Shown here: in pieces, positions 1-49,120 of the stretch
Layout of the letters: the number at the start of each line of letters is the position of its first letter
Position numbering within the stretch: the first letter of the stretch is position 1
Sequence record: SRR22947725_670
Reading direction: 5' to 3' (one strand)
DNA length: 49,120 nucleotides
Notes under the pieces: generated by a model
The model's database searches: none
What the model was told of the DNA's origin: nothing
The model's input: the letters and a program-made list of their open reading frames with translations, nothing else
Made by a program: the position numbers and the translations under genes

Positions 1-317
1 ATGGCCTGGAGGTTGGGAGCGAAGTCCTCGGCGCTGTTGGACTCTGCCTCAGCGATCTGAACACCCAACTCTGATTCTGCCTGGGCTAGTCCGTCATACA
101 CAGCTTCGTTGAAGGAGTTGTCGTTCCAGCTCCCTTCGTCAGAAACTGCACAGGCGAGGAAGTCAAGGGACTCTTCGGGCGCGACTGCTTCTTCAACAGC
201 TGCTTCTTCGGTGACGGCTTCCTCTGTTGTATCAGCAGCACAACCTGCCAAAACCAGAGCAGCGACACCCAGTGCGGCGATACCTGCGAAGGTACGCTTT
301 GCGGTGATTGCTTTCAC
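1..317 (-). CDS. BMP family ABC transporter substrate-binding lipoprotein (5' part; runs off the window edge)
   Basis: Read manually, not in the ORF track: GTG at 317 with a GAGGA RBS; MKAITAKRTFAGIAALGVAALVLAGC (lipobox LAGC), then ACAVSDEGSWNDNSFNEAVYDGL, the BMP/PnrA N-terminal motif. Lies downstream of a nucleoside hydrolase. Confidence 0.85.
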   Translation of the reverse strand, partial: MKAITAKRTFAGIAALGVAALVLAGCAADTTEEAVTEEAAVEEAVAPEESLDFLACAVSDEGSWNDNSFNEAVYDGLAQAESELGVQIAEAESNSAEDFAPNLQA

Positions 318-505
318 TTGTGTGGTCCTCTCATTGCTTTTCGATGCCAGACACCGACCGATTCGCGACTGTCGCCTCAACAGAGTGCTACGCGAAAGGG
401 TGTCTGACGCTTTGGTTTCATTCTAGGGCGCGAAAATCACAGCCTTGCGAGATAGAGCACAGTCCGCGCAGATGAGCCTCAAGCCTCAGTTGAGAGTGTC
501 TGTCG

Positions 506-1477
506 CTAACTTTTCAGCCCCACAATTTCGCGCGAGGGAGTCGTCGGGGTCGCCATGGTTTCTTTGATGTACTTAAGGAAGGCGGCGGCATCCACAGCCT
601 CAATCACGCGGGCGTTAGCCTTCAGTCCATGAATACCCCAGGACATCGCAGAATATCCCCTCGTCAGTTCAGAATCTGCCTCAACATCCACGGCGTAGAG
701 GGCACTGCTGGTGATGAGCTCCGGGTGCAGCAAGAGCGCCACCGTCAAGGAGTCAGGGTGCGACGATCCTGGGATGCCGACACTTTCATCGAAGTCCAGG
801 GTCGCTTCACACACCTGGGCAAAAAAAGACGCCACCGGCGATCCGGCAGCACCAATTTCTGCCATGTGTTGCCTGGAGAACAGAGCATCCTGAATAGTCA
901 GGGGCTCCCAAGGGATGACGGTGATGTCAAAGCCAGCATCAAAAACAACCTTCGCCGCATCCGGGTCAACATAGAAGTTGAATTCAGCGGCAGCCGTAAT
1001 GTTTCCTCGAGCGTTGTTGGATCCACCCATGATGTAGAGGGATTTCACCCTGTCGGAGAAAGTGGGATCTTTGATCACCGCCATGGCAATGTTGGTGAGC
1101 GGGCCAATCGCCACAACGTTTATTTCGCCCGGTGACTCTTTCGTCAACCTCAGCAGCGCGTCTACCGCGTGTTCGGCTTCCGGTTCGATTCCAGAGTTGT
1201 CCATGGTGAGTCCACCCGCCCCATCTCCATGAACGTTCTCTGCAGAGACCCAGGCTCGAACCATGGGTCGGCGGCAGCCCAGAAACACCGGGCATTCGCC
1301 GAGAGCTCCGGCGACACTCAGTGTCATGAACGCATTCTTTGTTTGTTGCTCAAATCCCACGTTGCCCGCCACCATCGTGATGGCACGCAAATCCGCCACG
1401 GGATCCAGTAGCCCGAGCAAGATTGCGACGCAATCATCTTGAGCAGTGTCGGTATCGATGATTAGAGGGATCTTCAC
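506..1477 (-). CDS. Nucleoside hydrolase (IUNH family)
   Basis: N-terminal IIDTDTAQDD motif, IGPLTN, GNITAAAEFNFYVDPDAA, HPD. Confidence 0.92.
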   Translation of the reverse strand: MKIPLIIDTDTAQDDCVAILLGLLDPVADLRAITMVAGNVGFEQQTKNAFMTLSVAGALGECPVFLGCRRPMVRAWVSAENVHGDGAGGLTMDNSGIEPEAEHAVDALLRLTKESPGEINVVAIGPLTNIAMAVIKDPTFSDRVKSLYIMGGSNNARGNITAAAEFNFYVDPDAAKVVFDAGFDITVIPWEPLTIQDALFSRQHMAEIGAAGSPVASFFAQVCEATLDFDESVGIPGSSHPDSLTVALLLHPELITSSALYAVDVEADSELTRGYSAMSWGIHGLKANARVIEAVDAAAFLKYIKETMATPTTPSREIVGLKS

Positions 1478-1489
1478 GGGCGTTAGTTC

Positions 1490-2425
1490 TTAGCCTGCGA
1501 GATGGTGGCGGAAATACGCAATGGTTTTTTCCAGTCCTTCGCTCAGCGGAATGTGTGGCTCCCAGCCCATTGTCTTCTTCGCGAGGCTGATATCGGGCTG
1601 GCGCTGTCTCGGGTCATCGGCGGGCAGGTCTCGGTGCTCGATTTCCGAGGAAGACCCCGTCAGCTCCAACACCTGCGAAGCCAATTCCAACATGGTGAAT
1701 TCGCCCGGGTTTCCGATATTTACTGGGCCGGTTTCTTTATGGGTGTTCTCCATCAGCCCAACCAGTCCTGACACGAGGTCATCGACGTAACAGAAGGACC
1801 TGGTCTGGGATCCATCGCCATAAATAGTGAGCGGCTCACCGCGCAGGGCTTGAACAATAAAGTTGCTCACCACACGACCATCATCGGCCGCCATCCGGGG
1901 ACCATAGGTATTGAAGATGCGAGCAACACGAATCTCCAACCCGTGTTGCCGGTGGTAGTCAAAAAATAGGGTCTCGGCTACTCGCTTGGCCTCGTCATAA
2001 CAGGCTCTCGGACCGATCGGGTTGACTTTGCCCCAATAATCCTCTGTCTGTGGGTGAACCTCGGGGTCGCCATAGACCTCCGATGTGGACGCCTGGAGAA
2101 TGGGAACCCCTAGGCGTTTGGCGAGACCCAACATGTTGATGGCACCCATCACGTTGGTCTTCGTGGTTTGAACAGGATCGTGTTGGTAGTGAATGGGCGA
2201 GGCAGGAGATGCCAGGTTATAAATGGCGTCCACCTCGACATAAAGCGGGAACGTCACATCGTGTCGGATGGCCTCAAAGCCGGGGTTTCCCTGAAGGTGG
2301 GCGATGTTCGTTTTTGAACCGGTGAAATAGTTGTCCACAACGACGACTTCATGGCCAGCACCCAAAAGTCGCTCGGAAAGGTGAGACCCGACAAACCCGG
2401 CGCCGCCGGTTATCAAAATACGCAT
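1490..2425 (-). CDS. UDP-glucuronate decarboxylase (UDP-xylose synthase), extended SDR
   Basis: [68 protein letters not shown]. Start placed at ATG 2425, 7 nt after TAACAT. Confidence 0.9.
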
Positions 2426-2460
2426 GGTCACGATGTTATCGGTGGCAGGGCCTCAATCGG

Positions 2461-3549
2461 CTAGAGCACGTCCTCAAGACCTTGCGCTTTCATGTGTTCG
2501 ACGATCTGTTTCACATCTTGCGCGTGCTCTTTTGTCGTCACTAAAAGAGCATCAGGTGTGTCCACCACCACAATGTTTTCCACTCCCAGCAGAGTGATGA
2601 TCCGCCCTGATGACCCCACCACGATTCCACTGGAATCGTGGGGGTGCACCTTCGACGCATCCCCCACCACCACGACATCGGAAGTGGTAGAGGATTGCTG
2701 GGCCTGGGCTAGCGAATCAAAGTCACCCACATCCCGCCACCCGAAACTGCCAGGGACCACCAAGAACTGCCCGGCCTTGGCCGCGGGTTCGGCGACGGCG
2801 TAGTCAAAAGCGATGGAGGGAAGCGCTTCCCACAACTGCGCGACATCATGACCTTCAGCCATCAACGCAGCAATTTCGCGGAGAGGGACACCTAGCTCGG
2901 GGGAGAAGTCGTCAAAGGCTTTGACAACACTCGCCACAGAGCCCACAAAGATGCCGGCGTTCCACAAATACTGGCCGCTCTTGACAAAGCGCTGAGCATC
3001 AAGAAAGGACGGCTTCTCCACGAATTCCCCGACGTGATGGACTGCCTCCGTGTCGGCAAAGTCTTTCGATTTCTTGATGTAGCCGAAAGCACTGGATGGC
3101 TCTGTCGGCGTGACACCGATGGTCACCATCAGGCCACTTTTAGCCGCATCCAGAGCAGTTGCTAACACCGATTGGAAAGCTTCCGCTTCGGCTACCACGT
3201 GGTCGGCGGCAAAAAACCCCACAATCGCATCGGGATGGGTGCGCTCGAGAACGAAGGCCGCCAGCCCCACTGCCGCTGCAGAGTTCTTTGCCGAAGGTTC
3301 CACGAGAACATTTCCCGCCGGCAAATCCGGAACCTGCGCGCGAACAGCGTCATGATGCGCTCCGCCCGTGACAACAAACACTCGGTCAACAGGCGCAAAT
3401 GGCTTCAGGCGGTCAACGGTTTCGACCAGCAGTGAGCGCCCTGTTCCCAGAAGGTCAAGAAGAAATTTGGGCTCTCCCGAGCGGGAGAGAGGCCACAACC
3501 GGGTGCCCGAACCACCGGCTGGAATTACCGCAAAAAATTCACCTGACAT
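2461..3549 (-). CDS. manC: Mannose-1-phosphate guanylyltransferase
   Basis: PAGGSGTRLWPLSR, FVEKP, YLWNAGIF, WRDVG, C-terminal DTPDALLV. Start trimmed to ATG 3549. Confidence 0.9.
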   Translation of the reverse strand: MSGEFFAVIPAGGSGTRLWPLSRSGEPKFLLDLLGTGRSLLVETVDRLKPFAPVDRVFVVTGGAHHDAVRAQVPDLPAGNVLVEPSAKNSAAAVGLAAFVLERTHPDAIVGFFAADHVVAEAEAFQSVLATALDAAKSGLMVTIGVTPTEPSSAFGYIKKSKDFADTEAVHHVGEFVEKPSFLDAQRFVKSGQYLWNAGIFVGSVASVVKAFDDFSPELGVPLREIAALMAEGHDVAQLWEALPSIAFDYAVAEPAAKAGQFLVVPGSFGWRDVGDFDSLAQAQQSSTTSDVVVVGDASKVHPHDSSGIVVGSSGRIITLLGVENIVVVDTPDALLVTTKEHAQDVKQIVEHMKAQGLEDVL

Positions 3550-3640
3550 AGGCACAGGGTACCGGGAAGCTGAGAATCTCCCCATACCCAACACCGTATG
3601 ATGAGAGGGCTAGGCAGTAATACGAAAGGGTCCCCGCTCC

Positions 3641-4081
3641 GTGTCGATAAATAGTGCCTCCGGTTCCCCCACGGTGACCATCAGCCCACCCGCCCCGCGC
3701 AAGAAAAGCGTGATCCCCGGTGGCACCCTGTATCGCGGTCGTGAAGGCATGTGGTCCTGGGTTCTTCACCGCATCACCGGGATTGGGATTTACTTCTTCT
3801 TACTCGTCCACGTTCTGGATACCGCACTCGTCCGGGTAAGCCCCGAGGCTTACAACGCGGTTATCGGTGCCTACCAAACCCCCCTCATGGGTGTTGCAGA
3901 AGTCGCTCTCGTAGCTGTCATCGTCTTCCACGCTCTCAACGGGTTACGCATCATCCTGGTGGACTTCTGGAATATCGGAACAAAGCACCACGTGGCCCTG
4001 TTCTATGTGGTGCTCGGCCTCTGGTTGGCCCTGATGATTGCCTTCACGCCCCGTCATCTTATGAACGTGTTTGGGTGGTAG
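3641..4081 (+). CDS. sdhC: Succinate dehydrogenase cytochrome b556 subunit
   Basis: GTLYRGREGMWSWVLHRITG, HALNGLR, three TM helices, first gene of the sdh operon. Start uncertain. Confidence 0.93.
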   Translation: MSINSASGSPTVTISPPAPRKKSVIPGGTLYRGREGMWSWVLHRITGIGIYFFLLVHVLDTALVRVSPEAYNAVIGAYQTPLMGVAEVALVAVIVFHALNGLRIILVDFWNIGTKHHVALFYVVLGLWLALMIAFTPRHLMNVFGW

Positions 4082-4085
4082 AAAA

Positions 4086-4535
4086 ATGAGCGTCACAATC
4101 GAAATGCCCAAATCCCCCATTCGCCGCGACAAGCGCGGGATCAACTGGGAAAAATGGGGCTGGATTTACATGCGTGCTTCGGGCATCGTGCTGGTCGTCC
4201 TGATCTTCGGACACCTCTTCGTCAACTTGATGGTGGGTGAAGGCGTCAAAGCCATTGACTTTGCCTTCGTGGCAGGGAAGTTCACCGATCCGTTCTGGAT
4301 CGTGTGGGACACGGCCATGCTGTGGCTTGCCCTCATCCACGGAGCAAATGGCATGCGCACCATCGTTAACGACTATGCGACGAACCCCAAGTTCCGCACC
4401 GTGATGCAATGGTCCTTGTTTATCTCCACCGCAGCCTTGATCATTCTTGGCACCCTCACGATTTATGCCTTTGACCCTTGTCCCGCAGGAGGCCCGGCTG
4501 ATTTGTTGCCTTCCTTCTGCGCGGCCGTGAAGTAG
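4086..4535 (+). CDS. sdhD: Succinate dehydrogenase hydrophobic anchor subunit
   Basis: [21 protein letters not shown]; lies between sdhC and sdhA. Confidence 0.92.
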
Positions 4536-4540
4536 GAGAA

Positions 4541-6376
4541 ATGTCACCAACGTCCACCATTCCCAAAGCGTCCTCCGACACCACAACCCACCAGCATCAA
4601 TTTGATGTTGTGATTGTGGGCGCCGGAGGCGCCGGCATGCGGGCCGCCATTGAGGCAGGCCCCCACGCCAAAACCGCCGTCATCTCGAAGCTCTATCCCA
4701 CCCGCTCCCACACCGGAGCTGCTCAGGGCGGTATGGCTGCGGCTCTTGCCAACATTGAGGAAGACAGCTGGGAATGGCACACCTTTGACACGGTCAAAGG
4801 TGGCGACTACCTGGTCGACCAGGACGCGGCAGAAATTCTTGCCAAAGAAGCAATCGATGCGGTAATCGACCTAGAAAATATGGGCCTCCCCTTCAACCGG
4901 ACGCCCGATGGAAAAATTGACCAACGCCGTTTTGGTGGCCACACCAGAGATCACGGTAAGGCTCCCGTGCGCCGGTCGTGCTACGCCGCAGACCGCACCG
5001 GTCACATGATCTTGCAGACTCTGTTTCAGAACTGCGTGAAACTCGGTATCGAGTTCTACAACGAGTTCTACGTGCTGGACCTCATCATGGTCGATGACCC
5101 GGATGGGAAAAAACGCAAAGGCAAGGCCAAGCCCCAGAAAGCAGCCGGGGTTGTCGCATACGAACTCGCCACAGGCGATATCCACATCTTCCACGCGAAG
5201 TCTGTGGTGTTTGCAACGGGCGGCTTTGGCAAGATCTACAAGACCACTTCCAATGCCCACACCCTGACCGGTGATGGCGTCGGGATTATTTGGCGCAAGG
5301 GCATCCCCCTGGAGGACATGGAGTTCTTCCAATTCCATCCCACCGGACTTGCGGGCTTGGGCATTTTGCTCACCGAAGGTGCTCGTGGCGAAGGCGCAAT
5401 CTTGCGCAATGCCTCTGGGGAGCGATTTATGGAGCGATACGCCCCCACCATCAAAGACCTTGCCCCCCGGGACATCATTGCCCGGTGCATGGTGCAAGAA
5501 GTTCAAGAAGGCCGCGGCGGCGGACCCGACAAGGACTATGTATTCCTTGACTGCACCCATTTGGGTGCCGAAGTGTTGGAAACCAAACTTCCCGACATCA
5601 CCGAGTTTGCCCGGACCTATTTGGGCGTCGACCCCGTAGTGGAGCCGGTTCCCGTGATGCCCACCGCCCACTACGCCATGGGCGGTATTCCCACCAACAT
5701 TAAGGCGGAAGTACTCTCCGACAACGACACCGTCGTCAAGGGTCTCTACGCCGCAGGCGAGTGTGCCTGTGTTTCTGTCCACGGCTCCAACCGCCTGGGT
5801 ACCAACTCGCTTCTGGATATCAACGTCTTCGGTAAGCGGGCGGGCCGATATTCGGTGGAATATGCCAATGGAGCAGAATTTTCTCCGCTACCCGATGACC
5901 CCGCCAAGGCTGTTCGGGACATGATCGAAAGCGCACGCTCTGCTGATGGCGACGAACGTTTGGCGAAGTTGCGCAAAGAGTTGCAAGAAGAGATGGACAA
6001 GAACGCCCAGGTGTTCCGAACCGATGACTCTCTCCGAAGTGTTGCAAAAACCATCCACACTCTGCGCGAGCGCTACAAGAACATCGGTATTCATGACCGC
6101 GGTAAGCGATTCAACACCGACTTGTTGGAAGCCATTGAATTGGGCTTCTTGCTCGACATTGCTGAGGTGGTGGTGGCTTCTGCACTCAACCGCAAGGAAA
6201 GCCGCGGCGGCCACATGCGGGATGACTATCCAGACCGCAACGACGAGGACTACCTCGTTCACACGATGGCCTACCTGACCGGTGATGCAACCTCTGCAAA
6301 CGTGGAAGACCACATCACCATGGACTGGAAACCTGTGGTTATTACCAACTACCCCCCGATGGAGAGGAAGTACTGA
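4541..6376 (+). CDS. sdhA: Succinate dehydrogenase flavoprotein subunit
   Basis: GAGGAG FAD motif, [10 protein letters not shown] covalent-FAD His, [25 protein letters not shown]. Confidence 0.98.
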
Positions 6377-7128
6377 TGGCTTCGTCAGCTGCAGCCGCTG
6401 TGACCGAAGTACCGGAGATCCCCTCCTTCACCGTGACCTTCATCGTGAGGCGTTTCGACCCCGAGAATGACGCCGAGCCTTTTTGGCAAGATTTTGATGT
6501 TGAGATGTATCCGACCGACCGCGTTCTGGATGGTCTCCACAAAATCAAATGGGACCAAGATGGGACACTGAGCTTCCGTCGCAGCTGTGCCCACGGTATT
6601 TGTGGCTCCGATGCCATGCGCATCAATGGCCGTAACCGTCTGGCCTGCAAGACGCTGATCAAAGACCTCGATATCTCCCAGCCCGTCTACGTCGAAGCAA
6701 TCAAGGGTCTCCCACTAGAAAAAGACCTCATCGTCGATATGGAGCCCTTTTTCGAGTCTTACCGCCAGGTACAGCCCTTCCTGATTGCCTCTTCCAAGCC
6801 GGACAAGGAACGCCTGCAATCCCCAGAGGAACGCGCTCGCTTCGATGACACCACCAAGTGCATTCTGTGTGCCGCGTGCACGTCCAGCTGTCCTGTTTTC
6901 TGGACCGATGGTCAGTACTTTGGACCCGCCGCTATCGTGAATGCCCACCGCTTCATCTTCGATTCGCGGGACGAGGGAGCACAAGTGCGCCTCGACATTT
7001 TGAATGACAAAGAAGGCGTGTGGCGTTGCCGCACCACCTTCAATTGCACCGAAGCCTGCCCACGAGGGATTGAAGTTACCAAAGCAATTTCTGAAGTGAA
7101 GCAAGCGGTGCTTCGCGGTCGTTCCTAA
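6376..7128 (+). CDS. sdhB: Succinate dehydrogenase iron-sulfur subunit
   Basis: SCAHGICGSD, CILCAACTSSC, CRTTFNCTEACP Fe-S motifs. Confidence 0.98.
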   Translation: MASSAAAAVTEVPEIPSFTVTFIVRRFDPENDAEPFWQDFDVEMYPTDRVLDGLHKIKWDQDGTLSFRRSCAHGICGSDAMRINGRNRLACKTLIKDLDISQPVYVEAIKGLPLEKDLIVDMEPFFESYRQVQPFLIASSKPDKERLQSPEERARFDDTTKCILCAACTSSCPVFWTDGQYFGPAAIVNAHRFIFDSRDEGAQVRLDILNDKEGVWRCRTTFNCTEACPRGIEVTKAISEVKQAVLRGRS

Positions 7129-7135
7129 GTCCCCC

Positions 7136-7960
7136 ATGCGTATTGCGAGCGTCAACGTCAACGGCGTTCGTGCTGCGTTTCGCAAAGGGATGGGTCCCTG
7201 GCTGGATGCCCGTGAGGTAGATGTGTTGGCTCTGCAAGAAGTCCGCGCCGAACGCGAAGATCTTGAGTCCCTCTTGGGTGATGACTGGGTGATTGCCCAC
7301 GACGCTGCCACGGCCAAGGGCCGAGCGGGAGTCGCGATTGCAACGCGAGTGCCACACGTCAATGTCAGCACGAAGCTCGGACCAGCATCACTGGACACCG
7401 CCGGTCGATGGATTGAAACAGACATCACGACTCCGCTGGGAAATCCGCTCACCATCGTGAGTTGTTATGTCCACTCGGGTGAAGTCGATACTCCCAAACA
7501 GGCTGCAAAATATGAATTCCTCACGGTGATGACCAAGCGCATGAAGCAACTGGGGGCATCTGATAAGGCAGCAGTGGTGGTGGGAGATTTGAACGTCGGC
7601 CACCGGACACTCGATATCCGCAACTGGAAAGGCAACAAAAAGAACTCTGGGTTCCTTCCGGAGGAGCGCGCCTACTTTGACCAGTGGATGGGTCATGAAG
7701 AGGATGACGATTACAACACCGGAACCAAAGGTCGATTTGTTGACATTGGGCGCTCGACCCAGGGCGAAGTGGAGGGCCCCTACAGCTGGTGGAGTTGGCG
7801 AGGAAAAGCTTTCGATAACGACACGGGCTGGCGCATCGATTACCAGCTGGCCAATGCTGCCCTTGCTCCAGCGGTCACCCAGTATGTCGTTGATCGGGCT
7901 CCCAGCTATGACACCCGGTGGTCAGACCACGCCCCCGTGGTCGCTGACTACAACATCTAA
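7136..7960 (+). CDS. xth: Exodeoxyribonuclease III / AP endonuclease
   Basis: SVNVNG, LQEVR, GDLNVGH, GWRIDY, SDHAPV. Confidence 0.93.
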   Translation: MRIASVNVNGVRAAFRKGMGPWLDAREVDVLALQEVRAEREDLESLLGDDWVIAHDAATAKGRAGVAIATRVPHVNVSTKLGPASLDTAGRWIETDITTPLGNPLTIVSCYVHSGEVDTPKQAAKYEFLTVMTKRMKQLGASDKAAVVVGDLNVGHRTLDIRNWKGNKKNSGFLPEERAYFDQWMGHEEDDDYNTGTKGRFVDIGRSTQGEVEGPYSWWSWRGKAFDNDTGWRIDYQLANAALAPAVTQYVVDRAPSYDTRWSDHAPVVADYNI

Positions 7961-8986
<1,026 letters not shown>

Positions 8987-9003
8987 CGCCTAAGGTTGTC
9001 TGC

Positions 9004-10317
9004 GTGAAGATTTCTGTTATCGGTTGTGGCTACCTCGGAGCAGTCCATGCTGCCTCGATGGCGGAGCTTGGCCACGAAGTCACTGGTATCGACGTTGACG
9101 AGGTCCGTATCGGTTCGCTGTCCCAGGGAATCGCCCCTTTTCACGAGCCAGGATTTAATGACCTGTTGGGCGCCAACGCCACACGCCTTACTTTTTCCAC
9201 CGACATGTCAGCAGCCCAGGGAAGCCGCGTTCATTTTTTAGCGGTGGGTACGCCGCAAAGGCCGAACGGGTCCGTTGACCTGACCTATGTGGACCAGGCG
9301 GTGTCAGATCTTCTACCTCATCTTCAACCAGGTGATCTTGTGGTGGGGAAATCGACCGTTCCCGTCGGAACAGCTACTCGTCTCGCCGGGCTGGTTGAGC
9401 CCACCGGCGCGCTTTTGATGTGGAATCCCGAGTTCCTTCGCGAGGGATTCGCCGTCTTAGACACTCTCTCCCCTGACCGCTTGGTCTATGGGGTTAGCGA
9501 TGATGATGCGGGAGCACAAGCAACCGCACTTCTGGACGATGTTTACGCCACCATTCTTGCCAAGGAAACCCCCCGGCTGATCATGAATTTCGCCACCGCA
9601 GAACTGGTGAAGGTTGCCGCGAACTCTTTCCTTGCCACCAAGATTTCTTTCATTAATGCGATGGCAGAAATAGCCGATGTCACCGGAGCAAACGTGACCC
9701 AGCTCGCTGATGCCATCGGCCACGATGCTCGGATTGGTCGCAGATTTTTGAACGCCGGGATTGGCTTTGGTGGCGGCTGCCTCCCGAAAGACATCCGCGG
9801 TTTCGTAGCAAGAGCCGATGAACTGGGTGTCGGCGAGGCTCTCGCTTTCCTGACCGATGTTGATGAGATCAATATGAGGCGGCGCGGGCGGGTTACGGAA
9901 ATCCTTAAAGAAGAGCTCGGCGATCTAAAGGGTAAAAAGATTGCGGTCTGGGGTCTTGCCTTCAAGCCAGACTCTGACGACATTAGAGATTCACCCGCTT
10001 TGGACATTGTCGAATCCTTAGCCCGTTCGGGGGCCATCGTCATCGGTAGTGACCCAGAAGCAACCATCCCCGCGTCCCGCCGCATCGATGCTGCGGGGCT
10101 CGGTGATCGAGTGACACTTGATGCGGACCACCGATCAGCAGCACGCGGTGTTGACGCAATTGTGGTTGCCACCGAATGGATGGACTACCAAAACGAAGAC
10201 GCTCTAGTAATTCGGAGCCTGGTGGGGAATCCCCTGGTCATCGATGGTCGTAACTGCCTGCCCGATGATGCCTGGAAAGCTGCCGGCTTCCGCTATCGGG
10301 GTATGGGTCGTTCCTAA
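9004..10317 (+). CDS. ugd: UDP-glucose 6-dehydrogenase
   Basis: IGCGYLG, KSTVPVGT, NPEFLREG, GFGGGCLPKD, FKPDSDDIRDSP. Confidence 0.93.
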   Translation: MKISVIGCGYLGAVHAASMAELGHEVTGIDVDEVRIGSLSQGIAPFHEPGFNDLLGANATRLTFSTDMSAAQGSRVHFLAVGTPQRPNGSVDLTYVDQAVSDLLPHLQPGDLVVGKSTVPVGTATRLAGLVEPTGALLMWNPEFLREGFAVLDTLSPDRLVYGVSDDDAGAQATALLDDVYATILAKETPRLIMNFATAELVKVAANSFLATKISFINAMAEIADVTGANVTQLADAIGHDARIGRRFLNAGIGFGGGCLPKDIRGFVARADELGVGEALAFLTDVDEINMRRRGRVTEILKEELGDLKGKKIAVWGLAFKPDSDDIRDSPALDIVESLARSGAIVIGSDPEATIPASRRIDAAGLGDRVTLDADHRSAARGVDAIVVATEWMDYQNEDALVIRSLVGNPLVIDGRNCLPDDAWKAAGFRYRGMGRS

Positions 10318-11813
10318 ACCCAGTCAAACGTCCTGGTAACAGCTTTCTTCCAGGCGGCAAGCGCTTCTTCTCGGTCTTCCACGCTCATCTGAGGAACATA
10401 TCTCCTCGCTTCGCCCCAGTTCGCGCGAAGCTCGTCGAGGTCAGACCAATAGCCCACCGCTAATCCCGCTGCATAAGCAGCGCCCAACGCTGTTGTTTCC
10501 GCAATCAGCGGTTGCACGACGGGAATGCCCAAAATGTCTGCCTGGAACTGCATCAGGGTTTCATTACCCACCATGCCGCCATCCACTTTCAACTCCACCA
10601 CGGGCACACCGGTGTCAGCATTGACGGCATCCAGTACTTCCCTGGTTTGAAAAGCTGTTGCCTCCAGCGCCGCCCGAGCGATGTGGCCCTTATTGATGAA
10701 GCGGGTAAGCCCCACAATCACCCCTCTGGCATCTGAGCGCCAGTAGGGGGCGAAGAGGCCGCTAAAGGCTGGGACCACATAACACCCGCCATTGTCGGGA
10801 ACACTGGCGGCAAGCGCCTCGACTTCTTTCGCATCCTTGATGATGCCCAGGTTGTCTCGTAGCCACTGGATCAAGGAGCCGGTCACCGCAATGGAGCCTT
10901 CTAAGGCATAGTGCGGGGCGCGGTCTCCTATTTGGTAGGCAACAGTGGTGAGGAGTCCGTGTTCGGAGAACACGATTTCTTCCCCCGTATTGAAAATGAG
11001 AAAGTTCCCGGTGCCATAGGTATTTTTCGACTGACCCTTGTCAAAGGCCACCTGCCCGAAGGTGGCGGCCTGTTGGTCTCCCAGAATTCCTGCAATGGGT
11101 GTTTCTCGCATCAGGCTTGATTCATGGACATGTCCAAAGATTTCTGAAGACGATCGAATCTCGGGAAGCAACGAAGAAGGGATTCCCCAGGCTTCGAGTA
11201 ATCCGTCATCCCACTGACAGGTCGCAATATCCATCAAGAGCGTGCGACTGGCATTGGTCACATCTGTCGCATGAACCCCTCCCTCGACACCTCCGGTGAG
11301 GTTCCACAGCAGCCAGGTGTCAGGTGTCCCGAACAGGAGATCTCCGGCTTCGGCCGCCTTCCTGGCGCCCTCGACGTTGTCAAGAATCCAGACAATTTTG
11401 CTGGCGGCGAAGTAGGTCGCCAGCGGCAGCCCAGTCCTTTGCCGAAAGTAATCGCTGCCGTGAGCAGCCTCCATGCGGTCAATCACGTCTTGCGTTCTCG
11501 TGTCTTGCCACACAATCGCGTTATAGACGAGTTCTCCCGTGGACTTATTCCACATAATTGCTGTCTCGCGCTGGTTGGTAATCCCAAGGCCCGCGATGTC
11601 GTGGCGGGTGAGGGTGGCCCTGGAAAGCGCTTCCCCCATCACTTCCCGGGTGTTATCCCAAATTTCCTGGGGATTGTGCTCCACCCATCCGGCCTGGGGC
11701 AAAATCTGTTCGTGCTCGCGTTGGCTTTGGGAAACAATCCGCCCCGAATGGTCAAAAATGATGGCCCTCGTGCTGGTTGTTCCCTGATCGAGAGACATCA
11801 TGTAGGCATTCAT
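10314..11813 (-). CDS. glpK: Glycerol kinase
   Basis: LDQGTTSTR, GITNQRET, GDQQAA, KNTYGTG, LKVDGG, ETTALGAA. Start trimmed to ATG 11813 with an AAGGAG RBS. Confidence 0.97.
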   Translation of the reverse strand: MNAYMMSLDQGTTSTRAIIFDHSGRIVSQSQREHEQILPQAGWVEHNPQEIWDNTREVMGEALSRATLTRHDIAGLGITNQRETAIMWNKSTGELVYNAIVWQDTRTQDVIDRMEAAHGSDYFRQRTGLPLATYFAASKIVWILDNVEGARKAAEAGDLLFGTPDTWLLWNLTGGVEGGVHATDVTNASRTLLMDIATCQWDDGLLEAWGIPSSLLPEIRSSSEIFGHVHESSLMRETPIAGILGDQQAATFGQVAFDKGQSKNTYGTGNFLIFNTGEEIVFSEHGLLTTVAYQIGDRAPHYALEGSIAVTGSLIQWLRDNLGIIKDAKEVEALAASVPDNGGCYVVPAFSGLFAPYWRSDARGVIVGLTRFINKGHIARAALEATAFQTREVLDAVNADTGVPVVELKVDGGMVGNETLMQFQADILGIPVVQPLIAETTALGAAYAAGLAVGYWSDLDELRANWGEARRYVPQMSVEDREEALAAWKKAVTRTFDWV

Positions 11814-11878
11814 CTCGGAGCTCCTTTGCCAAACACACACTGGTTTTCTCTGCTGACCAACGTATAGTGAAGCTTAGT

Positions 11879-12010
11879 AACGTGCTCCGGGGTCAGTGAA
11901 ACTCTGAGCCGGCGGTAAAAGTCCGCGACCCGACTGCAAAGAAATTTGTTGGCGGTTGATGGGGTGAAATTCCCTAACCGACGGTTAAAGTCCGGATGAT
12001 AGGAGACGTG
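11879..12010 (+). promoter_or_regulatory. FMN riboswitch (RFN element)
   Basis: Conserved RFN blocks CTCCGGGGTC.GTGAAA..., CCGGCGGTAA.AGTCCGCGA, GGTGAAATTCC, ACCGACGGTTAAAGTCCGGATG, directly upstream of the rib operon. Confidence 0.95.
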
Positions 12011-12079
12011 CAACTGCAATTTTGATATTGCAGTGCTGTTTTTCAACCCCCGGAGTGCCCTGAAACAGGAAGCACACCG

Positions 12080-13114
12080 ATGACAGCCCAAGCTCTCTTT
12101 GCCCCCGCCATGGTGCGGGCACTCGAGCTTGCCCAGAATGGGCCGGAGCGGGGGATTAACCCCCGCGTGGGCTGTGTATTAGTCGATTCCTCCGGCACCA
12201 TCGTCGCTGAGGGTTGGCATCAAGGCTCTGGCACCCCCCACGCAGAAGTGATGGCGTTGACGGGCCTTGGGGATAAGGGAATCAGCGCTGCTGGCCTCAC
12301 CGCGGTGGTCACCCTTGAACCGTGTGCTCACACTGGCAAGACGGGACCCTGCGCAACAGCTTTGATCGGCGCCGGCATCGCCCGGGTTGTTTTCTCCGTG
12401 TCCGACCCCGGTGTTGGCTCTGGCGGAGGGGCTGACATCTTGCGGTCCGCCGGTATCGAAGTGGTGTCCGGGGTGGAAGAGGCTGCGGGTCGCAAACTTA
12501 TTGAGCGTTGGCTACTCTCCGCCACCACGGGCAGGCCGTGGATCACGATCAAATGGGCGATGTCGCTGGATGGCCGAGCTGCCGCAGCAGATGGGACGAG
12601 CCAGTGGATCACAGGCCCCGAAACCAGGCACCGGGTGCATCTGGACCGATCCCGTCATGATGCGATTGTTGTGGGCACGGGAACAGTTCTTGCCGATGAC
12701 CCCACCCTCACAGCGCGAGACAGGGATGGATCACTGATGGACCACCAGCCCCACGCTGTTGTCGTGGGGCAGCGAGCTGTGCCAAACACTGCTCTCCTCC
12801 GGACTCATCCCGGTGGTTTCACACACCACGACAGCCATGATCTCGATCACCTGATGGAGAGTCTTTTTCACCAGGGCATCCGAAGTGCATACGTTGAAGG
12901 CGGCCCCACCCTTGCCAGCGCATTCCTTGCGCAGGGGCTCTGTGACGAAGTCCACATTTCTCTGGGGCCGATGCTTTTGGGTGGGCCAAAGCTAGCCCTG
13001 ACCGATTTTGGTGTCTCGACCATGGCCGAGGCCCTCCCCCTTGATATTCACGACGTTTTGCGTTTCGAGAGTGATGTGTTCATCATTGCCAAGCCCCGAA
13101 AGGACGATGCATAG
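12080..13114 (+). CDS. ribD: Bifunctional riboflavin deaminase/reductase
   Basis: NPRVGC, HAE, TLEPCAHTGKTGPC, SLDG...SQWITG, VEGGPTL. Confidence 0.96.
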   Translation: MTAQALFAPAMVRALELAQNGPERGINPRVGCVLVDSSGTIVAEGWHQGSGTPHAEVMALTGLGDKGISAAGLTAVVTLEPCAHTGKTGPCATALIGAGIARVVFSVSDPGVGSGGGADILRSAGIEVVSGVEEAAGRKLIERWLLSATTGRPWITIKWAMSLDGRAAAADGTSQWITGPETRHRVHLDRSRHDAIVVGTGTVLADDPTLTARDRDGSLMDHQPHAVVVGQRAVPNTALLRTHPGGFTHHDSHDLDHLMESLFHQGIRSAYVEGGPTLASAFLAQGLCDEVHISLGPMLLGGPKLALTDFGVSTMAEALPLDIHDVLRFESDVFIIAKPRKDDA

Positions 13115-13116
13115 CC

Positions 13117-13725
13117 ATGTTTACCGGTTTGATTGAAGAAATGGGAACCATTACCGCCCTTGACCCCAGTGGCGAGGGCGCCCTGGTAACAGTGGCGGCT
13201 TCGCTGGTCGTTGAAGATGTGAGTCACGGTGATTCCATTTCTGTCAACGGGGTGTGTCTGACCGTCACTGAATCCACCACCTCGCATTTCGTGGCCGAAG
13301 TGATGAAAGAAACACTCCAGCACTCCACTGCCAGCACCTGGATTTCTGGCACCGGGGTAAACCTCGAGCGCGCGGCAAAGGTGGGAGACCGCCTGGGGGG
13401 CCACATCGTTCAAGGCCATGTCGATGCAGAGTCCACCATTCTTTCTGTCACACCGGGAGAGCGCTGGAGTGTGATTCGTTTTTCCTTGGCCCCAGCCATC
13501 GCCCCCCTGGTTGCCCACAAAGGTTCCATCACTTTGGATGGTGTTTCTTTGACCATCTCAGCAATTGGCCGAGACTGGGCCGAGGTGTCCTTGATTCCTG
13601 AAACATTGACAGCAACAACACTGGGGTCAAAAAAACCAGGGGATGTCATGAATCTCGAAACCGACATGATCGCGCGACACGTCTTGAGGCTCCAAGAGTT
13701 TGCCCCGGAAGGGAGTTCGGCATGA
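13117..13725 (+). CDS. ribE: Riboflavin synthase (alpha chain)
   Basis: MFTGLIEE, SISVNGVCLTV, NLERA, GGHIVQGHVD. Confidence 0.96.
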   Translation: MFTGLIEEMGTITALDPSGEGALVTVAASLVVEDVSHGDSISVNGVCLTVTESTTSHFVAEVMKETLQHSTASTWISGTGVNLERAAKVGDRLGGHIVQGHVDAESTILSVTPGERWSVIRFSLAPAIAPLVAHKGSITLDGVSLTISAIGRDWAEVSLIPETLTATTLGSKKPGDVMNLETDMIARHVLRLQEFAPEGSSA

Positions 13726-15008
13726 GTATTGGCACCATCCAAGAGGCCCTCGAGCACCTTCGCGAAGGTCGCCCCATCATTGTGGTGGATGACGAAGCGC
13801 GCGAGAACGAGGGCGACATTATTCTCAGCGCCCAACTAGCCACCCCGCAGTGGGTCGGCTGGACCATCAGGCACTCTTCTGGCTACCTCTGCGCCCCTAT
13901 GCCGGCAGAACGCGCTACAGCACTCGAGCTTCCCCCCATGGTGGAGAACAACGAAGATCCTCGCAAAACCGCGTACACCGTCAGTGTGGACGCTTCTACC
14001 GGTATCACCACCGGTATTAGTGCCTCGGATCGAACCAGAACACTCCGCGCTCTGGCTGATCCAAGCTCTTCACCTGCCTCCTTGATTCGCCCCGGTCATA
14101 TTGTGCCGCTCAAAGCTGCACCGGGAGGCGTTCGCGAACGCGCTGGCCACACCGAGGCCGCTGTGGAATTGATGAAGCTGGCAGGTCTTGAGTCCGTGGC
14201 AATGATCGGCGAAGTGGTGGGTGATGACGGTGAACTTTTGCGCCTGCCCGAACTCTTGGAAATGGGAATAACCCACAACGTCCCTGTTGTGACCATTGCC
14301 CAACTGATTCTTGAGTTAGACGAAAACGGGCTTACCCCTGGCCACTTGGCCCCCCGCGTGGGACCCGTGGCTGATCAGCGGGTGATTTTTGAAGTCGAAA
14401 CGCGCGTCCCCACCGAACACGGTGTGTTTGACCTCCGCGCTTATCGTGACCGGGCGACCGGGGCAGATCACATCGCTATTGTCTCTGGGACCCCCCGCGA
14501 TGGAATGCTCGTGAGGCTGCACTCCGAATGCCTCACCGGCGAAGCAATGGGTTCCCTGAAGTGTGAATGTGGACCCCAACTCGATACAGCAATGGACCGC
14601 ATCGCCGAAGAAGGTGGCGTCGTGATCTATCTGCGCGGGCACGAGGGGAGAGGTATTGGCCTCATCAACAAACTTCGCGCCTATCGCCTGCAAGAGGTGG
14701 GGCTGGACACACTGGATGCGAACTTAGCCTTGGGGTTACCCGCCGACGCCAGAGACTATGGTGCCGCAGCGGCCATTCTTACCGACATGGGCATCAGTAG
14801 TGTCCGACTTCTCAGCAACAATCCTGAGAAGCGTCGCCAACTAGAAGAGCACTCCATCACTGTTACCGAGCTTGCACCATTGGTAGTGGGTGTGGGGGCC
14901 GTCAACACCGCCTACCTGGAAGCAAAACGTGACCGCATGGGTCACTACCTACCAGGCGAGCTCAACACCGGAGTCATCACACTTCCCACCGAAGGAGAAA
15001 CCCCATGA
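13722..15008 (+). CDS. ribBA: Bifunctional DHBP synthase / GTP cyclohydrolase II
   Basis: DDEARENEGD, RPGH, RAGHTEA, then RLHSECLTGE...CECG, EGRGIGL, NNPEK. Confidence 0.96.
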   Translation: MSIGTIQEALEHLREGRPIIVVDDEARENEGDIILSAQLATPQWVGWTIRHSSGYLCAPMPAERATALELPPMVENNEDPRKTAYTVSVDASTGITTGISASDRTRTLRALADPSSSPASLIRPGHIVPLKAAPGGVRERAGHTEAAVELMKLAGLESVAMIGEVVGDDGELLRLPELLEMGITHNVPVVTIAQLILELDENGLTPGHLAPRVGPVADQRVIFEVETRVPTEHGVFDLRAYRDRATGADHIAIVSGTPRDGMLVRLHSECLTGEAMGSLKCECGPQLDTAMDRIAEEGGVVIYLRGHEGRGIGLINKLRAYRLQEVGLDTLDANLALGLPADARDYGAAAAILTDMGISSVRLLSNNPEKRRQLEEHSITVTELAPLVVGVGAVNTAYLEAKRDRMGHYLPGELNTGVITLPTEGETP

Positions 15009-15472
15009 GTGGTCACGGAGCACCCCGTATCGACCTCGCCAACGCTCAAGGCCTCAAGGTTGCCGTCGTTGCCGGGATGTGGCACGAAGAAATATCTGAA
15101 GCACTTGTGGCTGGGGCGCTTCGCGTCCTCGAGCGCGCGGGAGTGGACATTCAGGTCATTCGGGTGCCAGGCTCCTTCGAGCTCCCCGTGGTGGCCCAGG
15201 CTGCACTGCGCTCCGGTGCGGATGCCGTAGTGGCACTCGGTGTCATTATTCGAGGCGGAACACCCCACTTTGACTTTGTGTCTTCCGCAGCGACCCAAGG
15301 CCTCACCGATGTCGCCCTGTCGACCGGAAAACCCGTGGGATTTGGCGTTCTCACTTTGGATGATGAAGCCCAAGGGATAGCCCGGGCGGGTTTACCAGGC
15401 TCAGAAGAAGACAAAGGCGCAGAGGCTGCAGAGGCCGCCCTGCACACAGCACTTCTCCTGCGCGCGCTCTAG
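15005..15472 (+). CDS. ribH: 6,7-dimethyl-8-ribityllumazine synthase
   Basis: VPGSFELP, LGVIIRGGTPHFDFV, FGVLT, KGAEAA. Confidence 0.96.
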   Translation: MSGHGAPRIDLANAQGLKVAVVAGMWHEEISEALVAGALRVLERAGVDIQVIRVPGSFELPVVAQAALRSGADAVVALGVIIRGGTPHFDFVSSAATQGLTDVALSTGKPVGFGVLTLDDEAQGIARAGLPGSEEDKGAEAAEAALHTALLLRAL

Positions 15473-16638
15473 ATTCCTGGGAACTCGCGGACAAAAAAAG
15501 TCATTTTGCTCTTGCGAATTTGAGCGAGCATGGATCGGTCTGGGATGAGATCGGATCCCAGAATGCAGACAAAGCGTGATTCCGGGATGCCCGCATTCAC
15601 TAAAGCACTGACCCGCTCTCGATTCCCGTCGTAGTTGCCCACCACGATGGAATCGCAGCTTTCCGCGAGCGCCAGCAGGTCTGCTTGCCCCGCAACGCTG
15701 TCCACCTCTGCTGGATTCAGTGAATCCGCACTGCGAAGCCTCGCGGGCAACACCTTCGTATACCCAAAACCCCGCCCATAGAGGCGATGCGTGTTGCCAG
15801 AGAAATCATCGAGCAAGTAGTCGACCTCGAATGCCGGGATGATGGTCTCTCCCAATACCTGCCGCAACCCAGTGAGCGTGAAAGCGCTCAGGTAATCTGT
15901 CCGTGCGGCAAGTCCATGGTCGAGGTACATGATGCGGGAACCGCGAATACCCGCTGCCTCCACCACAAAGGAGGCCATGGCCCGGGAAGACAGACGCTGT
16001 AAAGCAAACTCCGCAAAAAAAGCCCTGGTGTGGTCATCGGGGATCGCCGGTCCTTCGGCAAGGAGTTGTTCCATCACCGTCATCAGCGCGCGCTTAGGCA
16101 AATGAGCCAGCGAAAAAGCGTTCGCTTTGGCTAAACGCGGGATGAGTGGGATGGTTCCAGAAAAAAGAATCTCCAGGTGGCGAAAAGTGTCCCAACCACC
16201 CTTCTTGGTCGATAGAGCGAAGTAGGAGCTCTGGTATTCCAAGAGATAGTCATCCCACGAATCAAAAGAAAAAGGTTCACCAGGGATTGTGCTGGAGAGA
16301 AAATGGGGCCGGTTTGCCAAGGCGGAGGGCATCATTTCTGGCTGGGGAAAAGAAAAATTCAGCGGATATACGCCGTAGGTCGAGAAACACTCTCGCCCGA
16401 GATCCACGGCGGCTGGTTCGCGATGATCCGCTGCCAAAAAGGTCCGCTGCGGAAGCTTCGAGGCGTCTCGAACAAAAAGAGCCGGCGAAAGTTCCCGTGA
16501 ATAGTAATCGGGCCTGCCCACCGGTGCTGGTTCCGGGGTCCCCCGACGCAGTTGCCCCCACTTCATCCGGAGGATTCGCAGGGCGCCCACAGCTTTGGAG
16601 CGCCGAGGGGCGCGGAAGGATGAACCGGGGGCTGCCAT
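15469..16638 (-). CDS. Hypothetical protein, probable glycosyltransferase-like
   Basis: 389-aa ORF with TAAACT 6 nt before the ATG; YQSSYFALSTKKGGWDTFRHLEILFSGTIP resembles the nucleotide-sugar-binding segment of GT-B/exostosin-like proteins. Function is inferred. Confidence 0.6.
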   Translation of the reverse strand: MAAPGSSFRAPRRSKAVGALRILRMKWGQLRRGTPEPAPVGRPDYYSRELSPALFVRDASKLPQRTFLAADHREPAAVDLGRECFSTYGVYPLNFSFPQPEMMPSALANRPHFLSSTIPGEPFSFDSWDDYLLEYQSSYFALSTKKGGWDTFRHLEILFSGTIPLIPRLAKANAFSLAHLPKRALMTVMEQLLAEGPAIPDDHTRAFFAEFALQRLSSRAMASFVVEAAGIRGSRIMYLDHGLAARTDYLSAFTLTGLRQVLGETIIPAFEVDYLLDDFSGNTHRLYGRGFGYTKVLPARLRSADSLNPAEVDSVAGQADLLALAESCDSIVVGNYDGNRERVSALVNAGIPESRFVCILGSDLIPDRSMLAQIRKSKMTFFVREFPGI

Positions 16639-16723
16639 CCTGCGAGTTTATCGGCGAGCGAACATCAGCCATGTCTAAGTCGAGGTAGGGCACACTCTAA
16701 GAGTCCCTGGGTAAGGAGTTCTC

Positions 16724-18604
16724 ATGAGTATGGGTTTTGGATCACGTCGACGCGGAACGAACTACCGCGATACCGATGACGGTTCGCCGCGTGCTACCTT
16801 CCGCCAACTTTTGCCCTTCCTGATGGAACACAAACGAATTCTCTCCATCGTCATTGGTTTAAGCGTTGCCGGTGCGTTGACAAGCCTTGCCCAACCACTC
16901 GTGGTGAGCCAGGTGATCACGCTTGTTGGGGAGGCGCAGCCTCTGGGGATTTTGGTGTGGGCACTCGTCGGGCTGGTCGTGATTTCTGCTGCCCTGTCTG
17001 GTTTCCGCCACTACCTTTTGCAGCGCACCGGTGAAGGGGTAGTTCTCTCAAGCCGAAAAGCCCTCGTCGCGAAAATGCTCAACCTTCCCGTAGCGGAATT
17101 TGATCAACGTCGGACCGGTGACCTGGTGTCTCGCGTGGGAAGCGACACGACCCTACTGAGAGCAGTGCTCACTCAGGGGTTGGTGGAGGCCGTTGGGGGC
17201 ACTCTTACCTTTGTCGGCGCAGTGATCGCGATGCTCTACCTCGACCCCATTCTTTTCCTTCTCACTGCCCTGGTGGTGAGCATCGCGGTCACCGCGGTGG
17301 TGACCCTCTCTCGTCGCATCCGAGTTGCCAGCCGTAAAGCCCAAGATAAGGTCGGGGACCTGACCTCAAGCGTGGAGCGCGCGATTAGCTCGGTGCGCAC
17401 GGTCCGCGCCGCCAACGCCACTGAGCGCGAAATAGAGAGTGTCGGCAAAGATGCCGAAGGTGCCTGGCGTTTAGGTATCGCCGTTGCCAAAATTTCTGCC
17501 CTCGTCGTGCCCATTTCAGGTATTGCCTTACAAATCGCCTTCCTCGTCGTGCTCGGCGTCGGCGGTTACCGGGTGGCTAGTGGCGCACTGCCGATTGCTG
17601 ATCTCGTCGCGTTCATCCTCTTCTTGTTCATGATGATCATGCCCTTGGGGCAAGCCTTTGGTGCCATCACCTCTGTCAACCAAGCTCTCGGCGCGCTGGG
17701 TCGAATCCAAGAAATTATTACTCTGCCCTCAGAAACGGACAACGATACTGTCGCCCCGGGGAAAGGCAGCGACCACTCCGCAGCTCTTGCCATCGAATTT
17801 TCTCAGGTGACCTTTAGCTACCCCGAAAAAGCCCACAAGACGGAAGCGGAAAAGCTCGTCGCAGAAACGTTGGGCGAGGAATCTCTCGCCACCGGGAAAA
17901 TTACGATGACGCCTCATACCAAGGGCCCAGTCCTCGAGGACGTATCCTTCTCGGTCCCTACGGGCAGCAAAACAGCAATTGTTGGCCCCAGCGGTGCCGG
18001 GAAGAGCAGTGTTCTGTCTCTCATGGAGCGCTTCTATGACCCCACCAGTGGAGTCATCCGCGTGTTTGGGAAAGATGCCCACACCATTCCCCGGGCTGAA
18101 CTGCGAGGCCACTTCGGCTACGTCGAGCAGGACGCGCCCGTGCTCGCCGGAACTATTCGAGACAACCTTCTTATCGGTTCCCCCGATGCCACCGACAGTG
18201 AACTCGAGGCAGTGCTCGCAGAAGTCAATCTTTCCGAGATTCTTTCCCGCGACCCTGAGGGACTCGATGCTGAGGTGGGCGAGGGTGGCGTTTTGCTCTC
18301 CGGAGGAGAGCGGCAACGCCTTGCCATTGCCCGGGCGCTGTTGCAAGCACCCGCTATCTTGCTTCTGGATGAGTCAACATCGTCCCTCGATGGACCCAAT
18401 GAGCTGTTGATGAAGCACGCCATCGACAAAGTATCCAAAGAACGCACCCTGGTTGTGATTGCCCACCGTCTTGCCACCGTGGTCGATAGCGATCAAATCG
18501 TGGTGCTGAAAGACGGGCGCATTGATGCCCGAGGAACCCACGAGGAGCTGTTAGAGAGCTCAGACCTCTATCGAAACCTCGCGGAACACCAACTACTGGT
18601 CTAG
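16724..18604 (+). CDS. ABC exporter, fused permease/ATP-binding (MdlB type)
   Basis: N-terminal TM domain, GPSGAGKS, LSGGERQR, LLLDE, IAHRL; AAGGAG RBS. Confidence 0.95.
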   Translation: MSMGFGSRRRGTNYRDTDDGSPRATFRQLLPFLMEHKRILSIVIGLSVAGALTSLAQPLVVSQVITLVGEAQPLGILVWALVGLVVISAALSGFRHYLLQRTGEGVVLSSRKALVAKMLNLPVAEFDQRRTGDLVSRVGSDTTLLRAVLTQGLVEAVGGTLTFVGAVIAMLYLDPILFLLTALVVSIAVTAVVTLSRRIRVASRKAQDKVGDLTSSVERAISSVRTVRAANATEREIESVGKDAEGAWRLGIAVAKISALVVPISGIALQIAFLVVLGVGGYRVASGALPIADLVAFILFLFMMIMPLGQAFGAITSVNQALGALGRIQEIITLPSETDNDTVAPGKGSDHSAALAIEFSQVTFSYPEKAHKTEAEKLVAETLGEESLATGKITMTPHTKGPVLEDVSFSVPTGSKTAIVGPSGAGKSSVLSLMERFYDPTSGVIRVFGKDAHTIPRAELRGHFGYVEQDAPVLAGTIRDNLLIGSPDATDSELEAVLAEVNLSEILSRDPEGLDAEVGEGGVLLSGGERQRLAIARALLQAPAILLLDESTSSLDGPNELLMKHAIDKVSKERTLVVIAHRLATVVDSDQIVVLKDGRIDARGTHEELLESSDLYRNLAEHQLLV

Positions 18605-19423
18605 CTACTCAGGTTTTGCTGCTGGCCCCAGCACTGCCATGCGAATGCGATTAGCAAACCTTCGCCACACATAGCGAATGAACAATCCTGCGATATCCAA
18701 CGGGCTGAGGGTGAAATGCCCACTCTGGATTCTTCTGCGATAAAGCTTCTCGCTGGCTTGAGAAACAAACCCTTTGTACTGGTCGTGATTACCGGCCATA
18801 AAGGACCCGTGACCGTGGTGATACACGGTGGCATCGAGGTAAAACGATCCACGGTAACCATTGAAGGCAGCGGTGTGCTCGAGAAGGGTGACGTGTCGTC
18901 CTGCCTCCTTCAATTGCACTCCCACCCGACGCCCGGTGTCGGGTGCGCCCTTGCGGCTCGCGCGCTCCAGATACCCCTCGGAAAAGCTCACCAAGGGAAT
19001 ATCGGCGACGGGGAACACCATGAAGCAGGGATGAGTGTTTTTGTTGCTCCCGGGCACGAGAGCCAAAGAAATATCATCCATCGCATCCAGCCAGCCAGCA
19101 CTGACAGGAAAAGCATCCGAATCCATCACGATGACGTGTGATGTGGTGAACACTGTGTCGTGGATCGCCCGATCCAAGGCGTAAGGATGATCGTGGCCTT
19201 CCACGGCGATTTGTTGGGCATCGGGTTCAAAGGTCAACACTTCTCGAACCAGGGGCATGGCAGAAATTTCTTTCGCACTCCCGCGCGATTGGTCCACAAT
19301 GACCGCTTCTTTCACTCTTTCATCGGAGTGCCGTGCCACCTCATCGAGGAGATGCCTCATCCAGAAGAGGTCCCCGTAGTGACAGGACACCACCGTGTAG
19401 GTAGGGGTTTCATGCTTAGGCAA
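18605..19423 (-). CDS. Hypothetical protein, GT-A (GT2-like) glycosyltransferase candidate
   Basis: N-terminal TYTVVSCHY, AVIVDQS, and a DxD motif in HVIVMDSDAF; start overlaps the pncA stop. Confidence 0.6.
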   Translation of the reverse strand: MPKHETPTYTVVSCHYGDLFWMRHLLDEVARHSDERVKEAVIVDQSRGSAKEISAMPLVREVLTFEPDAQQIAVEGHDHPYALDRAIHDTVFTTSHVIVMDSDAFPVSAGWLDAMDDISLALVPGSNKNTHPCFMVFPVADIPLVSFSEGYLERASRKGAPDTGRRVGVQLKEAGRHVTLLEHTAAFNGYRGSFYLDATVYHHGHGSFMAGNHDQYKGFVSQASEKLYRRRIQSGHFTLSPLDIAGLFIRYVWRRFANRIRMAVLGPAAKPE

Positions 19424-20012
19424 AGGTGACCCCCGCCTTGCTCATTTCTTCGAGCGCGCTTTCCTCTGTCACAGGCGACACTGCTGCGACAAGGTCTCGC
19501 AGCACCCGCACCGAGACACCCGCTTTTCGGGCGTCTAAAGCACTTGCCCGCACGCAGTGATCCGTGGCGAGCCCCACCACATCCACTTCAGAAATGGAAT
19601 GGGAGGAAATAAGTCCCTCTACCGTGTGACCCTCATCGGTCGTTCCTTCAAACATGGAGTAGCTGGGGACCCCCTGTCCCTTTTTCACGTGAAAAGCCAC
19701 CGCGTCGGTCGCAAAATCAGGATGATATTTCGCTCCCTCAGTGCCCGCAACGCAGTGAACTGGCCATGTTGATATGAAGTCTGGATGAGTACCCTCCCCG
19801 GCAAAGTGGCCACCGTTGTCATTATCCACGTCGTGCCAGTCTCTCGAGGCAATAATGAGGGCGTATTCGCCGGCATGATCTTTGAGATAGTCACTAATTC
19901 CCCGGGCCACGGCGCCGCCGCCGGCGACGCCGAGAGCACCGCCTTCGCAAAAGTCATTTTGCACATCGACAATGAGCAGGCCCCGCTTAGTCTCCGTGCT
20001 ATTCGTCATCAT
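19416..20012 (-). CDS. pncA: Nicotinamidase/pyrazinamidase (isochorismatase family)
   Basis: IVDVQNDFCEGG, DWH, WPVHCV, GLATDHCVRA. Confidence 0.92.
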   Translation of the reverse strand: MMTNSTETKRGLLIVDVQNDFCEGGALGVAGGGAVARGISDYLKDHAGEYALIIASRDWHDVDNDNGGHFAGEGTHPDFISTWPVHCVAGTEGAKYHPDFATDAVAFHVKKGQGVPSYSMFEGTTDEGHTVEGLISSHSISEVDVVGLATDHCVRASALDARKAGVSVRVLRDLVAAVSPVTEESALEEMSKAGVTFA

Positions 20013-21461
20013 TTAGAAGTCTGCCAGGTTCGCGCCACACGAATACACCCCTGCCACCACGGTTTCCAGGGCCGTGCGGGCATCATCATCGACGGTGCCG
20101 GTAGCGAAAAAGGCAAAGACACGATCGGAATCATCGACGCCTTGAATAAATCCTGCTAACGAGCGGGTCCCCGAAATACTGCCCGTCTTTGCCTGCACAC
20201 GGGAGGTAACGACCGCATTTTCTCCGCCAAAACGGTCATCGAGAGACCCATCCACACCAGCGATGGGGAGTGCCTCTACTAACAACCCGATACTGCCTTC
20301 ACTTCGAAAAACCTCCATCAAGATTCCTGCGACGTATTCGGGGGTGACCTGATTCATTGCAGACAGTCCCGACCCGTCCCTGATGGTGATGCCTTCTGCG
20401 CTCACGCCATACTGCTCGAGTGCTTGGTGGAGTGCTTCGCCCACGCTGGACTGGGATCCATCCAAGCCTTCGACCAAGGACACCTGCCGGGCGAGGAATT
20501 CCGCCAGCGTGTTATCGCTTTCTTTCAGCATGTAGGTGACCAACTCCTGCACGGGCCTCGATTCCACCCGCGCGAGCACAGCACCTTCCGAGTCAGATTT
20601 TTCGTAGCGAATCGTGACAGAACGGGCGGTGTTCCCTGCCGCCTTCAAAGCATCAACAAAAGTGTTGGCAGCCCGGGTAACGGGGTCTTTGCCCCGCGGG
20701 CTCATCGCCGCTGCGGGGTTCGAGCGATCGCCATCGACTTGGAGAGCGGTGACGCGGGATAAAAATCCTTTCGCCCGAGCACTCTCTGCCCACGAATCAT
20801 CCCAGTTGTCCCCTGAATCCCAAAGGGTGGCATCCACAATCAGCTCCGTGATGGACACTTTTGTGCCCTCCTCCAACCCCGCAGAAACCGCTGCGATGGT
20901 TTGTTCTGCAAGCTCCGTCACAGACGGTGCTCCCGCGTAAACGCTTTCGCCCTCGCCGCTGCGGGAGCGAAGTGTGGGGTCTCCCCCTCCCACGAGAACT
21001 ACTGACTGGGATGTCTCTCCCGCCCGAACGGTAGTGGCAAAGGTGGCATCGGGGCCAAGAGAACTCAGTGCAGCCGCCGCGGTAACGGTCTTGAGAACAC
21101 TAGCCGGTGCGAGTAAACCCTCAGAAGCCCTAGCAAACAGCACCTCGCCACTCCAGGGATCGAACACCACACCGGAGAAAACATCCATTCGAGGGTCATC
21201 AAGCAGAGAGGAAATGGAACACGTGGGGAAGCGGACACTGGCCTGAGGAGTCTGCGGATTCAACCGCCCAGTGACCTGCACTGCTGCCTCTTCTGCCTCC
21301 ACAACAGCGGGGATGAGAGCATCCACACTGGGGTTTGCAAACCCCAGAAAACCGGCACCCGCGATGGCGCCAAGGCCCACGGCAGCACCGAGTGCACTAG
21401 CTAGCACTCGCACAACCCGCGATGCTCGCTTGCGCCCCACCAGGTTTTCGTCGGTCTCCAT
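20013..21461 (-). CDS. dacB: D-alanyl-D-alanine carboxypeptidase/endopeptidase (peptidase S13)
   Basis: PASVLK (SxxK), SDN (SxN), DGSGLS, AKTGS (KTG); N-terminal TM anchor. Confidence 0.93.
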   Translation of the reverse strand: METDENLVGRKRASRVVRVLASALGAAVGLGAIAGAGFLGFANPSVDALIPAVVEAEEAAVQVTGRLNPQTPQASVRFPTCSISSLLDDPRMDVFSGVVFDPWSGEVLFARASEGLLAPASVLKTVTAAAALSSLGPDATFATTVRAGETSQSVVLVGGGDPTLRSRSGEGESVYAGAPSVTELAEQTIAAVSAGLEEGTKVSITELIVDATLWDSGDNWDDSWAESARAKGFLSRVTALQVDGDRSNPAAAMSPRGKDPVTRAANTFVDALKAAGNTARSVTIRYEKSDSEGAVLARVESRPVQELVTYMLKESDNTLAEFLARQVSLVEGLDGSQSSVGEALHQALEQYGVSAEGITIRDGSGLSAMNQVTPEYVAGILMEVFRSEGSIGLLVEALPIAGVDGSLDDRFGGENAVVTSRVQAKTGSISGTRSLAGFIQGVDDSDRVFAFFATGTVDDDARTALETVVAGVYSCGANLADF

Positions 21462-21464
21462 AAC

Positions 21465-22859
21465 TCAGGCTTTCCGGGCCTGGGAAAGGTCCCCCAGGAT
21501 GGTGGTTGCCCACTCCGCAACATCGTGAATCGCTACGTCGGCTCGAAGCTGCTTCATGCGCCGCGCTCTTTCACCTTTTTCCATGATGAGCGCCTCCTGC
21601 ATGACTTTGGTGACGTCGCTCACCACAAAGGAATCCACCAGCAATGCCTCTGGCATCTGCTCGGCAGCGCCTGCGTGAATGCTGAGAATGAGCACGCCCG
21701 TGTCATCGTGGCGGGCGGCCACAAATTCTTTGGCCACCAGATTCATGCCATCAGCCAGTGAGCTCACCACCATGACATCTGCCACCACAAAAAGCGCCAA
21801 CATGTCTGTGCGGGGAAGGTTTTCCCGCAGATACACGATTGCCGGGCGGCCGGTAACGGAGGGGAAGGTGGTGTTGACCCGCTCGATGATGGCATCGATT
21901 TCAGCACTCAGTTCTTGATAGCTGGCAACATTTTCTCGACTGGGGCTCCCTGCTTGAACAAAAACAGCGGTGTCTGCGCTCACCGCTCCAGAAGCCAACA
22001 ACTCCTCAAACGCAAGCAGGCGCTGAGTAATACCTTTGGTGTAGTCGAGGCGGTCGACCCCGAGAAATACCCACTCCGGATTGCCCCAACTCGTTGCATA
22101 CTCCCGCGCTTTGGCAAGAACCACCGGCTGCGAAGCTGCGGTGGATACCGCAGCACTGTCAATGGAAATGGGATAGGCGGCGCTGTGGGGAACTGAAGCA
22201 CTTGCGGCCGAAGGGTCCAGCTCCTGCAGGCAGGCGCGGAAGTGATCCACATCACTCTGGCGCTGGAAACCCACAACATCGCAGGCTCCGAGGCCTTTCA
22301 GAAGCTCTGCGGCGTGCTCAAACCCTGCCACGTGTGTGGCTTCGGGAAAGGGAATGTGATGGAAATACCCGATGACCACGTCAGGTCGGAGGCTTCGGAC
22401 AAACTCCGGCACCAGCATGAGTTGATAGTCCTGGACGAAAACGGTCCCACCTTCGGCTACAACATCGCAGACTCGCTGGGCAAAAAGTCGATTGACCTGA
22501 AGATAGCCTGCCCACCACGCCTCTGAGTATTCAGGATCCACCCCGACGTTGTGAAAAAGTGGCCACAGGGTTGAATTACTCAAACCTTCGTAATGATTTA
22601 TTATGTGAGCTTGGGTAAGAGACACTGGCTGAAGGGAAAACCCTTCCAGCTCCAAGGCTTCTTCACTTCCAGAGATTGTCCCATCCCAGCCCACCCACGC
22701 AGCGCCGCTTCCGGCAAGCGCTGGGGCAAGAGCAGCGACCAGTCCGCCTGGCGACAAGATAGGGATTTTGGCGCCGGCGGAATCTTCGCGGTAGGCAATC
22801 GGTAAACGATTCGACACCACCACGAGCTCTGCAAGCGCTGGGATTACCAGAGAAGACAC
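21465..22859 (-). CDS. otsA: Trehalose-6-phosphate synthase (GT20)
   Basis: VVSNRLP, GGLVAAL, LWPLFH, QDYQL, HIPFP, GVDRLDYTKG, DGMNLVAKEF. Start placed at GTG 22859, 7 nt after TAATCT. Confidence 0.88.
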   Translation of the reverse strand: MSSLVIPALAELVVVSNRLPIAYREDSAGAKIPILSPGGLVAALAPALAGSGAAWVGWDGTISGSEEALELEGFSLQPVSLTQAHIINHYEGLSNSTLWPLFHNVGVDPEYSEAWWAGYLQVNRLFAQRVCDVVAEGGTVFVQDYQLMLVPEFVRSLRPDVVIGYFHHIPFPEATHVAGFEHAAELLKGLGACDVVGFQRQSDVDHFRACLQELDPSAASASVPHSAAYPISIDSAAVSTAASQPVVLAKAREYATSWGNPEWVFLGVDRLDYTKGITQRLLAFEELLASGAVSADTAVFVQAGSPSRENVASYQELSAEIDAIIERVNTTFPSVTGRPAIVYLRENLPRTDMLALFVVADVMVVSSLADGMNLVAKEFVAARHDDTGVLILSIHAGAAEQMPEALLVDSFVVSDVTKVMQEALIMEKGERARRMKQLRADVAIHDVAEWATTILGDLSQARKA

Positions 22860-22932
22860 GTGTGCGAGATTATCAGCACACCTCACTCCCAGCGCCCTAG
22901 ACGACCTGGTGTAGCTCGTTTAGAGTTGAGAT

Positions 22933-23106
22933 ATGCGTCGATTCTTGTTTAGCAGTACCATCATCAGTTCCCTCGCCACAGGAATAGGTTTGTTACGCCG
23001 GACATTGTGGGGTCCGCTCAGCTGGCAGGTGTGGTTGCTGTGGCTGAGTTGGGGGATCTCTGTAGTCCTCGCCATTGCGACCATCGTGGAGCCTAGAAAG
23101 CTGTGA
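22933..23106 (+). CDS. Small membrane protein (57 aa), below the ORF-track cutoff
   Basis: MRRFLFSSTIISSLATGIGLLRRTLWGPLSWQVWLLWLSWGISVVLAIATIVEPRKL; TAGAGT 6 nt before the ATG; Trp-rich TM helix. Confidence 0.7.
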   Translation: MRRFLFSSTIISSLATGIGLLRRTLWGPLSWQVWLLWLSWGISVVLAIATIVEPRKL

Positions 23107-23502
23107 TTATTTTGCACCTCGAATATTGTGACCCTGGATGTCTTACTGATGTGGGAACCTAAACATCCAGTCCTGAATTTCCTCAAATGCCCAAATCTTT
23201 GCTCAAATCGATCCGTAAAACTCTCACTTCGCGACCGGAGTGCCGATGGGCTCGCGACTGGTAGCTCAGAGTCTTCTCCGCCACGACACATGCAAAGAGG
23301 AGAGAAAAGGCTGGATTAAAAGATTGCTCTTGAAACTCAAACGAACGTTAATCGATTGCGCCGCCAAATCTAGACCACACTTTCGCCGCACTGTTGAGGC
23401 AGTCTGCCCAGAGTGAGTTCTATCAACGATGGATGACGCTGCGGACCTGAGTTGTCGCGCAAAAACTCCTGTTTCAAGCCCATTGGTTTGTATAGTGAAG
23501 AG

Positions 23503-24279
23503 ATGAAAGCAATTATCGTCGCGGCAGGAATGGGACGTCGCCTCAAGGGACTAGCTGGTGGTAGACCGAAATGCCTTTTGGAGATAAATGGTGTCTCGAT
23601 TTTGGAACGACAACTCAGGGCCTACAGAGCGGCTGGAATCAACGACATCTCGATTGTTACCGGGTATGAAGCAAGTCGTTTAGCTGAGGTGCCGGGGGTC
23701 AAGCTTTACCACAACGACAACTTTGAGAATAACAATGTTCTACTTTCACTCATGCATGCCTCACCGGAACTCGAATCTGATGTAATTATTTCCTACGGTG
23801 ACATTGTTTTTGGGGAGGCCTTAGTTAGACAGGTGTTACCGGTAAAAAATGACTTTTCCGTAGTTGCCGACAAGACCTGGCGGAATAACTACATCGGCAG
23901 AACTGAGCATCCTGAGTCGGAGGCAGAAAAAATCACTGCGGCAAGCGGGCGAGTATTAGCTATCGGGAAGCACCTAAGTTCGCAAAGCGGTGAAGCTGAA
24001 TTTATTGGCATGTTCACGCTCTCAAAAAATGGATGTGAGATATGGAAAAGTGTTTTCGAAGAAGTCCAGATTGACTATGCGGGCTTGCCATTTCAGGGAG
24101 CTCACGTTTTTGAGCATTCCTACATCACTGATTTTTTTCAAGAATTAATTTCCCGAAGAACTAACGTCTCGGTTTCTTTTACCAGTGAAGATTGGACCGA
24201 AATCGATACCGAGCAAGACTACAATAGGGCATGCTTCAAATTTAGTGACTTGGTTTTAGGGGAAAAATGGGCAAAATAA
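23503..24279 (+). CDS. Phosphonyl-tailoring cytidylyltransferase (LicC/PntC-like NTP transferase)
   Basis: MKAIIVAAGMGRRL...PKCLLEING, YGDIVF, RTEHPESEAEK, EFIG, WTEIDTEQD; located in a pepM cluster. Confidence 0.85.
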   Translation: MKAIIVAAGMGRRLKGLAGGRPKCLLEINGVSILERQLRAYRAAGINDISIVTGYEASRLAEVPGVKLYHNDNFENNNVLLSLMHASPELESDVIISYGDIVFGEALVRQVLPVKNDFSVVADKTWRNNYIGRTEHPESEAEKITAASGRVLAIGKHLSSQSGEAEFIGMFTLSKNGCEIWKSVFEEVQIDYAGLPFQGAHVFEHSYITDFFQELISRRTNVSVSFTSEDWTEIDTEQDYNRACFKFSDLVLGEKWAK

Positions 24280-25661
24280 TGAACGATAGGTCGGATAGAA
24301 AACGGATGGCATCTAACTTTCGCTCCATTATTAACGACCTCAAACGTCGCCCGGAAGACGCAGCTGGAGACCTAGGATTATCGTCTAACCAGATTGATGA
24401 CTACCTATCAGGCACTGCGGAAATTACGATGTCCGTTGTAGAAAAGGCTGTCCAGGTTTGGCCAGTGAGCCCAAGAGATTTCTTCCTGCTGCGTGACGAC
24501 TGCACGAATGGAATAAAAATCATGCGTGCACACGAATCCTCAAAGAGTGCAAGGGTCATGTCGCGATCGGGACGCGAGTACTACGAATACAGGGACACTG
24601 CAATGAGCTCTGCCGCCGCGTTTAGGCCTGAGTGGATTCGCGAGCTTTGCGTTGTGGAGGACGATGATCCAGATAACCCCCTCGTTCAATGGAACAACGG
24701 GCATTTCTTGCATCAGTTTACTTACTTCATCGGACCGGTGAACTTCTACTACCGTGACCGACGAGGAAACAAACAAGTTGCGGTGATGAACACCGGGGAT
24801 TCAATGTATATTGGGCCTTTTGTGCCGCACACCTTCACCACGAGATCCAACGAGTCTGGGGAGTTTGGACTAATTCTGGCGCTGACATACTCGAACAAGC
24901 TGGGGGGGGAAGTCCAGCAAGAGTTGAGCCTGCTCGGAAGAGACCAAGCTCAAAAATTGGTTATGAATTTTGAATCACCCGACAAAGCCTCTGGTGCACT
25001 AATCCGGTTTCACCGAGAAGGTCTGAGTATGCCTATCCACTTCCTTGCGGAATCTCTCGGTCAGACTGCGCGAACCGTCCAAGATATCGAAGACGGGATT
25101 GTAGCGCCGAGCTTTCAGTCCTTAGTCGCAATTTCGGAGATTCTCAGCGTCCCCGTCCGGGAAATCATGGCAGGTGGGGCAGGCGAAGATTCCGTCCAAA
25201 TTAGGCGCTCAAATGAATCTCGTCGATGGACTGTGGCAACAGAGCTGAATGAGCCAGTATATGAAATCGTCGAGCTATGTGGCGCGCACAAATTACCATT
25301 TTCCAAGGCGCTTCAAATTACTGTGAAGGCTCCCGACGTCAGGGAAAAGAAATGGCTGGAAGTTGGTCTTCATCAGTATATTTACAACCTCGGAACCTGG
25401 TCGCTAACGCTTCATTGCATGGTTGACTCTAAATCTTTTGAAGAAGTGATTGAACCTGGGGACTCTCTCTACCTAAAACCTGGCGTCAGGCATGCCTTCA
25501 CCAGCAAAGAGACAACTCTTCTTGTGCTAAGGATTGGAGGGCGAGTGGGTGGCGATGCAATACATGAGTTGGCGACTGTCGGCGCAGAGCAGCTTGACCG
25601 AGTTCTCGAGGAATCAATGCAGTGGTTCAACCCGGAGGGCCGGAAAGACGTAGCAAACTGA
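24267..25661 (+). CDS. mpnS: Methylphosphonate synthase (HEPD/MPnS family Fe(II) oxygenase)
   Basis: Two HTH+cupin repeats; NDLKRRPEDAA, YYEYRDTAMS, FRPEWI, QWNNGHFLHQFTYFIGPVNFYY, MNTGDSMYIGPFVPHTF, C-terminal MQWF, colinear with the Nitrosopumilus maritimus MPnS as I recall it; H146/Q150/H188 triad plus F160/I182. Alternative start at ATG 24279. Confidence 0.88.
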   Translation: MGKIMNDRSDRKRMASNFRSIINDLKRRPEDAAGDLGLSSNQIDDYLSGTAEITMSVVEKAVQVWPVSPRDFFLLRDDCTNGIKIMRAHESSKSARVMSRSGREYYEYRDTAMSSAAAFRPEWIRELCVVEDDDPDNPLVQWNNGHFLHQFTYFIGPVNFYYRDRRGNKQVAVMNTGDSMYIGPFVPHTFTTRSNESGEFGLILALTYSNKLGGEVQQELSLLGRDQAQKLVMNFESPDKASGALIRFHREGLSMPIHFLAESLGQTARTVQDIEDGIVAPSFQSLVAISEILSVPVREIMAGGAGEDSVQIRRSNESRRWTVATELNEPVYEIVELCGAHKLPFSKALQITVKAPDVREKKWLEVGLHQYIYNLGTWSLTLHCMVDSKSFEEVIEPGDSLYLKPGVRHAFTSKETTLLVLRIGGRVGGDAIHELATVGAEQLDRVLEESMQWFNPEGRKDVAN

Positions 25662-25796
25662 GTGCCAAGCGTGACACTCAGCAACCAACGGCTTTTTCCC
25701 AACTCGCGATCGGTTCTGAATACACCCTAAATCTTCAGAGAGCCCCCTTTTGCCTCTCTTAGAAAATTTCCTATAGGTATATTAGAAGGGTAACAA

Positions 25797-27107
25797 ATGC
25801 AAAAATCTTTGCGAGTCTACGTTCCGATGGCTGTAGACCTCTTACATCCGGGCCACATCAACGTGATAGCGCAGGCGGCGACGCTGGGTTCGGTCACAGT
25901 CGGTTTACTAACGGATCACGCTATTGCAAGCTACAAGCGTTTGCCGTACATGTCCTACCAACACCGGTCAAGCATGGTGGAAGCTATCAAAGGCGTGGAC
26001 AATGTAGTGGAGCAGGAAGATTGGGATTACTCGGTCAACTTGCGTCGTCTCAAACCAGATTTTTTGGTTCATGGTGATGACTGGAGGTCTGGCATTCAGG
26101 CTCAAATGCGCGCCAGGGCAATTGAGGTTCTTGCTGAATGGGGGGGGGAACTGATTGAGGTATCGTATTTTACAGACTTTGATTCCTCTCAAATTCAAGC
26201 CGAAATAGAGAAAGTGGGGACCACGCCAAACATCCGAATGTCTCGCCTGCGGCGCCTGATCGCCTCAAAGGACGTGGTCCGTGTTCTGGAAGCCCATAAC
26301 GGGATTTCGGCATTGATTGCCGAGTCACTCGAAGTTAGACGGGGAGAGACCCTTGTAGAATTCGATGCTGTATGGTCTAGCTCGCTCACGGATTCAACTT
26401 CCCGCGGAAAACCGGATATCGAGGCGGTGGATCTTTCGGCGAGGCTTTCAACGCTAAATGAGATTTTTGAGGTAACAACAAAACCAATGGTTTTTGACGG
26501 TGATACCGGTGGCCGCATAGAGCATTTACCATTCACGGTGCGGTCCTTGGAGCGTTTAGGCGTCTCAGCAATTGTGATTGAGGACAAAGAAGGCCTGAAA
26601 CGCAACTCACTCTTTGGCGCAGATGCAAAACAGGTTCAGGCAAACGCAGAAGAGTTTGGGCTAAAAATTGCCGCCGCAAAGCGATCTCAGATTACGAAAG
26701 ATTTTATGGTGATCGCGAGAATCGAGAGCCTTATTCTCAAACAAGGCCTCGATGACGCCCTCCGTCGCGCACGCACATACGTCGAATCAGGCGCAGACTC
26801 AATCTTGATTCATAGCAAGTCAGAGTCTCCGGCAGAAGTGATGGAATTTGCCCAGAACTTCAGCTCCGAGTTTCCGTCAATCCCCATTATTGCCGTCCCC
26901 ACCATGTTCAACCAAGCGACCGACAAAGAGCTTGCTGACGCGGGAATTCGAGTGTTAATCTACGCAAATCACATGCTGCGTGCAGCTTATCCAAACATGA
27001 GAGAAGTGGCTGAGCGAATCTTGCTCCACGGGCGATCGTTTGAAGCTGAAGAGCTCCTTGAGCCTATTGGCAGCATGTTAACTCTGATTCCTGGCAATCA
27101 AGAATGA
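25797..27107 (+). CDS. pepM: Phosphoenolpyruvate mutase with N-terminal cytidylyltransferase domain
   Basis: N-terminal DLLHPGH and VHGDDW (CTP_transf_like); diagnostic EDKxxxxxNS motif [10 protein letters not shown] at 26580-26609; DGDTGG, ARIESLI, IYANH. Confidence 0.96.
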
Positions 27108-28237
27108 TTAAGCCCGATGTTTTTTTGAACTGGTTCACTTCGAAGGGAATTAATCACTTTGTGGGTGTGCCAGATAGCCTCCTCAAATCTCTGCTATCAG
27201 CAATAGTTTCAAACAAAGGTGTTGAAAAACATGTGGTTGCTGCCAACGAGGGGGCTGCCGTCGGCTATGCGGTTGGCGTATACCTGGATTCAGGTCTCCC
27301 AGCAGTCGTTTACATGCAAAACTCCGGTCTAGGCAATGCAATCAACCCCCTCACTGCTCTTGCCCATCGAGAGGTTTACGGCACACCGATGGTCTTAATT
27401 ATTGGTTGGCGGGGTGAACCCGGCAAAAAAGATGAACCCCAGCACCTGGTTCAGGGAAAAATTACGCAGGAATTACTCGAAGTCATTGGGGTTCCGTATG
27501 CTGTCCTGGCTCCTGAAGAGGGAGCCGCGCTGAAACAAGTGCAAAGTTTACTTGAGACGGTCTCGTCAGATCCACAACCAGTAGCAATCCTCGTCCCTTC
27601 AGGGACATTCTCAGAAATCTCGCTGCCGCAACCTCCAAATGAAAAGTTTTCTCTGAGTCGGGAAGAGAGCCTCGGAATTGTTGCGGAGCAAATCCCGCAG
27701 AACGCCCGAATAATCGCCACCACGGGAATGTTGGGTCGAGAGTTGTGGGAGTTTCGAAACAGAACTAACTCTTCTGCAGCATATGACTTTATGGTGGTGG
27801 GTGGTATGGGACATGCGAGCGCCGTCGCACACGGTGTCGCCGAAGCGAATCCGACCACTCCCGTGTGGTGCCTTGATGGAGACGGTTCTTTATTGATGCA
27901 CCTGGGATCCGCCGCAGTTATTGGACATCACAAACCAAAAAACCTGAAACATGTCGTTTTCAATAACTTTTCCCACGACAGCGTCGGTGGACAACCGACC
28001 TCGTCGAGCACAGTGGATTTTGGCGACATGGCAAAGTCTCTTGGCTACCACTGGATCGGTTCGGCCTCAGAAGAACCCGACCTTCGAAACTTGACCCGTA
28101 ATCTTGCTCACACTGTGGGTCCGGCAATGATCGAAATCAAAATTCGTCGGGGCTGCCGTGCCAACCTTGGCAGACCCCCGGGCGAAACCTTCTCTTCTGG
28201 CACGAAATTTCCATCTGAGGACGTGTCCGCTTCGTGA
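27104..28237 (+). CDS. ppd: Phosphonopyruvate decarboxylase
   Basis: [44 protein letters not shown], ThDP motif DGDGSLLMH...[15 protein letters not shown] overlap with pepM. Confidence 0.95.
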
Positions 28238-29364
28238 TGACGAGTGTCGGATACCCCTCGGTAACCGGCCAGCGCATAGAGGCCGGCACCGTCGACAAAC
28301 ACCTAAGCACTTGGATAGCAGATTTTGGCTTCACCAGAGTTCTTCTTGTGACCGGGAACAAGTCCTTTGAATGGTTTGAAAAGAAAAGCTTTACAGACTC
28401 GATATCCGCAATTGCTTCCGTGCGGCGATGGGCCGTCACCTTTGCAAACCCGGACATCACTCAACTCAGAGAGGGACTCAAGTTTGCCCAAGGATACAAT
28501 CCAGACCTCGTAATCGGCATCGGCGGCGGGAGCGCCTTAGACATGGCGAAGCTGATTGCTGCACTGCTTGATTGTCCCCAAGAAATTGAGGGCATTTTCG
28601 CAGGCGGCGCGAAGTTAGACACTCGGAGCACCTCCCTTTTACTCGTTCCCACAACCGCAGGGTCCGGCGCAGAAGCTACACATTTCTCGGTTCTTTACAA
28701 AGAAAAAGTGAAGTATTCCGTAGCAGGAAGAGCCCTACTAGCCGATCACGTCGCGCTTGATCCCGAGCTCCTAAGAACTGGCCAGCCAGCCCAATTAGCA
28801 GCCTCTGGACTTGATACTTTATGTCAATGTATTGAAAGTCTATGGTCAAGAAGAGCCACCCCCATCAGCATTGCTTTTGCTGGGGAAGGATTGCGTTTTT
28901 CAGCAGAAAATCTCGTACCATTCGCACAAGGGGAATTCCAACGGGCCGCAGAGATGCAATGGGCCAGCCATCTCTCTGGCAAAGCCATCAATATTTCTCA
29001 AACAACTGGTCCCCACGCATTGGCCTACTATCTGACGGGTAAAAGTGGACTGCCACACGGAATCGCAGTAGCTTCAACAATCGGTCACTTTATTGACCAC
29101 CACAATAAACGTCTGCGCGAAAGCAGTCCCATTAGCGCAATTGCTCTCAGGGAAAGCATGGGCATCGTCAATAAAGAACTAGGGCTTCAAGGAGAACATG
29201 CTGGCCGGTCCTTCTTTGACCACTTGTTCTCTCAACTAGGTTTGAACCAGCCGCAGAGTTACTGGCCCGCAGAACTCAAAAGCCGACGTGAATGGATCAG
29301 CTCCGCAAATCCTGAAAGACTCAAAAACCATCCCACAGATTTGCCGGACCTGACCGAGCGATGA
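28234..29364 (+). CDS. Phosphonoacetaldehyde reductase (Fe-containing alcohol dehydrogenase, PhpC/Pdh type)
   Basis: IGGGSALDMAK, PTTAGSGAEATHF, DTLCQCIESLWS, HALAY, PHGIAV; GTGA overlap with ppd. Confidence 0.88.
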   Translation: MMTSVGYPSVTGQRIEAGTVDKHLSTWIADFGFTRVLLVTGNKSFEWFEKKSFTDSISAIASVRRWAVTFANPDITQLREGLKFAQGYNPDLVIGIGGGSALDMAKLIAALLDCPQEIEGIFAGGAKLDTRSTSLLLVPTTAGSGAEATHFSVLYKEKVKYSVAGRALLADHVALDPELLRTGQPAQLAASGLDTLCQCIESLWSRRATPISIAFAGEGLRFSAENLVPFAQGEFQRAAEMQWASHLSGKAINISQTTGPHALAYYLTGKSGLPHGIAVASTIGHFIDHHNKRLRESSPISAIALRESMGIVNKELGLQGEHAGRSFFDHLFSQLGLNQPQSYWPAELKSRREWISSANPERLKNHPTDLPDLTER

Positions 29365-29444
29365 CCCAAAAACGCGAGATTGGGAAACTATTTTTCCCAT
29401 CCGCTCTTCGTGGGCATTGATTCGCTGATGCCTGTGATCCCCGG

Positions 29445-29517
29445 GGCCGGCTACGGGACTTGAACCCGTAACCTTCCGATTACAAGTCGGATGCGCTACC
29501 AATTGCGCCAAGCCGGC
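29445..29517 (-). tRNA. tRNA-Thr(UGU)
   Basis: Reverse complement GCCGGCTTGGCGCAATTGGTAGCGCATCCGACTTGTAATCGGAAGGTTACGGGTTCAAGTCCCGTAGCCGGCC forms a cloverleaf with anticodon TGT; CCA not encoded. Confidence 0.96.
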
Positions 29518-29560
29518 GTTGCCTGCGTGAGCAGGCCTCTAAGAGTACCGAACGAGTGGG

Positions 29561-30424
29561 TTACTCGCTCTCCTCCAGAGAAGCGACGAAGCTCGCGAGG
29601 TCACCGTGAACGGCAGGCTGGAATTCTTTTCCGTTGACAAGAACGGTGGGTGTCCCCTTAATAAGCGCGACTTCACTATCCTTCACCGGAACCGGACCCG
29701 AGCTCATCGCGCGGGCCGTAGCCTGACCGACCCAGTTGGAGAAGGTCTCCTCCTCAATACAGCTAGCCACTGCATCGATGTTTTCCACACCACTAGCGCC
29801 TGCTAGTTCCACCATCTGGGCATCGGTGAGTTCATAACTGGCAGGGGCTTGCGGCTGATTTTCGAACATCAACTGGGTGAAATCGAAGAAGGAATCCGGG
29901 GCTTTGTCCGCCACACAGGCGGCAGCATTTGCTGCCCTCGTAGCAAAGCGCGTTCCTGCGGTTTGGGCGTCACGGAAAGACAGCGGGTGGTAGGCGACCG
30001 TGGCGGTGCCATTTTCCAACCACGTGCGAAGGATCGGGCCGTAATAACCCTCAAACTGCGCACACGCTGGACAGGTGTAGTCAAGAAACACACTGATTGC
30101 GGGAACGCCATCGGCGTTGGGCTCAGAGGGGATAGGGAGCTCATCGGGCAAGAGCGCGGGGGTTTGCACAGCGGCTAGCCCAGCACCAATTTTGATGCCA
30201 TCGCTTTGCATGTTGGCTGGTCCAGGCCCTGGAGGACGCAGTGAGGTCACGATGAGAACAGCCACCACAGTTACTACCCCCAGCACAACAACCGCCCAGC
30301 CCAGCTGGGCCAGAACTTTGTTGCGCTTGGAGCGCTTGTTTTGTGCTTCGCGCATGGAGCGCGCCTTCTCGCGAGCGTCTTGACGTTTCTCGTTCTTGGT
30401 GGGGCGATTATCTGGAGCGTTCAT
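29561..30424 (-). CDS. Membrane-anchored DsbA/thioredoxin-fold protein
   Basis: Basic N-terminus, one TM helix, DYTCPACAQFE (CxxC), GTPTVLVNG. Start trimmed to ATG 30424. Confidence 0.88.
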   Translation of the reverse strand: MNAPDNRPTKNEKRQDAREKARSMREAQNKRSKRNKVLAQLGWAVVVLGVVTVVAVLIVTSLRPPGPGPANMQSDGIKIGAGLAAVQTPALLPDELPIPSEPNADGVPAISVFLDYTCPACAQFEGYYGPILRTWLENGTATVAYHPLSFRDAQTAGTRFATRAANAAACVADKAPDSFFDFTQLMFENQPQAPASYELTDAQMVELAGASGVENIDAVASCIEEETFSNWVGQATARAMSSGPVPVKDSEVALIKGTPTVLVNGKEFQPAVHGDLASFVASLEESE

Positions 30425-30617
30425 GACTGTTTCTTCCTGAGGGACCGTAGGTGCCTCACTATGGTGACAGAGGAAATCTCGGAGCAAGCTTGGAGCGTGC
30501 GCCAACCCGTCATCTTATCCCGGACTGACCCGGGGCTCTACTGGGAAAAACTGGTGCCGACTCGGGCGGTGCTGGCATACTAGGGATAACACCAAGCCAA
30601 TGTGGGCGTGGTGGGTT

Positions 30618-30662
30618 CCATTCACAAAGGATCGTCCGGCACGTACCTGCCGGTGAAGGAGA
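30618..30662 (+). ncRNA. msiK RNA motif (cis-regulatory)
   Basis: TTCAC...CCGGCACGTACCTGCCGGTGAAGG hairpin overlapping the RBS of an msiK-type ATPase; matches the actinobacterial msiK motif from memory. Confidence 0.75.
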
Positions 30663-30667
30663 AAATC

Positions 30668-31771
30668 ATGGCGTCAGTGACGTTTGACAAAGCAAGTCGT
30701 ATCTATCCCGGAACAACCACCCCCGCGGTGGACGCGCTCGACCTGAGGGTCGAAGATGGCGAGTTCCTTGTTCTCGTGGGCCCTTCTGGCTGCGGAAAGT
30801 CCACGTCGTTGCGAATGCTCGCAGGACTCGAAGAAATAGATGATGGTCGCATCCTCATCGGTGACAGGGATGTCACCGATGTCGCGCCGAAAGACCGTGA
30901 CATTGCCATGGTCTTCCAAAACTACGCCCTGTACCCCCACATGACCGTGGCAGAAAACATGGGTTTTGCGCTCAAGATCGCAGGTGTTAGCAAAGAGAAC
31001 CGCGCCACCCGCGTTCAGGACGCAGCCAAGCTGCTGGACCTTGAGCCCTACCTCGACCGCAAGCCCAAAGCTCTCTCTGGTGGGCAACGCCAGCGGGTCG
31101 CCATGGGACGCGCCATCGTTCGCGAGCCTCAGGTGTTCCTCATGGATGAGCCTCTCTCAAACTTGGATGCGAAGCTTCGCGTCCAAACGAGAACCCAAAT
31201 TGCCTCTCTCCAACGTCGCCTGGGTGTCACCACCGTATACGTCACCCACGACCAGACCGAGGCCCTCACCATGGGGGACCGAATCGCCGTACTGAAGGAT
31301 GGTGTCCTGCAGCAGGTGGGAACACCGCGGGATCTCTACGAGTCCCCTACCAATGCGTTTGTTGCAGGATTCATTGGCTCACCGGCCATGAACCTCTTCG
31401 ACGCTGATGTTGTCGACGGCGGCGTCCAATTCGGCACTGCCACCGCCAAGGTGGACCGCAAGACTCTCGATGGCGCCACCGGGTCACAGGTCACCGTGGG
31501 AATCCGCCCCGAGGACCTCACGGTGTCGGCCACCGGCAAAGGAATCCAGGCCACCGTCGATCTCGTGGAAGAACTCGGCGCGGATGGTTACCTTTACGCC
31601 AACACCGAGATTAACGGCGAGTCCATCGAAATGGTCGTCCGCGTGGACGGTCGCAACCACCCTGTTGCCGGCGACAAGATTGCGCTGCTCCCCATGGAGC
31701 ATCACATGCACGTGTTCGACGCCGCCACCGGCGCTCGCCTCACTAAAGAGGCCATCTCTTCAGGCTCTTAG
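30668..31771 (+). CDS. msiK: Multiple-sugar ABC transporter ATP-binding protein (MsiK/UgpC)
   Basis: GPSGCGKS, VFQNYALYPHM, LSGGQRQR, MDEPLSNLD, FIGSP, C-terminal TOBE domain. Confidence 0.9.
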   Translation: MASVTFDKASRIYPGTTTPAVDALDLRVEDGEFLVLVGPSGCGKSTSLRMLAGLEEIDDGRILIGDRDVTDVAPKDRDIAMVFQNYALYPHMTVAENMGFALKIAGVSKENRATRVQDAAKLLDLEPYLDRKPKALSGGQRQRVAMGRAIVREPQVFLMDEPLSNLDAKLRVQTRTQIASLQRRLGVTTVYVTHDQTEALTMGDRIAVLKDGVLQQVGTPRDLYESPTNAFVAGFIGSPAMNLFDADVVDGGVQFGTATAKVDRKTLDGATGSQVTVGIRPEDLTVSATGKGIQATVDLVEELGADGYLYANTEINGESIEMVVRVDGRNHPVAGDKIALLPMEHHMHVFDAATGARLTKEAISSGS

Positions 31772-31775
31772 TCGT

Positions 31776-31820
31776 CATGCGGGTGGGGCTGCAACGAGAA
31801 TCTGCAGCCCCACCCGCATG
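31776..31820. terminator. Perfect 18-bp inverted repeat (terminator or stabilising hairpin)
   Basis: CATGCGGGTGGGGCTGCA-9 nt-TGCAGCCCCACCCGCATG just after the msiK stop; no U-tract. Confidence 0.65.
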
Positions 31821-31835
31821 GTTAAGGAATAGTCG

Positions 31836-33116
31836 ATGAGCGCCTCGCTCTCCATCACTGCATCGATGGGCAGTGCTGAGCTTTTGGAGCTACCGTGGGA
31901 TCTTCCGTTGGAGAAATGGCCCAAGGCTGCGGTGGCAGCGCTTCCCAAGGGAATCTCCCGCCACATTGTTCGGTTTGTCCACTTAGGCCCCCACATCGTC
32001 GCTATCAAAGAAACGACCCAGGCGCTGGCGGTCCGAGAATATGACATGCTGCGAAAACTCGACCGCCTCGATGTTCCCTGCGTGGAACCCGTGGCCATTG
32101 TGTCCGGGAGAACCGACCACACCGGTGACCCTCTTCCCACCGCGCTGGTGACCAGACACCTGAGGTTTTCCCTCCCCTATCGCGCGCTCTATTCCCAAAG
32201 TCTTCGCCCCGATACGGCCAGAAGGCTTGCTGACGCCTTAGCGGCGCTTTTGGTGCGTCTCCACATCGTGGGGTTCTTCTGGGGCGACGTCTCCCTGTCC
32301 AACACCCTGTTTCGCCGGGACGCGGGCGCTTTTGCTGCCTACCTGGTGGATGCCGAGACGGGTGAATTGATGCCCGGATCGCTCTCGGATGGTCAGCGCG
32401 AAAACGATCTGGAAATCGCTCGTGTCAATGTGGCCGGGGAGCTACTCGACCTGCAGGCAGGTGGCCGGCTCGATGGGGAGATTGATCCACTGGAAATTTC
32501 GGAATCCATCCTGCTGTCGTATCGCGCCCTGTGGGATGAATTGACCGGCTGGGAAAGCTTTGACCAGTCCGAGCGCTGGCGGATCGCACAAAGGGTTCAG
32601 CGACTCAATGACTTGGGTTTCGATATTGAGAACCTCAGCATTTCCAGCGACGAATCAGGTTCCAAGCTCACCATTCAGCCCAAGGTGGTGGATGCGGGTC
32701 ACCACACCAGGCGGCTTCTTCGTTTGACAGGAATTGACGCCGGTGAAAACCAGGCCAGGCGCTTATTGAACGACCTCGATGCTTTTCGAGCGTTTCACTA
32801 CCCCCAGGAAGAGGTGGATGAAGAAGTCGTCGCCCACGAGTGGCTCTCCCAGGTCTATGACAAAGTCATGAAGGCAATCCCCAAAGAGTTCCGTGGGAAA
32901 CTTGAACCCGCGGAAATATTTCATCAGTGGCTCGAGCACCGAGGTATGAAGTCACGGGAAGAAGACCGAGACGTGGGGTTCAAGGAAAGTGTTGCCTCCT
33001 ATATGGAAAACGTGCTCGCCCACAGAAGGGATGAGGCCATGGTGACGGGTCCCCCGACCGAAGCCTTCACGTTGCCTAACCCCACCATTGATGCCAACTG
33101 GCGGGATCGAATCTAG
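31836..33116 (+). CDS. DUF4032 domain protein (LPS kinase-like fold)
   Basis: LPWDLPL, GISRHIVRF, GFFWGDVSLSNTLFRRDAG, YLVDAETG; usual neighbour of msiK in Actinobacteria. Confidence 0.85.
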   Translation: MSASLSITASMGSAELLELPWDLPLEKWPKAAVAALPKGISRHIVRFVHLGPHIVAIKETTQALAVREYDMLRKLDRLDVPCVEPVAIVSGRTDHTGDPLPTALVTRHLRFSLPYRALYSQSLRPDTARRLADALAALLVRLHIVGFFWGDVSLSNTLFRRDAGAFAAYLVDAETGELMPGSLSDGQRENDLEIARVNVAGELLDLQAGGRLDGEIDPLEISESILLSYRALWDELTGWESFDQSERWRIAQRVQRLNDLGFDIENLSISSDESGSKLTIQPKVVDAGHHTRRLLRLTGIDAGENQARRLLNDLDAFRAFHYPQEEVDEEVVAHEWLSQVYDKVMKAIPKEFRGKLEPAEIFHQWLEHRGMKSREEDRDVGFKESVASYMENVLAHRRDEAMVTGPPTEAFTLPNPTIDANWRDRI

Positions 33117-34099
33117 GCTTTGCGCCCCAGGAACCTGGCTCTGGCCACCTCATAGAGCACCACGCTCGCAGCGATTCCCGCGTTCAGCGACTCCGTCTTG
33201 GCAGAAATGGGGATGCCCAAGATCTGATCACAGGTCTCCGTGACGAGGCGAGACAATCCTTTTCCTTCGCTACCCACAACAATCACTAACGGGACTGCGG
33301 CAATATCGGCGTTGGGGACAAAATCAGTTGCTCCACCATCGAGGCCCACCACAAAAAACCCGCGGTCTTTCAAAGCCTTCAGGATTTGTGTCATATTGGC
33401 AGCCATCGCCACAGGGGTCCTGGCGATAGCACCGGCGGAGGTTTTCCAGGACGTAGCATTGACTCCTGCGGAACGGCGCTGGGGAACAATCACACCGGCG
33501 CCGCCAAAAGCTGCCACAGAGCGAACAATCGCACCAAGGTTCCTGGGATCCATCACACCATCAAGGGCGACGATAATCGGGGCTGCGGTGCGTTTGAGGG
33601 CAGCATCTGCCATCTCGATGGGGTGGGGATAGTCATAGGCCGGGATGGTGAGAGCAATTCCCTGGTGGACCGTGTCTGGTCCTGTGACGCGATCAAGCTC
33701 AGGCCGTGGCACCTCGAGCAGTGGGACACCGTGCCGGTTCGCGAGCGTGAGAGACTCTCGCACCCGGTCATCCATTTCGATGCGGGTGGCGAGGGTCAGC
33801 GAGAGTGCCGGGATTCGGGCGCGAAGAGCTTCGAGAACAGCGTTGCGACCCGTGACCATTTCGGCATCTTTACCGAGTGCTCGGGCGGTGCGCTTGGGTG
33901 CGCCGGTGCCACCCTTGCGCGCTCTGGCAACGTCGAGTCGCTCTTTGGCAGCCTTGCGTTTCCCTGCGGGGTGCCACCCACGATCTTCGGCTTTAGGCGT
34001 GGGGCCTCTGCCTTCGAGGGCCTTTCGACCGTGCCCGCCGGTCCCCACCGTTGCCGGTTTTTTGGCTTTTCTTGGGGTGGGGTGTCCTTTTTTAGCCAC
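33113..34099 (-). CDS. rlmB: 23S rRNA (G2251-2'-O)-methyltransferase
   Basis: GRNAVLEAL, HQGI, DPRNLGAIVRS, GSEGKG, ESLNAGIA; GTG start overlapping the cysS end. Confidence 0.93.
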   Translation of the reverse strand: MAKKGHPTPRKAKKPATVGTGGHGRKALEGRGPTPKAEDRGWHPAGKRKAAKERLDVARARKGGTGAPKRTARALGKDAEMVTGRNAVLEALRARIPALSLTLATRIEMDDRVRESLTLANRHGVPLLEVPRPELDRVTGPDTVHQGIALTIPAYDYPHPIEMADAALKRTAAPIIVALDGVMDPRNLGAIVRSVAAFGGAGVIVPQRRSAGVNATSWKTSAGAIARTPVAMAANMTQILKALKDRGFFVVGLDGGATDFVPNADIAAVPLVIVVGSEGKGLSRLVTETCDQILGIPISAKTESLNAGIAASVVLYEVARARFLGRKA

Positions 34100-35498
34100 G
34101 AATACTCCAGGTGCTGGTTGTTGGTTCGTCGTGAACGTCGATCCCTGATCGGTCGAGCGCCGCTCGCAAAGCATCAGAAAGGGCGAAGTCCTTCTCTGAC
34201 TTTGCTTTCCCCCTCAGTGCGAGAACATTTTCTACCAGTGCTTCCAGCGCATCGTCTGAGCCCGGGTCCTTGCCCCACTGGGAGCCGAGGGGGTCTAGCC
34301 CCAGCACAGCGAGCATCGCTCGCACCTGTTGAGCGGCTGTTGCAAAAGCATCGGAAGCACTTTCGTCAGCGGCGTGATTCCCCTGTCTCACCGTGTCGTG
34401 AAGAACAGCCAGCGCCGCGGGTATGCCAAGGTCATCGTCCATGGCCTGGGCAAAAGCCTCCGGGATCTCGCCGCCAGACGTCGTGATTCCGTGGGTTTCA
34501 GCCCGGGCGAGGAAAGATTCAATACGGCCAAAAGCTGTGCCAGCTTCCGCAAGAAACCCTTCGTGAAGATCAAGCTCTGATCGATAATGCGCACTCGCGA
34601 GGGCATACCGAATAACCAGCGGTCGCGCTTCGCCGAGCATCTCTGCTGCCAAGACACCATTGCCGAGGGATTTAGACATCTTGTTGCCCTGGACCGTCAC
34701 GAGTGCGTTATGAAGCCAATGGTTCGCGTATCCATGACCGGCAGCGCGCGCCTGGGCAAGTTCGTTTTCGTGGTGGGGGAACCGAAGATCCATACCGCCA
34801 CCATGAATATCAAAACTGCTTCCCAAATATCTGGTGGCCATGGCCGTGCACTCAAGGTGCCAGCCCGGGCGACCAGCGCCCCAGGGGGCAGACCACGAAG
34901 CCGTGTCTGGTTCGCTTGCCTTATGCCCTTTCCAGAGCGCAAAGTCCTCCGGATTGCGTTTAGCACCCGCTTCCATCGAGCCGTGGCCTGAGCCGCTGCG
35001 TAAATCCTCGACCTTCTGGTGGGTCAATTCGCCATAGTCGCTCCACTGGGAGACATCAAAGTAGACGTCGCCTGAGCCATCTTCGGCTGAATAGGCATGA
35101 CCCGAAGACATCAATGTGGAAATAAGTTCCAGCATGCTGGGGATGTCACCCGTGGCTCGCGGTTGCTTTGTGGGCCGTGAAATCCCCAACGCATCGGCGG
35201 CATCCTGGAACTCCGCCTCGACGCGTTCGGCAAGCGCCCACCACTGCTCAGCTGAACCACTCGATGCTTCCAAAATCTTGTCGTCGATATCAGTGACGTT
35301 GCGCACAACCGTGACCTGAAACCCGCGATATTCCAACCACCTCGCCCACAGGTCATAGACGAGGGCGCTTCGCAAGTGCCCAACATGGGGCGAAGACTGA
35401 ACGGTTGGCCCACAGACATAGAGCGAAACGTGTCCAGGAACTAAGGGAGTGAACTCAACGAGTTCATGGGCCTGGGAATCGAACAGTTTGACGGGCAC
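34092..35498 (-). CDS. cysS: Cysteine--tRNA ligase
   Basis: YVCGPTV, HVGH, GRPGWHLEC, FPHHENE, KMSKS. Confidence 0.97.
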   Translation of the reverse strand: MPVKLFDSQAHELVEFTPLVPGHVSLYVCGPTVQSSPHVGHLRSALVYDLWARWLEYRGFQVTVVRNVTDIDDKILEASSGSAEQWWALAERVEAEFQDAADALGISRPTKQPRATGDIPSMLELISTLMSSGHAYSAEDGSGDVYFDVSQWSDYGELTHQKVEDLRSGSGHGSMEAGAKRNPEDFALWKGHKASEPDTASWSAPWGAGRPGWHLECTAMATRYLGSSFDIHGGGMDLRFPHHENELAQARAAGHGYANHWLHNALVTVQGNKMSKSLGNGVLAAEMLGEARPLVIRYALASAHYRSELDLHEGFLAEAGTAFGRIESFLARAETHGITTSGGEIPEAFAQAMDDDLGIPAALAVLHDTVRQGNHAADESASDAFATAAQQVRAMLAVLGLDPLGSQWGKDPGSDDALEALVENVLALRGKAKSEKDFALSDALRAALDRSGIDVHDEPTTSTWSIRG

Positions 35499-35546
35499 TG
35501 CCCCATGGTAGCGAGGATAGAGGGTCCTAAGGCAGTGCCAGACCGA

Positions 35547-36698
35547 CTAGTGATCGGTGGCTCTGCGAAGTACCACGTTTGCCACGGCAGCGATTCCTTC
35601 GCCGCGACCGGTGAATCCCAGCCCATCCGTGGTGGTCGCAGACAGTGACACGGGCGCGCCCACCAGTGTGGTCAAGTGTTGTTCCGCTTCGAGGCGACGA
35701 GAGGCGAGTTTGGGTGAATTGCCCACAACCTGGACTCCCACCGAAGAAATAACCAATCCGGCTTCCAGCAGAAGCCCCCGCGTGTGTTCTACAAAAACGG
35801 AGCTGGGGGCCCCCGCAAATTCCGCGCGATCACTGCCGAAATGGTGACCCAAATCCCCCAGCGACGCGGCTTGGAGAACAGCATCGACAATGGCGTGGAT
35901 GACGACATCTCCGTCACTGTGCCCCGAGAGTCCTTTTTCCCCCGGCCACACCAGTCCCGCGAGATACAGGGGGCTTTCGTGATCGAAAGCGTGCACATCC
36001 ATTGCGAACCCGACCAGAGGGGTGTGACTGTGGCCAAGAAGGCTCGCAGCGCGCTCCAGATCCTGCGGGTAGGTGATTTTGAACCCTGCGCTTTCGCCCT
36101 CCACCGAATCCACGCTGTGTCCGGCAGAGCGCATCACTTCAGCGTCATCGGTGAACTCACCGGTCACTGATTCGTAGGCCGCCAACAAGAGTCCTGCGTC
36201 AAAACCCTGCGGAGTCTGAACCCCCACCAGAGCGTCCCGATCGACGCCGCCTTCGGTTGCTCCGGTTGTGCTGTCCCTGGTCACCAGGGTGTCGACCACG
36301 GGAACCACGGGAATCACAGCTGCAGATCCAGCCTCGAGAGCGCTATGGACCCGATCAAATACTGAGGGGGTCATCAATGGTCGTGCAGCATCGTGAATCA
36401 ACACTCGGGTGGCGCCCTCTGGTAGGGCCTGCAGACCTTGGCGAACAGAGGCCGTCCTGGTGTCTCCCCCCACCACCACCGTGACGGGAAGGACCAGGCC
36501 CTGTGCCAGCGCTCGTGCCGGTTCGACCCATCCTTCAGGGACAACGACCACCACCGAATGGGAGATGTGCCAGCTCGCTGCCTGCTCTAGGGCGTGCCGC
36601 AAGAGCGGTTTACCGGCAAGCCCAACAAAAGCTTTGGGAAAGGAAGAGCCCAGCCGCTGTCCGCTGCCAGCGGCAACAATGACGAGTGCCGTATTCAA
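35547..36698 (-). CDS. ispDF: Bifunctional IspD/IspF (MEP pathway)
   Basis: AAGSGQRLG, IHDAARP, QTPQGF, KIT, then DVHAF, GHSDGDV, TTTDGLGFTGRGEGIA. Confidence 0.93.
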   Translation of the reverse strand: MNTALVIVAAGSGQRLGSSFPKAFVGLAGKPLLRHALEQAASWHISHSVVVVVPEGWVEPARALAQGLVLPVTVVVGGDTRTASVRQGLQALPEGATRVLIHDAARPLMTPSVFDRVHSALEAGSAAVIPVVPVVDTLVTRDSTTGATEGGVDRDALVGVQTPQGFDAGLLLAAYESVTGEFTDDAEVMRSAGHSVDSVEGESAGFKITYPQDLERAASLLGHSHTPLVGFAMDVHAFDHESPLYLAGLVWPGEKGLSGHSDGDVVIHAIVDAVLQAASLGDLGHHFGSDRAEFAGAPSSVFVEHTRGLLLEAGLVISSVGVQVVGNSPKLASRRLEAEQHLTTLVGAPVSLSATTTDGLGFTGRGEGIAAVANVVLRRATDH

Positions 36699-36717
36699 CG
36701 CTCTCGCCCACTAAGCC

Positions 36718-37200
36718 TTAGGAGGCGAGGACTTCGTCGAGAGCGTCGGAGGCTTTTTCCTCATCCGTCTTCTTCGCCAACGCCAGCTCAGAAATCAGGA
36801 TCTGACGGGCTTTGGCGAGCATTCGCTTTTCGCCCGCACTCAAACCGCGGTCCTGATCCCTGCGCCACAGGTCACGGACAACCTCAGAAACCTTGATGAC
36901 ATCACCCGAAGCAAGCTTTTCGAGGTTTGCCTTGTATCGACGCGACCAGTTGGTGGGCTCTTCCGTGAAAGGGGCGCGAAGAACTTCGAAAACCTTGTCC
37001 AAACCTTCTTGCCCAATAACATCGCGAACACCCACAAGATCAACGTTTTCCGCAGGGACTTCGATCGTCAGATCTCCCTGCTTCACATTGAGCTTGAGGT
37101 ACATTTTCTTCTCACCGCGGACGGTGCGGTTCTTTACTTCGGTAATGGTCGCCGCGCCATGATGGGGGTAAACCACTGTCTCGCCAACTTCAAAAAGCAT
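36718..37200 (-). CDS. carD: CarD family transcription factor
   Basis: [26 protein letters not shown]; upstream of ispDF. Confidence 0.96.
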
Positions 37201-37379
37201 TCGCTGTGTCCTTTCGCAACTTTCTATTTTACCACAGCCCTACCCCCTATTTTCCGGGCCAAAAAGCCCCCGCAGCGGCGGCTCGGGCGAGAGCGAGAAA
37301 GGTAATCCCTAGTAAGCTGAGAACCACTGTCACACCGTGACTATGGCGCCTAATCGATCAGCCCCCGGAGGAATATCCC

Positions 37380-37850
37380 GTGCGACGCGGTTTTTTTGCC
37401 CCCCTGGTTCTTGCCTCGGCGTTGATATTGGGAGTCACAGGATGCACCTTCACGGCGGAAATTGCGACCCAAAAGGATTACGACCCCTCTGACGGTGTCG
37501 GAGCCACCATGGGCGACATCGCAATCAGAAACGTCCTCCTGGTCACCAACGATGAGGGTGAAGCAAACCTGGTGATGAGTGTGGTGAACACCAGCGGAGC
37601 GGATGTTTCCTTGCTGGTTCAATACGACTCTGGCTCAGAGCGAGTCGACTCATTGCTTGACATTTCATCGCTGCCCGCTCTCACCAGGTTCGGGGATGAC
37701 CCCGCAGCAGGAATCATCATCGAAGACGACGAGGTCTTAGCAGGCTCACTATTCCCGGTGTATTTCCAGTACGCCGATGTTCCTGGCGAACTATTATTTG
37801 TGCCCGTGCTCGATGGCACCATGGCGGAATACGAACTACTCGTTCCCTAA
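37380..37850 (+). CDS. Conserved actinobacterial lipoprotein
   Basis: Lipobox VTGC, YDPSDG, VPVLDGT..EY; GGAGG RBS; divergent from carD. Confidence 0.8.
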   Translation: MRRGFFAPLVLASALILGVTGCTFTAEIATQKDYDPSDGVGATMGDIAIRNVLLVTNDEGEANLVMSVVNTSGADVSLLVQYDSGSERVDSLLDISSLPALTRFGDDPAAGIIIEDDEVLAGSLFPVYFQYADVPGELLFVPVLDGTMAEYELLVP

Positions 37851-38527
37851 GCTTCGAATCGGTACCCCAAACCCCGCACCGTTACAATCAGCGTGGGGTC
37901 CGAGGGCGATAGTTCTACTTTTGATCGCAATCGCTTGATGTGGACGTCCAGCGTTTTGGTATCACCAAAGTAGTCAGAGCCCCACACCCGGTCGATAATT
38001 TGGCCCCGCGTCAAGACGCGGCCAGCATTGGACATCAGTAACTCCAGCAGCTCAAACTCCTTGAGGGGAAGCGAGACCGCTTCGCCTCGAACGAAGAGTT
38101 GGTGGCGGTCGGTGTCGAGGGAGATCCCGTGATACTCCAGCACGCCACCTTCGGGCTCAGGTTCTTGGGCTCGCCTGCGGAGCACTGCTTTGATACGCGC
38201 CAGAAGCTCGCGAGAGGAATATGGCTTGGTCACGTAGTCATCTGCCCCCAGCTCCAAACCCACGACAATGTCCACTTCGGCGTCTTTCGCGCTCAACATG
38301 ATGATCGGAAGGGAAGAGGTGAGCCTCACCTGGCGGCAGACCTCCGTTCCCGAAAGCCCCGGCAACATCAAATCCAGCAACATGAGATCCGGTGGGTCTT
38401 CGGTGAAGGCTGCCACGGCGGAAAGACCGTTGTCCACCACCGCAACGTCGTAGCCCTCTCGGCGCAACAAATAGGCCAGGGGTTCACTGAGAGACTTTTC
38501 GTCCTCGACAACCAGGATTGACGTCAC
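37847..38527 (-). CDS. regX3: Response regulator RegX3 (OmpR/PhoB family)
   Basis: LVVEDE, LDLMLPG, GADDYVTKP, WGSDYFGDTKTLDVHIKRLR. Confidence 0.9.
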   Translation of the reverse strand: MTSILVVEDEKSLSEPLAYLLRREGYDVAVVDNGLSAVAAFTEDPPDLMLLDLMLPGLSGTEVCRQVRLTSSLPIIMLSAKDAEVDIVVGLELGADDYVTKPYSSRELLARIKAVLRRRAQEPEPEGGVLEYHGISLDTDRHQLFVRGEAVSLPLKEFELLELLMSNAGRVLTRGQIIDRVWGSDYFGDTKTLDVHIKRLRSKVELSPSDPTLIVTVRGLGYRFEA

Positions 38528-39795
38528 GGCCTTCTGCCCTCTCCCGGTGCGGGGCTTTCCTCCACACTCACCACAGGAATTTCATCAGTGGCGAGGTATT
38601 CGGCCGGCCGAGGAATGACCTTCTTGCCCACGGGTGCTGGCAGAACCTCCCCTTCATCGCCTAACTCAGAGCCCACGGGGGCCTGGCGCAAACGGATGGT
38701 GAAGGTGGAGCCTTTACCCCATTGAGACCACACCCGAACTTCCCCCTGGTGGTTATTGATGACGTGTTTGACGATGGCAAGACCCAATCCAGTTCCTCCC
38801 GTGTCGCGCGATCGAGCGGGGTCACTGCGATAAAAACGCTCAAAAATCCTTTCGAGGTCCCCTTCGGCAATCCCTTGGCCTTGATCGGTGACAGAGACTT
38901 CGATCACCCCGCCTTTAATGCTGGTTCCCACCCCCACCCGGGACTGGGATGGGGAATACATAATTGCGTTGCGCACCAGATTATGCAGCGCACTCGTCAG
39001 GGAGCCAGGATCTCCCATGACCAAACCACCGCTTGTCGCCGACATGGCCACGGTGATGCCAGATTTCTTCGCCAGGACCGAATTGGTAGCAATGGCTTGT
39101 TCGACCACTCGATCGATTGAGACTACCTCGGGGTCTTGAATCGTGCCCAGGGATTGCAGTTTTGTCAACTCAATGATGTCGCTGGTCATTTCCGCGAGGC
39201 GGTGACCCTCTTTTTCCAGTGTCGCGGCAAAGGCCCGCACCTGATCGGGATCATCCGCGGAGTACTGGAGGGCTTCGGCGAGCAGCGAGACAGCGCCAAT
39301 GGGGGTTTTGAGTTCGTGTGAAATGTTCGCGACAAAGTCACGTCGAACAGAGTCCAGAAGGTACATTTCTGACCGATCATCGGCCACCACCAACATCAAA
39401 CGAAGTCCCAGTGGCGCGACCCTCACCAGAAGGTGCACCGGCGGTGCCGATGAGGTTTCTCCGGGCAGCTCAAACTCTTCAGAGAGAGGAATACCCTCTT
39501 CGCGGGATTCCCGCACTAAGTCGAGGATCGGTTGGTAGACCACGTCGCGGTCAGTGACAAGGCCCAAAGAGATAGCCGACTTAGCCGCCCGGAGCACGCG
39601 GTTGTCTGCATCTAAGACCACCCCGGTCGCACCGATCACTTCCAGCGCCGTGTCCACGCCGTGGGGCACCGGCTGTTCCAGGACGGTTTCACCCCGACGG
39701 CTCCAGCCCACTGCGGCCCAGACCAGCGCGGCCAAAAGAAGACCGATGGCAACGCCCAGTCCCACACTCCAGCCCGATGACCAGACCCATTCCAT
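38524..39795 (-). CDS. senX3: Sensor histidine kinase SenX3
   Basis: RRDFVANISHELKTP, NLVRNA, DQGQGI, GGTGLGLAI; divergent from phoU. Confidence 0.9.
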   Translation of the reverse strand: MEWVWSSGWSVGLGVAIGLLLAALVWAAVGWSRRGETVLEQPVPHGVDTALEVIGATGVVLDADNRVLRAAKSAISLGLVTDRDVVYQPILDLVRESREEGIPLSEEFELPGETSSAPPVHLLVRVAPLGLRLMLVVADDRSEMYLLDSVRRDFVANISHELKTPIGAVSLLAEALQYSADDPDQVRAFAATLEKEGHRLAEMTSDIIELTKLQSLGTIQDPEVVSIDRVVEQAIATNSVLAKKSGITVAMSATSGGLVMGDPGSLTSALHNLVRNAIMYSPSQSRVGVGTSIKGGVIEVSVTDQGQGIAEGDLERIFERFYRSDPARSRDTGGTGLGLAIVKHVINNHQGEVRVWSQWGKGSTFTIRLRQAPVGSELGDEGEVLPAPVGKKVIPRPAEYLATDEIPVVSVEESPAPGEGRRP

Positions 39796-39865
39796 GGCTC
39801 AAGCCTAGGGTGTTGCCACCGGCCGTTTGCGAGCTTTAGGCGCTAAACTAGGCTTCAAGCGGAGA

Positions 39866-39898
39866 GTTAACCCCCGCATCACCCCGCGTTAACGTTGG
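39866..39898 (+). promoter_or_regulatory. PHO-box-like array of three 11-nt direct repeat units
   Basis: GTTAACCCCCG / CATCACCCCGC / GTTAACGTTGG in exact 11-nt phase between senX3 and phoU; resembles the Streptomyces PhoP GTTCACC unit. Confidence 0.6.
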
Positions 39899-39943
39899 TG
39901 CGAGAGAGTCGCATGAAGGGGTTTGAGGTCAACAAGGAGCAAC

Positions 39944-40597
39944 ATGCGCGAGCTTTTTCAACAAGAACTGCACGAAGTCCAGGATCGGCTCGTCGCCATC
40001 GCCGGTCTCGTGGTCACTTCTATCACGGACGCGGTCGAAGCCTTCAACAAATCTGATGTCACGCTGGCCGAATCGGTCATTGCCCGGGACAGCATCATCG
40101 ATGAGGCGGTCAACGAGCTAGACGAGCACGCCATCGCTATTCTTGCAAGGCAATCGCCAGTCGCGAGAGATCTTCGCATCGTGGTCAGCGCCTTACGCAT
40201 CAGCTCGTCGCTGGAGCGGATGGGTGACATGTCGGAGCACCTCGCCCAGCTTGCGCGGTACCGGTTCCCCGACAAAGTGGTGCCCAAGTCCATTCGACCC
40301 ACCTTCCAAGAGATGGGTTCACTCGATGTCCAGTTGGCGACAATGCTGGTGGAGCTGCTGAAAACTCAAGACACCGCGCTGGCCGAGAAAATCCGCGACG
40401 AGGACGACAAGGTCGACAAGTTGCACCTATCCGTCTTCGAAACCGTGTTGAGCGAAGGATGGGTTCAGGGGGCTGAAACTACTGTCGACGCCACACTCGC
40501 ATCACGTTATCTCGAGCGGTTCGCCGACCACGCTGTCTCCATCGCGAAGAAGATGATGTATCTCTCGTCGGGAGAATGGAACCCGAGCGAGTCCTAG
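39944..40597 (+). CDS. phoU: Phosphate signalling protein PhoU
   Basis: [42 protein letters not shown] before ATG 39944. Confidence 0.95.
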
Positions 40598-41343
40598 CCT
40601 TTTTTTGCTCCCTGTTTGGCGACAGAAGCAGCACCAGCGGCCGCCGCTGTGGGGTCAAGATATTTTCCAGGGCCCTTGACCTTCATGCCCTTTGTGAATT
40701 CATAGACCAAAGGCATGCCCGTGGGAATGTTGAGCTCTGCGATGTCGTCATCGCCAATTCCCTCTAAGTGCTTCACCAAGCCACGAAGGCTGTTCCCGTG
40801 CGCGACTACCAGTGTCACTTTGCCGACGGCAACATCAGGAAAAATGTCAGAATTCCAATAGGGAAGCATTCGGTTAATCACCATTTTTAGCGATTCGGTC
40901 TTCGGCACAAACCCCTCCACGTCGGCATAACGCGGATCCCCCTGCTGCGCATAGGTATTGGTGGGGTCAATAGGCGGTGGTGGAACATCAAAGCTTCGCC
41001 GCCAGAGTTGAAACTGTTCTTCGCCAAACTCGGCAAGCGTTTCCGCTTTGTCCTTTCCCTGCAGCGCGCCGTAGTGACGCTCGTTCAAGCGCCAGGTGCG
41101 GTGAACGGGAATCCAAAGACGGTCGGCCGTTTCCAGAGCGCGATTAGCGGTCTGGATGGCCCTCGACAGCAAGGAAGTGTGAACAACATCCGGGAGCAAA
41201 CCGTGCTCTTGCATCAAAGTGCCGGCTCGGGATGCTTCCTCCTGGCCTTGAGCGGTGAGGCGAACGTCCACCCAACCGGTGAACAGGTTCTTTTCGTTCC
41301 ATTCAGATTGACCATGCCGCAGAAGAATCAGTGTGTGTGCCAT
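40594..41343 (-). CDS. gpmA: 2,3-BPG-dependent phosphoglycerate mutase
   Basis: [36 protein letters not shown]. Confidence 0.96.
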
Positions 41344-41366
41344 GCCTCCAGCTTATCCAGCGACTC

Positions 41367-42386
41367 CTAGCCCAGGCGTTGCCGGGGCATCGCTCGTCCG
41401 GCATCTTCCGGGACCAACACTTCTTGAGCGGCAGCAATCGTGCCCTCTTTCGTCACCACGCTCACGTCTGCCGCAGATGCTTTTCGCTTGAGCAGTGCCA
41501 GAGCGATAGGTCCCAGTTCGTAATGCCATGCTGCCCGGGTGATATGTCCGACGTTCACACCCTCGCTTTCCACCACGTCGCCTGGATCGGGCAGGAGCGA
41601 GGGGGTGCCATCGAGATGCAGAAGAGTGAGGCGCCGAGGTGGGTGTCCCAAGTTATGGACTTTTGCCACCGATTCTTGTCCGCGATAGCACCCCTTATTC
41701 AAATGCACTGCGGTGCGCAGCCAATCCAATTCGTGGGGAAGGGATTTCTCATCCACTTCTGTGGCGGAGGGCCTGGCGGCTGCAATCGATAAGCCCTCCC
41801 ACGCTTGATCGCTGATGGGTGCTTGGTCCTCGAGTAAGCCGGAGGAGTCGCTTCCCCACAGAACGTAGGTCATGTCCCAGCCAGACCCGGGGTGGTCCCC
41901 CTGGTGGTACCCCACGGATCCATCGCCCACCTGTGGCCAGGGGTCTCTGAAGGTGATGGGAAAGTGCGCTTCTGAAGCAACCGTCTGGGTTCCCCAGAGT
42001 CCTGCAATCACGAGATCTTCGGGGGTGTCAATGACGACGTCCATTCGAAACTTCATCGACTGCAGCCAAGCGGCTGCGGCATCGCGGTGTCCAGGCTCTG
42101 TCAACAGCCACGACACCGTGCCATCGTCAGTGACGAGGAAGGAGTGTTCTATCTTCCCCTGGGGGCTGAGGATGAGTGATTCGGTTGTGATTCCTGGCCG
42201 AAGGCCCAGAAGGTCTTGACTGGTCAAAGAGTGCAGCCAGGTCAGACGATCTGGTCCCGCGACAGTAACGATGCCGCGCGCACTGGCATCCCACCAGGTT
42301 TTCCCTTGGAGAAAAGCCCTTTGCGCAGCAAATACATCTCCCCCGCGGGGCTTATCGGGTGTGTGCTCGTGGGGAGCGGGAGCCAC
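41367..42386 (-). CDS. ygfZ: Folate-binding protein YgfZ/GcvT family
   Basis: GPDRLTWLHSLTSQ, KGCYRGQE. Start placed at GTG 42386 (uncertain). Confidence 0.88.
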   Translation of the reverse strand: MAPAPHEHTPDKPRGGDVFAAQRAFLQGKTWWDASARGIVTVAGPDRLTWLHSLTSQDLLGLRPGITTESLILSPQGKIEHSFLVTDDGTVSWLLTEPGHRDAAAAWLQSMKFRMDVVIDTPEDLVIAGLWGTQTVASEAHFPITFRDPWPQVGDGSVGYHQGDHPGSGWDMTYVLWGSDSSGLLEDQAPISDQAWEGLSIAAARPSATEVDEKSLPHELDWLRTAVHLNKGCYRGQESVAKVHNLGHPPRRLTLLHLDGTPSLLPDPGDVVESEGVNVGHITRAAWHYELGPIALALLKRKASAADVSVVTKEGTIAAAQEVLVPEDAGRAMPRQRLG

Positions 42387-42390
42387 GTCT

Positions 42391-42501
42391 CTAGCGCTGG
42401 CCCTTGTAGAGATTGAGCAAAACAATCCCCGACAACCACGCGATTGCTACTCCTGCAAGCACGAGGAGGCCGAGGAAGAAGATTTCAATGGCAAGGAGCA
42501 T
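42391..42501 (-). CDS. Small single-TM protein (36 aa), below the ORF-track cutoff
   Basis: MLLAIEIFFLGLLVLAGVAIAWLSGIVLLNLYKGQR*; fills the gap between two co-oriented genes with 4-nt spacers on each side. Confidence 0.72.
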   Translation of the reverse strand: MLLAIEIFFLGLLVLAGVAIAWLSGIVLLNLYKGQR

Positions 42502-42505
42502 GCCC

Positions 42506-42772
42506 CTATTGTATCTGAGCGAGAACCTGGAAAACGATGGCAAACGCTGCCGTGATCACCACGTTGCCCGTCAACGCCAGCGACAACCGGGAAACCAGAC
42601 CCTCGGCGCGATAAAAGGCAATCTGTAGGACAAAGGCCACCACAATCGCCGCAGCCAACACCGCCACCAGCCCTTGAAACAACGACCCCTCTGGCGCGAA
42701 AACAGCAACCGCCAACGCCCCGGCGAGCATGACGATCCACGCAGGAAGAACGTTGGTGAGGATGGGTGCCAT
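42506..42772 (-). CDS. Small membrane protein (three TM helices)
   Basis: 88-aa hydrophobic ORF; TAGCAT 6 nt before the ATG. Confidence 0.75.
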   Translation of the reverse strand: MAPILTNVLPAWIVMLAGALAVAVFAPEGSLFQGLVAVLAAAIVVAFVLQIAFYRAEGLVSRLSLALTGNVVITAAFAIVFQVLAQIQ

Positions 42773-42836
42773 ACCCCCATGCTAGAGCCCGGTTAGAATG
42801 GGGTCACTGCACAAGCAAGAATCGAGGTGAGCCGTT

Positions 42837-43556
42837 ATGGCAAGCATTCTCGCGCTCAGTTCCGAGGAAGCCTCTGTAGTGCTCCCTGCTCTCAACCTTC
42901 TCAGTCACCGTGTTCGCACCATTCCCGCCCAACCCGCTTCGCTGGTGAGCGCACCGGAATCTGACGTTGTGCTGGTTGATGCCCGGAACGATCTCTCTGC
43001 CGCAAAAGCGCTGTGTCGAATACTCACCACCACCGGTCTTTCCGCAGCCCTCCTTGTCGTGGTCAGCGAGTCGGGAATGCCGGCACTGAATGCGGAGTGG
43101 GGTTTTGACGATGTCGTCCTCGCCACTGCTGGGCCGGGGGAAGTAGACGCGAGAATTCGGTTGCTCACCACCAAGGGGACCGCGGCAGCGGGTGACAGCA
43201 TGATTTCAGCCAGCGGGGTCACCATTGATGAAGTCAGCTACCAGGCGAAAGCAAACGGTCGAGCACTCGATCTGACCTATAAAGAGTTTGAGTTATTGAG
43301 GTTTTTGGCAGGCCACCCGCAACGGGTGTTCACCAGGGAACAGTTGCTCAGTGAAGTGTGGGGGTATGACTACTTTGGTGGCACAAGAACGGTGGATGTT
43401 CACGTCCGTCGTCTACGCGCGAAGCTTGGTGAGATGGAGTCCCTCATCGGAACGGTCAGAAACGTCGGCTACCGATTCACCATTGCCGAAGCCTCGGAAG
43501 AAGTAAAGAACATGAACCAGCCCTCGCCCACCAGCCAGCACCCCACTGGCCTCTAG
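42837..43556 (+). CDS. glnR: GlnR-type orphan response regulator
   Basis: Atypical receiver domain plus [11 protein letters not shown]...[25 protein letters not shown]; synteny with ygfZ and ppk1. Confidence 0.8.
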
Positions 43557-43603
43557 CGACGGTTTCTTCATTCTTTCGCCATCGCTGCGGCGGAGGTGAC
43601 ACA

Positions 43604-45796
43604 ATGACGCCCATGGATGAGATTCGCCCCGAGTATGACGTCGCCGCGGGGGTAGGCGGCGACTTCGCCGAGGATTTCGATGAAATCACACCGCCGCACT
43701 CCGACGATCTCCCCCATGACCGTTTTCTCGATCGCGAACTGAGTTGGCTGGCTTTCAACCAACGAGTGCTCGAACTCGCCGAAGACGTGGAAGTTCCCCT
43801 GCTGGAGCGAGTGAATTTCTTGGCGATTTTTGCCAGTAACCTCGACGAGTTCTTCATGGTGCGAGTGGCCGGTTTGAAACGCCGCATGGTCACCGGTATT
43901 GCTGTCCCCACCAACACGGGTCGATCTCCCCAGCAGGTTTTGGAAGATATTTCCCACACGGCTCACGCTTTGCAAGACCGCCACGCGCGAGCCTTCTCTG
44001 ACCTGGTGAAACCCGCTCTGGATGACGCGGATATCCATATCGAATCGTGGAGTGACCTCGGGGATGCCGACCGTGAGCGCCTGGATGAGCTCTTTAGCGA
44101 GCAAATCTATCCCGTGCTGATGCCCCTTGCCGTAGATCCCGCCCACCCTTTCCCCTACATCTCTGGTCTCTCGCTGAACCTCTCGGTTCGGATTCGAAAC
44201 CCCAAAACAGACACCGTCGAATTTGCCAGGCTCAAAGTCCCGCCCATTCTTTCGCGCTTTATTGCTCTGCCCGATGATGGGACCGGACGAGAGCGCTATA
44301 TCCCCATTGAGGACCTGATTTCCAACCATGTTCAAGAGCTGTTCCCCGGAATGGAAGTCCTCGAGCACCACGAATTCCGTGTGACCCGAAATGAAGACGT
44401 GGAAGTGGATGAGGATGAGAGTGAAAACCTCATCCAAGCGCTCGAGCGAGAACTGCTCCGGCGAAGGTTTGGTCCCCCCATCAGGCTCGAAATAACCGAT
44501 GACATGGACGATGTCACGCTGGAGCTACTCATCGGTGAATTGGGAATAACCAAGCAGGAGGTTTATCGACTACCCGCGCCCTTGGGTCTCACTGGGCTTT
44601 TCGAAATTGCTGCTATCGAGCGGCCCTCGCTGAAATACCCACCCCACCTTCCTGTTACCTCAACCCAATTACTCCCCTCCGAGCCCACGGAAGAACCCGA
44701 TATTTTCCGCTCCATTCGTGCGGGGGACATATTGGTTCACCACCCCTACGAATCTTTTGCGACCAGTGTTCAAGCCTTCTTTGAGCAGGCGGCCCACGAC
44801 CCGAACGTGCTGGCCATCAAACAGACCCTGTATCGAACCAGCGGGGATAGCCCGATTATTGGTGCACTCATCCGGGCTGCCGAAGCCGGGAAAGCCGTTC
44901 TTGCACTGGTGGAAGTCAAAGCTCGCTTTGATGAACAGGCCAACATTTCCTGGGCCAGGAAGCTCGAAAAAGCCGGAGTTCACGTGGTCTATGGGCTTGT
45001 GGGGCTCAAAACCCATTGCAAGTTGACGCTCATTATCCGCCAAGAGGCAGACGGAACCCTTGGACATTACTCTCACGTGGGGACAGGAAACTACAACCCC
45101 AAGACCAGCCGGGTGTATGAAGACTATGGGCTCTTCACCGCAGACAAGCAGGTGGGGAAAGAATTGACCCGACTCTTCAATGAACTGTCTGGTTATGCGC
45201 TGGAGAAAAAATACAAACGACTTCTTGTCGCTCCGCGATACCTTCGAAAAGGCTTGCTCAACCTCATCAAAACGGAGATCAAAAACCACGAAGCGGGCAA
45301 GCCTGCCCGGATTCGTGTGAAGCTCAATTCCCTGGTGGACGAAATCATCATTGATGCTCTCTACCGGGCCAGCATGGCCGGTGTGCCCGTCGAGATTTGG
45401 GTCAGGGGAATCTGCACTCTTATTCCCGGTGTTGCCGGATTGAGCGAAACGATTAAGGTCACAAGCGTCCTGGGGCGCTATTTAGAGCACTCAAGAATTT
45501 TTTGGTTCGACAATGCCGGGTCACCCGCTGTCTATATCGGCAGTGCCGACATGATGCACCGCAACCTGGACCGCCGAATCGAGGTTTTGGTGCAGATCAC
45601 GGACCCCCACCATATTTCGCAATTAGAATCCCAACTCGACCGGGGCGTGAGCAACGAGAGGCAATCCTGGTCGCTACGCCTTGACGGTTCGTGGACAAGA
45701 CACTTCCGTGATGATTCGGGTGAGCTACTGGGGGATGTTCAAAATGACACGATGCAGGACATCTCTGCCCGCAAAAGAGGCGGCATAGTCGCGTGA
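43604..45796 (+). CDS. ppk1: Polyphosphate kinase 1
   Basis: [72 protein letters not shown]. Confidence 0.97.
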
Positions 45797-46746
45797 GCTC
45801 CTCCTCAAACACCGTATTTGCCGGTGGCGCTGTCTGTTGGAAAGTGGTCGATGGCGAAGTCCGCATCCTCCTTGTCCATCGAACCCAACACAAAGATGTC
45901 TCGTTGCCCAAAGGCAAAGTAGACCCAGGGGAAACTCTGCCCGAAACCGCGCAACGGGAAATTCTGGAAGAAACAGGTCTCCACATCATCCTGGGCCCTT
46001 ACCTCGGTCGCGTGGACTATTCGCTTCCTGGCGGCAAGCCCAAAGAGGTCCACTACTGGGCTGCTGAAGTTGACCCTGGTGAAGCGGAGCGCTCACCCTT
46101 TGAGTCCAACAACGAAATCTTTGCCCTGGAGTGGCTGAGCATTAAGAAGGCTCGCAAAGCCCTCACCTACGAACACGACGTGGATATTGTCGAAAACTTC
46201 GAGGCACTGTTTGAGAGTGGACGGGCGAGGACTTTCCCACTGATTCTTGTTCGACATGGGAAAGCGATGCCACCAGAAAATTGGGATGGTCCCGATTCGA
46301 CCAGGCCACTTCTCCATAAAGGTCTCCTCCAAGCCCGGAATATCGCAGGCGGTATAAGAGCGTTTGGTCCCGAAGCCATCCTCAGCAGTCCTGCAGCGCG
46401 CTGCCTAGCAACCATGGGTCCTCTGGAAGAAGCTGCCTCGCTCTCACTCAAAACCTCACAAGGTCTCGCCCAAGACAACTTCGAGTCTTCGGGGGACAAA
46501 GTGCACTCCATCATCGAGAAACGGATGGGGAAAAGAGTGGGCACGGTGGTGTGCTCCCATGGACCCGTCTTGCCCCAGCTTGTTTCTGCTGCCGCCGAGG
46601 TGGGCCATGGTGGAGGCGGAGCTCACTGGTATGACCTAGCAAACCTGGCAACGGGAAGCTTCAGTGTGATTCATTTTTCTTTAGACACTGCGTCGCCACA
46701 GATTGTTGCCGTCGAGACACACGAAGCTCCCGCGGGGAAAAACTAG
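45793..46746 (+). CDS. mutT1: NUDIX hydrolase with histidine-phosphatase domain (MutT1 type)
   Basis: PKGKVDPGE...REILEETG Nudix box, then LVRHGKA, SSPAARC, CSHG. Confidence 0.85.
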
Positions 46747-46749
46747 GGA

Positions 46750-46827
46750 GCCGGACCGCAGAACGCCTCTCGGCGCGTGGCCGCTCGAAGCGGCTAATGT
46801 TGGAGCCCGGGGTTACTGCGATCCGGC
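46750..46827 (-). ncRNA. Candidate structured non-coding RNA (unassigned)
   Basis: On the minus strand a 12-bp closing stem (GCCGGAUCGCAG/CUGCGGUCCGGC, one G-U pair) encloses the hairpins GCCGCU-UCG-AGCGGC and CGCC-GAGA-GGCG. Confidence 0.55.
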
Positions 46828-46860
46828 CTCAACAGTGTATTCCTCGGCGCTGTGAGCCCC

Positions 46861-47496
46861 TTAGAGCAAGAGCCCTTCGGCCGCTTTTTTAGCACTCAGC
46901 GCCAGCTCATCGGAAATAATGCTCCACCGCAACGCCTGCCGCGAGAGCTGATAATCATTGATTTCACTTTCTGGCGGAAGCGAAATTACCCCCGCAGAAA
47001 CAGACTTCGCCACCGCCGACGCGCGTTCCAAAGCCAGCGCAAACTCTCCGCAAAACGCACCCCGCAAAATATCGTCAAGAATCACCAGGAACGCTTCTGG
47101 GGTGAGCGGACTAGGCGCTCCCACAACGACAGCATCAATCCCTCCCAGCCCTTCGAGGCCGCGGGAAAACACTTCACTGCCATCAGTGAGGTTGTGGGAG
47201 AGTGCCGCTTTGACAAGATAGAGACGCCAAAGCGCTCCGGGAAGGCTGACCGGGTGAGCTGTCGACCACAGCTCTGCCAACGTGTCCAAACCGTGTTCTT
47301 CGGCAAAGCTCACCAGCCGCTCCACTCGTTCTGCGTCTTCCTCTCCGGCGGAGCGAGAAATAAGAAGCTGTGCCGTTGCGTGAGCAATGGCGGACCGCTC
47401 AGCCGGGTCCATGACGATATCGGCTGGATCTGCGCCCGCTGAGCCTTCCAAGCGATCATGCCCCATGCGGACAGGGCGAGCAAAGGGTGATTCCAC
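46861..47496 (-). CDS. Conserved actinobacterial hypothetical protein
   Basis: 211 aa with GLDTLAELWS...SLPGALWRLY and DDILRGAFCGEFALALERASA; TAGCGT 6 nt before the GTG. Confidence 0.8.
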   Translation of the reverse strand: MESPFARPVRMGHDRLEGSAGADPADIVMDPAERSAIAHATAQLLISRSAGEEDAERVERLVSFAEEHGLDTLAELWSTAHPVSLPGALWRLYLVKAALSHNLTDGSEVFSRGLEGLGGIDAVVVGAPSPLTPEAFLVILDDILRGAFCGEFALALERASAVAKSVSAGVISLPPESEINDYQLSRQALRWSIISDELALSAKKAAEGLLL

Positions 47497-47545
47497 TCCT
47501 CCACGCTACGCCAGAACCATGAACATCTGCCCCTATCCTGTGGGG

Positions 47546-47893
47546 ATGACCCAGCAGAAAAAACACCAGTCCCGATTTGTCTTTTACCTCCTGCTCTCGA
47601 TCGCTGGCCTTGTGACCGCGTGGGTGTTCAATGGAATCGCCAGCGTGACAGGTGCCAACTACCTCCTAGCGTGGTTTGGAACGCCTGTTGACTGGGTGTT
47701 GTCCCTTGACTTGCTGATTGTCGCCATTGCTGGCTCAGCATTGATGATTTTCGAAGCAAAGAAACTCGGCATGAAGCGGGTGTGGGTCTACATCGCGCTC
47801 TCAGGCATTACTGCTTTCGCTTTCACTTTCCCGCTGTTCTTAGCTCTGCGGGAAAGGAAACTAGCAGCCGCTCTGCACCCTGAAGGCTCCTAG
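47546..47893 (+). CDS. DUF2834-like membrane protein
   Basis: Three TM helices, DLLIVA...EAKKLGMK, AFTFPLFLALRER; TATCCT 6 nt before ATG 47546. Confidence 0.75.
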   Translation: MTQQKKHQSRFVFYLLLSIAGLVTAWVFNGIASVTGANYLLAWFGTPVDWVLSLDLLIVAIAGSALMIFEAKKLGMKRVWVYIALSGITAFAFTFPLFLALRERKLAAALHPEGS

Positions 47894-48984
47894 AGGCTAC
47901 GGGTTTGCTCGGCGCCTACTGGCCCGAAGGAGAGTGTGCCGGGGGTCACCCCGCCAGCTATCGAACCAGCTCCCGGGGGAAGTAAGACGAAGGTTTTTCC
48001 GGTGCCCAAGTAAACAGGCGTCCCATCGGAGTGGGTGAGAACAATTGGGTCGCCAACCACTGTTGCATCGAACAAACCGGAGACAATTTTTCCACCGGTC
48101 GCGATGTAGGCGGATTCCATAGTGCCGGCAATTTGAGCAGAAGGCAACGCCTCGACATCAAAGTAGTTGGGGGTGAAAATCACAACGTTGGTGGCAGAAA
48201 TCTGAGTTCCATCAGCATCCACGTCGGGGCTACCGTTGGTCAGGAACTTCAAGTAGACCCCGGTTGCGGTGTCGTACTTCCAAATGGACTCGATCCCCTT
48301 ACTGAACACTGCGGTAATGGATTCAGCGTCTTCGCCCTCGAGGACAGCTGTTGATTCAGAGGTATCCGACACAAAATCGAACTGTTGGGCCGGGGAAGGC
48401 AAGTCGGCATAGGTGACTGCGAGCTCGGCTGACTTGATGTGGAGGTTCCAGGGGGCAGGCTTGCGATTGCTGCGGAAAAAGTAGGGGGCATCGGGCGTTC
48501 CACCGGAGGTGTCGTGCTCAACAAGCTTCAGGCCGCTACCGCGGATGATTTCTCGGACGTTGGAATTTCCCACCCCGGAAAACACGAAAATTCCGTCATA
48601 GGAGGGGACAATCCCCGCGTCTTGTGGACGACCCGATCGAACGGGCCCTACCTCGTCAGGGATGGTGGTGTGGAAGACGGCGAGGTAACGGGTGACGCCA
48701 CCTTCGACGAGCTCTTCATAAACGATGTCTGCCGAAGCAATACCCACCTGTGGGCGCCCAGAGCTTGTGTTATCAATCTTCACCGCGATACTCGGTCCGC
48801 TGACCACCGAGCTTCCCAACTCGACTCCAGTGAGCGGGTGCCGGGGCACATCGATGATGACCTCCTCTTCCACGACGATGACTGGCTCATCGAGGGGCTC
48901 AAGGATCGCTTCTGCTGCGCACCCTGAGAGAACAAGGGAGCTCAGGGCAAGGAGAGCAAAACCATTACGAAGTGAGGTGCGCAT
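47890..48984 (-). CDS. DUF3048 (YerB-like) lipoprotein
   Basis: Lipobox LSGC, HPLTG, VKIDN...RPQVG, ADIVYEELVEGGVTR, VGPVRSGR, APWNL. Confidence 0.85.
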   Translation of the reverse strand: MRTSLRNGFALLALSSLVLSGCAAEAILEPLDEPVIVVEEEVIIDVPRHPLTGVELGSSVVSGPSIAVKIDNTSSGRPQVGIASADIVYEELVEGGVTRYLAVFHTTIPDEVGPVRSGRPQDAGIVPSYDGIFVFSGVGNSNVREIIRGSGLKLVEHDTSGGTPDAPYFFRSNRKPAPWNLHIKSAELAVTYADLPSPAQQFDFVSDTSESTAVLEGEDAESITAVFSKGIESIWKYDTATGVYLKFLTNGSPDVDADGTQISATNVVIFTPNYFDVEALPSAQIAGTMESAYIATGGKIVSGLFDATVVGDPIVLTHSDGTPVYLGTGKTFVLLPPGAGSIAGGVTPGTLSFGPVGAEQTRSL

Positions 48985-49091
48985 AGGGGACCTTCTATAA
49001 AGAAATCGAGACACCAAACTCTATAACACCCAAACCATGCGGATTGCACTCTGAAAGTGAGACAGCTCACTGCCCGCTAGTATTTCCTGCG

Positions 49092-49120
49092 GGGCCTCTA
49101 GCTCAGTTGGTAGAGCAACG
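49092..49120 (+). tRNA. tRNA 5' half (truncated by the window edge; possibly tRNA-Lys)
   Basis: GGGCCTC-TA-GCTCAGTTGGTAGAGC gives an acceptor strand and D-arm; the anticodon is outside the window. Confidence 0.75.

Follow-up and report, generated by a model that had tools for sequence, protein, structure and literature searches.

The class II 2-hydroxyethylphosphonate (2-HEP) dioxygenase (HEPD) of Streptomyces albus yields hydroxymethylphosphonate (HMP), and class I HEPDs of the PhpD type carry a 2-His-1-Glu triad. The Phe/Ile rule for methylphosphonate synthase (MPnS; Born et al. 2017) has reportedly been validated on few enzymes. As worded in a passage of PMC11978286, the MPnS rule comprises a 2-His-1-Gln triad plus Phe and Ile beside the Gln, "required for methylphosphonate synthesis"; its alignment supplement holds about 299 "MpnS_" names without taxa. 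Known methylphosphonate producers are few, namely Nitrosopumilus, SAR11 and a handful of further marine groups in the sections available from PMC9381506, and no actinobacterial group stands among the marine candidates listed in those sections. Methylphosphonate matters because C-P lyase bacteria use it as a substrate and set methane free in oxic water. Phosphonate cassettes that lie in islands and move by horizontal transfer have already been described for marine bacteria, and phosphonate synthesis in SAR11 is a low-frequency, horizontally moved trait (both according to excerpts of PMC8931226). The MPnS family and the transfer of phosphonate islands are thus already known; what is new in the locus reported here is the host group and the clean island.

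The stretch of DNA under study, hereafter the window, comprises 49,120 nucleotides of sequence record SRR22947725_670. As far as can be told from core genes such as the GlnR_1st regulator and CarD-IspDF-CysS, its host is an actinobacterium, which agrees with an earlier prediction made from the letters of the window (the original prediction). We consider it likely, and hold this with good confidence, that the MPnS homologue in the window (P0001) is a genuine MPnS and part of a horizontally acquired five-gene cassette in a marine actinobacterium. The five-gene island very probably makes methylphosphonate, a product that we infer. The features are as follows:

22933..23106, plus strand: small hydrophobic conserved host ORF of 57 aa; its stop codon marks the left island edge
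about 23107..29442, no strand assigned: genomic island of 6.3 kb, left edge uncertain by about 30 nt
23503..24279, plus strand: LicC-like (MobA-like NTP_transf_3) nucleotidyltransferase, 258 aa from ATG 23503 (PF12804, 4.1e-14)
24267..25661, plus strand: MPnS homologue P0001, 464 aa, with H146/Q150/H188 and F160/I182
25797..27107, plus strand: fusion of a Fom1-like cytidylyltransferase (CyTase, residues 1-145) and a PEP mutase (PepM, residues 146-436) (PF01467 and PF13714)
27104..28237, plus strand: TPP-dependent phosphonopyruvate decarboxylase (Ppd) (TIGR03297, 406.9 bits, cut-off 312.5)
28234..29364, plus strand: iron-containing alcohol dehydrogenase (Pfam Fe-ADH, 3.7e-31)
29443..29517, minus strand: tRNA-Thr (TGT) found by ARAGORN, its 3' end abutting the right island edge

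Translation of P0001 bears out the residues originally predicted, with His146 at 24702-24704, Gln150 at 24714, Phe160 (in "VNF") at 24744, Ile182 (in "MYI") at 24810 and His188 at 24828-24830; Lys26 is also present. In a HMMER alignment the N. maritimus MPnS (PDB 6b9s) matched with 450 bits and an E value of 6.7e-134. Residues 13-459 of P0001 paired with residues 15-455 of the crystallised chain, ungapped from 13 to beyond 196, which amounts to full-length homology to the HEPD/MPnS bicupin with its helix-turn-helix-like modules. A constant offset of +2 leads from P0001 to H148, Q152 and H190 of the iron-binding 2-His-1-Gln triad, to F162 and I184 of the Phe/Ile pair (confirmed by a column check on 152 aligned sequences) and to K28, and the spacing claimed beforehand, K26/K28 included, is the spacing found. 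A chance motif is excluded because the motif sits in a full-length homologue.

Automatic annotation suggests something else, i.e. an XRE/cupin transcription regulator. Pfam reports only HTH_3, HTH_31, Cupin_2 and similar domains on P0001, none of the NCBIfam families matches it, and in the ESM Atlas the closest clusters bear the automatic names "hypothetical protein" or "putative helix-turn-helix domain-containing protein"; such mislabelling had been foreseen. Against a regulator stand the end-to-end homology to two crystallised enzymes of the same fold with all metal ligands in place, and a gene that lies within a phosphonate operon and is translationally coupled to it. We give a regulator next to no probability.

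A more serious rival is a class II HEPD-like hydroxyethylphosphonate dioxygenase that would release HMP plus formate. Both enzymes belong to the same superfamily, the His/Gln/His triad is common to class II HEPD, P0001 still reaches 298 bits to the S. albus HEPD (6b9r), and the characterised actinobacterial members are HEPDs. In the same vein, 79% of the hepD database maps to Actinomycetia, as stated in a passage of PMC9381506. The alignment with 6b9r, however, puts Tyr in the column of F160 and Gly in that of I182, as the original prediction had stated for S. albus; Tyr and Gly at these two second-sphere positions characterise class II HEPD, and P0001 has Phe and Ile. Its score is 152 bits higher to MPnS 6b9s than to HEPD 6b9r, it lies outside the main Tyr/Gly clade (see below), and searches of the island with Pfam and NCBIfam returned no downstream HMP-processing gene. 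We therefore regard a HEPD as very unlikely. The class I (PhpD type) pattern does not fit either, with Gln150 in the ligand position where a Glu would be expected, and there was no PhpD-type chain among the PDB matches of P0001.

The MPnS family is widespread across many phyla, and H-Q-F-I-H is its commonest state (115 of the 151 other full-length sequences aligned); therefore the signature alone discriminates little. The tree (152 sequences, FastTree with LG+gamma) represents the characterised proteins through congeners (Nitrosopumilus, Pelagibacteraceae) in place of the proteins themselves. P0001 shares a clade (support 0.918) with sequences of Nitrosopumilus, Pelagibacteraceae, gammaproteobacteria and Chloroflexota, almost all of them H-Q-F-I-H, and the main Tyr/Gly clade is separate from it (support 0.961). 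Two members served as anchors: one from the Tyr/Gly clade scored 519 bits to HEPD 6b9r versus 292 to MPnS, and one from the Nitrosopumilus subclade scored 588 bits to MPnS versus 270 to HEPD. Over residues 98-200 P0001 shares 68-73% identity with Nitrosopumilus sequences and 55-59% with Tyr/Gly sequences. The alignment and tree called for earlier thus show neither Tyr/Gly nor a Glu ligand at the diagnostic sites of P0001, and the preference for MPnS over HEPD is supported by the triad, the Phe/Ile pair, the 450 versus 298 bits, the tree and the complete set of adjacent PEP-to-2-HEP genes.

Turning to these neighbours, the genes that would supply 2-HEP (PepM, Ppd and, at family level, a reductase) lie directly beside MPnS. 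The fusion protein scores 378.5 bits with TIGR02320 (cut-off 319.55); its PDB matches are the Fom1 CyTase domain (5x3d, 168 bits, E = 2.6e-48) and the PEP mutase 5unc (159 bits). It is of the Fom1 type, with an N-terminal PF01467 domain fused to a PEP mutase that carries the motif EDKxxxxxNS (10 protein letters, not shown). Ppd, with Pfam domains TPP_enzyme_N and TPP_enzyme_C, starts 4 nt before the end of the PepM stop, and the Fe-ADH start overlaps the Ppd stop by 4 nt as well. The best NCBIfam model of Fe-ADH is Phn_Fe-ADH (TIGR03405) with 127.9 bits, far below the cut-off of 423.7; the protein is probably a phosphonoacetaldehyde reductase making 2-HEP, an assignment at family level only. 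Of 61 loci from other phyla, 48 have an ADH homologue no more than 6 kb from MPnS, and in 44 homologues of PepM, Ppd and ADH are all present with MPnS. Scanning the island for promoters and terminators gave fewer matches than shuffles and is therefore uninformative.

In the proposed pathway the PEP mutase domain would form phosphonopyruvate, which Ppd would convert to phosphonoacetaldehyde and Fe-ADH to 2-HEP. MPnS, a non-heme Fe(II), O2-dependent bicupin, would then turn 2-hydroxyethylphosphonate into methylphosphonate and CO2. The LicC-like and Fom1-like cytidylyltransferases probably couple the phosphonate to CMP, activating it for attachment to a surface polymer. This activation is proposed because of the Fom1 CyTase match, the matches of the LicC-like protein to LicC (1jyk, 57 bits) and PntC (6pd1, 29.5 bits), and cytidylyltransferase-MPnS fusions in the family: among long representatives (560 aa or more, n = 17), the MPnS-like domain is fused to a LicC-like domain in nine and to a Fom1-like domain in three. 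The open frame of the LicC-like gene begins at TTG 23452, and the last 13 nt of the gene overlap the start of MPnS; homologues occur in 35 of the 61 MPnS loci, in nine of them directly upstream of MPnS. Both cytidylylation and what becomes of the product are inferred, and no transferase for a CMP-phosphonate is encoded in the island. Fom1 itself makes CMP-HEP, according to a passage of PMC6697681; the CyTase domain in the island may act on 2-HEP or on methylphosphonate. A variant that seems rather unlikely to us would have the Fom1-like domain make CMP-2-HEP and MPnS act on, or deliver straight to, a nucleotide-bound phosphonate, giving CMP-methylphosphonate and never free methylphosphonate. 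Such coupling would have left its mark in the recurring fusions of MPnS-like domains with cytidylyltransferases of both kinds, and if this were true the five-gene island alone would make a marine actinobacterium a source of methylphosphonate-decorated polymer.

We now return to the preferred reading, a cassette making methylphosphonate, and to its insertion site. In the nearest genome (G001, contig C19) positions 20002-23078 and 29443-33000 of the window are collinear with only 36 bp between them, and flank identity is 94-96%. The 57-aa ORF is present there too, its stop 9 bp from the tRNA and homology detectable to about 23078; two further genomes of the genus have a tRNA-Thr with 97% identity. 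The island has a GC content of 0.500, lower than any other 6.3-kb segment; the remainder of the window has 0.574. The locus thus shows three marks of a tRNA-associated integrative genomic island: it adjoins a tRNA gene, a close relative has the site empty, and its composition deviates. Flanking direct (att) repeats of 12 nt or more were not found around it, nor did Pfam or NCBIfam reveal an integrase-like ORF or domain among its ORFs. By horizontal transfer the cassette would have entered a marine actinobacterium with a streamlined genome and landed beside tRNA-Thr, and only some strains would carry it.

Sequence words of the island were detected in 19 runs from 11 studies that carry the label marine, aquatic or seawater metagenome; runs with a small share of island words (X6-X19, X10 and X13 apart) were left out as habitat evidence. 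In two DNA and two metatranscriptome runs, island genes are covered by short contigs that show 0-2 differences, and the reading of these runs is confined to the covered parts of the island. Transcription of the island is only hinted at, since RNA libraries can contain DNA and coverage is sparse. A joint from 22828 to 29443 in runs X3 and X4 agrees with G001; its shorter side comprises only 28 letters and it is not independent proof.

The same runs bear on an assembly or binning artefact, in which foreign DNA was joined at the conserved tRNA gene of an actinobacterium that has no island. Misjoins classically arise at tRNA genes, the GC content of the island deviates, word depth in the two DNA runs is about 2-4 on island contigs versus 30-44 on flank contigs, and no contig in the four runs compared bridges either island junction. 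The junctions consequently rest on the window's own assembly and on the collinearity of both flanks with G001. Both flanks, however, lead back to one host locus, at precisely the point where G001 has its 36 bp, and an artefact would need two precise misjoins, the left one in unique sequence. The high-depth flank contigs differ from the window by 9-31 letters and therefore belong to related island-less strains, not to this strain; a low within-population frequency of such islands is, moreover, the pattern published in PMC8931226, as far as its excerpts go. An artefact is accordingly, in our view, highly improbable, even a shade more so than a HEPD.

Homologues of MPnS were found in 0 of 38 genomes of the genus, 0 of 401 of the family, 0 of 401 of the phylum and 0 of 41 relatives (the samples overlap); the positive control of the search succeeded in 4 of 4 cases. 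PhnJ, as marker of C-P lyase, occurs in 0 of the 38 genomes of the genus, consistent with the published rule that a producer is not also a consumer, and LicD in only one of the 38. Among the cluster representatives and species-representative genomes searched, the best identity to P0001 was at most 52%. Read surveys recruit at 60% identity to reference MPnS sets (passages of PMC9381506; reused in PMC12916788), and a survey based on KEGG labels found no mpnS in a lake (PMC10734540); P0001 would probably not be counted by surveys of either kind. The locus would be a very clean natural example of a minimal transferable methylphosphonate-synthesis unit: it comprises five genes, the sister genome has the site empty, and the genus is without C-P lyase.

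How does this unit relate to known systems? N. maritimus MPnS (6b9s/6b9t) resembles P0001 in architecture, length, His/Gln/His ligands, Phe/Ile pair and the +2 offset, and Nitrosopumilus loci likewise have PepM, Ppd, ADH and a LicC-like nucleotidyltransferase nearby. Nitrosopumilus sequences, however, are only 44-46% identical to P0001 overall and the host here is an actinobacterium; Nitrosopumilus PepM lacks the Fom1-like CyTase domain that is fused here, and the Nitrosopumilus cluster sits among glycan genes (in the available part of PMC9381506) whereas the present island is a bare set of five genes. The closest sequences found, at 47-52% identity, come from MAG loci of Limnocylindria/Chloroflexia, Acidobacteriota and Myxococcota (L005, L006, L008, L011, L022, L024; representative P0002). 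As here, the LicC-like transferase lies directly upstream of MPnS in these loci; in P0002 the two form one protein of 702 aa, as opposed to two overlapping genes. The PepM of these loci, in contrast, has no CyTase domain and is only 35-38% identical to the one described here. SAR11 (Pelagibacteraceae) shares with the present case marine streamlined hosts and a CyTase-PepM fusion (46-51% identity), Ppd and ADH that adjoin MPnS, yet its MPnS is only 38-42% identical to P0001 and most SAR11 loci are without the LicC-like transferase. The S. albus class II HEPD (6b9r) shares its fold and its His/Gln/His triad with P0001 and stems from the phylum of the host, but differs in its Tyr/Gly pair, in the lower score (298 versus 450 bits) and in belonging to a separate clade. 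Fom1 of Streptomyces wedmorensis (fosfomycin biosynthesis; 5x3d), finally, has the same CyTase-PEP mutase domain order as the fusion protein in the island; unlike in the fosfomycin pathway, genes for Fom3 and Fom4 are absent and the downstream enzyme is the putative MPnS.

The plus-strand reading frame at 24267-25661 is open throughout its 464 codons, and H146, Q150, F160 (in VNF), I182 (in MYI), H188 and K26 were all found in its translation at the codon positions named in the original prediction. A phmmer search against all PDB chains returned the methylphosphonate synthase (MPnS) of N. maritimus as the top match (6b9s/6b9t; E 6.7e-134, 450.5 bits), followed by the class II hydroxyethylphosphonate dioxygenase (HEPD) of S. 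albus (6b9r; 297.9 bits) and, at about 30 bits, by HppE epoxidases. Query residues 13-459 pair with residues 15-455 of the 6b9s chain, and since the printed alignment is gap-free from residue 13 to beyond 196, every diagnostic residue maps at +2 (H148, Q152, F162, I184, H190 and K28), which bears out the constant offset proposed earlier. S. albus HEPD shows Tyr and Gly in the columns of F160 and I182, as had been expected. The initial observation on the sequence is thereby confirmed in full.

In a FastTree phylogeny (LG+gamma, 152 sequences, 442 trimmed columns) the query falls into a clade (support 0.918) with Nitrosopumilus and other Nitrososphaeria, Pelagibacteraceae, some Gammaproteobacteria, DPANN-labelled MAGs and Chloroflexota/Limnocylindria; the latter are its nearest neighbours, though local support for this is weak. 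The main H-Q-Y-G-H clade stands apart (support 0.961). Checks against PDB anchor both sides: a leaf of the Tyr/Gly clade (P0020) scores 518.9 bits to HEPD 6b9r vs 292 to MPnS, and a leaf of the Nitrosopumilus subclade (P0004) 588.3 bits to MPnS vs 269.7 to HEPD. At 450 vs 298 bits the query is on the MPnS side as judged from its sequence. Within the catalytic cupin (residues 98-200) its identity is 74-75% to the Chloroflexota type, 68-73% to Nitrosopumilus, 62% to one sequence from SAR11 and 55-59% to those with Tyr/Gly. The alignment and tree proposed with the prediction hence put Phe/Ile at the diagnostic sites and the query outside the main Tyr/Gly clade; by every computable test of membership the protein belongs with MPnS, and the class I and class II HEPD tests place it in neither.

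To weigh the signature, relatives were collected by searching 1.84 billion cluster representatives with HMMER (454 matches at E <= 0.001, 178 at 1e-30; the best, P0002, is 52% identical to the query) and by scanning one genome per GTDB species, which yielded 61 loci at 34-63% identity (best segment), none with an actinobacterial record title. The diagnostic columns were counted in 151 sequences covering query residues 30-440 (49 from loci, 102 representatives); BLAST had matched 216, of which 65 partial ones were left out. H-Q-F-I-H occurs in 115 of the 151, H-Q-Y-G-H in 20, H-Q-Y-I-H in 4 and other combinations in 12, so Phe/Ile is the commonest state of the family and no rarity. The Phe/Ile rule reportedly goes back to Born et al. 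2017. In the accessible text of PMC11978286 the triad together with Phe and Ile is called ‘required for methylphosphonate synthesis’. Inside the otherwise H-Q-F-I-H MPnS clade, a Marine Group I thaumarchaeote locus (L029, 2874-4295) has the HEPD-type H-Q-Y-G-H, and three SAR202/Chloroflexota loci (L032, L034, L038) have H-Q-Y-I-H, a mixed pair for which the rule cannot predict the product.

The MPnS gene is the second in a tight block of five genes:

23452-24279, + strand: MobA-like nucleotidyltransferase frame, likely start ATG 23503
24267-25661, + strand: MPnS, overlapping the upstream nucleotidyltransferase by 13 nt
starting 135 nt after MPnS, + strand: cytidylyltransferase-PEP mutase fusion (CyTase-PepM), 436 aa, with a ten-residue motif
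downstream of CyTase-PepM, + strand: phosphonopyruvate decarboxylase (Ppd), TIGR03297 406.9 bits (cut-off 312.5)
last gene of the block, + strand: iron alcohol dehydrogenase (Fe-ADH), best NCBIfam model the phosphonate Fe-ADH at 127.9 bits, far under its cut-off of 423.7

From ATG 23503 the nucleotidyltransferase has the usual MKAIIVAAG N-terminus; the structures it matches best are LicC (1jyk, 57 bits) and PntC (6pd1, 29.5 bits). In a contig from the marine metagenome run X4 (depth 2.3) a single base is missing at 23461, in the TTG-started extension upstream of this ATG, as would be expected if translation really began at ATG 23503. The first ~145 residues of the fusion match the CyTase domain of Fom1 (5x3d; 168 bits, E 2.6e-48) and the remainder is a PEP mutase (TIGR02320 378.5 bits, cut-off 319.55; 5unc 159 bits). 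CyTase-PepM, Ppd and Fe-ADH overlap successively by 4 nt. A complete gene set for 2-hydroxyethylphosphonate (2-HEP) synthesis thus accompanies the MPnS-type oxygenase, and the block would encode the full textbook route from PEP via phosphonopyruvate, phosphonoacetaldehyde and 2-HEP to methylphosphonate, as laid out in the accessible parts of PMC8931226 and PMC12619172. We infer methylphosphonate as the predicted product.

Both nucleotidyltransferases suggest a further step, in which one or both would turn a phosphonate into a CMP conjugate. This proposal draws on the accessible text of PMC6697681, where nucleotidyltransferases occur in two-thirds of phosphonate clusters, the CyTase of Fom1 makes CMP-HEP and PF12804 enzymes make CMP-AEP (MPnS does not occur in that text), and on fusions of such transferases with MPnS-like domains. 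Among 17 family representatives of at least 560 aa, the domain ahead of the MPnS-like domain is distributed as follows:

LicC-like nucleotidyltransferase (9): P0002, P0061, P0124, P0110, P0103, P0139, P0095, P0074, P0129
Fom1-like CyTase domain (3): P0141, P0150, P0126
Fe-ADH (1): P0076

The island encodes no transferase for a CMP-phosphonate, and across the genus LicD was seen only rarely (1 of 38 genomes). Partner genes recur across the 61 MPnS loci, in numbers that are lower bounds because some loci lie on short contigs: PepM in at least 50, Ppd in at least 49, ADH in at least 48 and all three in at least 44; a LicC-like transferase in at least 35 (immediately upstream of MPnS in at least 9), a CyTase domain in at least 26 and both transferases in at least 10. 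The island’s MPnS and LicC-like transferase are closest to the Chloroflexota/Acidobacteriota/Myxococcota type, and its CyTase-PepM (49-60%) and Ppd (40-48%) to DPANN-labelled and gammaproteobacterial loci, so that by sequence affinity the island looks mosaic.

Outside the island the window carries ordinary chromosomal genes (succinate dehydrogenase, TrpRS, a riboflavin operon, OtsA, CysRS, IspDF, CarD, PhoU with a two-component pair of the Pho type, a GlnR_1st regulator and polyphosphate kinase), a gene content that fits an actinobacterium. Of these, the Pho-type pair (sensor kinase plus response regulator), PhoU, the GlnR-type regulator and polyphosphate kinase lie at 37847-45796, 8-16 kb downstream of the island. 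The nearest genome, G001 (1.3 Mb, 97% complete), holds window 20002-23078 (94% identity) and 29443-33000 (96%) on one contig, 36 bp apart. At base level, a conserved 57-aa ORF ends there, and nine bases separate its stop codon from the 3' end of tRNA-Thr(TGT); where G001 has these nine bases, the window has 6.3 kb. The island’s GC content is 0.500 vs 0.574 for the remainder, the lowest among all 6.3-kb windows, and GC3 is 0.46-0.54 in island genes vs 0.60-0.71 in neighbouring host genes. Neither a direct repeat flanking the island nor an integrase among its ORFs was found, so the marks of a site-specific element are missing; the island may have entered by recombination through the flanks, or a former element may have decayed. 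Across the left junction runs a 123-aa minus-strand ORF (22920-23291) which overlaps the plus-strand 57-aa ORF, has no family match and is probably not a gene.

No homologue of the MPnS protein was found in 41 relatives (25 of the same genus), 38 genomes of the genus (15 at least 90% complete), 401 family genomes spanning 101 genera and 401 genomes of the phylum; these sets are overlapping samples, and the same search recovered the gene in four of four known carriers. PhnJ of C-P lyase was likewise found in 0 of the 38 genomes of the genus, the E. coli control being positive. G012, another species of the genus (86% complete), has no MPnS match and carries a different CyTase-PepM (53% identical to that of the window) followed by Ppd (41%) at L071 (G012:C64:1-3114), so phosphonate synthesis entered the genus at least twice. 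A second short contig of G012 (L070, G012:C125:1-2132; GC 0.44) bears LicD and a LicC-like gene, and these loci are probably an independent phosphonate-decoration cluster. The exact query sequence is absent from the ESM Atlas. Three of its nearest clusters there (150, 82 and 193 members) have ‘Actinomycetota’ as commonest phylum, based on only 4-6 members with a record; metagenomic data therefore probably contain further copies from actinobacteria, and we do not claim uniqueness.

Sampled 31-mers of the island were found in 19 sequencing runs from 11 studies, one run with 0.92 of them being set aside as a possible source. Labels, where given, read metagenome, either alone or preceded by marine, aquatic or seawater; several runs are unlabelled. 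Contigs of four runs were aligned to 22500-30000 at >= 90% likeness. In the DNA runs X3 and X4, short contigs cover island genes with 0-2 differences at a word depth of ~2-4, and flank contigs reach depths of 30-44 with many differences (9-31 letters). In each run a single contig connects 22828 with the tRNA at 29443, its part on the tRNA side being just 28 letters long. The pattern is in keeping with related strains that mostly lack the island and a minority that carries it, although contig depth is a poor measure. X10 and X13 are recorded as metatranscriptomes from two studies. With 0-2 differences, X10 has four contigs within MPnS (24389-25459) and a single one each in the transferase and over the Ppd/ADH junction, and those of X13 cover PepM, Ppd and the boundary between transferase and MPnS; this is a hint of expression only, as such libraries can contain DNA. 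Contigs on tRNA-Thr (29443-29517) in both runs continue into unlike sequence on both sides, so the same tRNA sequence occurs there in other genomic contexts.

Our analysis provides good support for an MPnS cassette that is probably functional. In the accessible parts of PMC9381506, marine MPnS candidates are assigned to Pelagibacterales, Rhodospirillales, Rickettsiales, Oceanospirillales, Flavobacteriales, Synechococcales and Thaumarchaeota/Crenarchaeota, and hepD is mostly actinomycete. Within the accessible MPnS and methylphosphonate literature we found no report of MPnS in an actinobacterium, although supplementary data may contain one. The kind of enzyme is already known, and for Prochlorococcus and SAR11 the accessible text of PMC8931226 describes phosphonate synthesis as horizontally transferred, located in islands and infrequent in populations, with producers free of catabolic genes. 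New to this picture are a host group so far unlisted among methylphosphonate producers and unusually clear evidence for the acquisition of the cassette.
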